Assembly: GCA_963665095.1 (NCBI GenBank)
Contig: OY762069.1
Coordinates: 576,001-640,000, forward strand
From: an uncultured Desulfobacter sp.
Lineage (GTDB): Bacteria > Desulfobacterota > Desulfobacteria > Desulfobacterales > Desulfobacteraceae
Reading direction: 5' to 3'
Length of the DNA stretch: 64,000 bases
The translations under genes were made by a program, and so were the position numbers. Shown here piece after piece: positions 1 through 64,000 of the stretch. Every line of letters begins with the position of its first letter. The first letter of the stretch is position 1. The notes below the pieces were generated by a model. The model made no database searches and was not told where the DNA came from. It saw only the letters and a list, made by a program, of their open reading frames with translations.

Positions 1-94
1 ACAACGTTGAATCTGGTTCATTCTGTAATTCAGATTCACATAGACACATTCCTATCAATAGGCGTGAAAAAAATTCAACCTATCATTTTAAATT

Positions 95-1594
95 TTATCC
101 GGTGGCCGCGAATAACTCCTTTTGTCCATCATCTTTTTTCTTCGGGTTATGCCTGGTTCCAGCCATTTCAATCAACAATGTGACGATCGTTGTAAATGCA
201 GATCGAACAACGACCCCATGCTGGCTTCTCACCCTTGTTTGTTCAAGTCCTTCTCTTTTCTTCATCAAATTGAAAGGACGTTCACAGTTCTTCCGAATGT
301 CGATTGCTTTTTTGGAATGATAATGAAAAGTTGGCATTGGCTGAAAATGGCCGTTGTCAAAACCAATAATTCTTGATTTGGGACAAGTTGATTCAAATAT
401 GCATTCACCAGGATTGGCAGCACACCCGAACTCATGGCCTTCCGGTGTGGCACCTATAAATTCCATTGGAATTTCGCAAGAGTCATCACAGGTGACTCTC
501 AACGGAGAGTCCAAAACATTATCAGGAAGTTTTGCTTTTTCAGATGCCGGGGCCACAACATAAACACCGGTTTCCTTCAGGACAGAACCGTTACTGTCGT
601 GATAAGCCTGGTCGGCGGTTATTAATTTCATATCAATACCCAGTGCCTGTGCAAGCTTAATCAATGGTTTTAAAAACAGGCTGTCGTGATGATTTGCTGC
701 GCCCACAACAGAGACCAAAGGAAAACTATGGCCCGTTTCGGGGTTTATTGCAGTTAAAGTGTGGAGTCTGTATCCGATAACATAAAATGACTTATCCCTT
801 TTGTTTCTGCGTTTTCCACAGTCAGAATCCAGATCGGAATAAATGCGTATTTTCTTTCCCTTAACTTTGATTGTGCAAAGAGGATAATTGATTTCGGACG
901 GCAACTCGGATGAATCAACACCATGAATAACAGTATTCTCCAGACAGCCTGATTTATAAAAATAATGGAGGAAATACACCAGGACATTCATCAACTGAAC
1001 AAATCGCAGCCCATTCCGGAAATGACACAGTTCGGTATGATCAACCTGGTTTTTGGTGTTTAGAGCTAATCCTACAAAACGCCTGTTTTGTTTTCGTTCT
1101 CTGCCGAAATATTCATCACTGCAAAATTTTCTGTAGCTGATTTCAGGGTATTTGATGATTTTCAAAAGCTCCATCCGAAATAGCTGATAGGGTTGGATAT
1201 CTCTGTGTGGAGCAGAATACCCTTCTGGGGCAATCAGGCTGTTGATAATTTGGTTATCTAAAAGCTGGTCAACAAACTGCAGTTCTTCATCCACAATTTC
1301 AGGATATGGTTTTCTTAGCCGGTCGAAATCAAACAGGTTATCAGAATGGAAGTTATCAATATACATAGCCATTTCCTGAAGATTGCGAATTCCCCCAGAC
1401 GGGCTTTGATCTTCAATGCCCGTAAGCTTTTCGATGGGAAGACCCAATTCTTGGGAGTAATCATAATTATCCACAACCTCAATCATGATTTCTCTGGTCA
1501 GTTCTTTCTTGGACTTCCTGGTCATATTTTTCCAGTTCGGAAAATCTTTTTTCAATTGATTTGTAATGATTCGCCTGATATTTTTCTCGTGCAT
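95..1594 (-). CDS. DDE transposase (IS4/IS5/IS1182-like; family unresolved)
   Basis: Motifs HGVDSS, GYRLHTL, ITADQAY, RKNCERPFNLMK. Start moved to ATG 1594 (AGAGG upstream) from the ORF-track 1669. Confidence 0.85.
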   Translation of the reverse strand: MHEKNIRRIITNQLKKDFPNWKNMTRKSKKELTREIMIEVVDNYDYSQELGLPIEKLTGIEDQSPSGGIRNLQEMAMYIDNFHSDNLFDFDRLRKPYPEIVDEELQFVDQLLDNQIINSLIAPEGYSAPHRDIQPYQLFRMELLKIIKYPEISYRKFCSDEYFGRERKQNRRFVGLALNTKNQVDHTELCHFRNGLRFVQLMNVLVYFLHYFYKSGCLENTVIHGVDSSELPSEINYPLCTIKVKGKKIRIYSDLDSDCGKRRNKRDKSFYVIGYRLHTLTAINPETGHSFPLVSVVGAANHHDSLFLKPLIKLAQALGIDMKLITADQAYHDSNGSVLKETGVYVVAPASEKAKLPDNVLDSPLRVTCDDSCEIPMEFIGATPEGHEFGCAANPGECIFESTCPKSRIIGFDNGHFQPMPTFHYHSKKAIDIRKNCERPFNLMKKREGLEQTRVRSQHGVVVRSAFTTIVTLLIEMAGTRHNPKKKDDGQKELFAATG

Positions 1595-1718
1595 AATGCC
1601 TCTGTTTTTGTGTTTTGTTTTCTGAATTAAGCAGCTTAAAATAATACACTTAAACAGAGGTTTATTCAATCTTTAACTGATTGAATTTTAAATAAATTTT
1701 GCTAATTAATTGTCCTTA

Positions 1719-2345
1719 GGTAAACCCCCGGCTCTGCCGGGGGACTCACCAAAGTTTGACATTTGCGGGGAAAAATGAAAGCCCATCCAAAAGTGAACCG
1801 CTCAAATTCACAAAGGAAAGGCTTTCATGAACAACGAATTAAGTTTATCCCACAGCCGTTGGGAATGCAAATACCATGTTGTGTGGATACCGAAGTACCG
1901 CAGAAAGACACTGTACGGCCAACTTAGGAAATACCTTGGGCAAGTTTTCAAGGATTTAGCAAGATGTAAGGAAAGCGAGGTTTTAGAGGGGCATATGATG
2001 CCCGACCATGTCCATATGCTGATCTCGATCCCTCCAAAGTACTCGGTGGCACAAGTTGTCGGATTTATCAAAGGTAAAAGTGCCATCCACATCGCTCGGA
2101 ATTATCTGGGCCATAGAAAAAATTATACAGGTCAGCAGTTTTGGGCCAGAGGTTATCACGTTTCAACTGTTGGGAGAGATGAAGATGTCGTTAGAGAATA
2201 CATCAGAACCCAGGAGAAAGAGGATCAGCGCTTAGAACAACTGACTTTATTCAGGTAATGTATTGCCACCTTTGAGGTGGCCATTAAATAACCGCTTTGA
2301 GCGGTTCACAAAATCAAGCCTCCGGCTTTGCCGGAGGTATATGAC
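1719..2345 (+). mobile_element. IS200/IS605-family element (tnpA only)
   Basis: Subterminal hairpins CCCCCGGCTCTGCCGGGGG (~1725-1743) and CCTCCGGCTTTGCCGGAGG (~2319-2337) flank a Y1 transposase; right end ...TATGAC. Confidence 0.88.
1827..2258 (+). CDS. tnpA: IS200-family Y1 (HUH) transposase
   Basis: YHVVWIPKYRR, HUH motif DHVHML, FWARGY, catalytic YIRTQ. Confidence 0.96.
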   Translation: MNNELSLSHSRWECKYHVVWIPKYRRKTLYGQLRKYLGQVFKDLARCKESEVLEGHMMPDHVHMLISIPPKYSVAQVVGFIKGKSAIHIARNYLGHRKNYTGQQFWARGYHVSTVGRDEDVVREYIRTQEKEDQRLEQLTLFR

Positions 2346-2620
2346 TTCTCGCTATCGATTTCAACACCCTTTAATAGACATTGGAAGCGTCTTTGAGAAG
2401 TTTCGATCTTAGATTCTCCCTGCTTGCTGTGATTTTCTTCACTATAAATACAGATGAAAAAATCAGACGTTGCATGTCCGGAAAATCAAAGGGCCTTATG
2501 CCATATTCGGACATCAGGCGTCCCTTTTTGAAATAGGGATTAGTTTTTGTCCTCCTTAAGCCGGGTCGGATACGCCTTCTTTCAGGCATTGACCGAATGC
2601 CGGTTTCGCCTTTTATGTGT

Positions 2621-2635
2621 TGGCATTTTTATTGC
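2621..2635 (+). promoter_or_regulatory. sigma54 (-24/-12) promoter of the DksA-family gene
   Basis: TGGCATTTTTATTGC = GG-N10-GC, ~75 bp upstream of the ATG. Confidence 0.75.
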
Positions 2636-2708
2636 TGATTTCTGCTTAAAACCATTTGGTTTAAAATTATTTGGGCAATGGATACCTAAATAAGGCAAGG
2701 GAGGCCTG

Positions 2709-3110
2709 ATGAACCTAGAAATTAGAAACCATGACCATGAGACACCAATGATGACACCCCTGAATTTGGCCTGTTTTGAAAAATTGTTGAATGATGCACT
2801 TGATGACCTGCAGCGCCAGGCCGGCTCTGCTGTATCGGAAATGACCCAGGAGCAGGCCAGGGAATCAGACCTCATTGATTCAACTATGGTTGAAATGAAC
2901 CAAAGCCTGAATTTCAGGCTTCATACCCGGAAAAGCTACTTGATTAAAAAAATCAGGGATGCCCTCAAGCGGATTGAAGACGGAAGCTATGGATATTGTG
3001 AGACCTGTGGGGAACCCATTGCCCTCAAACGGCTTTACGCAAGACCTGTGACATCCAAGTGTGTGGAATGCAAGGAAGCTGAAGAACGGATGGAAGCCCT
3101 GGTGTCTTAA
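2709..3110 (+). CDS. dksA: DksA/TraR C4-type zinc finger protein
   Basis: DLID acidic tip, ALKRIEDGSYGYCETCGEPI..RL.ARP....CVECK; GGAGG RBS. Confidence 0.88.
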   Translation: MNLEIRNHDHETPMMTPLNLACFEKLLNDALDDLQRQAGSAVSEMTQEQARESDLIDSTMVEMNQSLNFRLHTRKSYLIKKIRDALKRIEDGSYGYCETCGEPIALKRLYARPVTSKCVECKEAEERMEALVS

Positions 3111-3266
3111 ATAAACCTGGAGCGGCACGCTAAAATATTTTTTCGGGGGGAAGGGCCGGCATATTTCGTGACACTGCCCGTCATCTATAGGCGGGATTCT
3201 TTCGGGCCCTTCCCCCTTTCTTATTTCTTTATAAGGGATTATCCCGCAGTATCGGATCTAAGAGAC

Positions 3267-3312
3267 AAGCCCTGCCTCTTTACCTCACACGGTAAAGAGG
3301 CAGGGCTTTTTT
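3267..3312. terminator. Intrinsic terminator between convergent genes
   Basis: 18-bp stem AAGCCCTGCCTCTTTACC / GGTAAAGAGGCAGGGCTT followed by a T-run. Confidence 0.8.
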
Positions 3313-3360
3313 GCGCCCTTATCCGGACAGGTGTCCAGGCTTAGGGCCTTTCTTCAGTCA

Positions 3361-4854
3361 CTACTTGCTTTGGGAAAGTTCATATCCCGTCACTGTCAGT
3401 TTTGCAGGGGTTTTCATGTTGTCAATGTTGCCCGGCATCTTAACCAGGGGATACCACAGGGACATGCACAGGCAAAGGACAAGGATGCCCAGGATCGACC
3501 GGAACACCAGGATTTTGAACGCCTCCCACTGGGAAAAGTACCCGAAGCCATAGGCAATCAGGGTGGGAGGGCAGCCGATGACCAGCAGGACAAAGGTTGT
3601 GGCTAAAGGTACGGCCATGGCAATGGGCGCCGCGGGCGTTCCAGCCATGTCTGCCATGGGCACCACCACAGGCACCAGCAATGCCGTGGCTGCAGCATTG
3701 GCCATGAAGCTTGTGATCACTGCACTCAATGCAGAGGCGCCTGCTGCCACAACCGGCCAGGGCGAGTTGGTGAATATCGGGAAAATCTGGGTTGCAATCC
3801 AGTTGCCGGCTCCTGTGTCAAGCATGGCCACGCCCAGGGAGAAACCCGCGCCGAAAACCATGATGGGGTTCCAGGGGTACTCATCCAGGCAACGCTTCCA
3901 GTCCACCACGTTAAAGACCATGCACACCACGATAAACAGGCCGCCAATGGCTGAGACGTGAATTTTGGTAATGTCCGTCAAAAACCAGAGCACAAAGGTA
4001 CCGGCAAGAATCCAGGCCAGCTGCTTCTCTTTTTTTTCCATGGGCGGCATTTTTTCAATTGCCAGTTCCATGGGAAGCTCCTTGATTTTTGGCGGATAGA
4101 TGATCCACACCGCAAGCCAGGTGGCAAGTCCCAGGGCCAGGGAGGGGACGAACTGGTACAACATGTACTCCATGAAACCGATGTTGTAGCCGGTAATCTT
4201 GTACAGCAGTTCGGCGGAAGCAGGGGAGCGGCCGGAACCCAGGAAGGTGGCACCACCGCCGCAGGCGGCACCCAGGGGGATCATAAACATGAAATGCTTG
4301 GTAAAGCTGTTGCTCTTGTCAGGTGTCAGCCCCATTTTCAGGAACATGGGCATCATGGCATAGAGCAGGATAATGGTGATGGTGGCATCGTGGGTCCACG
4401 CCGCAAGAAAGGTGGCGCCCATGCACAGCGTAAAGCTTAAGCGCTTGACATTTCTGCCGCCGACTTTGAGAATATAGGCCATCAACCGGTTGGGTATGGT
4501 GGTCTGCCCGAGCATGACCCCGAGCATGATGATGAAAAAGACAAAAACCACTGTTCTGTTGGCATAGGGTTCCCAGGCAGCCTTGGCGGATTGAATCTTA
4601 AAAATAATCAACCCGCAGCCCACCCCGATGGAGGTGACGCCGATGGGAATGGCCTCGGATGTCCACAGCAGCACAACTGTGGCCAAAAGCGATAGAAATG
4701 CATGTCCCCGCACGCCTAAAGCCTCGGGGGTGGGAAGCAGCCAGATCAAAAATCCTGCGGCAATGGAAATGGCGATCCATTTAAGGGTAGACTTCCGGCC
4801 TTTTTCCTGTCCGCTTTCAGTTTGGGTCGCAGCAATATTCAGTTCGTGACTCAT
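3361..4854 (-). CDS. DASS/SLC13-family anion transporter
   Basis: Many TM helices, LLWTSEAIPIG, TSFMANAAATALLVP, PPTLIAYG; GGAGG RBS before ATG 4854. Confidence 0.88.
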   Translation of the reverse strand: MSHELNIAATQTESGQEKGRKSTLKWIAISIAAGFLIWLLPTPEALGVRGHAFLSLLATVVLLWTSEAIPIGVTSIGVGCGLIIFKIQSAKAAWEPYANRTVVFVFFIIMLGVMLGQTTIPNRLMAYILKVGGRNVKRLSFTLCMGATFLAAWTHDATITIILLYAMMPMFLKMGLTPDKSNSFTKHFMFMIPLGAACGGGATFLGSGRSPASAELLYKITGYNIGFMEYMLYQFVPSLALGLATWLAVWIIYPPKIKELPMELAIEKMPPMEKKEKQLAWILAGTFVLWFLTDITKIHVSAIGGLFIVVCMVFNVVDWKRCLDEYPWNPIMVFGAGFSLGVAMLDTGAGNWIATQIFPIFTNSPWPVVAAGASALSAVITSFMANAAATALLVPVVVPMADMAGTPAAPIAMAVPLATTFVLLVIGCPPTLIAYGFGYFSQWEAFKILVFRSILGILVLCLCMSLWYPLVKMPGNIDNMKTPAKLTVTGYELSQSK

Positions 4855-4871
4855 GTGATCCTCCAATCCGC

Positions 4872-5786
4872 TCATCTGGTGACGATGTTTACGATTTCAA
4901 AGAAAAGGTCCTGCTCCCTGAGAATCCCCACAACTTTTTTGCCTGATGTGACAATCAGGCGGGTCCTCTGGGTTTTGAACAGCAGGTCCGCCACCTCCAT
5001 GAGATTGGCGTTTTCATCGATCATGGGCGGGGAGTCCAGGGTAAGCTCGCCGATTTTCTTTTCGGCCAGGGCCTTCATCTGGATGGTGAAAAGTCCGTCC
5101 CACCCGTCGGTGAATACGTGGGAGAATCGCACGCTGTCCGCCTTGGAGGATTCCAGGACAGACAGATACCCAGGTCTTACTTCCCGGATCAGGTCTTTTA
5201 CCCGGAGCAATCCGGCATAGTTGCCGTCTTGGTCAAACACGATCAAAGAGCGGTGGCCCGCTTCCCGGATCATGTTCCCGGATACCTGCCGGTTCAAGGA
5301 TGCCATGAGTTTGTCCACCGCCTCCCTGATGGTGGTCTCCACGGTGACCGTGGTGTAGTTATCCACGGACGTCATGATATCCTTTACCTTTTTTTCCGTT
5401 TTGGCCGCATGGGTGTGGGCCACGGCATAGGCCTCATTGATTTTTGCTGCAAGGATGTCGATGTCACAGGGCTTGGTCAGATAATCAAAGGCGGCGAGCT
5501 TGCGGGAGTTTGCGGCAGAATCCTGCGTCCCGAACCCTGTGAGCATGATCACCTGGGTTTCAGGGGCAATTTTTTTAATTCTTGAAAGGGCTTCATGCCC
5601 GTCCATGCCCGTCATCTGTACATCGAGCACCACCACGTCAAAGGGGGTTTCCCCAAGGATTTGGAGGGCCTGTTCACCAGACCCGGCTATGGTGGTGTCA
5701 AATCCTTTTTTTGTTAAGAGCATTGATGCGGTTTTACGAAATCTTTCCTCGTCATCAACCATCATCACTTTTATTTTTTGTGTCAT
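4872..5786 (-). CDS. Response regulator with a C-terminal CBS pair
   Basis: REC (MVDDE, VVLDVQM, LTG, YLTKP), then VKDIMT...TIREAV and VVGILREQDL. Confidence 0.88.
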   Translation of the reverse strand: MTQKIKVMMVDDEERFRKTASMLLTKKGFDTTIAGSGEQALQILGETPFDVVVLDVQMTGMDGHEALSRIKKIAPETQVIMLTGFGTQDSAANSRKLAAFDYLTKPCDIDILAAKINEAYAVAHTHAAKTEKKVKDIMTSVDNYTTVTVETTIREAVDKLMASLNRQVSGNMIREAGHRSLIVFDQDGNYAGLLRVKDLIREVRPGYLSVLESSKADSVRFSHVFTDGWDGLFTIQMKALAEKKIGELTLDSPPMIDENANLMEVADLLFKTQRTRLIVTSGKKVVGILREQDLFFEIVNIVTR

Positions 5787-6003
5787 GTTTCAGTTCTCCT
5801 CAAAACATGTTCAAGTGTTGGCGGCCCATCATGATGCGATATCATGCCGGTCCGGGTTATGCCTTTCAGGGTCTGACCGTGTGGAATTTACTTATGCTCT
5901 TAGTTGTTCAATGATTTTTTACTGGGGGGATGCCACCTCCGTTGTTAGATTGCCGGATACCCCCGCCTTTCTGGATGTGAAGATGCGGGGTGATGGGGGT
6001 GTA

Positions 6004-6018
6004 GCAACTTGCATACCA
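6004..6018 (-). promoter_or_regulatory. sigma54 promoter of the REC-CBS/DASS operon
   Basis: Minus strand TGGTATGCAAGTTGC = GG-N10-GC. Confidence 0.7.
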
Positions 6019-6316
6019 CTGAAAAAAGCGCACAATGAAATTGTTAACATATTGAATTTAAATGATAAAAAATAAACAGGGGCAGCCAGGATCAGATGGA
6101 ATCCTGTCAGGAATTTTTCCAGGTTGATACTTTTTTATGCAGGCGGGACAGCGCCTGAAACTCCATCGAGTTTGCGCTTGACATCCCGCAGGATCTGGCT
6201 TAATTCCTTAAAAATTTGAATCCGAGACACCTTATTAATCAGGAGCGCAGACAAAACCTTGAACGCATCACCCCATTTGTTAATCACCTGGCGGATAAGC
6301 CTTTTTGGAGCTTTAG

Positions 6317-7705
6317 ATGAAAGAGATATTGGTTTTAACCCATTCCGAAGATGAGTGGCTCCTGATTTCAAGTGCTCTGTCCCATGTCGGCACCACCCGC
6401 CGGGCCCCCGATCTCAATACCGCGCTTACACTTCATACCCACTCTCCGTTTGATTTGATCCTGGCCGATATTGATCTATTGGCAGCCCATGAGGATATGT
6501 CTGCCTTCAAATCCGTGAATCCGTTTGTTCAGTTTATTGTCCTTTGCACACGATCCAATACCTTTCAAGCCATTGAAGCTGTGAAAAGCGGTGCGGTGGG
6601 ATATCTGCAGTCTCCGGTCAGCGAACGGGATATCCAGTTGCTGCTCCCGGCCTTGAAACGTTCCCGTCACAGGGATTTTGAACTGGATTACCTGCGGGAC
6701 AAATTCTGGAAAACCGAATGGCAGGATACCATACGGTCTAAAAATGAAGGCATGAAAAAGATCTTCAAAAATATCCGGTCCGTTGCCCCCACCATTGCCA
6801 CCGTCCTGCTGCTCGGGGAAACAGGTACGGGGAAAAGCACCCTGGCCAGGCTGATCCACTGGCACAGCCGGCGTTCCGAAAAGCCTTTTATCTCCATCAA
6901 TTGTGGTGCCATCCCTGACACCCTCATTGAAAGTGAGCTCTTCGGACATGAAAAAGGGGCCTTCACCGGGGCCATCCGTAAAAAACCGGGCCGGTTTGAA
7001 ATGGCGGAAACCGGCACCATATTTCTGGATGAGATCGGCACCATCTCCCCTGCCGCCCAGGTTAAGCTGCTTCAGGTGCTTCAGGACGGCACCTTCAGCA
7101 GAGTCGGCGGCGATGTCGTTCTCAAGGCGGATGTACGGATCATTGCCGCCACCAATTCAGACCTGGAAGAGGCTGTGGACAACGGCTTATTTCGAAAAGA
7201 CCTGTTTTACCGCCTCAACGTGTTTCCCATTGAGATACCGCCTCTCAAGGAACGCAGGGAAGATCTGGAAAGTCTGGTGGATCAATTTTTGAAAAAATTA
7301 AACATCAAGTATGCGAAAAACATTCAAACGGTACTGCCGTCAGTTTTGGAAGGATTCAACAATTATGACTGGCCCGGCAATATCCGGGAGCTTGAGAATA
7401 TCCTTGAACGTGCCTACATTCTTGAAACGTCCACTGTGCTGACCCCCGATAATTTACCCATCGAAACCCAGGCCGCCATTGCCCGGGATATCCCCGCGCC
7501 CGACACCGGTCAGACCCTGGCCCAGGCACGCCGGTATGCGGTTGATGCCTGTGAAGTTTCCTATCTATCCAGGCTGCTTTTGCAAACAAACGGCCGAATA
7601 AGTGAAACAGCACGAAAGGCCGGCATTACGACCCGGCAGATTAATCGCCTTTTGACCCGGCACGGACTGGATAAAAAACAATTCAAATCCCCCAAAGGCG
7701 CCTGA
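6317..7705 (+). CDS. sigma54-dependent activator (NtrC/Fis family) with atypical receiver domain
   Basis: GETGTGKS, ESELFGHEKGAFTGA, FLDEI, WPGNIREL, C-terminal HTH. Confidence 0.93.
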   Translation: MKEILVLTHSEDEWLLISSALSHVGTTRRAPDLNTALTLHTHSPFDLILADIDLLAAHEDMSAFKSVNPFVQFIVLCTRSNTFQAIEAVKSGAVGYLQSPVSERDIQLLLPALKRSRHRDFELDYLRDKFWKTEWQDTIRSKNEGMKKIFKNIRSVAPTIATVLLLGETGTGKSTLARLIHWHSRRSEKPFISINCGAIPDTLIESELFGHEKGAFTGAIRKKPGRFEMAETGTIFLDEIGTISPAAQVKLLQVLQDGTFSRVGGDVVLKADVRIIAATNSDLEEAVDNGLFRKDLFYRLNVFPIEIPPLKERREDLESLVDQFLKKLNIKYAKNIQTVLPSVLEGFNNYDWPGNIRELENILERAYILETSTVLTPDNLPIETQAAIARDIPAPDTGQTLAQARRYAVDACEVSYLSRLLLQTNGRISETARKAGITTRQINRLLTRHGLDKKQFKSPKGA

Positions 7706-7884
7706 TCTCATCACCCAGGGGCTGTTCCGGAAAAATGCAAAGGGCCTGCACAATACAGTCAACCGGGACACAAATAGGACAAGAATCGTCCGATTTTGTG
7801 TCCCCGGGATATTTTATGTCCTGTTTTTTTCAAACAATACCGATTCTGTGCGTGTTTCCTTTATGGTTGGACCGCAAATGGATA

Positions 7885-7899
7885 TGGCACGCTAATTGC
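7885..7899 (+). promoter_or_regulatory. sigma54 promoter of the small basic-protein gene
   Basis: TGGCACGCTAATTGC, a consensus TGGCAC-N5-TTGC. Confidence 0.82.
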
Positions 7900-7996
7900 T
7901 TGCCGTTCATAGAGCGGATAAACGCTTCGGATAGTCAATATCCGGTTGTAACAACTACAAGGTTCTATGGTCAGGTAAAACTGACGAGGAGGCATT

Positions 7997-8149
7997 ATGG
8001 CGGAAAAAGGGGAACAGAACAGAAACAAACGCGAGGGCCGGAAAACCGGGCAACTGAGCCTGAAAGAAAAGCGTAAAAAGAAAAAAGAAAAAGAGCTCTC
8101 CAGGGATGACCTGTTCCGGAAGATTAAAAAAACCGGAACTCAGAATTAA
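7997..8149 (+). CDS. Small Lys/Arg-rich protein, 50 aa (not in ORF track)
   Basis: GAGGAGG RBS; MAEKGEQNRNKREGRKTGQLSLKEKRKKKKEKELSRDDLFRKIKKTGTQN; sigma54 promoter upstream, hairpin downstream. Confidence 0.75.
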   Translation: MAEKGEQNRNKREGRKTGQLSLKEKRKKKKEKELSRDDLFRKIKKTGTQN

Positions 8150-8161
8150 ATATAATGGCCA

Positions 8162-8200
8162 TGGGCTGTGTCCGGCATATCATCTGCCGGGCACAGCCCA
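8162..8200. terminator. Hairpin between the small gene and convergent ppk2
   Basis: TGGGCTGTGTCCGGCA...TGCCGGGCACAGCCCA. Confidence 0.6.
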
Positions 8201-8260
8201 CGACAACGCAACTAAAAATTCATCTGCTTACCGGTAACTTTCTTTTAAGATTTCTGCATC

Positions 8261-9190
8261 TTAGTATCGTTTTGGCACATACAGTTCAGGTGGAAGCACT
8301 GCTCTCTCATAGTCAGGATTATGTTTTCGCTCCGGCAGTGTGAGAGGGTCATAGGAGACTTCCTCGTAGGGAATCTGATCCAGCAGGTGATGAATGCAGT
8401 TCAGGCGCGCCCATTTTTTATCATTGGCTTCGACGATAAACCAGGGGGCCTCGGGTATATTAGTACGGGCAAAGGTCGCTTCCTTGGCTTTGGTGTAATC
8501 CTCCCAGCGGACTCGGGACTGTAAATCCATATCGCTTAATTTCCACTGTTTGAGAGGATCATGAATACGCATGAGAAAGCGTAAATGTTGTTCTTGATCT
8601 GTGATGGAAAACCAGTATTTGATCAGGCGGATACCGGAGCGAACCAGCATTCGTTCAAATTCAGGCACATCCTTGAGGAACTGTTCAACCTGTTCCGGGG
8701 TCGCAAATCCCATGACCCGTTCCACGCCGGACCGGTTATACCAGGATCTGTCAAACAGGACTATTTCTCCGGCAGAAGGCAGATGCGGGACATATCTTTG
8801 GAAGTACCATTGTGACTGCTCTTTGTTTGTGGGTTTGTTCAGGGCAACTACCCTGCAAACTCTGGGATTCAGCCGCTGGGTAATCCGTTTGATCACGCCT
8901 CCCTTCCCGGCGGAATCGCGTCCTTCGAAAATAACGGCAATTTTTTCACCGGTATGTTGGACCCAGTTCATCATCTTGATCAGTTCCGCCTGGAGCATTA
9001 GCAGGGACTTGAAATATTTGCTTCCCTCAAGGGTTGGAGAATGTTGTTCCCTGTAAATCTTTTTTAATTCAGTTGACAGTTCCGATCCGGACAACTCAAG
9101 CTCGTAATCTTCATCAAAGGTGTCCTGGAGCTCTTCATCAAGCCAGTCAAGCACTCCTTGCTTGATCCTTTTTTTTGTTTTTTTATCCAT
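8261..9190 (-). CDS. ppk2: Polyphosphate kinase 2
   Basis: FEGRDSAGKGG, QWYFQRY, LFDRSWYNR, DPLKQWKLS. Confidence 0.95.
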   Translation of the reverse strand: MDKKTKKRIKQGVLDWLDEELQDTFDEDYELELSGSELSTELKKIYREQHSPTLEGSKYFKSLLMLQAELIKMMNWVQHTGEKIAVIFEGRDSAGKGGVIKRITQRLNPRVCRVVALNKPTNKEQSQWYFQRYVPHLPSAGEIVLFDRSWYNRSGVERVMGFATPEQVEQFLKDVPEFERMLVRSGIRLIKYWFSITDQEQHLRFLMRIHDPLKQWKLSDMDLQSRVRWEDYTKAKEATFARTNIPEAPWFIVEANDKKWARLNCIHHLLDQIPYEEVSYDPLTLPERKHNPDYERAVLPPELYVPKRY

Positions 9191-9478
9191 GTTGGAACCC
9201 TCCCCGGTAAGAGAAAAAAAAGAGCGTACCTATATGAAGTATGTCTTCAAAGGTGGAAAACCGTTAAATTCAATGGCGCTGTAACTGCTGGTATATGCGC
9301 CCGTGGAGAGCCAGTAAAGCCGGTCTCCCATGGACAGGTTCAAGGGCCTTAAAACTATTGGCGCAGCTTTATGAACTAAAATTCGTCCATCGTCAAGAAA
9401 AATATATTCAACCTGTTCTGTTTTGTCATACCCTCTGCGTTTTTAAAGGCGTACCACGAAGTTGCTTTATATTCTGGG

Positions 9479-10480
9479 TTAAGAAAGGACCTCGTTCATT
9501 CGAGCCATGTCTTCCTGTTTGCCGACGGAGACAATAACATCTCCGGCTTCTATGACAGCGTTTGGGCCCGGATTAAAAACCATGCTGTTTGATGATTTTT
9601 TTATCGCAACAATCATGATTCCGAAATCACGTCTTAAATGACTGTTAATAAGGCTTTTCCCAACAAGTTCAGAACCCGGCATCACAGTTGCTTCTTCAAG
9701 CGTTAGACCAAGGGATCCGCTCATCATGGTGCTATCTATAAAATCAACGACAGTTGGCTTTTTTAAAATTTGGGCCATGCGCAACCCTCCCATGTTAAAA
9801 GGACATACCACCCGTGAGGCCCCGGCGCGTATCAATTTTGTTTCATTTTTAGCATCCGAGGCTCGGGAGAGAACAAAAATATCCGGCCGCAAGCCTTTGG
9901 CGGTAAGGGTTATAAAAACATTATCAGAATCGTTTGAAACCACCGTAGCAATTCCCTTAGCACTTTTTAAACCGGCTTGAAGCAAAATATCATCATCAGT
10001 CGCATCCCCTTTGAGATACAGATATTGTTCTTTTTCCAGGATATCAAATCGGTCTAAATCTTTTTCAATGACGACGAATGGAATATTTTCTTCTGCCAGT
10101 TCGGCACAGAGAACTTCTCCGATCCTTCCAAAACCGCAGATAATATAATGATCCACAATCGATGCTATTTTTTTTTCCAACTTTCTTCTCCCCAAGAGTT
10201 CGCGAAGCTCTCCTTCAATGAATATTTTGGCACCCTGTCCCAGGGTATAGGTTAACAGTGAAATCCCTGAAATGATAATAATCACCGTAATGATTCTTCC
10301 TGGTCGTGTCAGGGGCATAATTTCAGAAAATCCAACGGTACTGATGGTAATCAGAGTCATGTAGAAAGAGTCAAACGGTGTCATTCCTTCGATAACTGAG
10401 TAGCTGACTGTTCCGAAAACAACTATTAATAATAGAAGGAGCACTGAAACGCGTAATTTGTCTGATTCCAATCTACCCAT
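9479..10480 (-). CDS. Potassium channel protein (2-TM pore, TrkA-N and TrkA-C)
   Basis: TISTVGFSE pore signature, ICGFGRIG, GDATDD, C-terminal RCK_C. Confidence 0.9.
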   Translation of the reverse strand: MGRLESDKLRVSVLLLLLIVVFGTVSYSVIEGMTPFDSFYMTLITISTVGFSEIMPLTRPGRIITVIIIISGISLLTYTLGQGAKIFIEGELRELLGRRKLEKKIASIVDHYIICGFGRIGEVLCAELAEENIPFVVIEKDLDRFDILEKEQYLYLKGDATDDDILLQAGLKSAKGIATVVSNDSDNVFITLTAKGLRPDIFVLSRASDAKNETKLIRAGASRVVCPFNMGGLRMAQILKKPTVVDFIDSTMMSGSLGLTLEEATVMPGSELVGKSLINSHLRRDFGIMIVAIKKSSNSMVFNPGPNAVIEAGDVIVSVGKQEDMARMNEVLS

Positions 10481-10748
10481 AGTTTCTATACTAAGTCCTC
10501 AACTTTAAGGTTTAAAAATTGGGGGGTTAACAGCTTTGACAGATGCAGATATTCTTTCAGTGCCATAAGTTCGACGGCCCTACGCCTTGAGATGTCCGTG
10601 CCGACCCCCTTCACCGGACAGAACCCGTTAATTCCCCGGTAGGGGCCTTTGGGGGCTTGTTTCAGGCTGTCGAGTTTTCCTGCAGGATCGGAATCCCACA
10701 GGTTTTCCGCACCTGCTGCACTGACGGTGCAACAAGAGATGGATATCA

Positions 10749-11321
10749 TCACTCAGGTTTGCTTGTTCGAAGCGCAAATAAGTTTTGACCTATTCTATAA
10801 ATTGCATAGAGATGTTTATTATCGGTTCCAAGGGCGTAATGGCTTTTCATAAGGCCCTTGAACCCGGTATAGCCCTTGCTTAACCGGACCTCTTCACATG
10901 CTTCATGGATTGAAATTTTTTTGTCGCGCAGATGCTTTTCTTGGACAGGAAGAGATAAGAGCTGTTTGCGGTATATATCAAAATCGGAAAACCCCATCTC
11001 TGAGAGTGCGGATCTTGCAGATAAAAAACCCTTTCCGGAAAAGCCGATCAATAAATCCACGATTTGGGAATAGTATGGAGATTCAGTGAAGGCTGATCTG
11101 TTCTTCATGTAAAAAACCAATAAGGTCAGAATAATTGCCCTGATGATATTTTTTACCTGATCATCCTTTTGGGGTTTTGCTGAATACTCCATCCCTAACT
11201 CAAGAATTATTATAATTGCTTCGGGATCTATGTTGTAAATTTCAAGGGCTTTTTGTTCTGCCTCCTCTTTATTCTCCCTGACCTGCATGGTTGCAAGCCG
11301 GTTTTTTATTTCATGTTTCAT
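10749..11321 (-). CDS. Hypothetical protein
   Basis: ~190-aa ORF filling the gap between co-oriented genes; no motif recognised. Confidence 0.65.
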   Translation of the reverse strand: MKHEIKNRLATMQVRENKEEAEQKALEIYNIDPEAIIIILELGMEYSAKPQKDDQVKNIIRAIILTLLVFYMKNRSAFTESPYYSQIVDLLIGFSGKGFLSARSALSEMGFSDFDIYRKQLLSLPVQEKHLRDKKISIHEACEEVRLSKGYTGFKGLMKSHYALGTDNKHLYAIYRIGQNLFALRTSKPE

Positions 11322-11402
11322 TCCCGCCCTCACATTTAAATTTTATTTGCAGGCTGCTTCAGGTAAAGATTGCGCAACCGCCAGGATACCGCTATCCGCC
11401 GC

Positions 11403-13619
11403 TCATAAGGCTGCATCTGTTTCGTCTGCTGCCAAAGATGTCTGGTGTACCGGAAACAGGAGTGTAAATTTGCAGCCCTTGCCCGGTTTGCTGTCAACGC
11501 GTATGACGCCACCATGGTCCAGAACGGTGCCGTGGACGATGGCAAGTCCCATGCCCGTGCCTTTGCCCACCCCCTTGGTGGTAAAGTAAGGCTCAAAAAT
11601 TCGATCCTGTATGGCCGGGTCAATCCCCGTTCCTGTATCTTCAATGGTTATCCGGACAACGCGGTCTGTCTGATATTTTTCAATGCCGGGAAATCCTGCT
11701 GTTTTCGCATCCACCATTCCAAGACATATGGTCAGGGTGCCGCCGTCGGACTCCATGGCATGGCCGGCATTGGTGCACAGGTTGATGACCGCCTGCTGGA
11801 TCTGCGCGGGGTTGGCCTTTATCTGTACCATGGGTGCCATATACCTGCACTGGATAGTAATGGCAGGGGGCATGGATGCCCGTAGCAATGTGATGGTCTC
11901 TTCCATGAGTTTTGCCGGATCAACCGGGTACTTCTCCAGGTCTGTCTGACGGCTGAAGCTAAGCAGCTGAAGCACCACCTCCTTGGCTCTCAGACAGGCA
12001 GTCTGTATCTTGTTGATCTGCCGGCGGGCCGGCGAATCTTTTGGCAGGTCCATCAGTGTGAGATCCGCGTTACCCAGGATGATCCCCAGAATATTGTTAA
12101 AATCGTGAGCAATGCCCCCGGCCAGGGTTCCCACAGCTTCCATCTTGGCTGCCTGGAAAAGCTTCACCCGCAGGTCCTCCCCTTCCTTCTCTGCTTTTTC
12201 CCGTTGGGTAATATCGGTCAAAGATCCCACAATGGCCACGGTTTGTCCATTCTCAACCACCGGGTTTTCCCTGACTTCCACAGTAATAACTCGTCCCTTT
12301 TTCCCTTTAAGCTCGAGCTCATACGGGGGCTGGCGGACACCGGTGCGGATCGCTTTTTCGGTATGCTGTACCCCTTTGTCATTTATGGGGTTGTCTGTAA
12401 GGAACTCAGTCCAGTCCCTTAAGGCCTCCTGGGGGGAGCACTGGAGATATTCCCGGCACTGGGGGCTGATATAGGTCAGGTGGTGATCAGGCGTGTGTGC
12501 ATAGTACATGTTCGTGGTGTTCTCCAGGATATCCCTGAGTTTTTCCTCACTGTCTCGCAGGGCATTTTCCATGGCTTTTCTCTCAAGGGTCTCTTTTTTC
12601 AGACGCCGGTTCCAGAACAGGACAACACTTAAAATACCAAGGCAGACAAGAAGTATCAGTGAGATATAAAGCAATACATGCCGGGGACTGACACCGTATT
12701 CGTACTTGACGGAGAGCCAGTGGCTGCGGATTTTCATTGCCTGTTGAGGGGATACGGCATCCAGGGCCTTATTGATGATGCTTAAGAGTTCCTTCTGACC
12801 TTTCTGGACCGCCATATACAGTTCATATTTATGGTAGGGTGTGGGGGCGGCTATTTTCAGGTTTGCCAGGCCGTTTTTTTGAATCATATAGGTGGCTGCG
12901 GCCAGGTTTTCAATGGTGGCGTCAGCCTTTCCAAGGGATATGGCCTCAAGCCCCTCTAAAGGGGAGTTTACGAAAACAGAGATAAAGTCAACCCCGTCCC
13001 GGGCAAGCCACTCCAGGGTCAGTATTTTGGGCACCACAGCCAGTTTTTTCCCCTGAAGGTCCTCAATGCCACCGATAAATGGTACGTCCTCCCTGCTGAC
13101 GATTATCAGAGGGAATGCCATATACGCAATAGTATAGTCAAGATAGGTTTCCCGTTCAGGGGTTCTGGCAATGCAGAGGATTAAATCAATGTCGCCTTGG
13201 CGGGTTTTCTCAAGCACATCCGGCCAGGGAAGCTCCGGCCGGACCTGAAGCGCTATGTTTAGCAGTCTGGCTATTTCGGATATATAGTCAGCTGAGATTC
13301 CTTTGAGCTGGCCCTTGTCATAATAGTGGAACGGCGGGAAGGCGCGGGGACCGGCAATGGTAATAACCGGATGGTTGCCAATCCATCTTTGTTCAGCCGG
13401 TGACAGTTGAATTGCGTCAACTGTCCGGGCTTTGGATGATGGGCTTTCGACAATTGGGGGCTCAGATGCCGCAAAGGCTGCTGAAGTGAATCCCACAATG
13501 AGAAACAGCAACCGGCTCAGTAAGGCAGATGGAACAGCCATCCGCTTCAGCCGGTTGACAGTTGTCTGATTTGTTATTTTGTCATACCACAAAGTCTTGC
13601 CACCTGAATTTCCGGCCAA
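11403..13619 (-). CDS. Sensor histidine kinase (periplasmic binding domain, PAS, HisKA, HATPase)
   Basis: AFPPFHY PBP domain, TM, PAS, AGGIAHDFNN, FEPYFTTK..GKGTGMGL; true start may be ATG 13541. Confidence 0.92.
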   Translation of the reverse strand: MAGNSGGKTLWYDKITNQTTVNRLKRMAVPSALLSRLLFLIVGFTSAAFAASEPPIVESPSSKARTVDAIQLSPAEQRWIGNHPVITIAGPRAFPPFHYYDKGQLKGISADYISEIARLLNIALQVRPELPWPDVLEKTRQGDIDLILCIARTPERETYLDYTIAYMAFPLIIVSREDVPFIGGIEDLQGKKLAVVPKILTLEWLARDGVDFISVFVNSPLEGLEAISLGKADATIENLAAATYMIQKNGLANLKIAAPTPYHKYELYMAVQKGQKELLSIINKALDAVSPQQAMKIRSHWLSVKYEYGVSPRHVLLYISLILLVCLGILSVVLFWNRRLKKETLERKAMENALRDSEEKLRDILENTTNMYYAHTPDHHLTYISPQCREYLQCSPQEALRDWTEFLTDNPINDKGVQHTEKAIRTGVRQPPYELELKGKKGRVITVEVRENPVVENGQTVAIVGSLTDITQREKAEKEGEDLRVKLFQAAKMEAVGTLAGGIAHDFNNILGIILGNADLTLMDLPKDSPARRQINKIQTACLRAKEVVLQLLSFSRQTDLEKYPVDPAKLMEETITLLRASMPPAITIQCRYMAPMVQIKANPAQIQQAVINLCTNAGHAMESDGGTLTICLGMVDAKTAGFPGIEKYQTDRVVRITIEDTGTGIDPAIQDRIFEPYFTTKGVGKGTGMGLAIVHGTVLDHGGVIRVDSKPGKGCKFTLLFPVHQTSLAADETDAAL

Positions 13620-13854
13620 GATTGTCCTGGCCAGCCTGCATAATGTAAAAAAAGGGGAACACCTTCATTTTATACCCAAAACAGCTCTGAATATACCCTT
13701 TGCCGGAAATTTTGGAAATTAAAAAAATGCCCTGGAGACAGGCCGGCATCTGAAGCCCACAGCCCTGAAAATTATTTGTTTACATTTTATGCCTGGATGG
13801 GTATCTGTTTGATTTTTATTCATCGGGTACCGGAAATATGATACACCAGAGGGT

Positions 13855-16836
13855 ATGCAGCAGGTAAAAAACGTGAAGAGAATATTGAGAAACAAGCGGG
13901 AGGAGAATAGCGTCCTGGGTTTACCAATGGTACGTGTGCTGAAAATTGTTGTTTTCTTTTTGCTGCTAAGCATGCTGGTCTGTGTTTATGCTGCAGGGCA
14001 GGATAATCTGCTGACACCGGAAGAACTTGCATACATCCGGGCCAAAAAGCGTATCAGCATCGGCATCATCGATAACGAGCCTCCCTATTCGTTCTATTCC
14101 CATGGAAAAATTAACGGGTTTTCCATTGATCTGCTGCATATTCTTGAACAGGAGTCGGGCCTGAAATTTGAATTTATGCCTGGTTCCTGGTTTGATGTGT
14201 ACGCTTCTTTCAAAAAAGGGAATCTGGACGTCATTGATCAGATATCCTTTACTGATGAACGCAGCCAATGGATGCTTTTTACCCCGGCCTACCGGGTCAA
14301 AAAAAATGTCCTTTTTATGCGGACCGGAGATATCCCGTCCCCGTTTCTGGGGATCAAAAGCCTTGAGGGAAAACGGGTCGGCATTATTAAGGATATTTAC
14401 TATGAAGATGCCCTTAGGCAGAGAAGCCGTGTCGAAGTGGTTGAGTATGACGACTATATTTCTTTGATGAAAGCGCTCTCTTTTGGCTGGATTGATGCCG
14501 TGGTATCCAGTGACCTGATCGGGCGTTTCATTGCCCGGGACAATAACCTTTCCGGCCTTGGCCTGGCAGGACCTTTAAATATGGCAGGTATTGAGGAAGA
14601 AGATTACCGGCTTGGTGTCCTGAAAGAGGCAGGCATGCTTCATTCGATTCTTGTAAAAATATTGAATGCCGTCCCGGCACAGCGCCTTGAAAAACTGACG
14701 CAAAAATGGAGTCAGTATCCATATATAGACAATGCTTCCGATCTTTTATTTAACCATGAAGAGGCGGACTTTATTGCAAATCACCCGGTGGTGACCATGG
14801 GGATGCTGTCGGATTTTTCCCCTTTCAGTTTTGTCAGTCAGGGCCGCCAGGTGGGCTATACTGCCTCTCTTCTGGATATCATTTCTGAAAGAACCGGGTT
14901 GAAGTTTTCCTATGTTGTGGATGACTGGCCCAACGTGTTTTATCAGTTTAAAACCGGGCAGCTCGATGCTGTGGCAAATATCTCTTACACCAGAGAGCGG
15001 ACAAAATTTACCCGGTATACAGATGTATACCATATGATTCCCACGGTGGTGTTTGTCCGGAACGATTTCAGAGACTACAAGGATGCCGGAAGTCTGAAAA
15101 ACAGGATTGTGGGGATGACCAAGGATGTGTTTTATAAAAAAGAACTCAAAGCGGTTGTGGGGAGCAGTCTGCGTGAATTTTATGACCATTCGGCCATGAT
15201 GAAGGCACTTTCTTTTGGGGAGCTGGATGCTGTGGTGGCGCCCCTTAATACCGGTACCCACTACATCCGGAAACTGGGGCTGGTTAATCTGACTGTTGCC
15301 GGGGAGTTTATTTGTGAGGGTGGCAAGGCCGAAGACCTGCATTTTGGTATCCGTCCGGATCTGGCTCCCCTGGATGATATCCTGAATAAAGCCTTAAGAT
15401 CCCTGTCCGCGTCTGACTGGCAGATGCTTGAAACCGCATGGCTTTCACCTGAAACCAGCTCTTCAGTGGATAAGATGCTGCGGTTTTCTGAAAAGGAGAC
15501 CGCGTATCTGAAACAAAAGAGAAAACTGGTGCTCTGCATGGCTTCCGACCGGCTGCCCTTTGGTAAAATGGACAGGGATGGCCATTACATTGGCATTGAT
15601 GCTGATTTTTTGGATTTTTTAACCAAAAAGCTGCCTGTTCCCATAACCATTTCAGAGAAAATTAACTGGGCCGGTCTGTTTCAATCTGTCAAAGAGGGTC
15701 AGTGTGATTTTTGCATGGGGGCGATGAAAACACCGAAAAGTCAGCAGGATCTGGATATCACAGATCCTTATCTGGTGATTCCCAATGTCATTGCCACTTC
15801 TGTGAATGCACCGTTCATTGATGACTTTCGAAAGTTCCTGGCGCATCCCATGGGGGTGGTCACCGGATCTGCCATATCTGAAACCCTTAGATCCACGTAC
15901 CCAGACGTGCCACTTGTGACTGTGGAAACTGTTTTGGATGGCATATACAAAGTCCAGCGGGGAGAGCTGTTTGGCTTTATCGGAACCATGACCAGTATTG
16001 GGTATCACCTGCGGCAGGAGAAAATCGTTGATATTAAAATTGCCGGTAAAATGCCCTATGACTGGCAGCCCGGTATCGGCACCCGGAAAGACGAACCCAT
16101 GCTTGGGGAAATATTTCAGAAACTTATCATGTCTGTGTCCGAGCAGGAAAAATCGCGGTTGCTGGATCAATGGCTCAGTGTAAAAGTGGAGCAGAAGTTT
16201 GACTATTCCCCTTTCTGGAAAGTGCTGGGAGGTGTCGTGATTCTGATACTTCTGTCTCTTTTCTGGATACACAAGGTGCGCAAACTCAACCGAAAGCTCA
16301 TTGAAGCCAATCGCGCTTTAAAGGAGCTGAGCCGTACAGACGGTCTTACCGGACTTTTTAACCGCCGTATTTTTGATGAAGAATTTAATCGTGTTTTTAA
16401 TATCTGCAAACGCGGTTCAATCCTTTTTGCCGTTGTCATACTTGACATAGATCATTTCAAACAGATCAATGACACTTATGGCCATCCGGCCGGAGATGAA
16501 TGTCTGAAGCGGTTCAGTGCTGCCCTTACAAAACATTTTCAGCGTATCTCAGACATTGTCTGCCGGTTTGGCGGCGAGGAGTTTGGTATTATCTGCACCG
16601 GCAGAGAGGCCAGGAAGGTGAACGCATATGTCAATAATCTGCGAAAATACATCGAACGTCTCCCTGTTGATTATGACTCAAAGCGCATCTCATTTACTAT
16701 CAGTGCAGGGGTATATGCCGACATCCCTGCTAAAGATGCCAAGCCTGAGACCTATTTGAACATGGCGGATCAGGCCCTTTATGAAGCAAAAAACAGCGGA
16801 CGTAACCGGGTGGTTGATTTTTCCGGTATGTCCTGA
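13855..16836 (+). CDS. Diguanylate cyclase with three periplasmic binding domains
   Basis: PBP repeats (NEPPYSF, DFSPFSF, DRLPFG), TM, DIDHFKQINDTYGH, RISD I-site, GGEEF; true start may be 13927. Confidence 0.93.
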   Translation: MQQVKNVKRILRNKREENSVLGLPMVRVLKIVVFFLLLSMLVCVYAAGQDNLLTPEELAYIRAKKRISIGIIDNEPPYSFYSHGKINGFSIDLLHILEQESGLKFEFMPGSWFDVYASFKKGNLDVIDQISFTDERSQWMLFTPAYRVKKNVLFMRTGDIPSPFLGIKSLEGKRVGIIKDIYYEDALRQRSRVEVVEYDDYISLMKALSFGWIDAVVSSDLIGRFIARDNNLSGLGLAGPLNMAGIEEEDYRLGVLKEAGMLHSILVKILNAVPAQRLEKLTQKWSQYPYIDNASDLLFNHEEADFIANHPVVTMGMLSDFSPFSFVSQGRQVGYTASLLDIISERTGLKFSYVVDDWPNVFYQFKTGQLDAVANISYTRERTKFTRYTDVYHMIPTVVFVRNDFRDYKDAGSLKNRIVGMTKDVFYKKELKAVVGSSLREFYDHSAMMKALSFGELDAVVAPLNTGTHYIRKLGLVNLTVAGEFICEGGKAEDLHFGIRPDLAPLDDILNKALRSLSASDWQMLETAWLSPETSSSVDKMLRFSEKETAYLKQKRKLVLCMASDRLPFGKMDRDGHYIGIDADFLDFLTKKLPVPITISEKINWAGLFQSVKEGQCDFCMGAMKTPKSQQDLDITDPYLVIPNVIATSVNAPFIDDFRKFLAHPMGVVTGSAISETLRSTYPDVPLVTVETVLDGIYKVQRGELFGFIGTMTSIGYHLRQEKIVDIKIAGKMPYDWQPGIGTRKDEPMLGEIFQKLIMSVSEQEKSRLLDQWLSVKVEQKFDYSPFWKVLGGVVILILLSLFWIHKVRKLNRKLIEANRALKELSRTDGLTGLFNRRIFDEEFNRVFNICKRGSILFAVVILDIDHFKQINDTYGHPAGDECLKRFSAALTKHFQRISDIVCRFGGEEFGIICTGREARKVNAYVNNLRKYIERLPVDYDSKRISFTISAGVYADIPAKDAKPETYLNMADQALYEAKNSGRNRVVDFSGMS

Positions 16837-17238
16837 TGGTATCGGCGAATAAGTATATCGTAATTTGGACAGAGGGTTACTGTCGTCAGATGTCTTTTTA
16901 TTTTGCTTGGCCTAGAAGAAAAGTTTTGCTAATATCCCGATATTTGTTGTAGCTGGCAATGGGCGGCATTTTGCCTTGAAAACCAGGAATGACAAGCAAT
17001 AATCCATTATAAAAAAAGGAACAGTCTGCTGAATCGGCGAAAAAGAACGGCGAATTTTTTTTCCTTAAAATTGTGGGTGAGCTGAGGAAATGGTCTGGGC
17101 TCTCCGGCAGAGAAGTACTTTTGACCACGATAAAGAATACTTGCAAAGTTTTCCGGATCCGGGTAATGCTTCCCCTGGTCCTGCAGCTGTGGTGAAACGA
17201 GGCGTTAACTCAATTCAAAAGGAAAGAGGGTATAAATC

Positions 17239-19617
17239 ATGTTCAAAAAATTTAATATCAGAACAAGGCTGATTGGCGGTTTCAGTGCCGTCCTTTTGAT
17301 TACTGTCGCGGTCGGGGGAATAGGGTATGTCTCTTTGAAAAGAGTGATGCATGCATCCCACCATCAGACGGGTATTGCAAACCTTGAAAAGGATTTCAGC
17401 AATCTCCTGGTTGATCAGGAACAATATTTAAGAACTGGTGAAAATGAAGACTTTATTAAAATTCAGGAAGGCGTTGATATCGTGGTCAAGCGGTTTGGCA
17501 GGATTGAATGGGATGCCATAGATGCCTCGGTGCTTGCCGCCTTTGAAAACAGTGCAAAGGAATACATAAGCCTTCTTAATGATCTTAAAAACCGCACAGA
17601 TACAAACAAGGTGCTGCTGAGTGACCTGCAGAATGTATCCGGTCGAATGAGTGCTATTTTTAAGGAGAGCATTGAAAAAGCACAAAAAGATATTCAGCAT
17701 GAGATCCTTGAGGCCAGCCACACCTATTTAAAAGAAAATGCCTATAAAGGAATTAAAAATATTCTCGAGGTCGGGTTGGCTGCAATTCAACACAGTTATA
17801 AAAGTGGCAGGACAAAAGAGGACGCCCTGGATATCCTGCGGCATCTTAAGTTTGACAAGACCAATTACTATTTTGCGGTGGACAGCCGTTATATGCTGCT
17901 TGCCCACGGTGCCAATGCCAAACTTGAGGGGATGGATTTTTCTGTCATCAAAGACAAGAAAACCGGTAAGACCTTTATGGTGGAGCTGGTGGATAATGCC
18001 GTGAAGGACGGGCAATCTTTAACTGAATATTTCTGGACCAAACCGGGGCATGGTGATGCAGTGTTCCCAAAGGTCACGGCAGCCTACTATTATAAACCCT
18101 GGGACGTCGTTATCTGTGCCGGGGTTTACCTGGATGATGTGGATGAGGCCAATGCCCGGATGGATAAAATTGTTTCAAAGGGGATTGGGGATATCAACAG
18201 CCTCAATAGTCTGGATATGGCCATGGTCAATGCCCGGCTGGCAAGTCTGTACCATATGAAATTTAATGCAGGGAAACAAAAAACCCTGGACCTTCTGGGA
18301 CAGGTCGTACAGGCACCCAATGCCCCCAGTGAGTTGAAAAAGTCTGCGTCCGCATATATGGCCAGCTGGGAAAAATATGCTGAGAATCTTGAAAAGGTTC
18401 AGGCCGTTGCAAATGCGGCCACGACCAATGTTGAATCCAGCGTTAAGACAGTGGGAAAGACCGGTAATGCCGTGGGCAAGATGATGGCTGACACGGAAAA
18501 ACAGGCTACATTTATCATTATGGTATTTATTATCGTCGGTATTGCCATCGGGGTTGTCATGGCCTTTATCCTGATCAGCTCCATTCTGGTTCCCATTCAC
18601 CGGACCAATGCCATGATCAAGGATATTGCCCAGGGCGAAGGAGACCTGACCAAACGCCTGGCCGTGGATTCCAAAGATGAGGTGGGAGAGCTTGCCGGAT
18701 GGATAGATATTTTTATTGAACGGCTTCAGAAAATGATCCGGGATATCGGCGCTGGTGTTGAAACCTTGTCAACGGCGTCCGGAAACATGTCCCAGGTGGC
18801 AGACGAAATTTCAGGCAATTCCGATCACACCGCGCATAAGGCCGCCACGGTGGCAGCATCCTCCGAGGAGATGAGCAGCAATCTGAACGGAGTGGCCGCA
18901 GCCTCTGAGCAGGCCACGTCAAATATCCAGACCATTGTGGCTGCCATTGAGCAGATGCGTACCACTATCCAGGAGATTTCAGAGAATATGGTTCGTGGCA
19001 GCACCACCACCCAGAACGCGGTCTCCCAGGCAAGGGAGGTTTCTGGCAAGGTGGATGAACTGGGCAGGGCAGCCGCTGAAATCAACAAGGTGACCGAAAC
19101 CATTGCTGATATTTCAGAACAGACCAACCTTCTGGCCCTGAACGCCACCATTGAGGCGGCAAGGGCCGGAGAAGCCGGCAAGGGCTTTGCCGTTGTGGCA
19201 GGGGAGATTAAGGATCTTGCCCATCAGACCGCCATGGCAACCCATGAGATCAGCTCCCAGATATCAAAGGTCCAGGATTCCACAAGGGAGTCTGTGGCTG
19301 TGATTGAGCAGGTGGTCGGGGTAATTAACGATATCAACGGTATTGTGACTGGAGTGGCTGCAGCCATGGAAGAGCAGTCCTCCGCCACCCTTGAAATTTC
19401 TGAGAATGTGGGACAGGCAGCCAAAGGTATTGCCGACGTCAATGATAATGTCAGTCAGATATCCACTGTGGCCGGCGGGGTCTCCCATGATGTGGCCGAG
19501 GTCAGTCATGCTGCAGAACAGATCAACTCCGGCTCCACCGTGGTAAAGGAAAATGCCGTTTCCATGGACAAACTGGCCGCCACCCTTCAGGAGATGGTGC
19601 ACCGGTTTAAAGTGTGA
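17239..19617 (+). CDS. Methyl-accepting chemotaxis protein (Cache, HAMP)
   Basis: EYFWTKPG Cache, [40 protein letters not shown]. Confidence 0.96.
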
Positions 19618-19650
19618 TCATTGGAAGCTGGTGGTTTGGCACAGCATTAC

Positions 19651-19679
19651 TTGCAATACAAAACATCGTATGGTATTAG
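19651..19679 (+). promoter_or_regulatory. Candidate sigma70 promoter of tetR with an operator-like site in its spacer
   Basis: TTGCAA-N17-TATTAG; AAAACATCGTATG at 19660-19672. Confidence 0.5.
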
Positions 19680-19754
19680 GCTCATGACCCAAAAGAGGTC
19701 ATGGGCCTACACTTGTTTTGACTCTTTTCTGTTTTAACATATTGTCTGTATAAC

Positions 19755-20372
19755 ATGGTGAAAATGAAGGACACATCAACAAAGAAAAAACTGGATGCAG
19801 CCACTAAAGCCAAGCTTGAGGAGGTAGTTAAGGCGCTTTTCAGTCAGCAGGATTTCCATCAGGTTCAGATGCGCAGTATTGCAAAGAAAACCGGCATCGG
19901 GCTTAATACCATTTACCTGCATTATGAAAGCAAGGAGCGGCTGCTCTTTTCTTTTATCGGTGACTGGATTCAGGCGCTTGATGACCGGGTGGTTGAGCAT
20001 CTGCAGGGGCTGGAGGACGTAAAGGAAAAGATCCGTAAAATAATCTGGGTCCTCCTTGATTTTTACGACAGAAATCCCGATATAGGCCAGATTCTTTTAT
20101 TTACGGTCCCTTTTAAAACCTGGAGTACGGATAAAACCTTCAGCCACAAGGATCTTTCAAGCCGGATCATTGCCATTTTAAGGGAGGGGCAGGCAAAGGG
20201 CGCCCTGGATACAACCATACCGGCTGAGTTCATGTTTGACGTCCTTTATGGTGTGATCCACCGCTCTGTTTATATCTCCTTTTTTAAAGGTGATCAGGAA
20301 CCGCTGACCTCCCGTATTGATTTGTTCCACAGTGTTTTATGGCGGGCTATCGAAGCCCGGGCCGACCTGTAA
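19755..20372 (+). CDS. TetR/AcrR-family regulator
   Basis: HTH MRSIAKKTGIGLNTIYLHYESKERL; ~200 aa. Confidence 0.93.
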   Translation: MVKMKDTSTKKKLDAATKAKLEEVVKALFSQQDFHQVQMRSIAKKTGIGLNTIYLHYESKERLLFSFIGDWIQALDDRVVEHLQGLEDVKEKIRKIIWVLLDFYDRNPDIGQILLFTVPFKTWSTDKTFSHKDLSSRIIAILREGQAKGALDTTIPAEFMFDVLYGVIHRSVYISFFKGDQEPLTSRIDLFHSVLWRAIEARADL

Positions 20373-20557
20373 GATTTCTGGGGCCTGCGAATTTCGTTTG
20401 CAGGCCTTTTTCTGCATAACACCACTTCTCTTACACCCACCCCGGGTTATTCCCGATAAACATCCCGGTTTTTCTTTATTTGATGGCACGTTGATTTGAT
20501 CATGCGCCTTGTCTGGCGGTTTGGTTTTCTAATCATTAAACCAGAGTTCAACATCTG

Positions 20558-20747
20558 AAAACATCGTTTTTTATGGCGACAACTGGCGCAGCTATGATGC
20601 AGCCTGTTAAATAATGTATTTTAAGAATATATAAGGAATTTCTTGACAAACATAAAACCCTATTATATTGCTAATTAAAAAACATTGTTTTCCATTTATT
20701 TAAAAGGTATTATGCTCATTAAATTATATATTAAAAAACATTATTAT
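20558..20747 (+). promoter_or_regulatory. AT-rich promoter region with candidate TetR operators
   Basis: TTGACA 20643-20648; AAAACATCGTTTT 20558-20570, AAAACATTGTTTT 20679-20691, degenerate copy 20735-20747. Confidence 0.55.
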
Positions 20748-20853
20748 CGATAATGAATATCTGGGTTGCCTGACGGGTCAAGTCAAGTTCCCTTAAACGC
20801 TCTTGACTCAAGGATGCCGGCCAGCGTTACCAATTACATTTAAAGGAGAAATA

Positions 20854-22665
20854 ATGGCTCAACAATTAGCAGACAGGCGGGATCAGGATTTTGTTGTCTG
20901 GGAACAGTTCGACAATGAGGCTCTTATTGAAAGCGAGCATTACGATGGATTTGATAAAAAAACCTGCCAGATGATCATCACCGAAGGCCGGAAAATAGCC
21001 ATCAAAGAGATCCTGCCCACCATTCGCGAGGGAGATCTTGAAGGCGCCCGGTTTGAGAACGGTGAGGTGTTTACGCCGAAATCCTTTAAACGGGTCTACG
21101 ATCTGTTACGGGAGAATGACTGGCAAAACCTGATGGAACCCGTGGAAATGGGCGGTCAGGGTGCGCCCCGGTTTGTGGATACCTGTGTCCGGGAATATAT
21201 GTTTACAAATTTTCCTTTGATGGCGTACCTGTGCACGGGTGCCGGCACTTCGCATATGATTTACAAGTACGGCACCCAGGAGCAGATTGACAGATATATG
21301 CCAAAGCTGATGTCTGCTCAGTGGGGCGGTACCATGCTGATGACCGAATCCCAGGCCGGGTCCGATATCGGTGCCATTGAAACGGTTGCCAAAAGAAATG
21401 ACGACGGCACGTTTTCAATCACCGGCAGCAAAATTTTTATCACCTCAGGTGAATCCGATCTGGTTGAAAATATTATCCATCCGGTTCTGGCCAGAATCGA
21501 AGGGGCACCGGCAGGCACCAAGGGCATCTCCATTTTTATTGTTCCCAAATATTTTGTAAACGACGACGGCTCCCTGGGAGACAGAAACGATGTGTGGTGT
21601 ACCGGTCTTGAACACAAACACGGCATTAAGGCAAGTGCCACATGCAGCATGACCATGGGCGCCAAAGGCGAGTGCAAAGGATTCCTTCTGGGCAAAGAAA
21701 ACCAGGGGGTCTCCATCATGTTCAATATGATGAACAGTGCCAGGATGGATACAGGGCTTCAGGCCCTGGCCTATGGGTCCGCCTGTTATCTTCTGGCGGT
21801 GAATTATGCCCGTGAGCGCGTTCAGTCCAGGGAGATCGGCCAGCCGCCAACAGCTCCGCCTGTGGCCATTATCAACCATCCGGACGTGCGCCGGAACCTG
21901 TTGTGGATGAAGTCATACATTTGCGGTTTAAGAAGCTTTTATCAGTTTACAAATCTATGTGCGGAAAAAGCCAGGCTGGCGCCATCACAAGAAGAGCGGC
22001 AGCTGAACAACGATCTCTACGAGCTGTTAACCCCCCTGATCAAAAGCTATACCGCCAACAGGGGCTATGAGGTCTGCGTCCAGGCCATGCAGGTATACGG
22101 CGGTGCCGGCTACACCCAGGATTACCTGGTGGAGCAGTTTGTCAGGGATTGTAAAATCGTCTCAATTTATGAAGGCACCTGCGGTATCCAGGCGGCCGAC
22201 CTGCTTGGCAGGAAAATTCCCATGAACAAGGCCAGGGGCTTTACGGCATTGATCAATGCCATGCTCAATACCGTGAGTGAGGCAAAGGATATTGACGGGC
22301 TGCAGGCCATGCCCGTCCAGGCTGAGGCCCAGGTGACAAAGCTTAAAGAGGTTGTCATGACCGTTGCCATGAGTGCGGCCGATCCCAAGGTGTTCAAGAC
22401 CGCCTTTGCCCACTCCTTGCCCCTGCTCGATGTTGTCGGCGATACCATCATGACCTGGATGCTGTTGTGGCGGGCGGTGACCGCCACAAAAAAGCTGGCC
22501 CTGAAACCCAAGGGAAAAGATGTGGTCTTCTATAACGGTCAGATTGTAACCGCCAGATTTTTTATTGAAACCATTTCCCCGGCCAGTATCGGTAAAATGA
22601 AGGGGATACAGTCATTGAGCACGGCGGCCATGGATATGGAGGACGATGCCTACGGCAGTCTGTAG
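20854..22665 (+). CDS. Acyl-CoA dehydrogenase (long, ~600-aa type)
   Basis: GTMLMTESQAGSD, GSKIFITSGE, QVYGGAGY, IYEGTCGIQA; AAGGAG RBS before ATG 20854. Confidence 0.95.
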   Translation: MAQQLADRRDQDFVVWEQFDNEALIESEHYDGFDKKTCQMIITEGRKIAIKEILPTIREGDLEGARFENGEVFTPKSFKRVYDLLRENDWQNLMEPVEMGGQGAPRFVDTCVREYMFTNFPLMAYLCTGAGTSHMIYKYGTQEQIDRYMPKLMSAQWGGTMLMTESQAGSDIGAIETVAKRNDDGTFSITGSKIFITSGESDLVENIIHPVLARIEGAPAGTKGISIFIVPKYFVNDDGSLGDRNDVWCTGLEHKHGIKASATCSMTMGAKGECKGFLLGKENQGVSIMFNMMNSARMDTGLQALAYGSACYLLAVNYARERVQSREIGQPPTAPPVAIINHPDVRRNLLWMKSYICGLRSFYQFTNLCAEKARLAPSQEERQLNNDLYELLTPLIKSYTANRGYEVCVQAMQVYGGAGYTQDYLVEQFVRDCKIVSIYEGTCGIQAADLLGRKIPMNKARGFTALINAMLNTVSEAKDIDGLQAMPVQAEAQVTKLKEVVMTVAMSAADPKVFKTAFAHSLPLLDVVGDTIMTWMLLWRAVTATKKLALKPKGKDVVFYNGQIVTARFFIETISPASIGKMKGIQSLSTAAMDMEDDAYGSL

Positions 22666-22668
22666 TTA

Positions 22669-22856
22669 GTGTTAGTACGGCTCGAAGAGGAGCTTCAGCT
22701 CACAAAGCCACCCACCTGCGGCGTTGCTGCACAAAGCTGCCAAAACATATAATCGGGTCTCACGTACTGGAGTACGCTTGCGGTTGCAGCTTTGCTTGCG
22801 CCTTGTATCTGGGCAACTTTGTGGGCATGCGCCCCTCTTGCGAGCCGTCCAAACAC
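22669..22856. repeat. Long palindromic intergenic element, copy 1 (REP/MITE-like or structured RNA)
   Basis: Ends GTGTTAGTACGGCTCG / CGAGCCGTCCAAACAC; shares CTGCGGCGTTGC and GCCTTG(T/C)ATCTGGGCAACT with copy 2. Confidence 0.8.
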
Positions 22857-22981
22857 CAAACACGGGGTTTTCCAAGATGCCAGATTTTAGATGCCAGATT
22901 TTAGATGTCGAATGCACATTATGTTCCTGATGTATTTACGTGTTAACGCCAATAATTTTTTTAAAAAAGGAGTGTTACATC

Positions 22982-24676
22982 ATGCCAATACCTGAAAAAA
23001 TCCTGGATCGTGCAAACAAACTTTTAGCCGATGTCGTTCCAAACTGTGCCGACTACATTGCCCAATATGCGGAAGAAAAACCGGAAACCACCGCATTTAT
23101 CATGTATGCCACAGGCAAACAGGTCACCTGGCAGCAATTTAATGATGCCGTGGACATCTATGCCGCAGCACTGCTTTCCAAAGGATTAAAAAAAGGCGAT
23201 ATCGTTGGCACGATTCTCACGCTCTCAGAGGAACACATCTTTCTGATGTATGCCTGTTTCCGGATCGGCGTGATTATTGCCCCTATGGATATCAGGCTCA
23301 AGGAGACGGAAGTTCTGTACTCCATAGGAAAGATCAATCCAAAGGCTGTCTTTTTCCTCGGAAAAACACCTGTCACTGATTTCAGGCCCATGATCGCCGA
23401 TGTCATGAAAGACGTGCCTTCCGTCAGCCTGTGGGTGCAGATTCAAAAAAGTGATGACAGCGTGATTGACGGGGCTGAAAGCCTCAAAGATTTTCTGGGT
23501 GATCCGACACCCGATGCCATCGCGGCAGTTAAAAACGCCAATGCCCTGACTGAAAAACGAGACCCCTGCCTGATTACCTTTACAACAGGTTCCACAGGTT
23601 CTCCGAAGGCCGCACTTCTCTGCCATGAAAACATTTTGATGCAGAATATCTCATTTGCATGCCTCTCCATGATTGACTCAGATACGGTTTTTCTGGATAA
23701 CCTGCCGCCTTCCCATGTGGCCTGCACCACAGAGGTCATGTACACCACATTTTTTGCCGGGGGAACGCTGGTGATCATGGATTTTGATCCCAAACAGTGC
23801 TTTGAGGCCATTGAGAAACACAAGATTAATCATATCTTGGGCATTCCGGCCATGTTCAGCATGATGTGGCAGTTCCCCGACTATGACAAGTACGATAAAT
23901 CCTCACTGAACGTGGCTGTATTCGGCGGCCAGCAGGTGCAGCGGCCCTGGGTGGAGAAACTGCAGGCCATGGTTCCCAATATTTGCACAGGCCTTGGCAT
24001 CACCGAATGTGCCGGTGCCACCACCAGCAACTGTATTCCGTGTACCGTGGATGATGTCATGGACGGCATCGGTCTGTGCATGCCGCACTGCCCACTCACC
24101 GTACGGGAGCCCATGAATTTTGACGGAACTGCCGGGGTGGAAATGGCTCCCGGTGAGATCGGTGAGATCTGCTTTGAGGGCCCACAGGTATTTCTCGGGT
24201 ATCTGAATGACCCAAAGAAAACGGCTGAGACCATTTCAAAGGAAGGCATTTTGTACACCGGGGATGTGGGAAGCTATGATGAAAAGGGGCTTCATCTGGC
24301 AGGTCGCAGGAAATTCATCATAAAACCCAAGGGCTTTCAGGTATTTCCCGGGGATGTGGAGGAGCATATCGCCCAGGCCCTGAAGGGACGGGTCGGGACT
24401 GTGGCGGTGGTGGGTGTCGAGCACGAGATATTTACCGACGGTGTCATGGCCTTTGTCGAGGTGCCGGAAGACCAGAATGTGACGGCTGAAGATGTCTACA
24501 ACGCCTGCCGGAGTATCTCCTCCTATTCGCGTCCCTCCCATGTGGAGATAATTAAAGTAGGAGAGTTTCCCCTTACCCGGACGGCAAAGATAGATTATAT
24601 GCGCCTGAAAGCACTGGCCCAGGACGTGGTGGATAAACTCAGAGCTGAAGGAAAATGGGACAGAGCGCAGATGTAA
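22982..24676 (+). CDS. AMP-dependent acyl-CoA synthetase
   Basis: FTTGSTGSPKA, GLGITE, YTGDVG, TAKID; AAGGAG RBS before ATG 22982. Confidence 0.93.
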   Translation: MPIPEKILDRANKLLADVVPNCADYIAQYAEEKPETTAFIMYATGKQVTWQQFNDAVDIYAAALLSKGLKKGDIVGTILTLSEEHIFLMYACFRIGVIIAPMDIRLKETEVLYSIGKINPKAVFFLGKTPVTDFRPMIADVMKDVPSVSLWVQIQKSDDSVIDGAESLKDFLGDPTPDAIAAVKNANALTEKRDPCLITFTTGSTGSPKAALLCHENILMQNISFACLSMIDSDTVFLDNLPPSHVACTTEVMYTTFFAGGTLVIMDFDPKQCFEAIEKHKINHILGIPAMFSMMWQFPDYDKYDKSSLNVAVFGGQQVQRPWVEKLQAMVPNICTGLGITECAGATTSNCIPCTVDDVMDGIGLCMPHCPLTVREPMNFDGTAGVEMAPGEIGEICFEGPQVFLGYLNDPKKTAETISKEGILYTGDVGSYDEKGLHLAGRRKFIIKPKGFQVFPGDVEEHIAQALKGRVGTVAVVGVEHEIFTDGVMAFVEVPEDQNVTAEDVYNACRSISSYSRPSHVEIIKVGEFPLTRTAKIDYMRLKALAQDVVDKLRAEGKWDRAQM

Positions 24677-24704
24677 CGCGGCAGGTAAAAAAGCGGTTTC
24701 ATGT

Positions 24705-24752
24705 CCCGGCAACTAAACGGTCCGGCAACTAAATGGCCCGGCAACAGATAAA
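24705..24752 (+). repeat. Three 16-bp imperfect tandem repeats before the GRE RBS
   Basis: CCCGGCAACTAAACGG / TCCGGCAACTAAATGG / CCCGGCAACAGATAAA. Confidence 0.8.
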
Positions 24753-24764
24753 GGAGATATAGGC

Positions 24765-27266
24765 ATGTTACAGACAGCAGAGCACAAATATTCAATAAAA
24801 CCCTCCCCAAAGGTGGAAAAACTTCGGGCCACATACATCGAAGCGGCCAAGCGTGAGGAGCCCTCCTACAACATCTGCTCTGACCGGGCCATTACGCGGG
24901 TGATGAAAGAGACAGAAGGTGAACCCATGGCCCTGAGACGGGGTAAAGCCTTTGCCGCTGTCCTCAAAGAGGTGCCGGTGGACATTTTCCCTGATGAACC
25001 GTTTGTGGGCTGGGTGGGCGGTGATCCGCTCTCCGCACAGATCAGCGCTGAACAGCGGGGGGCAAGAATGGAAACCGAACTGGATTATTTCAAACTCAGT
25101 AATGAAGAAGACAGACAAATTATCCGGGATGAAATCATCCCTTACTGGAAGGGCGACGGGAACTGGAAACGCCACTGGTTTGCCCGGGCCTATCAGATGC
25201 TGCCGGAGGAGACGCGGTATCTGCTGTATGGCGACCCTGACCCTGAATTGGCAAAAATCGGGATCCTGACAAATTCCAATGCACCGGCCCAGCCCCAGAT
25301 CAAGGTGCCTGCCCAGCCCAAACGGCTTGGCATGGGGATTATCATAGAGATCATGAGCCGTCATCATATCGGTCACAGCAGTTTCGGCTATGAGAAAGTG
25401 TTGAAAAAGGGGTTCCTGGGTATCCGGCAGGATGCGGAAGAACGCCTGGCGCGCATTGATGAAAACGACCCCGGGGAGATGAAGAAAAAGCCCTTCCTTA
25501 AGGGTGTCATTCTTGCCATGGACGCGGCAGCCGGCATTGGCAAACGGTTTGCAGAAAAAGCCCGCAAGATGGCTGAAGCGCAGAAGGACCCGGTAAGAAA
25601 ACAGGAACTGCTGGTGATTGCCGATACCTGCGAACAGGTCCCGGCAAACCCTGCCACAACTTTCCGGGAGGCCCTGCAGTCGGTCTGGTTCACCCAGATC
25701 ATGAACTGGTGGGAGACCCCTCTTGTTCTGGCCGTATCACCGGGGAAGGTGGACCAGTATCTTTATCCCTATTTTAAAGCGGATATGGCAGCCGGCCGCC
25801 TGTCAAAAGAGGAGGCCCAGGAACTCATCGACTGCTGGCTGATGCGGTTTGCGCAAGGGGTGGCCCCCTATGTGCCGCAATCCGGTGCCGCCTTTCACCT
25901 GGATGTGGGGGGATTGAAAGCGGACGGGAGCGATGCCACCAATGAACTCTCCTTCATGTTCATCGAAGGGATGATGCATACCCGGATGATTGAACCGAAC
26001 ATGGGGGTTTTAGTTCACAGCAAGACACCGGACGATTTTCTGATCAAGGCATGTGAGCTCTGTTCCCTGGGGCTGGGACATCCCATGTTCTTAAACAATG
26101 ATGTCATGGTTGAAAATATGCTCTCCCGGGGAACATTGGGCGGGCCTCCGGTTCCCATTGAACTGGCCCGCACCAGCGGCTGCATCGGATGCAACGAGCC
26201 CCATGTCACCAATTATGATTCAGAGTTTAATATCGGGGCGGTTTTTCAGATGCCCACAGCCCTGGAGCTGGCGCTTTTCAATGGTGTAAGCCGGACCTTT
26301 AAAACAAAAATGGGGCTTGAAACCGGTGATGCCAGCCAGTTTGAGACCTTTGAAGCGCTTAAGGCCGCCTTTGAAAAACAGTTAAAGTTTATCATCACCC
26401 AGTGCGGCATTGCCATCAGGACCTTTGAAACCGCTATGGCAGAGGTGTATCCCACGGTATACCAGTCCGCCTTGATCGAAGACTGCATTGAAAATGGCAT
26501 CGCCCGTGAAGCGGGCGGGGCCCGGTTTAACTTTGGTCCGGCTGTCGCCACCCTGGGTGCTACGGATGTGGGCAACTCTCTGGCCGCCGTTAAAAAACTG
26601 GTATTTGATGAAAAGCAGATGAGCATGGGCCAGTTGCTGGAAATGCTGGACAGTAACTTCAAGGACCAGGATGTCATGCGCCAGCGGCTGCTGAATGCAC
26701 CGAAATTCGGTAATGATGATGACTATGTGGATCAGGAAGTGGCATGGGTTATGGATACATTTAACAAAGAGGTCATCAAACATAAAAATACAAGGGGCGG
26801 ATATCTGCTGCCCTATCAGAATCCTTTGTCCGGATATGTGGGAATGGGCCGCCTCATGGGGGCACTTCCTTCAGGCCGGAAAGCCGGAGAACCCCTTTCC
26901 GACGGGATATCACCCACCTGTGGCTCAGATGTCAATGGCCCTACTGCGGTGCTGAACTCAGCCGGCAAACTGGATAATGCCTCCATTTTCTTAGGCCAGA
27001 CACTGAATATGCGCCTGGACGGCGAGATGTTTGGCTCGGATGAGGGGGTTTACCGGATGGCAGCACTTTTGCGGACATTTGTAGATCTTAAGATCCATCA
27101 CATCCAGTTTAACCTGGTCTCCTCTGATACACTAAGGGCTGCCCAGGAAAATCCTGCGGAGTACCAGGACCTGATGGTGAGGGTTGCAGGCTATGTGGCC
27201 TATTTTGTCAACCTGAGCAGGGGGCTGCAGGATAGTATTATCCAGCGTACTGAACACCGCATTTAA
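24765..27266 (+). CDS. Glycyl radical enzyme (PFL2/eliminase-like), substrate unknown
   Basis: 833 aa; Gly loop LMVRVAGYVAYF, Cys loop IGCNEP, PATTFREALQSVWF, DQYLYPY, APKFGNDDDYVD. Confidence 0.95.
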   Translation: MLQTAEHKYSIKPSPKVEKLRATYIEAAKREEPSYNICSDRAITRVMKETEGEPMALRRGKAFAAVLKEVPVDIFPDEPFVGWVGGDPLSAQISAEQRGARMETELDYFKLSNEEDRQIIRDEIIPYWKGDGNWKRHWFARAYQMLPEETRYLLYGDPDPELAKIGILTNSNAPAQPQIKVPAQPKRLGMGIIIEIMSRHHIGHSSFGYEKVLKKGFLGIRQDAEERLARIDENDPGEMKKKPFLKGVILAMDAAAGIGKRFAEKARKMAEAQKDPVRKQELLVIADTCEQVPANPATTFREALQSVWFTQIMNWWETPLVLAVSPGKVDQYLYPYFKADMAAGRLSKEEAQELIDCWLMRFAQGVAPYVPQSGAAFHLDVGGLKADGSDATNELSFMFIEGMMHTRMIEPNMGVLVHSKTPDDFLIKACELCSLGLGHPMFLNNDVMVENMLSRGTLGGPPVPIELARTSGCIGCNEPHVTNYDSEFNIGAVFQMPTALELALFNGVSRTFKTKMGLETGDASQFETFEALKAAFEKQLKFIITQCGIAIRTFETAMAEVYPTVYQSALIEDCIENGIAREAGGARFNFGPAVATLGATDVGNSLAAVKKLVFDEKQMSMGQLLEMLDSNFKDQDVMRQRLLNAPKFGNDDDYVDQEVAWVMDTFNKEVIKHKNTRGGYLLPYQNPLSGYVGMGRLMGALPSGRKAGEPLSDGISPTCGSDVNGPTAVLNSAGKLDNASIFLGQTLNMRLDGEMFGSDEGVYRMAALLRTFVDLKIHHIQFNLVSSDTLRAAQENPAEYQDLMVRVAGYVAYFVNLSRGLQDSIIQRTEHRI

Positions 27267-27392
27267 GTGTTTGAACGGGCAGTCACCCCCTCTGCGGCGT
27301 TGCAGGGTAATTTGCAGTCCTCACAACCAAAAGGTTGCTCCGGTTGCAAATTACCCTGGGCCTTGCATCTGGGCAACTGTTCGTCCAAACAC
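27267..27392. repeat. Long palindromic intergenic element, copy 2
   Basis: Ends GTGTTTGAACGGGCAGT / ACTGTTCGTCCAAACAC; inner stem CAGGGTAATTTGCA / TGCAAATTACCCTG. Confidence 0.8.
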
Positions 27393-27426
27393 CGCCATTG
27401 AGCCATAAACCATAATGTAAAGGAAC

Positions 27427-28332
27427 GTGACTATCAAACCGGAACAGGGGTTAGTTTATAATATTGAAAAATTTGCCGTGAATGATGGGCCCGGCATCAG
27501 GACACTGGTTTTTATGAAGGGATGCCCCTTAAGATGTCTGTGGTGCTCATCCCCCCAGACCCAGCAGCATTCCATAGAGATGTTGTATGATCCTGACCTG
27601 TGTCAGCAATGCCTGACCTGCCGGAATATCTGCGAAAATAACGCCATAGAATTTACCACAGATCATCAGTTGAATTTTAAGGTCCGGCAATGTGATATGT
27701 GCAAACGTTGTGTTGATGCCTGTCCGGAAAAAGCACTTGAAATGGCAGGCAGATATATGACGGTGGATGAACTTTTCAGCCAGGTCGTCAAGGACGCTTC
27801 TTTTTTCAGAAGGTCCCAGGGGGGGGTAACGGTGGGGGGCGGTGAGCCCACCATGCAGCATGGATTTGTGGCCGCATTTCTGAAAAAATGTAAATCCCGG
27901 TATATCCATACTGCCATTGAAACCTGCGGCCACTGCACCTGGGATAAAATGGCGGCAATTCTTGAATACACGGACATGGTATTTATGGATATCAAGCATC
28001 TTAATGATGAGCAGCATCAAAGGATAACAGGCGTCTCCAATCGTCTTATCCTGGAAAATGCACGCAAAATTGCCGAGATAAAACCATTGACCATCCGGAT
28101 TCCCATTGTCCCGGGTTGTAATGATTCAGAACAGAATATCAGGGACACGGCCCGATTCGCCGCTCAGCTGGGAGAAAAACTGCAGAAAATCGAACTGCTG
28201 CCCTACCATGAACTGGGGGTGGACACCTACAGACGGCTGGGCATGACCTATCCGCTTAAAGGCATAAAACCGCCGGACCCAGAAACCATGAACCGGCTGC
28301 AGGAGATCGCTGATTTCTGCTTTACTGAATAA
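27427..28332 (+). CDS. Glycyl-radical activating enzyme (radical SAM with 2x[4Fe-4S] insert)
   Basis: DGPGIRT, KGCPLRCLWC, CQQCLTCRNIC, CDMCKRCVDACP, GGGEP, LLPYH. Confidence 0.96.
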   Translation: MTIKPEQGLVYNIEKFAVNDGPGIRTLVFMKGCPLRCLWCSSPQTQQHSIEMLYDPDLCQQCLTCRNICENNAIEFTTDHQLNFKVRQCDMCKRCVDACPEKALEMAGRYMTVDELFSQVVKDASFFRRSQGGVTVGGGEPTMQHGFVAAFLKKCKSRYIHTAIETCGHCTWDKMAAILEYTDMVFMDIKHLNDEQHQRITGVSNRLILENARKIAEIKPLTIRIPIVPGCNDSEQNIRDTARFAAQLGEKLQKIELLPYHELGVDTYRRLGMTYPLKGIKPPDPETMNRLQEIADFCFTE

Positions 28333-28493
28333 ATGCAAAAAATCAATTCCCTTGCCTGTGCCTTCGGGGCGGCCACATTTTGTGCTGTCGCCCTGTCATA
28401 CAATAGCAGCCATGGGCTGACCTGGTGTATCAACACCCAGACTTTTGACGGATACTATGACAAGCAGATGATATCAATACAAAGGAGCTGAAA

Positions 28494-29702
28494 ATGAGTA
28501 CAAAAGAAGTTGTATTTGTGGCGGGAGTCCGCACGGCATTTGGCCGGATGGGCGGTTCCATACGAGACGTTTATGCTACCAAACTTGCCGGGATTACCAT
28601 TGAGGGATTGCTGGACAAAACAAATATTCATGAAAAGGCCCACGTGGATTGCGTGTTCCTGGGCTCTGCCACCCATTGTTCCGTGGCCCTGAATCCGGCC
28701 CGGTTTGCAGTGCTCTCCACCCGGCTGCCCAAAACCACCTCTGCCTCCTATGTGGAGATGCAGTGCGGGTCCGCCATAGATTCCATCAACCATGCCGCCT
28801 GGAAAATCCTGGCCGGCCAGGCAGACATCATCATTGCCGGCGGTATGGAATCCTACAGCCAGATGGCTTTTAAGGTGCCTACCTCCACCCCTCCCTACCG
28901 GATGAACCCGCCCATGCCCGTTATACCGACGCTGTCACCTTTGGAAGAGGAGTGTATCGGCATGGGGCTGACCGCGGAAAATCTGGCTGAAAAATACGAA
29001 ATTCCCAGGGAAGCCTCAGACGAGTTTGCCTATAACAGCCAGATGAGAGCCAAGGCTGCCATGGAGGCCGGCTATTTTGATGAGGAGATCATTCCGGTGC
29101 CATTTGCCGCTACCCGCAAGACCCCGGCCTGGCAGTTTGACAAGGATGAACATCCCCGGCCTGAATCCACCCTTGAGGGGATGGCCAAGCTGCCGCCGGT
29201 GTTCAAAAAGGGGGGAACGGTGACGGCCGGCAACTCCTCGGGCCAGAACGACGGGGCTGCCTTTGTCCTGATGATGAGTGCGGAAAAGGCCGGTGAGCTG
29301 GGATATACCCCCATGGCCAGGTGGCTCTCCGGGGCAGATGTGGGCTGCGATCCCAGGATCATGGGGATCGGTCCGGCCGCAGCCATGCCCATGGCGGTCA
29401 GCCGGGCAGGATTGAGAATGTCGAATATGGATGTGATGGAGTGCAACGAGGCCTTTGCCGTCCAGAACCTGGCCGTGATCAAGGATATTGAACAAAATAC
29501 CGGGGAAACCATCGACATGGCCAAGTGGAATCCTTACGGCGGCGCCATTGCCTTTGGCCATCCCAACGGGGCCAGCGGCGCCAGGATCTGTATGTTCGCC
29601 ATGCGCCATATGATACGCAACGGCGGACGGTATGGCATCTTTGCCTCCTGCTGCGGCGGGGGCCTGGGCGTGGCCACGGTCATTGAGAATCTGCAAAGAT
29701 AA
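28494..29702 (+). CDS. Thiolase (acetyl-CoA C-acyltransferase)
   Basis: QCGS, GGMES, NEAFA, GHPNGASG, CCGGG. Confidence 0.96.
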   Translation: MSTKEVVFVAGVRTAFGRMGGSIRDVYATKLAGITIEGLLDKTNIHEKAHVDCVFLGSATHCSVALNPARFAVLSTRLPKTTSASYVEMQCGSAIDSINHAAWKILAGQADIIIAGGMESYSQMAFKVPTSTPPYRMNPPMPVIPTLSPLEEECIGMGLTAENLAEKYEIPREASDEFAYNSQMRAKAAMEAGYFDEEIIPVPFAATRKTPAWQFDKDEHPRPESTLEGMAKLPPVFKKGGTVTAGNSSGQNDGAAFVLMMSAEKAGELGYTPMARWLSGADVGCDPRIMGIGPAAAMPMAVSRAGLRMSNMDVMECNEAFAVQNLAVIKDIEQNTGETIDMAKWNPYGGAIAFGHPNGASGARICMFAMRHMIRNGGRYGIFASCCGGGLGVATVIENLQR

Positions 29703-29824
29703 TTTTTTTATCGTTTTTTTATTGGACATGCCCGGATAATCCGGCGCTAATCTTATGGATTGCAGTGACCCGGACCCGGTCCTGATCTAACGGGGACGGT
29801 CACCGTTATTAGGAGAACAAACCC

Positions 29825-30604
29825 ATGAATTTGAACAAGATGATATTTGAAAAAAAAGATGGGCTGGGGTGGGCCCGGTTCAACCGGCCTGAAAAACTCA
29901 ATGCCCTGAACAGTGAGGTATTTGAGGATATCGGCACCATTGTCCAGGCCTGTGAGAGGGATGACGAGGTAAAAGTTCTGGTTATTACAGGGTCGGACAA
30001 GGTGTTTGCCGCCGGTGCCGACATTGACACCATGGCAAATGGCAGTATCAGGGATGCCCTTGCCCTGACAGACCAGTGCATGTTTGTCACCGAGCGCCTG
30101 GCAGACCTGGCCAAACCCACCATCGCCGCCATCTCAGGCTATGCTCTGGGCGGCGGTCTTGAGGTGGCGCTCAGCTGTGACTTCAGAATCGGGGATGACA
30201 CGGCCATGGTGGGACTGCCTGAAATCACCCTGGGAATCATTCCGGGTGGTGGGGGCACCCAGCGTCTGCCCCGACTGATCAACCCCAGCAAAGCACTGGA
30301 AATGATTATGACAGGAGAGATCGTAGACGCCCAGAAGGCCCTTGACTTGGGGATACTCAATCACAAGGCGGCAAAAGGAGAACTGGAAGCTGCCGTGACA
30401 ACCCTTGCCAAAAAACTGATGGCCAAACCGGCCATGGGGATCCGTGCCGCGAAATCCGCTGTGCGTAAAGGGTTGAACACCTCTTTGAAAGACGGCATTA
30501 TCATTGAACAGCACCTCTTCGGCATGTTGTTTGGTACCCTTGACCAGAAAGAAGGCATGGCGGCATTTCTTGAAAAACGGCGGCCTGAATTCAAGGGCTG
30601 CTGA
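29825..30604 (+). CDS. Enoyl-CoA hydratase/isomerase
   Basis: FAAGADI, GGGLE, LPEITLGIIPGGGGTQRL (both catalytic Glu present). Confidence 0.95.
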   Translation: MNLNKMIFEKKDGLGWARFNRPEKLNALNSEVFEDIGTIVQACERDDEVKVLVITGSDKVFAAGADIDTMANGSIRDALALTDQCMFVTERLADLAKPTIAAISGYALGGGLEVALSCDFRIGDDTAMVGLPEITLGIIPGGGGTQRLPRLINPSKALEMIMTGEIVDAQKALDLGILNHKAAKGELEAAVTTLAKKLMAKPAMGIRAAKSAVRKGLNTSLKDGIIIEQHLFGMLFGTLDQKEGMAAFLEKRRPEFKGC

Positions 30605-30629
30605 AAGCGCCTGACACCTCAAAAAAAGC

Positions 30630-30660
30630 AAAACAGGGCTGTTTCCGGCCCTGTTTTATT
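30630..30660 (+). terminator. Intrinsic terminator of the GRE/beta-oxidation operon
   Basis: AAAACAGGGC-loop-GCCCTGTTTT followed by a T-rich tract. Confidence 0.75.
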
Positions 30661-30837
30661 CCTTTCTTCCCTTTTTTAGTTTAATGATTAGTGGTACTAT
30701 TGAATTAAGTATACCAATCTCTTAACAACAATTCTATCGCTTAAGATCCATTGCACAGGAGCGCTGCATTTTTCCCATGCGCTCCAGGATGGTCATAAAA
30801 GCTTCGATTCAGAGGAATGGCGGGAGGATAAAAAAGG

Positions 30838-33800
30838 GTGACTCGCAAGCCAAGTTATAAAGACCTCGAAACCCAGGTTCATCAATTAAGGGAAGAATTG
30901 CAAAATCTTGCACAGGCTAAAGATGATCTGGAAAAAAGCGAGAAGCGGTATCGATCCATGGTCGAAGCCAGTTCCGACTGGTTGTGGGAAATAGATGCCA
31001 ATGGACGATATATCTATTCCAGTCCTAGAATTCGCGAACTCCTTGGCTATGAACCGGAAGAGGTGATAGGGCTTTTGCCTTTGGATCTTATGACCAGGGA
31101 GGAGGTACAGCGGTTGGAGGCTGGCTTTGGTGAGGTTGTAGGAAATCAGCAGCCATTTACCTTGCTTGAAAATGAGAATCTTCACCGGGACGGCCGGCGG
31201 GTGGTTCTTGAGACCAGCGGGGTGCCGGTCTTTGACTCCGGCGGGACGTTTATGGGCTATCGGGGTGTGGACCGGGACATCACCCAGCGAAAACTCATTG
31301 AAGAGGCCTTGCGAAAATCCCGCCGTGATCTTGAAGTGCGGGTGGAGGAACGTACCGCAGAGCTGTCATCCATGAACGCTGTGTTAGAGGCGGAAATCAC
31401 CGAGCGGAAACGGGCGGAGGAGAGACTGTCCCGCAGACAGCGGCAACTGCAGAAGGCTGTTTTCGATCTGGAACAGGCCAGCAATGTGCTGCAGCTGATC
31501 ATAGAATCCATTCCTGTCAGAGTCTTCTGGAAAGACCGTGATTTGACTTATCTGGGGTGCAATAAACTGTTTGCCCGTGATGCCGGATTAAACCATCCGC
31601 AGGAGCTTGTCGGAAAGGATGATTTTGCCATGGGCTGGAATAAGGATGCCAAGGCCTATCGTGCGGATGACCAGCAGGTCATGGCATCCGGCCGTTCCAA
31701 AATAAATTTTGTGGAATTGCAGACCACCCCGGATGGCTCGCAGATCTGGTTAAGTACCAGCAAGGTGCCGCTGCGTTCCGCAGACGGTGAGATCTTCGGG
31801 GTGCTGGGGATATACGAAGATATCACCGCGCGCAAACAGGCTGAGGATGAGCTCAAACAGGCAAAAGAGATGGCTGAGGAAGCAACAAAAGCCAAATCTG
31901 AGTTCCTGGCAAACATGAGCCATGAAATACGTACCCCCATGAATGCCATCATCGGGCTTTCACATCTGCTCAGTGGCACATCCTTAACCCGCAAACAATC
32001 GGATTATCTTGCCAAAATCAGTGCCGGCGCCCAAAACCTTCTGGGTATTATCAATGACATTCTGGATTTTTCAAAGATAGAGGCCGGGAAACTGCATATT
32101 GATTACACGGCCTTTGACCTGGAAACTGTGTTTGACGGCCTGTCCAATCTGATAAACATCAAGGCGGTTGAAAAGGGGATTGAGCTGGTATTTGACATAT
32201 CAGGCGATGTCCCTTTGCTGCTGAAAGGCGATCCATTGCGTCTGGGACAGATTTTGCTGAATCTGGCTAATAATGCGGTTAAATTTACCGAACGGGGTGA
32301 AATCAAAATCAGCGCCAGAGTGGAGGAACGATGGGAAAAAAGTGTGTTATTATATTTCAGCGTCACAGATACCGGCATCGGCATGACTGAGGTACAAAAG
32401 AAAAAGCTGTTTCAGGCCTTTTCCCAGGCCGATACCTCCATCTCCCGCAAATATGGGGGCACGGGGCTGGGGTTGACCATTTGTAAAAACTTAAGCGAGC
32501 TGATGGGCGGAACCATCGGGGTAAACAGCAGTTACGGCAAAGGCTGTGAGTTCTTTTTTACGGTGCAGGTGGATATTCAGGAACAGGTTCAAATCAAAAG
32601 AGAGATTATCCCCAATGTATTGAAAGACCTCAGAGCCCTGGTGGTAGACGATAACAGATCGGCGCGGCGTGTGATGGAAAAATATTTAGACCATTTTGCT
32701 TTCCGTGTTGATTCCGTTGAGTCAGGGGAGCATGCAGTCCGGTGCGTTTCAGATGCCCTGCAGGGGAATGATCCGTACAAGTTGATTATTATGGACTGGA
32801 AAATGGGGGGCATGAATGGTGTTGATGCATCGAAAAAGATTCTGGCGCTGGCAGACCAGAAAGTCGCGCCCAGAATTATCATGGCCACAGGTTATGGGCG
32901 TGAAGACGTGATGGCGCAGGCCAGGGCTGCAGGCATAGACTCGTTTCTGATTAAACCCGTGAGCCAGTCTTTGATGTTTGATACCATCATAGACGCATTG
33001 GGGGTAAGTGTGTCAGACACCAGTGATGCTGCGCACAGAAAAATCCTTGAAAATTATGAACTGGATCCCATCCGGGGGGCCAGGATTCTGCTGGTTGAGG
33101 ATAATGAAGTGAACCAGCAGGTTGCGGTGGAGCTGCTGGAATCCGAGCAGTTTATTGTTGATGTTGCAGCCGACGGGCGACAGGGTGTGGACAAATACCT
33201 GGCTTCTGCCGAAACACCCTACGACATTATATTGATGGATCTGCAGATGCCAGTGATGGACGGCATTACCGCAGCAAAACTGATTATTCAGAATTCAGCA
33301 TTTGCAGTGCCTCCGGTCATTGCCATGACCGCGGATGCCATGAGCGGTGTTGATAAAAAGGTGCTGGATGTGGGGATGAAAGATTATGTGACAAAACCCA
33401 TCAATATAACCCGATTTTTTCAAACATTGAGGAAATGGATCCAGCCGGGGGAAAGAACAGTCATAGAAAAAAACAAAATCCCAAATGACGGCCCGGCCAT
33501 CCGTATCCCTGACATTGAAGGCGTGAATGTCCGGGACGGATTAAAAAGGATCGGTGGCGATCCCGCAGCCTATGTAAAGGTACTTAAATCGTTTATAACC
33601 CGTCACGCAGAGTTTGCCGGGCAGGTGATGGACGCCTTGGAAAATAATGACCGGCAGACAGCGATTCGTTTGGCCCATACCCTGAAAGGTGTTGCCGGTA
33701 ATATCGGAGCCATGGGGCTGGCCGGCAGCAGCCGGGAACTGGAAAGCCGGCTGCGGACAGGAGATGGGGCGGTTCAATTGATTGATGAATACCTTAAAAA

Positions 33801-34134
33801 TACGGACGCGGAGCTGCAGCAGGTTATTGCAGCCGTTACAATGGCGCTGCAAAAGATCAGGATGCCGGAATCTGGAAAAAACTGCCCCAATGATGCGGAA
33901 CGCCTTAACATGCTTGTTCGCCAATTGGAAACCGCGTTGCAGGACTATGATACACAATCTTCCGAGATAGTGGCGCAACTGGAAGGCATGTCAGACAACG
34001 CTGATTTCGTAAAGACCGTTTCTGACATGCGAAAAGCCATTGATGCCTATGACTACCAACGGGCACTGGAACTCATTAATGATTTAAAGGGAAACATTGA
34101 GGGGGGGGGTGCCCTGAAGGGATATGACCATTAA
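30838..34134 (+). CDS. Cytoplasmic hybrid histidine kinase (2 PAS, HisKA, HATPase, 2 REC, Hpt)
   Basis: FLANMSHEIRTPMN, GGTGLGL, IIMDWKM, ILMDLQMP, AHTLKGVAGNIG. Confidence 0.95.
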   Translation: MTRKPSYKDLETQVHQLREELQNLAQAKDDLEKSEKRYRSMVEASSDWLWEIDANGRYIYSSPRIRELLGYEPEEVIGLLPLDLMTREEVQRLEAGFGEVVGNQQPFTLLENENLHRDGRRVVLETSGVPVFDSGGTFMGYRGVDRDITQRKLIEEALRKSRRDLEVRVEERTAELSSMNAVLEAEITERKRAEERLSRRQRQLQKAVFDLEQASNVLQLIIESIPVRVFWKDRDLTYLGCNKLFARDAGLNHPQELVGKDDFAMGWNKDAKAYRADDQQVMASGRSKINFVELQTTPDGSQIWLSTSKVPLRSADGEIFGVLGIYEDITARKQAEDELKQAKEMAEEATKAKSEFLANMSHEIRTPMNAIIGLSHLLSGTSLTRKQSDYLAKISAGAQNLLGIINDILDFSKIEAGKLHIDYTAFDLETVFDGLSNLINIKAVEKGIELVFDISGDVPLLLKGDPLRLGQILLNLANNAVKFTERGEIKISARVEERWEKSVLLYFSVTDTGIGMTEVQKKKLFQAFSQADTSISRKYGGTGLGLTICKNLSELMGGTIGVNSSYGKGCEFFFTVQVDIQEQVQIKREIIPNVLKDLRALVVDDNRSARRVMEKYLDHFAFRVDSVESGEHAVRCVSDALQGNDPYKLIIMDWKMGGMNGVDASKKILALADQKVAPRIIMATGYGREDVMAQARAAGIDSFLIKPVSQSLMFDTIIDALGVSVSDTSDAAHRKILENYELDPIRGARILLVEDNEVNQQVAVELLESEQFIVDVAADGRQGVDKYLASAETPYDIILMDLQMPVMDGITAAKLIIQNSAFAVPPVIAMTADAMSGVDKKVLDVGMKDYVTKPINITRFFQTLRKWIQPGERTVIEKNKIPNDGPAIRIPDIEGVNVRDGLKRIGGDPAAYVKVLKSFITRHAEFAGQVMDALENNDRQTAIRLAHTLKGVAGNIGAMGLAGSSRELESRLRTGDGAVQLIDEYLKNTDAELQQVIAAVTMALQKIRMPESGKNCPNDAERLNMLVRQLETALQDYDTQSSEIVAQLEGMSDNADFVKTVSDMRKAIDAYDYQRALELINDLKGNIEGGGALKGYDH

Positions 34135-34979
34135 CGGGCCTGGGTTTTTTGTTCCAGAAAATTTCCCAGAAGGTTAAATGCGAGTACTGTGATCATGATA
34201 CATAGGCCCGGGAATATGGACAGATGAGGGGCCACAAACAGGTAATCCTTGCCTTCCATAAGAAGTGTTCCCCACTCCGGGGCCGGGGGCTGGACCCCGA
34301 ATCCCAGGAAGCCCAAAGATGAAACACTCAAAATTCCTTTAGCCATACCCACAGTGGCCAGCACGGTCATGGCCGGACGCACCGTGGGCAGGATGTGGCG
34401 GAAAATAATCGTCACAGGACTGACCCCGGAGAGTCGGGCCGATTTGACGTAAAGCGCCTCTGATGAGGCCAGTGCAATGCTCCGGGAGAGTCGTGCATAT
34501 TTGGTCCATGAAATACAGCTGATGGCAAAGATCAGGTTCAGGTTGCCTGCCCCCATAATGCCGGCCAGGGCAATGGCTGCCACCATCTCCGGGAAGGCCA
34601 GGAACATGTCTGTGATGCGCATGAACGCTTCGTCGGCCCAGCCTTTGAAATAACCTGCTGCAAGACCGATGGCCGTGCCAAGGCAGGCAGAAAGGGCCAC
34701 CGCGGCAAATCCAATGCCAATGGATGCCCTGGCCCCGCACAGAAGCCGGGAGAAGAGACATCGGCCCAAAGCATCACAGCCCATGGGGAAGGCAGGGCAG
34801 GGCGCCTGCAGCCGCATCTCCGGATGGGGAGCCACCGGGTCATTGGGGGCCAGCCACGGACCTGCCACCACGGCAACAACAACCAGGATCAGCACGACAA
34901 ATGCCAAGCTGGTTGCAGGGTTTCTTATCAGGGCCGCTGCCATGCGACCCGGGGATGGCAGTTTGCGGGCATGGTTCAT
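34131..34979 (-). CDS. ABC permease, DppC/NikC family
   Basis: GCDALGR, YVKSARLSG, LGFLGFGVQPPAPEWG. Confidence 0.93.
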   Translation of the reverse strand: MNHARKLPSPGRMAAALIRNPATSLAFVVLILVVVAVVAGPWLAPNDPVAPHPEMRLQAPCPAFPMGCDALGRCLFSRLLCGARASIGIGFAAVALSACLGTAIGLAAGYFKGWADEAFMRITDMFLAFPEMVAAIALAGIMGAGNLNLIFAISCISWTKYARLSRSIALASSEALYVKSARLSGVSPVTIIFRHILPTVRPAMTVLATVGMAKGILSVSSLGFLGFGVQPPAPEWGTLLMEGKDYLFVAPHLSIFPGLCIMITVLAFNLLGNFLEQKTQAR

Positions 34980-35914
34980 TTCAGACGAATCCTCGGGTCA
35001 AGTGTGCTGCAGATCAGATCCACGGCGAAATTGATGAAAACAAAGATGGCGCCGGTGAAGAGCACCACCCCCTGGATCAGGGGATAATCGCGGTTGCTGA
35101 TGGCATCCACCATGAGACTGCCAAGCCCTGGCCAGGAAAACACCACCTCGGTGATCACCGCCCCTTCAAGGATCAGGCCGAATTCCAGCCCCACAATGGT
35201 AATCAGCGGGATCAACGTATTTTTAATCACATGTTTTGCCAGTACTTTCGGGCTTTGGGTGCCCCTGGCCCGCAAGGCCAGAATGTGTTCTGACTCAAGG
35301 CTCTGGATAATGGAAAGACGCAGCAGGCGTGCAATATAGGCAGTGATGGAGGTGCCCAGGGTCAACGCCGGCATGATCATGTGCAGGAAGCTGCCTGTGC
35401 CGAAGCTGGGCAGCCAGTGCAGATTGACGCTGAAAAGGGTTATCAGCAGAAGTCCCAGCCAGAAATTGGGGATGGAGAGCCCCAGCACAGACAGGGAGAC
35501 GGATGCCGAATCCATGAAGGTCCCCCTGCCAAGGCCCGCCAGGGTGCCCAAAGGAAGGGAGACGGCCAGGGCAATGAGTATGGAGACCGCCGCCAGTTCA
35601 AAGGTTTTGGAAAATCTTGTGCCGATCAGATCCCGTACCTTTGCCTCCTCCACCAGGGAGTACCCGAAATCAAGTTTGACCACATGCCCCAGCCACCGGC
35701 CGTACTGCACCAGAAAGGGCTGGTCCAGGCCCTCTTTTTCCCGGATCCATTCCACTGTGGCGTCATCCAGCTGTGATTCCCCGCCGTACCGGGCCACGGC
35801 AATCTCTCTGGCCGCATCCCCCGGGGCCAGAAGAATCATGGCATAGGTGAGAAACGAGGCCCCGATCAGCACCAGGAGCATGCCTGCGGTTTTCTTTATC
35901 AGGAAGCCTGGCAT
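34976..35914 (-). CDS. ABC permease, DppB/NikB family
   Basis: GLDQPFLVQY, PNFWLG, EVVFSWPGLG, RDYPLIQG. Confidence 0.93.
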   Translation of the reverse strand: MPGFLIKKTAGMLLVLIGASFLTYAMILLAPGDAAREIAVARYGGESQLDDATVEWIREKEGLDQPFLVQYGRWLGHVVKLDFGYSLVEEAKVRDLIGTRFSKTFELAAVSILIALAVSLPLGTLAGLGRGTFMDSASVSLSVLGLSIPNFWLGLLLITLFSVNLHWLPSFGTGSFLHMIMPALTLGTSITAYIARLLRLSIIQSLESEHILALRARGTQSPKVLAKHVIKNTLIPLITIVGLEFGLILEGAVITEVVFSWPGLGSLMVDAISNRDYPLIQGVVLFTGAIFVFINFAVDLICSTLDPRIRLK

Positions 35915-36903
35915 GTGTCTCCTTTGCCGGTGTTTGCAGGGGGCGGGGAATAAAGATGGCAGGATACAATGTGGCCTTTACCGATCTGAGCCGCTTCCGG
36001 CACCTGGATCCTGCACAGATCAAAGGCCCTGGGACACCGGGTGTGGAATATACAGCCCCGGGGCAGGTTCATGGCGGAAGGGGCATCACCTTCAAGCACC
36101 AGCCTTTTCCCCTTCCAGATGCCCGGCGTAAATGAGGCTGCGAGCAGCGCTTGGGTGTAAGGGTGGGCAGGTGCGGTCAAAATGGTTTCCTTTGGTGCCG
36201 TTTCCAGGATTCTACCCAGATAGATAACCCCCACCCGGGTGGCCATGGCCTTGACCAGGGCCATATCATGGGTGATGATAAAAAAGGTGATGGGATATTT
36301 TTCCTTAATCCGGCACAGTAAATCTGTAATTCTGTTTTTTATCAGGCTGTCCAGGGCGGTGAGGGGTTCATCCAGGATAAGCAGTTCAGGCATGGTGGCC
36401 AGAGACCGGGCAATACAGACCCGCTGGTTTTGTCCCCCGGATGCCTGGGCCGGCCGCCGTCTCAGCAGATCCTTGCTTAAACCGGTATCCCGGATGAGCG
36501 GTGCAAGAATTCTTTCGCGTTCCTGCCGGCTTATCCCCCTGGCAGCCAGAGGCTCTTCAATGGAACGACCAAGGGGCCTAAAAGGGCTTAATGCCTGGAC
36601 CGGGTCCTGGAACACCATCTGGGTCTGCTTAATAAGTGTCCTATGGATATTATCCCTGGATTTTGAAATTTTGTTGCCCTTGAATATGATATGGCCCTGC
36701 CTGAAGGGCAGAAGTCCGGTCATGGCCAGGGCCAGCGTGCTTTTGCCTGAGCCGCTTTCACCGATCAGACAGAAGGAATCCCCTTTGTTAAGGGTCAGGC
36801 AGGCCTGTTTCACCCCCCAGAACAAAGCGCCTTTCCCAAACCTGCCGGTCCGGCCCCGGAACGCCACGCCCAAATCCCGGATGTCGATCAGCGCGTTAGA
36901 CAC
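35899..36903 (-). CDS. ABC ATPase, OppF/DppF family
   Basis: GESGSGKS, SGGQNQR, LILDEP, HPYT, GCIFHTRCP. Confidence 0.93.
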   Translation of the reverse strand: MSNALIDIRDLGVAFRGRTGRFGKGALFWGVKQACLTLNKGDSFCLIGESGSGKSTLALAMTGLLPFRQGHIIFKGNKISKSRDNIHRTLIKQTQMVFQDPVQALSPFRPLGRSIEEPLAARGISRQERERILAPLIRDTGLSKDLLRRRPAQASGGQNQRVCIARSLATMPELLILDEPLTALDSLIKNRITDLLCRIKEKYPITFFIITHDMALVKAMATRVGVIYLGRILETAPKETILTAPAHPYTQALLAASFTPGIWKGKRLVLEGDAPSAMNLPRGCIFHTRCPRAFDLCRIQVPEAAQIGKGHIVSCHLYSPPPANTGKGDTCQAS

Positions 36904-37754
36904 AGGTCCTCCTTATGGATACCGGTATTGGATATGAATTGTCTGGTATAAGCATGTGCAGGCTTTGTAAAAAGGGTTTTCACATCACCTGTTTCAAGGA
37001 TGGTTCCCCTGCGCATCACCGAGACCCGGTCGCAGACATGGGCAGCCATGGCAAGATCATGGGTGATGAGAATAAATGCCGTGTGGCGGGTTTCTCTGAG
37101 TCGAGAAATCAGTTCAATGATCTGCAGGGCAATGGTGGGATCCAGGGCGGAAGTGACCTCGTCCAGGATCATGATGTCCGGAGTTGATAAAAGCGCCATG
37201 ACCAGCTGGGCCCGCTGGAGCATGCCCCGGCTCCATTCGTGGGGATATTGGCGGCACCGCTCTATTGGCGAGGAGATACCCACCTCTTCCAGCAGGCCAT
37301 ATACCCGGTCCATGGTCTGGGCTTTTTTAGGCAGAATGGACAGGGCATCTTTAAACTGGCTTGCCATGGTAAACACCGGGTCCATGGCCGACACAGGATT
37401 TTGTAACACCAGGCTGATTTTTTTCCCCCGGAAGGGGGCTGCGTCTCCGGCCGGCAGATCTGCCACATTGACCCCGTCCAGGGCAATGGCACCTGAAACG
37501 ATGCGGGCCGGGGCTTCCAGCCGGACAAGGCTTCTGGAAAAAAGGCTTTTACCGCATCCGGATTCTCCCACAAGACCGTGGATCTCTGCCTGCCCAAGGG
37601 TGAAATCCACATCATGCAGCAGCACACGATCCCCTTCTCTTGTGCGGACAGCCACCCCAAGGCCACTGACATTGAGAAGTGTCGGGCCGGACAGGTCCGG
37701 GTCTTCAGGGCATGGAGAGGGCAGGTCAGGGTCAGGCCGGTCAGGACAGGGCAT
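36888..37754 (-). CDS. ABC ATPase, OppD/DppD family
   Basis: GESGCGKS, YPHEWSRGMLQR, ILDEVTSALD, ITHDL. Confidence 0.92.
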   Translation of the reverse strand: MPCPDRPDPDLPSPCPEDPDLSGPTLLNVSGLGVAVRTREGDRVLLHDVDFTLGQAEIHGLVGESGCGKSLFSRSLVRLEAPARIVSGAIALDGVNVADLPAGDAAPFRGKKISLVLQNPVSAMDPVFTMASQFKDALSILPKKAQTMDRVYGLLEEVGISSPIERCRQYPHEWSRGMLQRAQLVMALLSTPDIMILDEVTSALDPTIALQIIELISRLRETRHTAFILITHDLAMAAHVCDRVSVMRRGTILETGDVKTLFTKPAHAYTRQFISNTGIHKEDLCLTR

Positions 37755-37758
37755 ACAG

Positions 37759-39348
37759 CTATTCTTTGTCTATGGTCCGGGTTAACAGATATTTTTCAGC
37801 CGGATGGATCCGGTATCCTTTGACACGGTTTGACATGGCGGTGACCATGGATTTATGAAACACCACGATTGCCGGGCTCTCTTCATAGATGATCAGCTGG
37901 GCCTGGTTGTACAGGTCTGCCCGCCTGGCCGGATCAAAACAGGTTTTGGCCTCTTTGAGCAGCTGGTCCAGTCTGGGGTTGCTATATCCCATGAAGTTGG
38001 ATCTGGCGCCTGTCATGAACACGTCCGATAAAAATGCATCCGGGTCCCCCTGGGGGGCTGCATTCCACATTTGAAGGTTTAAGTGAACCCTGCCCTTGCC
38101 CATGGCCTGGTTGATGGGGGAGCCCTTCTTGGTCACCCGGATGTGTGCGTCAATGCCGACCTGTGCCAGCTGGGACTTGATCAGCTCCAGGGTGGGCTTC
38201 AGGGAGGCCCGGGCCTCATAGGTCCACATCTCCAGATGCAGGGGTTTTCCGTCCTTTTCCCGGATTCCGTCCCCATCCTGATCCTTTGCGCCGGCTGATT
38301 CCAGCAGGGCAATTGCTTTTTCAGGGTCATGGGGGTAGGGGGACAACGCCGTATTACACCAGGGAAGCACCCTGGGAAAGACCGACGCCCCCGCCTCGCC
38401 GCCAATGGAGCCAAGGACAGAATCAATGATCTGATTGCGGTCAATGGCAGAATTCAATGCCTTTCGGACCAACGGATCTGCCAGGGGACCGTCTTTGACC
38501 CTGACAAAGAAAAAACATAAGCGGGCTGTTGGCTGGTGTGCAATGTTGCCCTTGCCTGCATTCCCCTGTTCCATCAGACGCAGGGCGTCCAGTTCCGGGA
38601 AATTGGTGGCGATGTCGATTTTGCCAGACTCAAAGGCCAGCATCCGGGACACAGGATTTTTAATGACAAAAAGTTCTGCCTTTTCAAGTTGTGGGCTGCC
38701 GTCCCAATAATTTTCAAAGGCCGTTACAACGGTTTTTTCGTTGGGAACCACCTTGTCAAGCTGGAACGGGCCTGTCCCTGCCAGGGTTTTTCCGGAAAGG
38801 TCCACCATGGCTGTTTCAGGAGACGTCAGATTATAGATAAATCCGGCATTGGGCTGCCGGGTCTCCACGGTCAGGGTGTGATCACCTGTCACCCTGATCT
38901 CTTTGATGTTCAATAGACCCTGGGCACGTTTGTTGAAAACCTCACTTTTTTCGTCAATCAGACGGTCCAGAGATGCTTTCACCGCCTTGGCTGTCAGGGG
39001 GACGCCTGTGTGAAAAGAGATGTTATCCTTTAGCTCAATCTGCCAGAGTATTGGAGACAGGTTTTTAAACCCCTTGGCCAGCCAGGGCGTAAGGTGCATG
39101 CTAAAATCAAGGACAAACAGGGTTTCTGTAATGCCGGCTTCACTGGCATACCAGCCGTTGTCTCCTTTTGCCGGATCAAGGCTGGTACCGGAGGGGCCAA
39201 AGGGTTTGGCAACGGTAAAAGGCTCTGCCGCCAGGGCAAAAGATGCCCACAGGCAGAGCACAAGACAGATAAAGGCCCTGCCGGGCCGGGCAATAAGGCC
39301 CGGTCCGGCAGGAAACGGTTTTTTAAGCAATATATTCATACAAATCAC
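37759..39348 (-). CDS. ABC substrate-binding protein, family 5 (nickel/peptide)
   Basis: Signal peptide, LDPA, ETL, GTGPF, VRKALNSAIDR. Confidence 0.92.
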   Translation of the reverse strand: MICMNILLKKPFPAGPGLIARPGRAFICLVLCLWASFALAAEPFTVAKPFGPSGTSLDPAKGDNGWYASEAGITETLFVLDFSMHLTPWLAKGFKNLSPILWQIELKDNISFHTGVPLTAKAVKASLDRLIDEKSEVFNKRAQGLLNIKEIRVTGDHTLTVETRQPNAGFIYNLTSPETAMVDLSGKTLAGTGPFQLDKVVPNEKTVVTAFENYWDGSPQLEKAELFVIKNPVSRMLAFESGKIDIATNFPELDALRLMEQGNAGKGNIAHQPTARLCFFFVRVKDGPLADPLVRKALNSAIDRNQIIDSVLGSIGGEAGASVFPRVLPWCNTALSPYPHDPEKAIALLESAGAKDQDGDGIREKDGKPLHLEMWTYEARASLKPTLELIKSQLAQVGIDAHIRVTKKGSPINQAMGKGRVHLNLQMWNAAPQGDPDAFLSDVFMTGARSNFMGYSNPRLDQLLKEAKTCFDPARRADLYNQAQLIIYEESPAIVVFHKSMVTAMSNRVKGYRIHPAEKYLLTRTIDKE

Positions 39349-39350
39349 AA

Positions 39351-41657
39351 TTACAACGCTACAGACAGTGTGGCCATGACGGTGCGGCCGGGCTGTTCAT
39401 AGTATTCATAATACTCTTCATCAAACAGGTTGTCCACTGACAGGGTCAGGGCCACCTTTTTAACCGGCCGGTATGTTAACTGGACATCCACAAGCCAATA
39501 GTCTGTATAATCCTTGTAGGCACCCGTGGAGTAGGGATTTTTCTGGTCATCATATGCAATGTCAGAATATCTTAAGTTAACGGTAGCGTCCCAGAAACGG
39601 CTGAAGTATCCCAGCCAGAAGTTGAAAACATCTTCAGGCGTCTGGTCCACTGTCCAGCCATCTTTACCAAGGGCATTATCGGGATCATCATATTCAGACC
39701 AGGTGTGGGTGTAATGGATACCGCCTTTCAGATCCCACGGCAGGTTGGCCTCCACAGCCAGTTCAATGCCGTCTACTTCCGCTTCTGCAACGTTAAAATA
39801 GGTCCTTATATTTTGTTGTTTGGTGCTTGACCATCTTGTGGCGCTTGAAATAATATCGTCATAATCATTTTGAAAATAGGTGGCCTTGACACGCATCTGC
39901 CTGTTGAGAAACTGCCATTCCGTACCGATCTCCCAGGATGTATTTGTATAGGGATCCAGATCCGGATTCCCCTGGCCAACAGTTACGGTACCGTCACTTT
40001 CTGTAAAGCTGTATGTCCCCATTCTTTGGTACAGGGTGGGGGCGGTAAATGATTTGCCGTAAGACGCTCGCACTACGCCGTTTTCCGTCAGCCGGTAAAG
40101 CACAGATGCCTTGGGGCTGAACTCGCCGTCATCTATATCGTCCGAGGATGAGGTGCCTGTGGAACTGGTATAATAAGAGGTATCCGTAGCCCACCAGTGG
40201 TCATACCGGCCACCGAGATACATGGTAAGGGGCGCAAATGGCGTGTATTCAGCCTGGACAAAGGTACCCCAGGTCAGGCTTTCCCCAGAATTCCGGGTGC
40301 TGACAGTGGTCCAGCTGTCCCAGTCGCTGGCACTGGATAAGTTATATTTCGTGTCCTCAGCGGTCTCTTTGACGCCCTGGGTGCCCACGGTCAACAGCAT
40401 CTGGTTGTCCATCATATGAAAGGTGGCAGACAGGTCGCCCTGAAACAGATCGTTATCTTTTACTGTGGTTGATGCCGAGGTATTGGAGTGCTCCTGATTC
40501 TCCTTATCACTGTAACCAATAAGGGCATTGATATCTACCTGGTTGGGTACGGAGTAGTCATAATGAAGGGTGTGTACATAGGATTCCTTCTGATATCCTG
40601 TTCTTTCAAAGGCAGTACTGTCCAAATCAACTTCATAGTAGTCGGAACCAATCTGGTAGTAGGCCGTGCCCGAGGTAATGGCGTTGCCGCCGGCATCGGT
40701 TAAGGTGCTTCCGCCGCCTTTCCATCCGTACTCCAGGTGGCTGATGTTCAGGCTGTACCAGATTTTTGAAAAGTCGGAAAATTCATATCCGGTTTTCAAG
40801 AATGCGCCATGGTCTTCGTACCAGTTATCTCCCATGGTTCCTAAATATACCCGGGTTTTACCATTGGTGGGGTCAATGTCAGTGGTCACGTTTGTGGCAA
40901 CGGGAACTGATGAATCAATGCTGCTTACCGGGGTGCCCGGACTGGTCGTTACCGGATAGGTTTCATAGCCGTCTGTGGTCCGGTATTTAAAACTCATGGA
41001 GTAGAAAAATTTGTCGCCAAGGTTTTTTTCAGCCCAGGAGAACTCTTGTGTCCCTTCTGCCGGGCTGAATGGCCGGTCAGCAATGCGGGCACTGTAATAC
41101 TGGGTGTTGTTGGAGCCAAAGGTAAGGGATGCTTCTGCCTCAGTCTTATAAGGCACCTTGGTAATATAGTTGATAACGCCGGTCTGGGCCAGTGTTCCGT
41201 AGAGGGCTGAAAAAGGGCCGCGGACCACTTCGATTTTGTCAATATCCTTCATGGGGATGGCGCCGGTGTCATAGTACTGGGCATAATCGTACCAGGTCAG
41301 ACCATCCACCAGGATCAGGGCAGATTGCCCGCGCATCATCGGTTTTGCCCAGTAGTCACACAGACCGTTGTAATGGCGGGGATAGATGCCCTCTGCACGG
41401 AACAGCGGCTCAAAGGGATGATCTGTGTTAAAGGCGTCAATTTCACTTTTGGGAATCACCGAAACTGATGCCGGGGAATCCAGGGGTGCTTTGGGGGTTT
41501 TGGTGGCAATAACGGTCATGCCCTCAAGTTCTGTGCCCTTTTCTGATTCAAGGGTATTGGTTTCCGAGGTGGCTTTGCTGCTGTCCGTGGCCCAGGACGT
41601 GGCGCTCAGGGCCAGAAAAACCGCAAAGGTACACAATAACATCTTTACAAGTTTCAT
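39351..41657 (-). CDS. TonB-dependent outer-membrane receptor
   Basis: Signal peptide, MTVIATKT, IEVVRGPFSALYG, GNPDLDP, VDNLFDEEY, PGR. Confidence 0.93.
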   Translation of the reverse strand: MKLVKMLLCTFAVFLALSATSWATDSSKATSETNTLESEKGTELEGMTVIATKTPKAPLDSPASVSVIPKSEIDAFNTDHPFEPLFRAEGIYPRHYNGLCDYWAKPMMRGQSALILVDGLTWYDYAQYYDTGAIPMKDIDKIEVVRGPFSALYGTLAQTGVINYITKVPYKTEAEASLTFGSNNTQYYSARIADRPFSPAEGTQEFSWAEKNLGDKFFYSMSFKYRTTDGYETYPVTTSPGTPVSSIDSSVPVATNVTTDIDPTNGKTRVYLGTMGDNWYEDHGAFLKTGYEFSDFSKIWYSLNISHLEYGWKGGGSTLTDAGGNAITSGTAYYQIGSDYYEVDLDSTAFERTGYQKESYVHTLHYDYSVPNQVDINALIGYSDKENQEHSNTSASTTVKDNDLFQGDLSATFHMMDNQMLLTVGTQGVKETAEDTKYNLSSASDWDSWTTVSTRNSGESLTWGTFVQAEYTPFAPLTMYLGGRYDHWWATDTSYYTSSTGTSSSDDIDDGEFSPKASVLYRLTENGVVRASYGKSFTAPTLYQRMGTYSFTESDGTVTVGQGNPDLDPYTNTSWEIGTEWQFLNRQMRVKATYFQNDYDDIISSATRWSSTKQQNIRTYFNVAEAEVDGIELAVEANLPWDLKGGIHYTHTWSEYDDPDNALGKDGWTVDQTPEDVFNFWLGYFSRFWDATVNLRYSDIAYDDQKNPYSTGAYKDYTDYWLVDVQLTYRPVKKVALTLSVDNLFDEEYYEYYEQPGRTVMATLSVAL

Positions 41658-41705
41658 CTTCTCTTTTCCTTAAATGGGTTTAAACAATAGAATCAACGAA
41701 ATGGT

Positions 41706-42464
41706 TCATTTGTTGCCGTACACAATAAAAAACGACGGGGATGATTTGGATCCCGCACCGTATGGATTCTTCTTAAAGCATTGGGGAATGTCGCATGACA
41801 GGACATCTTTAAATCCTGCTTTCTGCATGAGATGACCGGCATCGTTCAGGGTGACGCCTTCATATAAAGGCAGGCCGCGGATCAGGCCGGCATAGTATGA
41901 AAAAAATCGGCAGGACCTGAGGCTGCCGGTTTTTACAAAGTTTTTGGCGCCTTTGAGGATCAGCTGGTGAACCCTTGACCAGGTGATATTTCGCCAGTAG
42001 CCGTCTGAAATGATAATTCGGCCGCCGGGTTTCAGAATTCTGTGCCATTCCCTGGTGGCAGCCTGGGGGTTGGGCAGGGTCCATACCAGGTTCCTGGTCA
42101 CCACCACATCAAAGGTGTTGTCTTCAAAGGGCAGGTTTTCCGCATCACCGGTGCGAAAATCAATGCGCAGGCCCAACTCCTCTGCCTTTCGCCCGGCACG
42201 CGCAATCATGCCCGGTGAGATATCAATACCCGTGGTGTCAAATCCGGCCTGGGCCAGATAAAAGGCCAGCTGGCCCGGGCCTGTGCCCACGTCAATGGCT
42301 TTGAGATTTTTCCCGCTGACATGGGAGACCAGATTATTAATGGTGGATTCCCAGTCTTTTACTGTCTGGACCGATTTGTCCTGATCCAGCTCATAACTTG
42401 CACTTCTCCAGTTCCAGTAAGTTTCGATCCGTTTTTGAAAACGGTTCATGCCCAGGGCTGCCAT
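41706..42464 (-). CDS. Class I SAM-dependent methyltransferase
   Basis: IDVGTGPG, GIDISPGM, GDAENLPFEDNTFD, RILKPGG. Confidence 0.93.
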   Translation of the reverse strand: MAALGMNRFQKRIETYWNWRSASYELDQDKSVQTVKDWESTINNLVSHVSGKNLKAIDVGTGPGQLAFYLAQAGFDTTGIDISPGMIARAGRKAEELGLRIDFRTGDAENLPFEDNTFDVVVTRNLVWTLPNPQAATREWHRILKPGGRIIISDGYWRNITWSRVHQLILKGAKNFVKTGSLRSCRFFSYYAGLIRGLPLYEGVTLNDAGHLMQKAGFKDVLSCDIPQCFKKNPYGAGSKSSPSFFIVYGNK

Positions 42465-42736
42465 TGATTATTCCTTTCCTGCATTGAATAGTGTTGGACC
42501 GGATGCAAAAAAAAACCACAAAAATCCGGCATGTCAAAAAAGCACCGTCACCTTCGTGGTTGTTTTTGTTTATGTCTTGTTAAGGCAGACGCTTAGTTTG
42601 CCTTGTTCCGCAAAGCGGTCTGTCACACTGTTGTTTCTCCGGATTCTTCCGGAAAATTCATGCAGGAAAATCCCAATGAACCATTGCCTTCAGGCAAATT
42701 TGATATTTCTATAGTAAATCATAAGAAGATCGTCAA
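42465..42736 (-). promoter_or_regulatory. sigma70 promoter plus ~230-nt structured leader with attenuator-like hairpin
   Basis: TTGACG(42736-42731)-N17-TATAGA; several small hairpins; AACCACGAA...TTTGTGGTTTTTTTTT stem with U-tract before the RBS. Confidence 0.55.
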
Positions 42737-42800
42737 GCTAAATGCTACGGATAAGCATGGACGTATTTCCTATATTTTATGCGTGTGAGAGAAATTGAAA

Positions 42801-43919
42801 TTAGATAAGACAGCCCCGTGCCTGAATGGACTCTTTGACCATGGTCCCGTCTTTTTTCAGCAAAATAAAGTCATTGAATAAATTCATACACAGGGCCATA
42901 TTCACAGGAATGATACTGATGCGCTGGCCTAAGCCCGGCGGGGTTTTGCAGTGACTGACATCAACCCAGCCATGTTCTTCATGGAGTCTGAAAATCCGGG
43001 CGTTTGGATATTCGCACACATATCCCATCTCCATCTTTTCATGGCGCAGCAGCTGTTTGGCGGAAAGGGCTTTGGAGCCTGCGTCAATAATCACCTGGCC
43101 GGGCACTTTGTCCGAGATCACGGTGGCAATGATACGCCCGGCACATTTGTCCAGTGTGCAGTGTCCGAATTTCAGCTCAAAATAGTCGTTCAGATAAGCC
43201 GTGCCCACCCGGATCTCATTAACATGATTAATTTTATGGGTATTGAACAGGGAAGGAGACGAGCCTGACGAAACCGTTGCCGGCTCAAGCCCTGCCCGGC
43301 ATAGTGCCTGATATGCCGGACCCCACATTGCATTAATTTTATCAAAGCTTTCAGGGCTGCGCGCCGTGTCCCCGTATAAATGCCCAAGATAGAGCTGGAT
43401 GCCGTCATATCGCAGCCCTGGTGTGTTCTGCGCGCGCCGGGCAAGAAACGCCATCTCATCAGCGACTGCCGTGCCGCACCGGTGGAGCCCTGCATCATAT
43501 ATAATAAGGATACCGATGGTGGCGTGGTGCGCCAGTGCTGTCTCAGCCAGGCGGTCCATCAGATATACGTCGTCCGCTGCCACCCGGACGGTGTGCCTGG
43601 CAGCCAGTTCCGCGATGGTTTTAATCCGTTCATCTCCCAGGGCAGGGTAGGCCACGGTAATATCTGTTCCTGGTTTTTCCGTCAGCGCCTTGGCTTCTCC
43701 TGCCTTGGCAACGGCAATGCCGTATGCCCCTGCCGCCATCTGCATCCGGGTGATGCAACGGGACTTATGGGTTTTGACATGGGGTCGGACCCTGAACCCG
43801 TGGGCATCGGCATAGGCATGGATGTGCCGGATATTTTTTTCAAGCACAGGTTCCATAATGACCAGGCCGGGTGTGGCAATGTTCGCTGTCTGGCGAAAAA
43901 GGTTGTCGGGTTGTTTCAT
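42801..43919 (-). CDS. Fold-type III PLP enzyme (D-threonine aldolase / D-serine dehydratase-like)
   Basis: RPHVKTHKS PLP lysine, HRCG, YLGH, IDAGSKALS, HEEHG. Confidence 0.88.
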   Translation of the reverse strand: MKQPDNLFRQTANIATPGLVIMEPVLEKNIRHIHAYADAHGFRVRPHVKTHKSRCITRMQMAAGAYGIAVAKAGEAKALTEKPGTDITVAYPALGDERIKTIAELAARHTVRVAADDVYLMDRLAETALAHHATIGILIIYDAGLHRCGTAVADEMAFLARRAQNTPGLRYDGIQLYLGHLYGDTARSPESFDKINAMWGPAYQALCRAGLEPATVSSGSSPSLFNTHKINHVNEIRVGTAYLNDYFELKFGHCTLDKCAGRIIATVISDKVPGQVIIDAGSKALSAKQLLRHEKMEMGYVCEYPNARIFRLHEEHGWVDVSHCKTPPGLGQRISIIPVNMALCMNLFNDFILLKKDGTMVKESIQARGCLI

Positions 43920-44024
43920 CGTCTTTTCCCATGCTGTCACAAATGTTTGACAAACCATAACTATCTATTTTATTTTAAATTCAAACCATCTTCAATGACA
44001 ACTGAATTCATGAGGATTTTAGGA

Positions 44025-46298
44025 ATGGGACAGATTAAAATGTTTTATCTCATGGCAGCGAACATATTTTTGTTGTGCTGTTTCACTGCAGTGGCTCCGG
44101 CAGCTGTTTTTAACGTTGCCACTGTGACAGAATTTCAAACCGCCCTCACCCAGTCGGCCGCCAATGGAGAAAGTGATACCATTCATGTTGGTGCCGGAAC
44201 CTACACCCTGTCATCCACATTAACATACAGTTGTTCTGAAAATTACGCCCTTACAATTGCCGGTGCCGGTATTGACGCTACCTTGATTACCGGCGGGGGC
44301 GCGTCACAGATCCTGTCAGCCACCACAACCCAGGGGGAAGCAGATGTTTTCATTCAGGATATGGCGTTTCAAAGCGGCACCACAGCCGGCAATGGCGGTG
44401 CAATAAGCATCACCACGGTTGCCGGGGATATCACCCTTGTCGACTGTCTGGTGTCTGACAGCACAGCCACCGGGGGCGAAAGTGTCGGCGGCGGTGCAAG
44501 TGTTGGAACGGATACCGGTACGATCACCGTAAGTGCCTGCCGGTTTTTACGGAATCAATCCAACGGAAATGTGGGCGGGCTTTATGCGGCAACCGTTACC
44601 GGTGCGTTGCAGATGAGCGGTTGCACGTTTGAGGAAAACAGCGTTGTGAATACAGGTAGTTCCGGATATTACGGCGATGGCGGGGGCGCCATGTTTTATT
44701 CGGACAGTACAAGCCAGGGAGAGATTTCGAATAATTTTTTTATGAATAACAGTGTGAGCGGCGGGGAAAATTCAGATGGTGGCGGACTGATGACCTATCA
44801 GCTGGGGGCCGGTTCCGCACTAACCCTTGAGCGCAACTCCTTTACAGGCAACAGTGCCAGCTTAGGGGGCGCCGGATGTATTCTCCGCTTCAATGCCAGC
44901 GGGAATGCTACGGTCAGGTATAACTCATTTTCAGAAAATCAGACAACAACCGGGACTGGTGCCGGTGCCATGGTTTATATTGAATCCGGTACCCTGACCT
45001 ATGCGGGCAATACGCATACCAATAACGATTCCGGCGAAGACGGCGCAGGTGCCTGGATCAGTTTGTCTTCGGGAAATGCGGTTATTTCTGATAATGTCTT
45101 TTCCAGTAACCAGAGTACGAATAACGGCGGTGGGCTGAGTGTGGTAACAGAATCTGCAACGCTTGATGTTACGCAAAATATTTTTTACAACAACCAGGCT
45201 GGAAATGTCGGGGGCGGACTCTCTTATGCCACGACCTCCGGCGTTTTAACTGCCGAGAATAACACCTTTTACGGCAATACTGCCTCTTCGGATGGCGGCG
45301 GGGTCTATTGTTATTTTGATCAAAACAGTGCCACGTCCACGTTTAAAAATAATATTTTATGGCAGGATTCTCCCAACGAACTGGGGTTTAGTTCCGGTTC
45401 CGGCGAATCAACTGTGATGATGACCTATTCCAACGTGCAAAACAGTTCAGAGGAGAGCTGGTTCGGGACCGGATGTATCGAAAGTGACCCCATGTTTGTA
45501 AACCCTGCTGCCGGAGAATTTGCGCTTCAATGGGCCGGTTTCCCGACAAATGACAGCAGCAAATCACCCTGCATTGACACCGCAGATCCCACAACTCAGA
45601 ATGATGATGATGAAACCCGGGCAGACATGGGGGCCATCGCATTTTTACAATCCCAGCCCACTGTGACCATATCGAATATGTCCTTGAACAATCCCATGCC
45701 AATACAGCAGGGAGACGCCCTGGCTGTTACCGTGGACGCTGCAGCCGCTGATGGTTCAGACCTTTACTATAAATTTTACTATTGCGGTAATTACGGCACA
45801 GACAGTTATGATACCACACCCTGGACTGTTGTTCAGCCATACTCCAAAAGCAACCGGGCCACGTATACCTTTAGTGAGGACGGCAGCTACGTGATTGTGG
45901 TACGGGTGGTGCCCAACCCGGCCAATGAGCCTGACGACCTGCCCATTGTCGGCGCAGTGGTGACTGTGGGCGGTGATTCCCACACAGTGAACGGTATTGA
46001 TTTTTCCTCAGATATCGCTGGATCCCTGTCTGCGGGTACGCCAGTTACTTTCAGTGTCAATGCTCAGACAGCTGCAACAGATACGGTTTATTATCAGTTT
46101 TATTATCGCGCCAATTATGGCACTGAGGCTTATGACAGCAGTCCGTGGATAACTGCACAGCCTTACTCTGTAACTGACCAGGCAACCTTTAGTTTCCCTT
46201 CAGCCGGCAGCTATATTGTTGTGATCCGATCTGTTCCTGATCCCACCGATGAACCTTCCGCTTTGCCCATCATGGGAGGTGTGGTGGTTGTGGAATAG
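44025..46298 (+). CDS. Exported protein: right-handed beta-helix repeats plus two C-terminal YGT modules
   Basis: Signal peptide ending VAPA-AVF; repeated F..N....GG(G/A) motifs; SPCID..D; two YY.FYY..NYGT modules. Start approximate (44025-44053). Confidence 0.85.
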   Translation: MGQIKMFYLMAANIFLLCCFTAVAPAAVFNVATVTEFQTALTQSAANGESDTIHVGAGTYTLSSTLTYSCSENYALTIAGAGIDATLITGGGASQILSATTTQGEADVFIQDMAFQSGTTAGNGGAISITTVAGDITLVDCLVSDSTATGGESVGGGASVGTDTGTITVSACRFLRNQSNGNVGGLYAATVTGALQMSGCTFEENSVVNTGSSGYYGDGGGAMFYSDSTSQGEISNNFFMNNSVSGGENSDGGGLMTYQLGAGSALTLERNSFTGNSASLGGAGCILRFNASGNATVRYNSFSENQTTTGTGAGAMVYIESGTLTYAGNTHTNNDSGEDGAGAWISLSSGNAVISDNVFSSNQSTNNGGGLSVVTESATLDVTQNIFYNNQAGNVGGGLSYATTSGVLTAENNTFYGNTASSDGGGVYCYFDQNSATSTFKNNILWQDSPNELGFSSGSGESTVMMTYSNVQNSSEESWFGTGCIESDPMFVNPAAGEFALQWAGFPTNDSSKSPCIDTADPTTQNDDDETRADMGAIAFLQSQPTVTISNMSLNNPMPIQQGDALAVTVDAAAADGSDLYYKFYYCGNYGTDSYDTTPWTVVQPYSKSNRATYTFSEDGSYVIVVRVVPNPANEPDDLPIVGAVVTVGGDSHTVNGIDFSSDIAGSLSAGTPVTFSVNAQTAATDTVYYQFYYRANYGTEAYDSSPWITAQPYSVTDQATFSFPSAGSYIVVIRSVPDPTDEPSALPIMGGVVVVE

Positions 46299-46314
46299 AC
46301 ATGCCGTCAGGCAA

Positions 46315-47574
46315 TTACCCTATCTTTACAACCGTTTTGGATGCCCCTCTTTCCGGCGCACTGAATCTGTCAGGCAGGTTATATAACTTGTGCGTGGGAA
46401 AAAAAGACCTGAGCCCAATGGGGCGAGATGTGCCAAAGGTGCTTCCGCCTATGGTGTAGACGACTGTCAGGTTCTGTTGCAGAAAAAAGGTCCAGTTGTT
46501 GTTTTTGCGAACCCCGAATACACAGCCCCAGGGACTGAGACTGTCCAGGGTCGCGTCCCGCCAGCTGGCCTGCCTTTGGAGCAGAATTTTGACTTGCTGC
46601 GCTTTACGAGTGGTCTTAATATTATCCGGTTTGACAATGGTTCCGTCAAAAACGTAGTCGGCTTTGTTGACCTCTCCGAATCCCTGAAGAGACGGGCGCT
46701 GCACCAAAGGGGACATGGACCAGAAAAGTTCCCGCCACACCAGGGCCGCGTCCTTTTTGGCTTTGGCCATGCGAGCCGGTTTTGGCAGCGTATTGGCCAT
46801 TGACGGCCATGGGGGATTGATGCCGGCATGATAAACCGTGGGATGCTGAGGCGCTCCTTCAACAAACACGGAACATCCGTTGATGGCTGCCGTGAAAAAC
46901 AGGTCAGGCCCCTGTCCTGCAGGAAGATCCATACTGACAACACGGGCACTTTTCCAGGGTAGAAAAAAGATGTCAATACCTGATGACTGGCGCATCGTGG
47001 GGGCGTACACCAACTGGAAGCCCCCGTATTCGTTGGCGCCCGGTTTAGGCGTTAACACCATCCTGCTGACAAGTTTTTTATTCTGGGAATCATCCATTTT
47101 TATCTGACTGTAGTCATCCCCTTCAGAACTCATTTTACCATTGCACGGGAGAATGGCGTATTGACGTGCAAATTGAACCGGATCCGTTTTAAACCGTTGC
47201 AGTTCGGAACGAAGGGTATCTGTATCACAGGAGTTGTTGTATGATTTCCAGCAGTTTTTGGCAATGGATTCGATTCGGCCACCAGTGTCCTTGCGAAGAT
47301 TGTCCACTTGAATTTTCAGAGTATTATCGTCCTTGCCCTCCAGAAGAATCAAAAGCAGGGCATAGGCCCGAAGGGTTTTTCGCCTCTGGGTTTCACTGCT
47401 TTTTTTAAACAGTCCCCTCCAGCCGCCGATACTGATGCGTCTGGAAAGGTGATTTGCTGCTTCGGAGTCTTTCTGGGGCAGCAGGTTAATAATGTGGTTT
47501 ACGGCTTCCGGCCCAAGAATCCGGTTGATTTCCTTCATGGTGTCCATGAGTCGTTGCCAGTTGTCTTTTGCCAT
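46315..47574 (-). CDS. Hypothetical protein, candidate CNF1/BLF1-like cysteine deamidase
   Basis: GGAGG RBS; LFFTAAINGCSVFVEGAPQHPTVYHAG. ORF is solid, function inferred. Confidence 0.6.
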   Translation of the reverse strand: MAKDNWQRLMDTMKEINRILGPEAVNHIINLLPQKDSEAANHLSRRISIGGWRGLFKKSSETQRRKTLRAYALLLILLEGKDDNTLKIQVDNLRKDTGGRIESIAKNCWKSYNNSCDTDTLRSELQRFKTDPVQFARQYAILPCNGKMSSEGDDYSQIKMDDSQNKKLVSRMVLTPKPGANEYGGFQLVYAPTMRQSSGIDIFFLPWKSARVVSMDLPAGQGPDLFFTAAINGCSVFVEGAPQHPTVYHAGINPPWPSMANTLPKPARMAKAKKDAALVWRELFWSMSPLVQRPSLQGFGEVNKADYVFDGTIVKPDNIKTTRKAQQVKILLQRQASWRDATLDSLSPWGCVFGVRKNNNWTFFLQQNLTVVYTIGGSTFGTSRPIGLRSFFPTHKLYNLPDRFSAPERGASKTVVKIG

Positions 47575-47714
47575 GCTGCACCCTCCTGATATTTATCGCG
47601 ACATTTAAAATCCATTGGCCCAAAATACGAAAAGCCGTTTAGGTGAATAGAAATATACACCTTCCGGCACTGCAATTGTAAGCTAAATATGCTGGTAAAA
47701 CTGAAAATTCTAAC

Positions 47715-49844
47715 TCAAGAGGTTTTCATGGATAGTGAAATCCTTTTGCGCGGAATGTCCACCGATAAAACACGGACCTTTACCTGCTGCCGGACCTTTA
47801 CAATTTCATTGGGATCTTTAACGAACCGGTCAGCCAGCTGGCTGATGTGGACCAGGCCGTCCTGGTGGACACCGATATCCACAAACGCACCAAATGCCGT
47901 GACATTGGTGACAATGCCCGGGACAACCATGTCCGGTACCAGATCCTTTATCTCATGGATATTTTTATCAAAGGAAAACGCCTGGAACGGTTTTCTCGGG
48001 TCCCGGCCCGGTGTGGCAAGTTCAGTGATGATATCCTTGAGTGTGGGCATCCCTGTGGTTTCAGAGACATAGGGCTTCAGGTCCATACCCTTGAGCGCGG
48101 CCGGATTGTTCATGAGCTGATCCACGCTGCAGCCTGAGTCTTTGGCCATCTGGTTGACAACCGGGTAGGATTCGGGATGAATGCCGCTTTTGTCCAGGGG
48201 ATTGTCCCCGTTCTGAATTCTTAAGAATCCTGCTGCCTGTTCAAAGGCTTTTTTGCCCAGGCGGGGTACTTTTAGAAACTGTTTTCTTGAGGAAAACGGT
48301 CCGTTTTCATCCCGGTATGCCACCATGTTGGCGGCCATGGCACTGTTCAGGCCGGACACCCGGGACAAAAGCTGTTTGGAAGCTGTGTTTGCCTCCACAC
48401 CCACCTGGTTGACACAGGAGATCACTACATCGTCCAGTGCGGTCTGAAGCAGGGTCTGGTCCACATCGTGCTGGTACTGACCCACCCCGATGGCTTTGGG
48501 CTCCACCTTTACCAGTTCGGCCAGGGGATCCATAAGCCTTCGGCCAATAGAGACGGCGCCCCGCACGGTGATATCGTGGTCAGGGAATTCTTCTCTGGCT
48601 GTTTCGGATGCCGAATAGACAGAGGCCCCGCTCTCATCCACCATGATGATATCCACCTCTTCAGGCAGGCCCATCTCCCTGAAAAAGCTTTCGGTTTCCC
48701 GGCCGGCTGTTCCGTTGCCAACCGCCACGGCCCGGATGTTGTGCTGCCGGATCAGTTTGGGGATCAATTTTTCAGCCGCTGTTTTGCCGCCGGGGGTGTG
48801 GGGATGGATCACATCATGGTGGACAAGTCGGCCCGTGGCATCCAGGCATGCCAGCTTGCACCCGGTGCGAAATCCCGGATCCACGGCAAGCACCGGCCGG
48901 CCTCCCAGGGGCGGGGCGAGAAGGACCTGTCGCAAATTCTGGGAAAAAACGGCCACAGCTGTTTCATCTGCCTTAACTTTGAGAATCCGGATTGCTTCAT
49001 TTTCAATGGATTTGGACAGCAGCCGTTTATATGCATCTTCGGCTGCTGTTAAGATCTGGTCGCGCCCCTGGGGGCTGATATTTTTTTTACCGGGATAAAC
49101 CGCGTGGATGACAGCTAAAGCCCTTTTCTCATCCGGCAGTACATGAACCCGCAGGATTTTTTCCCCGGCGCCTCTGAGCATGGCTAAAATACGGTGGGAC
49201 GGTGCTTTAAAAGCGGGTTCCTCCCAGTCAAAATAGTCTTTGAACTTGGCGCCTTCATCCTCTTTGCCTTTGATGGCCTTTGAACGGATCACTGCATTCT
49301 TAATGAACAGATCCCTGATGCCTGCCCGGATTCCTGTGTCTTCGTTGATGATCTCTGCTATGATGTCCCTGGCACCGGCCAGTGCATCCTCCTTAGTGGG
49401 GACGTCAGGGCCGGTGAATCGGTGTGCCTCTTTTTTCAGATCTGTGCCTGCTGCAGCTTCTAAAATCAGCAGGGCAAGGGGCTCAAGCCCTTTTTGCCTG
49501 GCAATTGTGGCCCGGGTTTTTTTCTTGGGCCGGTATTTTTCGTACAGGTCCTCCAGCCGGGTCATGGAATCGGCTTTTTTGATCTGCTGACCTAAGGCTT
49601 CTGTATAGAGCGATCTTTCCTCCAGAGATTTTATGATCGCCTGTTTCCGGGCTTCAAGCTCTTTCAGGGATTTAGCCCTGTCCCGGATATCAGATATAGC
49701 CACTTCATCCAGACTGCCTGTGCGTTCTTTTCTGTACCTGGCAATGAACGGCACCGTACCGCCCTGTTCCAGAAGGTCTAAGACCGCTGTTACCCGGTTT
49801 TCATCTATGCCGGTTTCCCGACTGATTATGGTTTGAATAGTCAT
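47715..49844 (-). CDS. tex: Tex-family transcription accessory protein with S1 domain
   Basis: TVPFIARYRKERTG, DPGFRTGCK, ESGASVYSAS, GVGQYQHDV, FGAFVDIGVHQDGLVHIS. Confidence 0.96.
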   Translation of the reverse strand: MTIQTIISRETGIDENRVTAVLDLLEQGGTVPFIARYRKERTGSLDEVAISDIRDRAKSLKELEARKQAIIKSLEERSLYTEALGQQIKKADSMTRLEDLYEKYRPKKKTRATIARQKGLEPLALLILEAAAGTDLKKEAHRFTGPDVPTKEDALAGARDIIAEIINEDTGIRAGIRDLFIKNAVIRSKAIKGKEDEGAKFKDYFDWEEPAFKAPSHRILAMLRGAGEKILRVHVLPDEKRALAVIHAVYPGKKNISPQGRDQILTAAEDAYKRLLSKSIENEAIRILKVKADETAVAVFSQNLRQVLLAPPLGGRPVLAVDPGFRTGCKLACLDATGRLVHHDVIHPHTPGGKTAAEKLIPKLIRQHNIRAVAVGNGTAGRETESFFREMGLPEEVDIIMVDESGASVYSASETAREEFPDHDITVRGAVSIGRRLMDPLAELVKVEPKAIGVGQYQHDVDQTLLQTALDDVVISCVNQVGVEANTASKQLLSRVSGLNSAMAANMVAYRDENGPFSSRKQFLKVPRLGKKAFEQAAGFLRIQNGDNPLDKSGIHPESYPVVNQMAKDSGCSVDQLMNNPAALKGMDLKPYVSETTGMPTLKDIITELATPGRDPRKPFQAFSFDKNIHEIKDLVPDMVVPGIVTNVTAFGAFVDIGVHQDGLVHISQLADRFVKDPNEIVKVRQQVKVRVLSVDIPRKRISLSMKTS

Positions 49845-49999
49845 GTGCCTTCTATTACCCCGGGTTGCCATGGAAAGTCAATCACCTGGTTTTTAAAGGG
49901 GAAAGATTAAATGCAGGGCTTTTAAACGTCCCTGGAAATAATAGTTTCTTTTTTATCGAAGTTTAATTATGTTAGAGGCGTTTTCGACTGGAGGGAATC

Positions 50000-50788
50000 G
50001 TGGAAAAATTAGTTTTCGGGCTGCATGTTAACAGTAATATCAATATCGAGACCATAAAGAACTCTCTGCTGTTTGAACTGGTTAAAGAAGAGCCGACCGA
50101 ACTGCTTTATAAGACGGAAACGGGCGGCTATATTTTTATTGCCAACTACGGCAGTGTCGTATTTGTGGATGTTGAACAGGGCGAACAAACCCTTATTTTG
50201 CGGTCAATCCGTGAGTTGCTGAGTATTGAGTACACCGCAGATTTTGAAAGTGAAAAATACACCATTGAGATTGACAGCAAAAAACAGCGCAAGGTGTTGT
50301 TCAATAAGGTTATATTAGAAAGCTACCAGGAAGATAAAGTCTATACGGTGATGTTCTCCATCGCCCAGTCCATTGCCCTGGATTATTACAGCTCTCAGTC
50401 TGAACAGCTCCTGGAGGAGACACGGGTTTACACCACGCAGCTTGAAACAAAAGGGAGAGTGGATCTCAAAGGCAGGAAACTGATTCAATATATTGGAAAA
50501 GTCCTGAATATTAAAAACCACATCGCCCGGAATCTCTATATTTTTGACACCCCGCAGCTCATGTGGGAGGAACAAAGTCTTGATCAGCTGCATTCCGCTT
50601 TAACACGCGAGCTTGATATCACGCTGCGTTACCGCTACATTCAGGAAAACCTGGGTATCGTCCAGGAGAACCTGGAACTGTTTAAGGATCTGTCACAGCA
50701 TAGTCACAATGCCCAGCTGGAGTGGATTATCATCATCCTGATTCTCATTGAGGTGATTGATCTCTTTATAACCAAACTGATTCACTGA
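50000..50788 (+). CDS. RMD1/DUF155-family protein
   Basis: YGSVVF, AQSIALDYY, DTP..MWE, LEWIIIILILIEV; GGAGG RBS with GTG start. Confidence 0.85.
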   Translation: MEKLVFGLHVNSNINIETIKNSLLFELVKEEPTELLYKTETGGYIFIANYGSVVFVDVEQGEQTLILRSIRELLSIEYTADFESEKYTIEIDSKKQRKVLFNKVILESYQEDKVYTVMFSIAQSIALDYYSSQSEQLLEETRVYTTQLETKGRVDLKGRKLIQYIGKVLNIKNHIARNLYIFDTPQLMWEEQSLDQLHSALTRELDITLRYRYIQENLGIVQENLELFKDLSQHSHNAQLEWIIIILILIEVIDLFITKLIH

Positions 50789-50846
50789 ATTGACAAAAGA
50801 CAGGTAAAATTTTCCAGTAAAACTCAAGAGGTCAAGGAGTCTGAAA

Positions 50847-51863
50847 ATGAAAAACAGTCTTATGGGTTGGATGTTGTTTTTTTGTGCGCTGGGTACACCG
50901 GTTTTCGCAGTGGCTGACTGCAAAGTTGTCCTGACAGGGTGCAGTATTTCAGGGACTCAAGAAGTTGATAATTCAATTTCATTTACAGTCTTTGCACAAA
51001 ACGCCTGTACAGAAACTTTATACTATAGGTGGTCATTTCATCCTGATTACGGAACAGATGGTTATGACAATACACAATGGACAAGTATGACGGACACAGA
51101 ATATGTTACAGACAGTACGATTTCATATACTTTCCAGACAGTTGGCAAGTACATTGTAGTGGTCTGGGTGGTAAGCGAGCCCATAACTGATCCATCCGAG
51201 CAAATCGGCGTACCTACCATTGGATGGAGTGTAGATATTACCGAAGCAGAAGATAATGCCTGGGTACTATATGACGATTTCAATGATAATGCCGTTGATA
51301 GTGACAAATGGCTGACGGCTCTTGGGGACTCGCCTGAAGAGGTCTCAGGCCGTTTATTTTTTCAAGGTGGTGCCAATATTTTGCTGGGTACTGTTGAAGG
51401 GGCAAGAGGGGTTGAGGCGGAACTGGAACTGTCCAGTGATTCAGGTATCATAAACTCTGAAATGCAGGTCGGATTGAGTGTTTTGAACGATAGTCATGAT
51501 GATGCCGTCTATTCTATTTACTTTGAGCTATCTTCATATGGCAGTCAGGATCAAACAGAGATAGAGCTTAATATTGATGATTATGAAGATCCAGGTGTGG
51601 ATGTTGATCATCAAGTCTTTACGGCAACGACATCTGCCCGGTTTGATCAAAAATATAAACTGGGCATTATTTTAGATGAAGATACGATTAATTTTTATGT
51701 GGACGATGTAAAAGTTTATACGGCAGACTTTGATGATGTTAATATAGACAGAAATTCTGAATTTTATCCCATTGTAGGCACCTGGGCTGATCAAGATTAC
51801 AATCAAATGGCAAAAGGATATGTCGATAACGTCAAGATCATCACACAGTCCATACAGGAGTAA
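50847..51863 (+). CDS. Exported protein: N-terminal YGT module plus acidic beta-rich domain (paralogue 1)
   Basis: Signal peptide (PVFA), LYYRWSFHPDYGT, LYDDFND...W, INFYVDD, GYVDNVKI. Confidence 0.85.
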   Translation: MKNSLMGWMLFFCALGTPVFAVADCKVVLTGCSISGTQEVDNSISFTVFAQNACTETLYYRWSFHPDYGTDGYDNTQWTSMTDTEYVTDSTISYTFQTVGKYIVVVWVVSEPITDPSEQIGVPTIGWSVDITEAEDNAWVLYDDFNDNAVDSDKWLTALGDSPEEVSGRLFFQGGANILLGTVEGARGVEAELELSSDSGIINSEMQVGLSVLNDSHDDAVYSIYFELSSYGSQDQTEIELNIDDYEDPGVDVDHQVFTATTSARFDQKYKLGIILDEDTINFYVDDVKVYTADFDDVNIDRNSEFYPIVGTWADQDYNQMAKGYVDNVKIITQSIQE

Positions 51864-51898
51864 AAACTAAATTATATTAAAATGTAAAAAACAGCAGA

Positions 51899-52240
51899 AT
51901 GTCGTTAACTATTTTGCAACAAATAACGCACTATAGCCTGCACTTGCTTTTTCCTGGGGTGATAGCCTGGACTTTTTTCAAAGACAATTGGGGAAAAGCA
52001 TGGGTGATTATGCTCACGACAATGCTTGTGGACTTGGATCATTTACTGGCAGATCCAATATTTGATCCTGGACGATGCAGTATTGGATGCCATCCCCTGC
52101 ATTCATACTATGCTATTTTTGTTTATTTCATTGTGTTTTGTACTTTCAAGGCAAGAATTATCAAAATGATTTCAGTGGGGCTGCTTCTTCATATGTTTAC
52201 AGATTATCAGGATTGCCTTTGGGTAAGATATCTCATTTAA
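51899..52240 (+). CDS. Small membrane protein (DUF6122-like)
   Basis: HYSLH, MLVDLDHLLADPIFDPGRCSIG.HPLH, GLLLHMFTD. Confidence 0.8.
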   Translation: MSLTILQQITHYSLHLLFPGVIAWTFFKDNWGKAWVIMLTTMLVDLDHLLADPIFDPGRCSIGCHPLHSYYAIFVYFIVFCTFKARIIKMISVGLLLHMFTDYQDCLWVRYLI

Positions 52241-52544
52241 AGGGAAACCAGCAACTGCCTGTTTTTTAAGACCTCTGCCACCAGGGGGATTACCTCCAGG
52301 CAGAATGGTTTTGAAGGTTACGAGTCGATATCCAGCTTGACGTCAGGGCCCAGATCAGGCCACACTTTGGCCTTTTGCATATTGGCGAACGCGTTCAATT
52401 CGTATTGTTCAGTGTGGCAGTTCAACACCGGGAAAGAGCTGCCTGCCCGGCTGATAATCAGCGATAATTTAAGAGATGGACAATTAACAACGGCATATGG
52501 TAAACCTCACTCAACTAAATCTTTGACACTCCAGGAGGAAACCT

Positions 52545-55127
52545 ATGGTATCCCGTCAGAATTCGAAGTATGGGACGTTGGCCGGCCTGACGCTGTTGCA
52601 GACCTGTAAAACCGTTGTTTTCTTTTTCGCCGTCCTGATTTTTCTTACCTCTTTTGGCCCGACTGCCAGTGGCGTCACCAATGATGTTTCACAGGCCTGG
52701 GTCCGTTCAGATCAATTTAACAAAGCAATTCTGAAAATGGAGATACCTTTTATAAAGAACCAGGGTCAGTTTCAAAGCCCGGATGTTTTATTTGCCGCTG
52801 CCTCCCCCGGCACAACCGCATGGATCACCCGTGCCGGGGAAATTGTCTATTCATTAAAAGGTTCTGGCCGGGGAAAAAACAAAAAACGAGACATACTGTA
52901 TGAATCACTGGTAGACCCCTCAAGTGTGGAAATCAAGGGGATGGATCAAAGCGACACCGTGTTCAATTTTTTCTTTAACGATAATTGCGGACGACGTCAG
53001 GTGAAAGCTTCGGCATTCAAAAGTGTGAGTTTTGGAGAGGTGTACCCTGGTGTTAATCTTGAAATCACTGCAAGCGGCAGTACTGTTGAAAAGATATTTA
53101 AGATTGCCCCCCATGCAGATCCTGCCATGATCAGGCTGTCGGTGACAGGTGCAGGCCCCTTGATGGTTACAGATAAGGGAGAGCTTAAAGTGAAAACCCG
53201 CATTGGTGATATTCACATGAGCCGCCCGGTGGCATTTCAGGAGGAAAAAGGGGTCAGGAAGAGTGTTGATATCGCCTATCTTGCCGTTGGCAGTCAGTAT
53301 CGGTTCAAGGTCGGGGAGTATGACCGGACGAAACCGCTGGTGATTGATCCCTATATTGCCGGTACCTATTTTGGAGGATCTTCGGGCAATGACTACGTCA
53401 ATACTATGGCAACCGATGCCCAGGGAAATGTGTACATCGCCGGTGAAACCGACGCGTATGATATGCCGGTGACGGACTCGGCCCCGGAAACTAATCTTAA
53501 TTCCACATCCAATGATTCAGGGTTTATTGCCAAGTTCGACCCTGATCTTACAACCTTGCTGGCTGCAACTTATCTGGGCGGCTCCGGATATGACTGGATA
53601 ACTTCCATGGCTGTCGAAAGTGAAACCGGAAACATATTTGTCACCGGCGTTACCTCCTCAAGCAATTTTCCCGCCACTGAAGGGGCATACGATACCACTT
53701 ATAATCTGGGTAATGATATCTTTGTGGCCAAGCTCGATCAAAACATTGAAACCCTTATCTCTGCAACATTTCTTGGCGGACGCAGTGACGACGGATATTA
53801 TGACGACGGATTTGACGACACAGACGACAGCAACGGCCAGGCAGCCATAGCACTTGGACCGGACGGATCGGTGTTTGTCGCAGGATTCACCGGCTCAAGC
53901 GACTTTCCCTCCACTAACGGGGCCTGTGATACAACCTATAACGGCAGTTTTGATGCGTTTATTTCCAAATTTTCCAATGACCTGTCTGAACTTACGGCAT
54001 CATCATACCTGGGGGGAAACCAATACGAATGGATATACTCTTTAACCCTTGATTCATCGGGCACCCTTTATGGGGTCGGTGTAACTGCTTCAGATAATTT
54101 CCCAGTGACGGAGTCTGCCTATGACACTTCTTATAACAGCGGGTGGGATCTTTTTGTCGTCTGCATGGACAGCAGTTTAGGTGACATACAGGCCGCTACC
54201 TTTCTTGGCGGCAGCGGCAAAGACGGATATATGACAGACGGGGACAAGCGCTCCATTGCCGTCACCTCCGACAATGAGATCCTAATTGCCGGATCAACGC
54301 AGTCAAGTGACTTTCCCGTGGGACCCAATGCATATGATGCCAGTTACAACGGAAATACCGACGGCTTCCTGGTTAAAATGAATTCCAGCCTGACCGACCT
54401 GCGTCAGGGAACCTTTTTGGGAGGATCAGGTTCTGATACGATATTTTCACTGGAACAGGACCGGCAATATGTTTATGTATGCGGCTGGGCCTGGCAGTCA
54501 GATGATTTTCCGGTAACCCAAAACGCCTATGACACTATCCTTGGCGGATCGGTTGACGGCTACCTGGCCGTTTTAAACGCAGATCTGTCAAACCTTGTCT
54601 ATGCCTCATTTATCGGGGGAACAGGCATGGATATGGCTTCCCATGTCACTGTCAAAGACAGCGGTTCCGTTTACGTGGCCGGAGGAACCTTTTCAGATGA
54701 TTTCCCGGTATCGGCATCGGCCTATGACCTTACGGCCAACGGCGGAGGAAATGATGCCTTTGTCAGCCGGTTTGATCTTACCCCGTACTTATCCGGTGAA
54801 GATGACTGCCGGACTCTGATTACCGGATCAAATATCTCGGGTGCCCAGGCAGCAAACAGTACAATCACTTTCACAGTCATGGCGGCGAACCAGTGCAGCA
54901 GGGCTCTGTACTACCGGTTTTCCATGCATCCCGACTATGGGACACAGGGCTATGACAACACACAATGGCGGTCTATGACCGACACGGAATGGATTTCTGA
55001 TAACGCTATAGACTATACATTTACGGAAGCAGGGAAATACATCGTCGTCGTATGGGTATCGGACAGTAATCAGGATGTGGACGACAACGGGGTTCCCATT
55101 ATCGGATGGTCTGTTGATATTGAATAG
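52545..55127 (+). CDS. Exported SBBP-type beta-propeller protein with a C-terminal YGT module
   Basis: FIKNQGQ, YDRTKPLVIDP, repeated (Y/F)LGG...D and V.G.T.S.DFP.T..AYD units; C-terminal LYYRFSMHPDYGT; GGAGG RBS. Confidence 0.9.
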   Translation: MVSRQNSKYGTLAGLTLLQTCKTVVFFFAVLIFLTSFGPTASGVTNDVSQAWVRSDQFNKAILKMEIPFIKNQGQFQSPDVLFAAASPGTTAWITRAGEIVYSLKGSGRGKNKKRDILYESLVDPSSVEIKGMDQSDTVFNFFFNDNCGRRQVKASAFKSVSFGEVYPGVNLEITASGSTVEKIFKIAPHADPAMIRLSVTGAGPLMVTDKGELKVKTRIGDIHMSRPVAFQEEKGVRKSVDIAYLAVGSQYRFKVGEYDRTKPLVIDPYIAGTYFGGSSGNDYVNTMATDAQGNVYIAGETDAYDMPVTDSAPETNLNSTSNDSGFIAKFDPDLTTLLAATYLGGSGYDWITSMAVESETGNIFVTGVTSSSNFPATEGAYDTTYNLGNDIFVAKLDQNIETLISATFLGGRSDDGYYDDGFDDTDDSNGQAAIALGPDGSVFVAGFTGSSDFPSTNGACDTTYNGSFDAFISKFSNDLSELTASSYLGGNQYEWIYSLTLDSSGTLYGVGVTASDNFPVTESAYDTSYNSGWDLFVVCMDSSLGDIQAATFLGGSGKDGYMTDGDKRSIAVTSDNEILIAGSTQSSDFPVGPNAYDASYNGNTDGFLVKMNSSLTDLRQGTFLGGSGSDTIFSLEQDRQYVYVCGWAWQSDDFPVTQNAYDTILGGSVDGYLAVLNADLSNLVYASFIGGTGMDMASHVTVKDSGSVYVAGGTFSDDFPVSASAYDLTANGGGNDAFVSRFDLTPYLSGEDDCRTLITGSNISGAQAANSTITFTVMAANQCSRALYYRFSMHPDYGTQGYDNTQWRSMTDTEWISDNAIDYTFTEAGKYIVVVWVSDSNQDVDDNGVPIIGWSVDIE

Positions 55128-56240
55128 TTGAGGTGGTTGATCTCTTCTGTTACAGAACTGATTCACTTATTTGGTAAAAAACAGGTATGTTTTCCAGTAA
55201 AACACAAAAGGTCCATGGGGCTAAAAATGAAAAACAGTCTTTTTTGTTGGATGTTGTTTTTTTGTGCGCTGAGTACACCGGTTTTCGCAGCAGCTGATTG
55301 CAAAGTGGTCCTGACGGGGTGCAGTATTTCAGGAACTCAAGAGGTTGATAATTCAATTGCATTTACAGTCTTTGCACAAAATGTCTGTACAGAAACCTTA
55401 TATTACAGATGGTCATTTCATCCTGATTATGGAACAGATGGCTATGATAATACGCAATGGACAAGTATGACGGACACAGAATATGTTACAGACAGTACGA
55501 TTTCATATACTTTCCCCACAGTTGGCAAGTACATTGTAGTGGTCTGGGTGGTAAGCGAGCCCGTAACTGACCCATCGGAGCAGATTGGCGTACCTACCAT
55601 TGGATGGAGTGTGGATATTACCGAAGCAGAGGACAATGCCTGGGTCCTGTATGACGATTTCAATGATAACGCCATTGATGGTGACAAATGGCTGACGGCT
55701 CTTGGGAATTCGCCTGAAGAGATCTCCGGCCGTTTGTTTTTTCAAGGCGGCGCCAATATTTTTCTGGGCACGGTTGAAGGGGCAAGAGGGGTTGAGGCTG
55801 AACTGGAACTTTCAAGTGATTCAGGAATTATAAAGTCTGAAATGCAGGTCGGGTTGAGTGTTTTGAACGATAGCCATGATGATGCCATCTATTCTATTTA
55901 TTTTGAGCTGTCTTCATATGGCAGCCAGGATCAAATAGAGATAGAGCTTAATATTGAAGATCCAAATGTGGATGTTGACCATGAAGTCTGTGTGGTAACA
56001 ACAGCCCAGTTTGATCAGAAATATAAACTGGGCGTTATTTTAGATGGAGATAAAATCGATTTTTATGTGGACGATGTAAAGGTTTATACTGCTGAGTTTG
56101 ACGATTTGGATATAGACAGCAACTCTGAATTATATCCCTTTGTAGGCACCTGGGTTGATCAAGATTATAATCAAATAGCAAAAGGATACGTCGATAACGT
56201 CAAGATCATCACCCAGTCCACACAGGAGTAAAAAATTAAG
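55128..56240 (+). repeat. Diverged ~1.1-kb direct duplicate of 50748-51870
   Basis: Similarity begins TTGAGGTG(A/G)TTGATCTCTT and runs to just past the stop codons. Confidence 0.9.
55227..56231 (+). CDS. Exported protein: N-terminal YGT module (paralogue 2 of 50847-51863)
   Basis: Aligns end to end with 50847-51863; start set by homology (MKNSL). Confidence 0.85.
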   Translation: MKNSLFCWMLFFCALSTPVFAAADCKVVLTGCSISGTQEVDNSIAFTVFAQNVCTETLYYRWSFHPDYGTDGYDNTQWTSMTDTEYVTDSTISYTFPTVGKYIVVVWVVSEPVTDPSEQIGVPTIGWSVDITEAEDNAWVLYDDFNDNAIDGDKWLTALGNSPEEISGRLFFQGGANIFLGTVEGARGVEAELELSSDSGIIKSEMQVGLSVLNDSHDDAIYSIYFELSSYGSQDQIEIELNIEDPNVDVDHEVCVVTTAQFDQKYKLGVILDGDKIDFYVDDVKVYTAEFDDLDIDSNSELYPFVGTWVDQDYNQIAKGYVDNVKIITQSTQE

Positions 56241-56257
56241 GGTTTCCCCGATAGACA
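56232..56257 (+). repeat. 26-bp direct repeat (partner at 58164-58189)
   Basis: AAAATTAAGGGTTTCCC(C/T)GATAGACA, 25/26 identical. Confidence 0.85.
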
Positions 56258-56349
56258 TCTTTTTATGTTAATGATACGAGATTGAGCAGAGTTTGATCTC
56301 CTGTTAAATTTTTTCGATTTTTTTGTTTTTTGCATCCCGGGGGGGGCGT

Positions 56350-58092
56350 ATGATTAAGAAAATTGTTCTTACAATTACTGCGGTGTGCCTGTTATTCATT
56401 ACGACTTCAGTTGCCACTGGTACTGTCAACATTTCTGGTATGAGCATATCCCCTTCCGGAGTGGTTAACACGGGTGATGTGATCACCCTTTCAGTTAATG
56501 CCTCTGACAGCCAGGGAGATCCCCTTTATTATAAGTTTTTTTACTGTGCAGGCTATGGGACCGCTGAATATGCGACCAACCCCTGGATAGTCATGCAGGA
56601 GTATTCGACGTCTAATACCTGTACTTACTCATTTTCCGATGCAGATGATTATATTATTGTGGTAAGAGTGGTGACGGATCCTGAGAATGAACCTGCAGTC
56701 CTGCCAATTTATGGCAAAGTTCTCACCGTCGGCAGTGGCAGCCATATTAATTTCAGCAGGCTGTCCATTGACAGAACAGGGCCGCTCACCGTGGCTGATA
56801 CCGTTACCTTTACTGTTGATGCGTCCTGTTCAGACGGTTCAACTGTATACTATAAATTTTATGCCTGTCCCAACTATGGCACATCTGAATATGAAACGTC
56901 CACCTGGTCTGTTCTCCAGGACTATTCCACAGCAAATACCTGTAGCCATACCTTTGCCGAAGCAAATGACTATATCGTGGTGGCAAGGGCTGTTACCGAT
57001 CCTGAAAACGAACCTGAGGTGCTGCCCATTTACGGTGGCCTCGTTCATATAGGAAATCAGGGCGGTACCGGCACAGTTTCCGGGACCTGGATATCGACTG
57101 CCCCTGTAACTGCCGTGGCCGGAAGCAACGGGTATATCTATGCACTTACAGACAACACCATGGTTGTTCTCGATATTTCAACGCCGTCCGCTCCGGTTGA
57201 AATCGCCGATATTGCCGTCACTGACGAGACCTCTTTGATTGAGGTTGTGGAAAATTATATTGTCACCGCATCACATAAAGGATCGAATGATACAAGCTTT
57301 CTGACTTTTTATGATAATTCAGAGCCCGACAATATTTCAGTTGCCGCCACCTATCCCCTCTATGAAACAATTACTTATGATAGATGTGTCGAGTATTTCG
57401 GCACTATTTGTCTTCGGTATGAAGAGGCAACCAGGAACAATGCGGTTGAGGCTGTCCAGGATATTGCCGTTTCCAATAATACTGTTTTTCTCATTCAGCT
57501 GGAAGATGCAGATGCCGGGTGGGCGTCTTGTCAGGCCTCGTTGTCAATTCTTGATTTTTCAGATATTGCCAATATCAGCCAGCTCTATTTTGATGATTTT
57601 TACTTTACCTATTCCTATTTTGACCTTACCGTTCGCGATAATTCCCTCTATATCACGGAAAATAATCATATAGACTGTGCGCTGGTCTCCTATGACATCT
57701 CAGACCTTGAAAATATTGAATATGTCCACTCTTTTACCGGCGACTTAATTGATGACACCTCGGTTGCCGTCACTGCCACCCATGCATTTGTGGCCGGGGC
57801 CGGGCAGCTTTATATCTATAAGACCACTGACGTCACTGATTACAGCTATTACAATGCAACCTTTAACTTTGAAGCGGAATCTGACGTTGAAAGGGAAATT
57901 GTCGTAGTCGGTAATTATGCCTACATAACATGCAGTGACGGGCTCATTGTTCTTGATATTACCGATCCTGAAAATCCAGAGCCGGTTGAGGCCTCTTTGG
58001 GGATAAATGAGCGCCTGTACGATATCCATGTTGTGGATTCGTACCTGGTGTGTGCCGGCGAGTCAGGAATTTATCTTATTAATCTGTTTTAA
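56350..58092 (+). CDS. Exported protein: two N-terminal YGT modules plus LVIVD-like propeller repeats
   Basis: Signal peptide; LYYKFFYCAGYGT and VYYKFYACPNYGT; MVVLDISTPSAP, VVGNYAYI...GLIVLDITDPENP. Confidence 0.88.
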   Translation: MIKKIVLTITAVCLLFITTSVATGTVNISGMSISPSGVVNTGDVITLSVNASDSQGDPLYYKFFYCAGYGTAEYATNPWIVMQEYSTSNTCTYSFSDADDYIIVVRVVTDPENEPAVLPIYGKVLTVGSGSHINFSRLSIDRTGPLTVADTVTFTVDASCSDGSTVYYKFYACPNYGTSEYETSTWSVLQDYSTANTCSHTFAEANDYIVVARAVTDPENEPEVLPIYGGLVHIGNQGGTGTVSGTWISTAPVTAVAGSNGYIYALTDNTMVVLDISTPSAPVEIADIAVTDETSLIEVVENYIVTASHKGSNDTSFLTFYDNSEPDNISVAATYPLYETITYDRCVEYFGTICLRYEEATRNNAVEAVQDIAVSNNTVFLIQLEDADAGWASCQASLSILDFSDIANISQLYFDDFYFTYSYFDLTVRDNSLYITENNHIDCALVSYDISDLENIEYVHSFTGDLIDDTSVAVTATHAFVAGAGQLYIYKTTDVTDYSYYNATFNFEAESDVEREIVVVGNYAYITCSDGLIVLDITDPENPEPVEASLGINERLYDIHVVDSYLVCAGESGIYLINLF

Positions 58093-58887
58093 CAGGCCCC
58101 AGGTGACCCCGCAGAACCAAGGGTTTCTAAATGCCTTTGTTCTCTCCGGATTTGTGACGGGTCAAAATTAAGGGTTTCCCTGATAGACAATCTGATAGCG
58201 CCATGATAACACATGGCAAAAATTTTAGTTTTTCAAAATTAGTTCCTGTGGGAAGTCGGCTACATTTTTTGATTTCTGCATTGGTTAATATTTGGCCATG
58301 GAAATGTTTAATATATTTCTATGTTAAAAAGGATTGTCTGGGCCTGAACCGAAGCTGAGTGCTGTTCTGCAAAAATTATTTACTGTCCTTTTTTTTGTGG
58401 GATAGAAATGAATATCTGGCTAATGAATCGAAAAATTGCCTGGTAAAAGTCAGAATCAAATCGGGGGGGGGATTTGTTCTTTTGGTGAGCATAATGAAAG
58501 CTGCAATTTTTATTTTAATCCCAAAACAAGCGTGTTATAAAAAATGAATTTCTCATAAGCAATCGGCGACCCGAGCTATTATTTTGTGTCTCCAATCCCC
58601 ATCAAACAGACGCACGAGTCCTGATATTTTTTGGAATACTGCCGATTGTATTGTGGTTCATTGCTTAAATTCCCTTTTGAAATCTACAGGTTTTTGACTC
58701 GCCATTGCAACCCGTTTGCAATAACTGTCCGGAGCAAAAGCATCATGTAACCCAGACAGTCTTTAAAGAGTTAAAAAACTTGAATACGCCTGCGAGTCTG
58801 TTGTTATAACCAATGATTCGGTATTTTCTAGCCCTGCCGGACCGTATGATCAGGCAGGGGATATTTATAAATGTCTGGATGAAACGT

Positions 58888-59815
58888 AAAGTGGACCCCA
58901 GTGTCAAGACAGTTTTTTGTTCAATTTAAGCGTCATCTTTCAAATTTTCCACGACGACTAGCGGAAGTGAAAGCCAGCCCCCTGAGAATGGGCACCACAA
59001 TTACTGCTCGTCGGAAGGGGGTTGGCTTTCGTTGGAGCGGGTTTCTGCCCCCCCCCCCCGGCCTTCATCCAGCCATCCTTTGCTGCTGTCTACCAAAATA
59101 TATTTCCGCCGGTGTCTGACCCTCAAAACTTTGATGAGGCCGTTCATGGTTATAAAAATCAAAGTATTGCTTTAGGGACTTGCGTAGTTGCTCAACAGAT
59201 TGAAATTCGTTCACATAAATTTCTTCATACTTCACGCTGCGCCATAGCCGCTCTATGAAAATATTGTCCATGGCCCGCCCTTTTCCGTCCATACTAATTT
59301 TAATCCCCTTATCTTTCAGGACTTTTGTGAACTCATGGCTGGTGTATTGCGCACCTTGGTCTGTGTTAAATATATGAGGTGTGCCATGACGTCTTAGTGC
59401 TCTTTCAAGGGCCGATATACAAAACTCACTATCCATGGTTACCGAAAGTTCCCAAGACAAGACATAGCGGCTGTGCCAATCCATGACAGCCGTTAAATAT
59501 ACGAACCCACCGGCCAGGCGGATATATGTCAAATCAGTACACCACACCTGATCTGCCCTGGTTACATCAAAATTCCTTAAAAGATATGGGTATATTTTAT
59601 GTTGGGGGTGGGCTCTACTCGTATTCGGTTTCGGGGCTATGGACTGAATCCACATTTTACGCATCAATCTCTGAACTCGTTTACGATTGATTTTATACCC
59701 TTTGCGCATTAAAACATTGCGCATTTGGCGAGTCCCGTAGAAGGGGTGATCCGTGTATTCTTTGTCAATGATTTTCATTATCTCTATATTTTCAGGAGTT
59801 TCCTGCTTTGTGGAA
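58888..59815 (-). mobile_element. 5'-truncated IS3-family element (orfB remnant plus right end)
   Basis: YGTRQM, VWCTDLTYI, FNTDQGAQY, DNIFIERLWRSVKYE, YNHERPHQS (stop 59065); right end CTGTCTTGACACTGGGGTCCACTTTA; no orfA or left end. Confidence 0.88.
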
Positions 59816-59818
59816 ACT

Positions 59819-60330
59819 GAAGTGGACCCGCTGATCTGTCCAAAATGCTGGGGATAGATGCACATCATCAGTTTCATCGAAGAACTTGACATCATCGAAA
59901 AAATATTGCGTCATCTTGGGCTTTGGGATATCCGTAACCATGATCCGCCGCAACCTGTCACTTCCGACTATATTCCTGATTTGGTTTACGACTTATCCGA
60001 TGAGCGCAAGCTTCACTGCGTGCCCCAAATCCCGGCAGCCGACTACTGGAACTGAATTTTTTGAGTGTTTTGCGGGGTTTCCGGTGAGGTCTGTCCAGAA
60101 TCAGCCTAAAAGATAGATGCTATTCCTTTTTTCGGTGCATACAACCCGACTTTATATTCTGCGTTTTCCAAAGTTGTTTTTTTATCCCCACAACCGCTTT
60201 GACACCGGAGCCCCAGCCGAGCGTAGCTACAACATGTTGTAGCTACGCTCGGCTGGGGCCATATTTCAGGTTCTTGATGATCTTGTCATGATTTGCTATA
60301 CCTTGCTATGCAAAAAGGAAGTTCCTATCC
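59819..60330 (+). mobile_element. IS91-family remnant (transposase C-terminus with internal stop, oriIS-like end)
   Basis: EVDPLICPKCWG*MHIISFIEELDIIEKILRHLGLW; ends ...GGAAGTTCCTATCC, resembling IS91/ISCR ori ends. Confidence 0.7.
60210..60259. repeat. Perfect 50-bp palindrome with no spacer
   Basis: GCCCCAGCCGAGCGTAGCTACAACA|TGTTGTAGCTACGCTCGGCTGGGGC. Confidence 0.97.
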
Positions 60331-60337
60331 TTTATCC

Positions 60338-60439
60338 TTATCCTTCTTTAAACCCTTTTTTGCCAAGGTTTGTTTCTAAAATTCTGCGGCTTATGCCGTC
60401 ATCATCCACAATAAGTATATGGTAGTCACTTTGTTTCAT
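60338..60439 (-). pseudogene. N-terminal stub of a response regulator, cut at the IS91-like end
   Basis: AAGGAGG RBS; MKQSDYHILIVDDDGISRRILETNLGKKGFKEG*. Confidence 0.75.
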
Positions 60440-60820
60440 AATACCTCCTTGATGTGTCTGTCATGATTCCCCCGCTTTTTTGCTGTATGATATCAAGCGG
60501 TCTGAACATGGTTCAGCAATAACCGGACCAATGTTCGCAGAATCGTCGAAACCCGCTGCCGGACGGGGAATACAAGATTTTGGGGTGTCGCGGCAAAGAA
60601 ACCGGCTGTCTATCAAAATGACAAATTGAGGGACCCTGTATATCAAAATGACAGCAGGCTAAAGTCAACGCACCAACATCAAAAGTGCACCGGTGCCTGT
60701 ATGCATCTAATGGATTAGAGTGCAGGCCTGAATTTTGCTGTTATGTTTATGATACAATTTAATGTTACAATTGAATTTCCAGGTAACCTATCAATTGCTG
60801 TCCTGCACAAGGAGCAACAG

Positions 60821-62224
60821 ATGGATCAAAACAACAGAATTCTGATCATTGACGATGACGAAGGTGTCCGCGAAACATATGCGGGCATTTTTTCATCTGA
60901 AAAAAAAATCCGGCCTATTGGCCCCCGGGCAGCAGTGGTTCAAACAAGAATCGCTTGAACCACCTCCTTTGGAAAGAAAAGTCTATGAACTCTGCATGGC
61001 TGAAAACGGGATCAAAGGCATCGAAAAAGCAGCCCGGGCCAGGGAAACAGGAATGCCTTTTGCGGTTGCCTTTATCGATATAGAGATGCCCGGCCTTGAT
61101 GGTGCCCAGGCTGCGAAAAGGATATGGGGAATTGATCCCCATGTTAAAATCGTCATTGTAACGGCATACAGCGATTATACGCCGGAAGAGATTATTTCCG
61201 TCATTGGCAGAGACGATATTTTTTATCTGAGAAAACCGTTTAACTATGAGGAGATACTGCAATTTGCCCGGGCTCTGGTGAATGAATGGAATCTTGAACG
61301 CAGCCGGGATAAACTTGAAGAAAATTTAAAAACTGCCAATGGGAAACTTGCCGATATAAATGCACACCTGAAAACAAAGGTGCAGCAACAGGCGGTATTG
61401 ATTGCCCAGGCCGAAAAAATGGCTTCCATCGGTATACTGGCTGCAGGTGTGGCCCATGAAATCAACAACCCGCTTTCATTTGTCACCTCAAATCTGGCAA
61501 CCATAAAAAGCTATCTTGAGCGGATTATCACCCTATATGAAAAAATGACTACGGTGGTGTCATTTTTTTATACGCAGGCCTCCCCGGCAGCGGATACTCT
61601 GCTCAAAGATCTGTCCGTATTCAAGGAAGAAAACAAAATAGAGCATATATTCAGAGATCTTGACTGCATTGCAGACGAATCCATTGAGGGCATCGACAGA
61701 ATAAAAATGATAGTCCGGGATCTGCAAAACTTTTCAAGACTTGAGAAAACACAATCCCTGGAAACAGATATCAACAAGGCCATTGAAACCGCCCTGCATA
61801 TGGTTTGGAACGAACTGAAACATAAGGCCGCAATCGAAAAAAACTGGGCGACATCCCCATGGTCAACTGCTTTTCCCAAAAGATCATCCAGGTGTTCATG
61901 ACTCTTTTGATTAATGCAGGCCAGGCCATTGAAAATAGCGGGACGATCACACTGGAAACCAACCTGGTTCATCTGGGGCGCAGGCAAAGCGATACCTTTG
62001 TTGAAATCAACATCTCAGATACCGGTTGCGGTATCCCCGAAGAGGATATCAGCAGAATTTACGACCCCTTCTTCACAACCAAACCGGTGGGGAAAGGCAC
62101 AGGACTCGGGTTGAGCGTTGTTTATGAAATCATAAAATCCCATAACGGGGAAATGACTGTGTACAGCCGTCCGGGAGAGGGAACAAAATATTGTATTCAT
62201 CTGCCGTTAAACAATAGTTATTAA
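60821..62224 (+). pseudogene. REC-histidine kinase with two poly-A frameshifts
   Basis: MDQNNRILIIDDD -> A9 at 60900-60908 -> FIDIEMP, AGVAHEINNP -> A7 at 61837-61843 -> DPFFTTKPVGKGTGLGL. Confidence 0.85.
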
Positions 62225-62351
62225 CCTTCATGATTGCCTCTATAAGTGGAGCATGAAATAGCGGTCAATTGACAATCTCCACCCCACATGATAGAAAAGT
62301 CGCAATATTTGGTGATTTTCTGTAAACGGCACAGAATGAGGGGGCAGCGAC

Positions 62352-64000
62352 ATGGGGCGGACTGTAAATTTTTCATCGGATCTTCTTCAGCTTCTGGTGT
62401 GCCGGAACGTTTCTGCCTTACACGATGGTATTCTCCTTGCTCTGGATAATTTTATTTCGGTACTGGGGGCAGATGAAGGGTATTACTATCTGTTTGATGA
62501 GTTACAGCAGGGCCGGCTTACCTGCCGGTACCACCGGCAACGCAGAACTGTCGGGACAGTGCTGCCAAATGAATTTTCCATGGAATCAGCAGGCAGGATA
62601 CTGGATCGGCTTGACAGGGAAAAAATGCTTATCCTTTCACCTGCGGAGCGGGGGGTAAAAAGGACGCTGTCTGAAACAGATGCCTGTTTTGACAATCCCG
62701 AGGTTACCTCTCTTCTGGTCCAGTCAAAAACCCACCAGGATATGCCGGGACTTATGGTGCTTTGTTATGGGCCGGGTTCCCCCTGCCCGAATCTCCCGGA
62801 TACAAAAGAAGAACTGCTTGACAGGCTTCAGATGTTCACCCATGTGGTGGTCCATCATGATAGTCTTGCAGAGAATGAATCCAGGAACCGGTTTGAAAAA
62901 ACCTTGAGGGAGATTTCCAAGCAGATGATAAACCCCTCTGCGGACCAGATTGATTCATATATCAACAAAGGACTCAAATCAATTACCGAATTATTTGACG
63001 TGGACCGTGGGATTATCTTCCAGCGGACACCTGAAAATCCCATTGCTACATTGACCCATGCCTTTTCAAGGCTTTCACCGAACAAACTGCCAGAGAATTT
63101 AAATATCACTGAGGCGGATTATCCGTATCTTTCCCATGAACACATTGTCAAACGCCGTATCACCTTCTGGAACTCCATCAACGATTTGCCCAAAGAGGCC
63201 AGAACAGACTGGGAAAACTTGAGCCAGTGGGGCGTGAAATCCAGCCTCAATATCCCGCTGACTGTCGGGGATCAGACCTATGGCACCCTGACGTTCAACA
63301 CTGTCAAACATGAAACCCGGTGGCCCGGAGAAACCATCAACAGGGCAACTGTCATCGGAGAGATTTTTTCCAATGCCCTGGCCCGGAAGTATGCGGATGA
63401 GGCGCTTCGAAATTCACTGAAAGAGATCCGAAAGCTCAAAGACCAGCTTGAATCGGAAAACATCTACCTGCAAAAGGAAATTAAGCTGAGTCATAATTTT
63501 GATGAGATTGTCGGCGACAGCCGTGCGCTGAAGAGCGTCCTGTTTAAAATTACCCAATGTGCGCCAACGGATGCAGCCGTTATGATTTCAGGCGAAACCG
63601 GGACAGGCAAGGAGCTGGTGGCCAGGGCTGTCCATGCGAAAAGCCGCCGGAATGAACGGCCTTTAATAAAGGTGGACTGCGGCAGCCTGCCGGCCACCCT
63701 GATTGAGCGGGAGTTGTTCGGCCATAAAAAAGGTGCCTTTACAGGTGCGCACCAGCAGCAGGCAGGGCGGTTTGAGATTGCCGACGGCGGCACTCTTTTT
63801 CTGGACGAAATCGGGGAACTTCCCCTTGAGCTTCAGTCAAAGCTTCTGCGGGTTCTCCAGGACGGTGAGTTCGAGCGGCTGGGTGACCCCAAAACCCGCA
63901 AGGTGGATGTAAGGATCATTGCCGCCACAAACAGGGATCTTGAAAAAGAGATACAGGAAGGGCGTTTCAGAAGTGATCTCTGGTACCGGCTTAATGTTTT
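62352..64000 (+). CDS. GAF-containing sigma54-dependent activator (FhlA/NifA-like), cut by the window end
   Basis: ATG 62352 is in frame with GETGTGKEL (63591), ELFGHKKGAFTGA, FLDEI, IIAATN; no stop seen before the window end. Confidence 0.9.
   Translation, partial: MGRTVNFSSDLLQLLVCRNVSALHDGILLALDNFISVLGADEGYYYLFDELQQGRLTCRYHRQRRTVGTVLPNEFSMESAGRILDRLDREKMLILSPAERGVKRTLSETDACFDNPEVTSLLVQSKTHQDMPGLMVLCYGPGSPCPNLPDTKEELLDRLQMFTHVVVHHDSLAENESRNRFEKTLREISKQMINPSADQIDSYINKGLKSITELFDVDRGIIFQRTPENPIATLTHAFSRLSPNKLPENLNITEADYPYLSHEHIVKRRITFWNSINDLPKEARTDWENLSQWGVKSSLNIPLTVGDQTYGTLTFNTVKHETRWPGETINRATVIGEIFSNALARKYADEALRNSLKEIRKLKDQLESENIYLQKEIKLSHNFDEIVGDSRALKSVLFKITQCAPTDAAVMISGETGTGKELVARAVHAKSRRNERPLIKVDCGSLPATLIERELFGHKKGAFTGAHQQQAGRFEIADGGTLFLDEIGELPLELQSKLLRVLQDGEFERLGDPKTRKVDVRIIAATNRDLEKEIQEGRFRSDLWYRLNV

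Follow-up and report, generated by a model that had tools for sequence, protein, structure and literature searches.

The window analysed here, 64,000 nucleotides from an uncultured Desulfobacter sp., carries a cassette of seven intact plus-strand open reading frames (Table 1) encoding a TetR-family regulator, an acyl-CoA dehydrogenase, an acyl-CoA ligase, a glycyl radical enzyme (GRE), its activase, a thiolase and an enoyl-CoA hydratase, just the families that an initial annotation had named. The regulator is likely the cassette's repressor. Promoter-like boxes (TTGACA at 20643-20648 and TATATT at 20664-20669, with a 15-nt spacer) lie upstream of the dehydrogenase gene, in an AT-rich region absent from the promoter-scan listing; AAAACATT-type repeats there are possible operators, or may have arisen by chance in AT-rich DNA. 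Ribosome-binding sites and database lengths make the starts at 20854 (dehydrogenase) and 22982 (ligase) likely. A closing terminator had also been proposed: a hairpin does stand just beyond the proposed end of the cassette, but the regional count of terminator-like elements is near chance (21 versus 16.7 +/- 4.1), so the case for it lies in its position and 12-pair stem. Because the intergenic gaps measure 88-480 bp and two contain a repeat element with about 64 copies genome-wide, a single transcript is putative.

Table 1. Features of the cassette and its surroundings (positions in the window).
Feature	Coordinates	Strand	Basis and remarks
Variable insertion (approximate extent): cassette and three flanking signalling-type genes	13620..34130	.	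~20 kb
TetR-family regulator	19755..20372	+	PF00440
Putative promoter region, AT-rich	20373..20853	+	Read from sequence
Acyl-CoA dehydrogenase, ~600-aa type, 603 aa	20854..22665	+	Pfam; IYEGT motif intact
AMP-forming acyl-CoA ligase, unnamed subfamily, 564 aa	22982..24676	+	PF00501/PF13193
Glycyl radical enzyme (GRE), 833 aa	24765..27266	+	PFL-like and Gly_radical domains; His204, Cys476-Asn-Glu478, Gly809
GRE activating enzyme with ferredoxin-like insert	27427..28332	+	TIGR02494, 353 bits (cut-off 174)
Thiolase	28494..29702	+	TIGR01930; motifs; 92% identity to sister-operon copy
Enoyl-CoA hydratase	29825..30604	+	86% identity to sister-operon copy
Terminator-like hairpin	30630..30657	+	12-pair stem; T-runs on both strands

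PDB matches of the dehydrogenase include an entry named FadE5, and the activase carries CxxxCxxC and two CxxCxxCxxxC motifs. The ligase scores under every one of the 25 listed NCBIfam cut-offs, and a PDB search with it at 1e-40 returned no match. Thiolase and hydratase are near-copies of genes in a sister operon of the same genome (G000:C1:4.174-4.188 Mb), which is centred on a 4-hydroxybutyryl-CoA dehydratase homologue (E 4.5e-206). Of a complete beta-oxidation operon (ligase, dehydrogenase, hydratase, 3-hydroxyacyl-CoA dehydrogenase and thiolase), the cassette lacks 3-hydroxyacyl-CoA dehydrogenase, which is found neither between thiolase and hydratase nor at any other point in the cassette; nine strong homologues lie elsewhere in the genome. 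As had been noted, none of the seven genes encodes a microcompartment shell protein or an alcohol or aldehyde dehydrogenase, and a microcompartment system was rejected. Shell genes are present elsewhere in the genome.

The GRE combines PFL-like and Gly_radical domains, a glycine loop (RVAGY), a cysteine loop (IGCNEP) and an adjacent activase, and is thus a PFL-like GRE with the two motifs first reported for it. Against the NCBIfam models of named GREs it never gets beyond about half of the cut-off, its best profile match being the B12-independent glycerol dehydratase type (605 bits), and an ESM Atlas search returned generic PFL-like clusters only. Several identities were rejected in this way: pyruvate formate lyase (TIGR01255, 98.5 bits versus 994; GCNE, not adjacent Cys-Cys), the trans-4-hydroxy-L-proline dehydratase HypD (NF043068, 526 versus 1100; specificity residues not matched), CutC (495 versus 1050) and the sulfonate enzymes HpsG and HpfG (547 and 448, each versus 1000). 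For the C-S lyases IslA/IseG, which are marked by an Arg-Gln-Arg sulfite anchor, the comparison is one of PDB scores (416 and 405 bits), lower than for glycerol dehydratase. The view that the enzyme is unassigned, and neither a PFL nor fumarate-adding, has held.

An alignment of 39 core sequences shows His204, Cys476, Glu478 and Gly809 to be invariant, which agrees with the proposal of eliminase-type catalytic residues. The CxE of the cysteine loop (39/39 core sequences; 94/94) had been taken as the mark of eliminases, and that claim fails, because CxE also occurs in the decarboxylase HPAD (Cys503/Glu505) and in GRE isomerases (PMC13450708); it is necessary, not diagnostic, for 1,2-eliminases and isomerases. 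His204 aligns with His164 of glycerol dehydratase and Glu478 with Glu435, the proposed acid/base pair of that enzyme (PMC13450708). A clade-specific insertion of about 38 residues precedes His204, and Arg199, one position off HypD Arg156, is present in 32 of the 39 core sequences. Five residues that we take to line the glycerol dehydratase pocket (His281, Ser282, Tyr339, Asp447 and Tyr640) align with Leu322, Ala323, Ala376, Ile490 and Asn686, which suggests a pocket whose polar residues have given way to mostly small or apolar ones; this apolarity is read from alignments.

The GRE belongs to an unnamed, patchy clade spanning Desulfobacterota, Syntrophales, Syntrophomonadales and Asgard archaea; as carriers in culture, the sources name Desulfomonile tiedjei (76%) and Desulfatitalea tepidiphila (64%). 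Matches appeared in none of 60 relatives, 0/400 phylum, 2/400 order and 1/160 family genomes, and the whole cassette was not found in any of these. A literature search, mostly of open papers and main texts, found no description of the clade, nor of a GRE whose substrates are diols of fatty acids or diols derived from epoxides. The idea of a conserved beta-oxidation neighbourhood stands in part. Orthologues of dehydrogenase, ligase and GRE lie on contigs of six matching sizes, in three clusters at 86-96%, so their co-occurrence in close relatives is deduced from equal-sized contigs, not from direct gene order. Among 27 loci, a CoA ligase directly adjoins the GRE or its activase in nine, representing three subfamilies besides the window's. 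The full operon, however, is not conserved beyond close relatives: within 6 kb, thiolase occurs in three loci, acyl-CoA dehydrogenase in one and hydratase in none, and 14 loci, several with incomplete flanks, are without ligase, thiolase, acyl-CoA dehydrogenase, hydratase or CoA transferase. A ligase within 6 kb (10/27) is near background, since host genomes hold 21-69 ligases each, and was dropped as evidence. Short-chain dehydrogenase (SDR) genes occur in five loci, a ThDP enzyme most similar to benzaldehyde lyase (benzaldehyde-lyase/2-hydroxyacyl-CoA-lyase-like) in three, and epoxide-hydrolase-like genes, of three types only 25-32% alike, within 6 kb in four, compared with 2-5 such genes in a whole host genome. 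This last association is post hoc and drawn among related loci; none of the four loci is on the window's branch, and the window cassette has no such gene.

What might a radical enzyme do among beta-oxidation genes? Our leading, still tentative, reading is that the GRE is a dehydratase that turns a bulky vicinal diol into an oxo-acyl chain, the most likely substrate being a dihydroxy fatty acid or the CoA ester left after its chain is shortened. If the enzyme works as glycerol dehydratase does, the activase would place a radical on Gly809, a Cys476 thiyl radical would abstract hydrogen from a CH-OH carbon, Glu478 would take the proton from the hydroxyl on that carbon, and His204 would protonate the neighbouring hydroxyl, which would leave to give a ketone. 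Radical conversion of secondary alcohols to ketones has precedent in HpsG, HplG and YbiW (PMC13450708). Gene content suggests that ligase, dehydrogenase, hydratase and thiolase would activate and shorten the chain, and the thiolase would cleave the oxo-acyl chain made by the GRE; a 3,4-diol would yield a 3-oxoacyl group without 3-hydroxyacyl-CoA dehydrogenase, the sole enzyme missing. The diol would be supplied by epoxide hydrolases, as encoded beside the GRE's relatives. Several points count against this: the missing dehydrogenase may be a simple loss, the chain being shortened would still need that enzyme, the benzaldehyde-lyase-like enzyme fits an aryl diol equally well, and PFL is the only GRE to which a 2026 review assigns a substrate linked to CoA (PMC13450708). 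A broader version, which we regard as doubtful, would make the clade the first GRE family for oxidised lipids. Its members would convert vicinal dihydroxy fatty acids that stem from epoxides, perhaps while bound to CoA, to 3-oxoacyl chains, and the second GRE found in tandem would handle the remaining stereo- or regioisomer; sulfate reducers, syntrophs and Asgard archaea would thereby have a so far undescribed way to use epoxy and dihydroxy fatty acids anaerobically.

An almost equal rival to this reading, and to the acid or CoA-ester substrate first proposed, is itself possible without being probable: the same radical elimination or ring-opening on a neutral diol or ether (an aryl or alkyl glycol, a glyceryl ether or a hydroxylated cyclic ether), the resulting aldehyde, ketone or alcohol being oxidised by enzymes encoded elsewhere before ligase and beta-oxidation. 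The invariant catalytic residues fit it equally, and the SDRs and ThDP enzymes speak for it; ligases beside the GRE are mutually unrelated (20-32%), which would be natural for enzymes that work on a product further along the pathway; and HypD Tyr450 and Thr645, carboxylate-binding according to the portion of PMC7077986 consulted, are Val493 and Leu688 here. Arg199 could nevertheless offset a carboxylate, and the cassette has no aldehyde or alcohol oxidoreductase. We consider it unlikely that the GRE and its activase serve a separate pathway, whether as passengers of a mosaic insertion or with a shared regulon as their one link to the beta-oxidation genes. The region is indeed a variable insertion, with flanks only 0.3-0.9 kb apart in genomes G003, G005 and G021, genome-wide repeats in its gaps and neighbours that vary by locus, and the sister-type operon that holds the thiolase and hydratase copies exists without a GRE in G009 and G014; yet the dehydrogenase, ligase and GRE orthologues stay together across their divergence, and in one locus (L025) a ligase sits between GRE and activase.

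Still less probable is that the GRE decarboxylates a substituted acid, as enzymes of the HPAD, IAD, PAD or AAD type do, although HPAD shares the CxE, acid-activating genes adjoin the GRE and Glu502 is essential in IAD (PMC13450708). Decarboxylase models score lowest among those of single-Cys GREs (HPAD 304 bits versus a cut-off of 1150, IAD 407 versus 1100), AAD (7E7L) reaches 315 bits, and decarboxylation would strip the group that the ligase needs. PAD's essential Gln484 is also unmatched if it is the Cys+2 residue. Least probable is fumarate addition by an X-succinate synthase whose product would enter beta-oxidation, a role proposed for divergent GREs of Asgard archaea: beta-oxidation genes do follow such enzymes, the activase is ferredoxin-type and Asgard GREs 29-33% identical to this one are labelled Ass/Bss in the part of PMC8163825 consulted, but likeness to BssA/MasD is slight (BSS 258 and MasD 315 bits, among the weakest PDB matches, versus 455-467), Glu478 is invariant, the 88 bp between ligase and GRE leave no room for a small subunit, and in the two gaps examined no small-subunit frame with a plausible start was found outside the repeat element.

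Every eliminase that the 2026 review lists has a small polar molecule as substrate, and many come from gut bacteria; the same review points out that entire GRE clades are still without validation and that, for archaeal PFL-like GREs, not one function has been characterised (PMC13450708). If our leading reading is true, bulky hydrophobic diols would become a further class of GRE substrates, with an oxidised-lipid route in sediments and digesters, and labelling such genes PFL or alkylsuccinate synthase would call for caution. The clade is one of many unassigned GRE clades, and its substrate is a guess; the cassette supplies GRE, activase and ligase together, making the prediction directly testable.

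Among known systems, glycerol dehydratase (1R8W) and 1,2-propanediol dehydratase (5I2A, 9RCO) share with the window GRE a single Cys, the CxE and the His164 equivalent, but lack the insertion before this His; their pocket set and their microcompartment and alcohol/aldehyde dehydrogenase neighbours are missing from the window, which has CoA enzymes instead. HypD (6VXC) likewise has equivalents of His160, Cys434 and Glu436, whereas its Asp278, Asp339 and Phe340 are replaced by Leu322, Ala375 and Ala376, besides the Tyr450/Thr645 pair. The eliminases CutC, IslA/IseG, HpsG and HpfG and the isomerases HplG, YbiW and PflD share fold family and CxE, but the window GRE scores about half their NCBIfam cut-offs or below, and they act on small molecules that are polar or charged (PMC13450708). 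The sister operon offers a likeness of another kind: it combines a near-identical thiolase and hydratase with a related dehydrogenase, ligase and TetR regulator, it retains the 3-hydroxyacyl-CoA dehydrogenase that the cassette lacks, and in place of the GRE it has an AbfD-type dehydratase (AbfD, 1U8V), which removes a hydroxyl that blocks beta-oxidation.

The cassette is real; its GRE falls in an unassigned subfamily, for which the proposed class of substrate is open to test. The seven genes of the initial annotation are all in place, intact and co-oriented (ORF check), and Pfam and NCBIfam return the families it had named (TetR, acyl-CoA dehydrogenase, AMP-forming ligase, PFL-like GRE, GRE activase, thiolase and enoyl-CoA hydratase), with catalytic motifs intact in every enzyme checked; at the place of the closing terminator stands a 12-pair hairpin. 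A single transcript across the seven genes is plausible; the intergenic gaps measure 88-480 bp. In 3 of 24 congeners the sequences bordering window ~13.6-34.1 kb are separated by 0.3-0.9 kb, and in two others by 6 and 13 kb, which places the cassette within a variable insertion.

Features and their coordinates (window positions unless a locus, L, or the window's genome, G000, is named)
Feature	Location	Remarks
Cassette	19755-30604	+ strand
GRE gene	24765-27266	833 aa
Repeat element in two cassette gaps	22667-22880; 27267-27400	~64 copies in genome
Terminator-like hairpin	30630-30657	12 pairs
Transposase-like ORFs	98-2255	low-GC stretch; judged from sequence
Sister operon (L033)	G000:C1:4172000-4190000	tetR, abfD, dehydrogenase, thiolase, 3-hydroxyacyl-CoA dehydrogenase, hydratase, MaoC, Fe-S protein, ligase (split into two ORFs)
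Six further GREs	G000:C1 ~340k, 461k, 2874k, 3008k, 5863k, 6326k	29-34% identical; HypD-like motifs in the one near 461 kb
Microcompartment shell gene cluster	G000:C1:5736533-5750978	no GRE match nearby (genome search)
Core-clade GRE genes, each split into two ORFs	L002:9880-12379; L024:9974-12432	frameshift or assembly error
Tandem activase, second GRE, core-clade GRE	L017:7489-12511; L018:3037-8018; L023; L052; L054; L059; L074	one activase; second GRE in distinct subclade, HYGH and GCYEP, ~43% identical, likewise short of every NCBIfam cut-off
DUF1330-like small proteins adjoining GRE or activase (5/27 loci)	L016:1050-1424; L023; L024:8580-8966; L052; L057:11299-11679	none in G000 with queries used
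Short (~700 aa) divergent GRE-like proteins adjoining core GRE	L002:3671-8949; L005:7607-9700	GCCNVE, RLYGF/RLFGF motifs

What kind of GRE is this? It had been called unassigned, and it does fall below every NCBIfam cut-off tested: HpsG (547 against 1000), HypD (526 against 1100), CutC (495 against 1050), HpfG (448 against 1000), IAD (407 against 1100), HPAD (304 against 1150) and PFL (98 against 994). The nearest solved structures are CutC, B12-independent glycerol dehydratase (GD) and HypD, with BSS, MasD and HPAD as weaker matches. At least 120 homologous proteins are listed (48-100% identity), among which the most specific names are 'glycyl radical protein' and 'formate C-acetyltransferase'; sources among the matches listed include Desulfomonile tiedjei (76%), Syntrophomonadales, Syntrophales, Desulfatitalea and Asgard archaea. 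A FastTree phylogeny of 87 sequences, rooted on a distant paralogue and cleared of a duplicate locus and a non-GRE row, groups the window GRE and its homologues in a core clade (support 0.996) with several outer subclades around it. A 2026 GRE review names none of this kind and contains neither 'fatty acid' nor 'epoxide' (PMC13450708), and no description of the core clade was found in the literature searched, mostly at listing level; divergent Asgard GREs labelled Ass/Bss in PMC8163825 may belong to it. The enzyme is very probably uncharacterised. Its family is patchily distributed, with matches in 0 of 60 relatives, 0 of 400 genomes of the phylum, 2 of 400 of the order and 1 of 160 of the family searched. 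Matches number 11 among 301 genomes from the order that includes G819, and 7 among 151 from the class that includes G818, both counts taking in the centre genome and some outer-clade matches.

The neighbourhood, first described as a beta-oxidation operon, appears to hold together in close relatives as dehydrogenase, ligase and GRE, but not as a full operon across the clade. The contigs that carry GRE orthologues measure 55,801 bases (96% identical), 71,715 bases (87%) and 23,441, 51,446, 155,911 and 415,409 bases (86%), and ligase and dehydrogenase orthologues occur on contigs of exactly these six sizes. Though indirect, this is strong evidence for the trio moving as a set. We also compared 27 loci whose GRE reaches 56% identity or more, several with short flanks, leaving out duplicates (L022, L030, L055), the window, outer-clade loci and five loci at 31-33% and keeping kin (L023/L052, L056/L058, L019-L021, L006/L060; L001, L002 and L005 from one genome). 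Within 6 kb of the GRE lie an activase (23 loci), second GRE (13), ligase (10), binding protein (7), SDR (5), DUF1330 (5), alpha/beta hydrolase (4), thiolase (3), ThDP enzyme (3; most like benzaldehyde lyase, with 2-hydroxyacyl-CoA lyase second), nitronate-monooxygenase-like protein (3) and acyl-CoA dehydrogenase (1), and in no locus an enoyl-CoA hydratase, so the window's beta-oxidation operon is not the clade's rule. The ligase count is weak evidence because five hosts hold 21-69 ligases each; by eye, a ligase directly adjoins GRE or activase in nine loci (in L025 between the two), and these fall into three subfamilies, 21-30% alike and distinct from that of the window. HGxP, Asp-Trp nucleophile, cap Tyr and His motifs are present in all four hydrolases. 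Soluble epoxide hydrolases are the nearest match to the one that was used as a query (E 6.5e-71), and five hosts encode 2-5 such genes each. The tandem GREs are possibly a stereo- or regio-complementary pair.

The same genome holds a sister operon, whose genes near 4.18 Mb match the window thiolase (92%) and hydratase (86%) and whose abfD product matches 4-hydroxybutyryl-CoA dehydratase 1U8V (E 4.5e-206). Genomes G009 and G014, neither of which has this GRE, hold an operon of similar make-up; the G014 locus L080 has two AbfD-like genes (85% and 37%). In other hosts, homologues of sister-operon members flank the GRE: ligases with 43-57% identity and NMO-like proteins with 55-59%. Both operons may act on acids with a hydroxyl oxygen that stands in the way of beta-oxidation. 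Unlike the sister operon, the window copy has lost its 3-hydroxyacyl-CoA dehydrogenase. Our likeliest reading, a tentative one drawn from sequence, is that the GRE would dehydrate a vicinal dihydroxy fatty acid, or else the shortened CoA ester of one. From a 3,4-diol, abstraction at C3 would yield a 3-oxoacyl chain that thiolase could cleave directly, and the absence of the dehydrogenase would then make sense; reduction could bring a 4-oxo product into the AbfD route. Against this count the lack of an epoxide hydrolase in the window cassette, the position of the hydrolase-bearing loci on another branch than the window GRE, and nine strong 3-hydroxyacyl-CoA dehydrogenase homologues in the genome that can act in trans. 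A neutral aryl or alkyl diol or ether as substrate is nearly as likely; that the GRE is an unrelated passenger we consider unlikely.

The active site speaks to the chemistry. His204, Cys476, Glu478 and Gly809 are invariant in 39/39 core sequences, as are His201, His378, Asp380, Asn477, Gln685, Asn686 and Leu688; Arg199 is present in 32/39. The CxE motif had been held to typify eliminases, a view that needs correcting: it also occurs in the decarboxylase HPAD and in GRE isomerases, as the review records (PMC13450708), and by itself is no proof of elimination. Decarboxylation appears quite improbable and fumarate addition, with BSS and MasD among the weaker structural matches, extremely so; chemistry of eliminase or isomerase type is probable.

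The invariant residues align with His164, Cys433, Glu435 and Gly763 of GD. The GD pocket residues His281, Ser282, Tyr339, Asp447 and Tyr640 are replaced in the alignment by Leu322, Ala323, Ala376, Ile490 and Asn686, and core-clade positions 322, 323, 376 and 490 are mostly small or apolar. The Trp128-His204 stretch spans 77-84 residues in all 39 core sequences versus 36-66 in 55 outer ones. For GD, the review proposes that Glu435 deprotonates the C1 hydroxyl and that His164 protonates the hydroxyl to be expelled (PMC13450708). None of the HypD residues Asp278, Asp339, Phe340, Tyr450 and Thr645, as given in PMC7077986, is kept in the window GRE. Judged from these alignments, the window enzyme may retain the diol-dehydratase chemistry of GD in a larger, less polar pocket.
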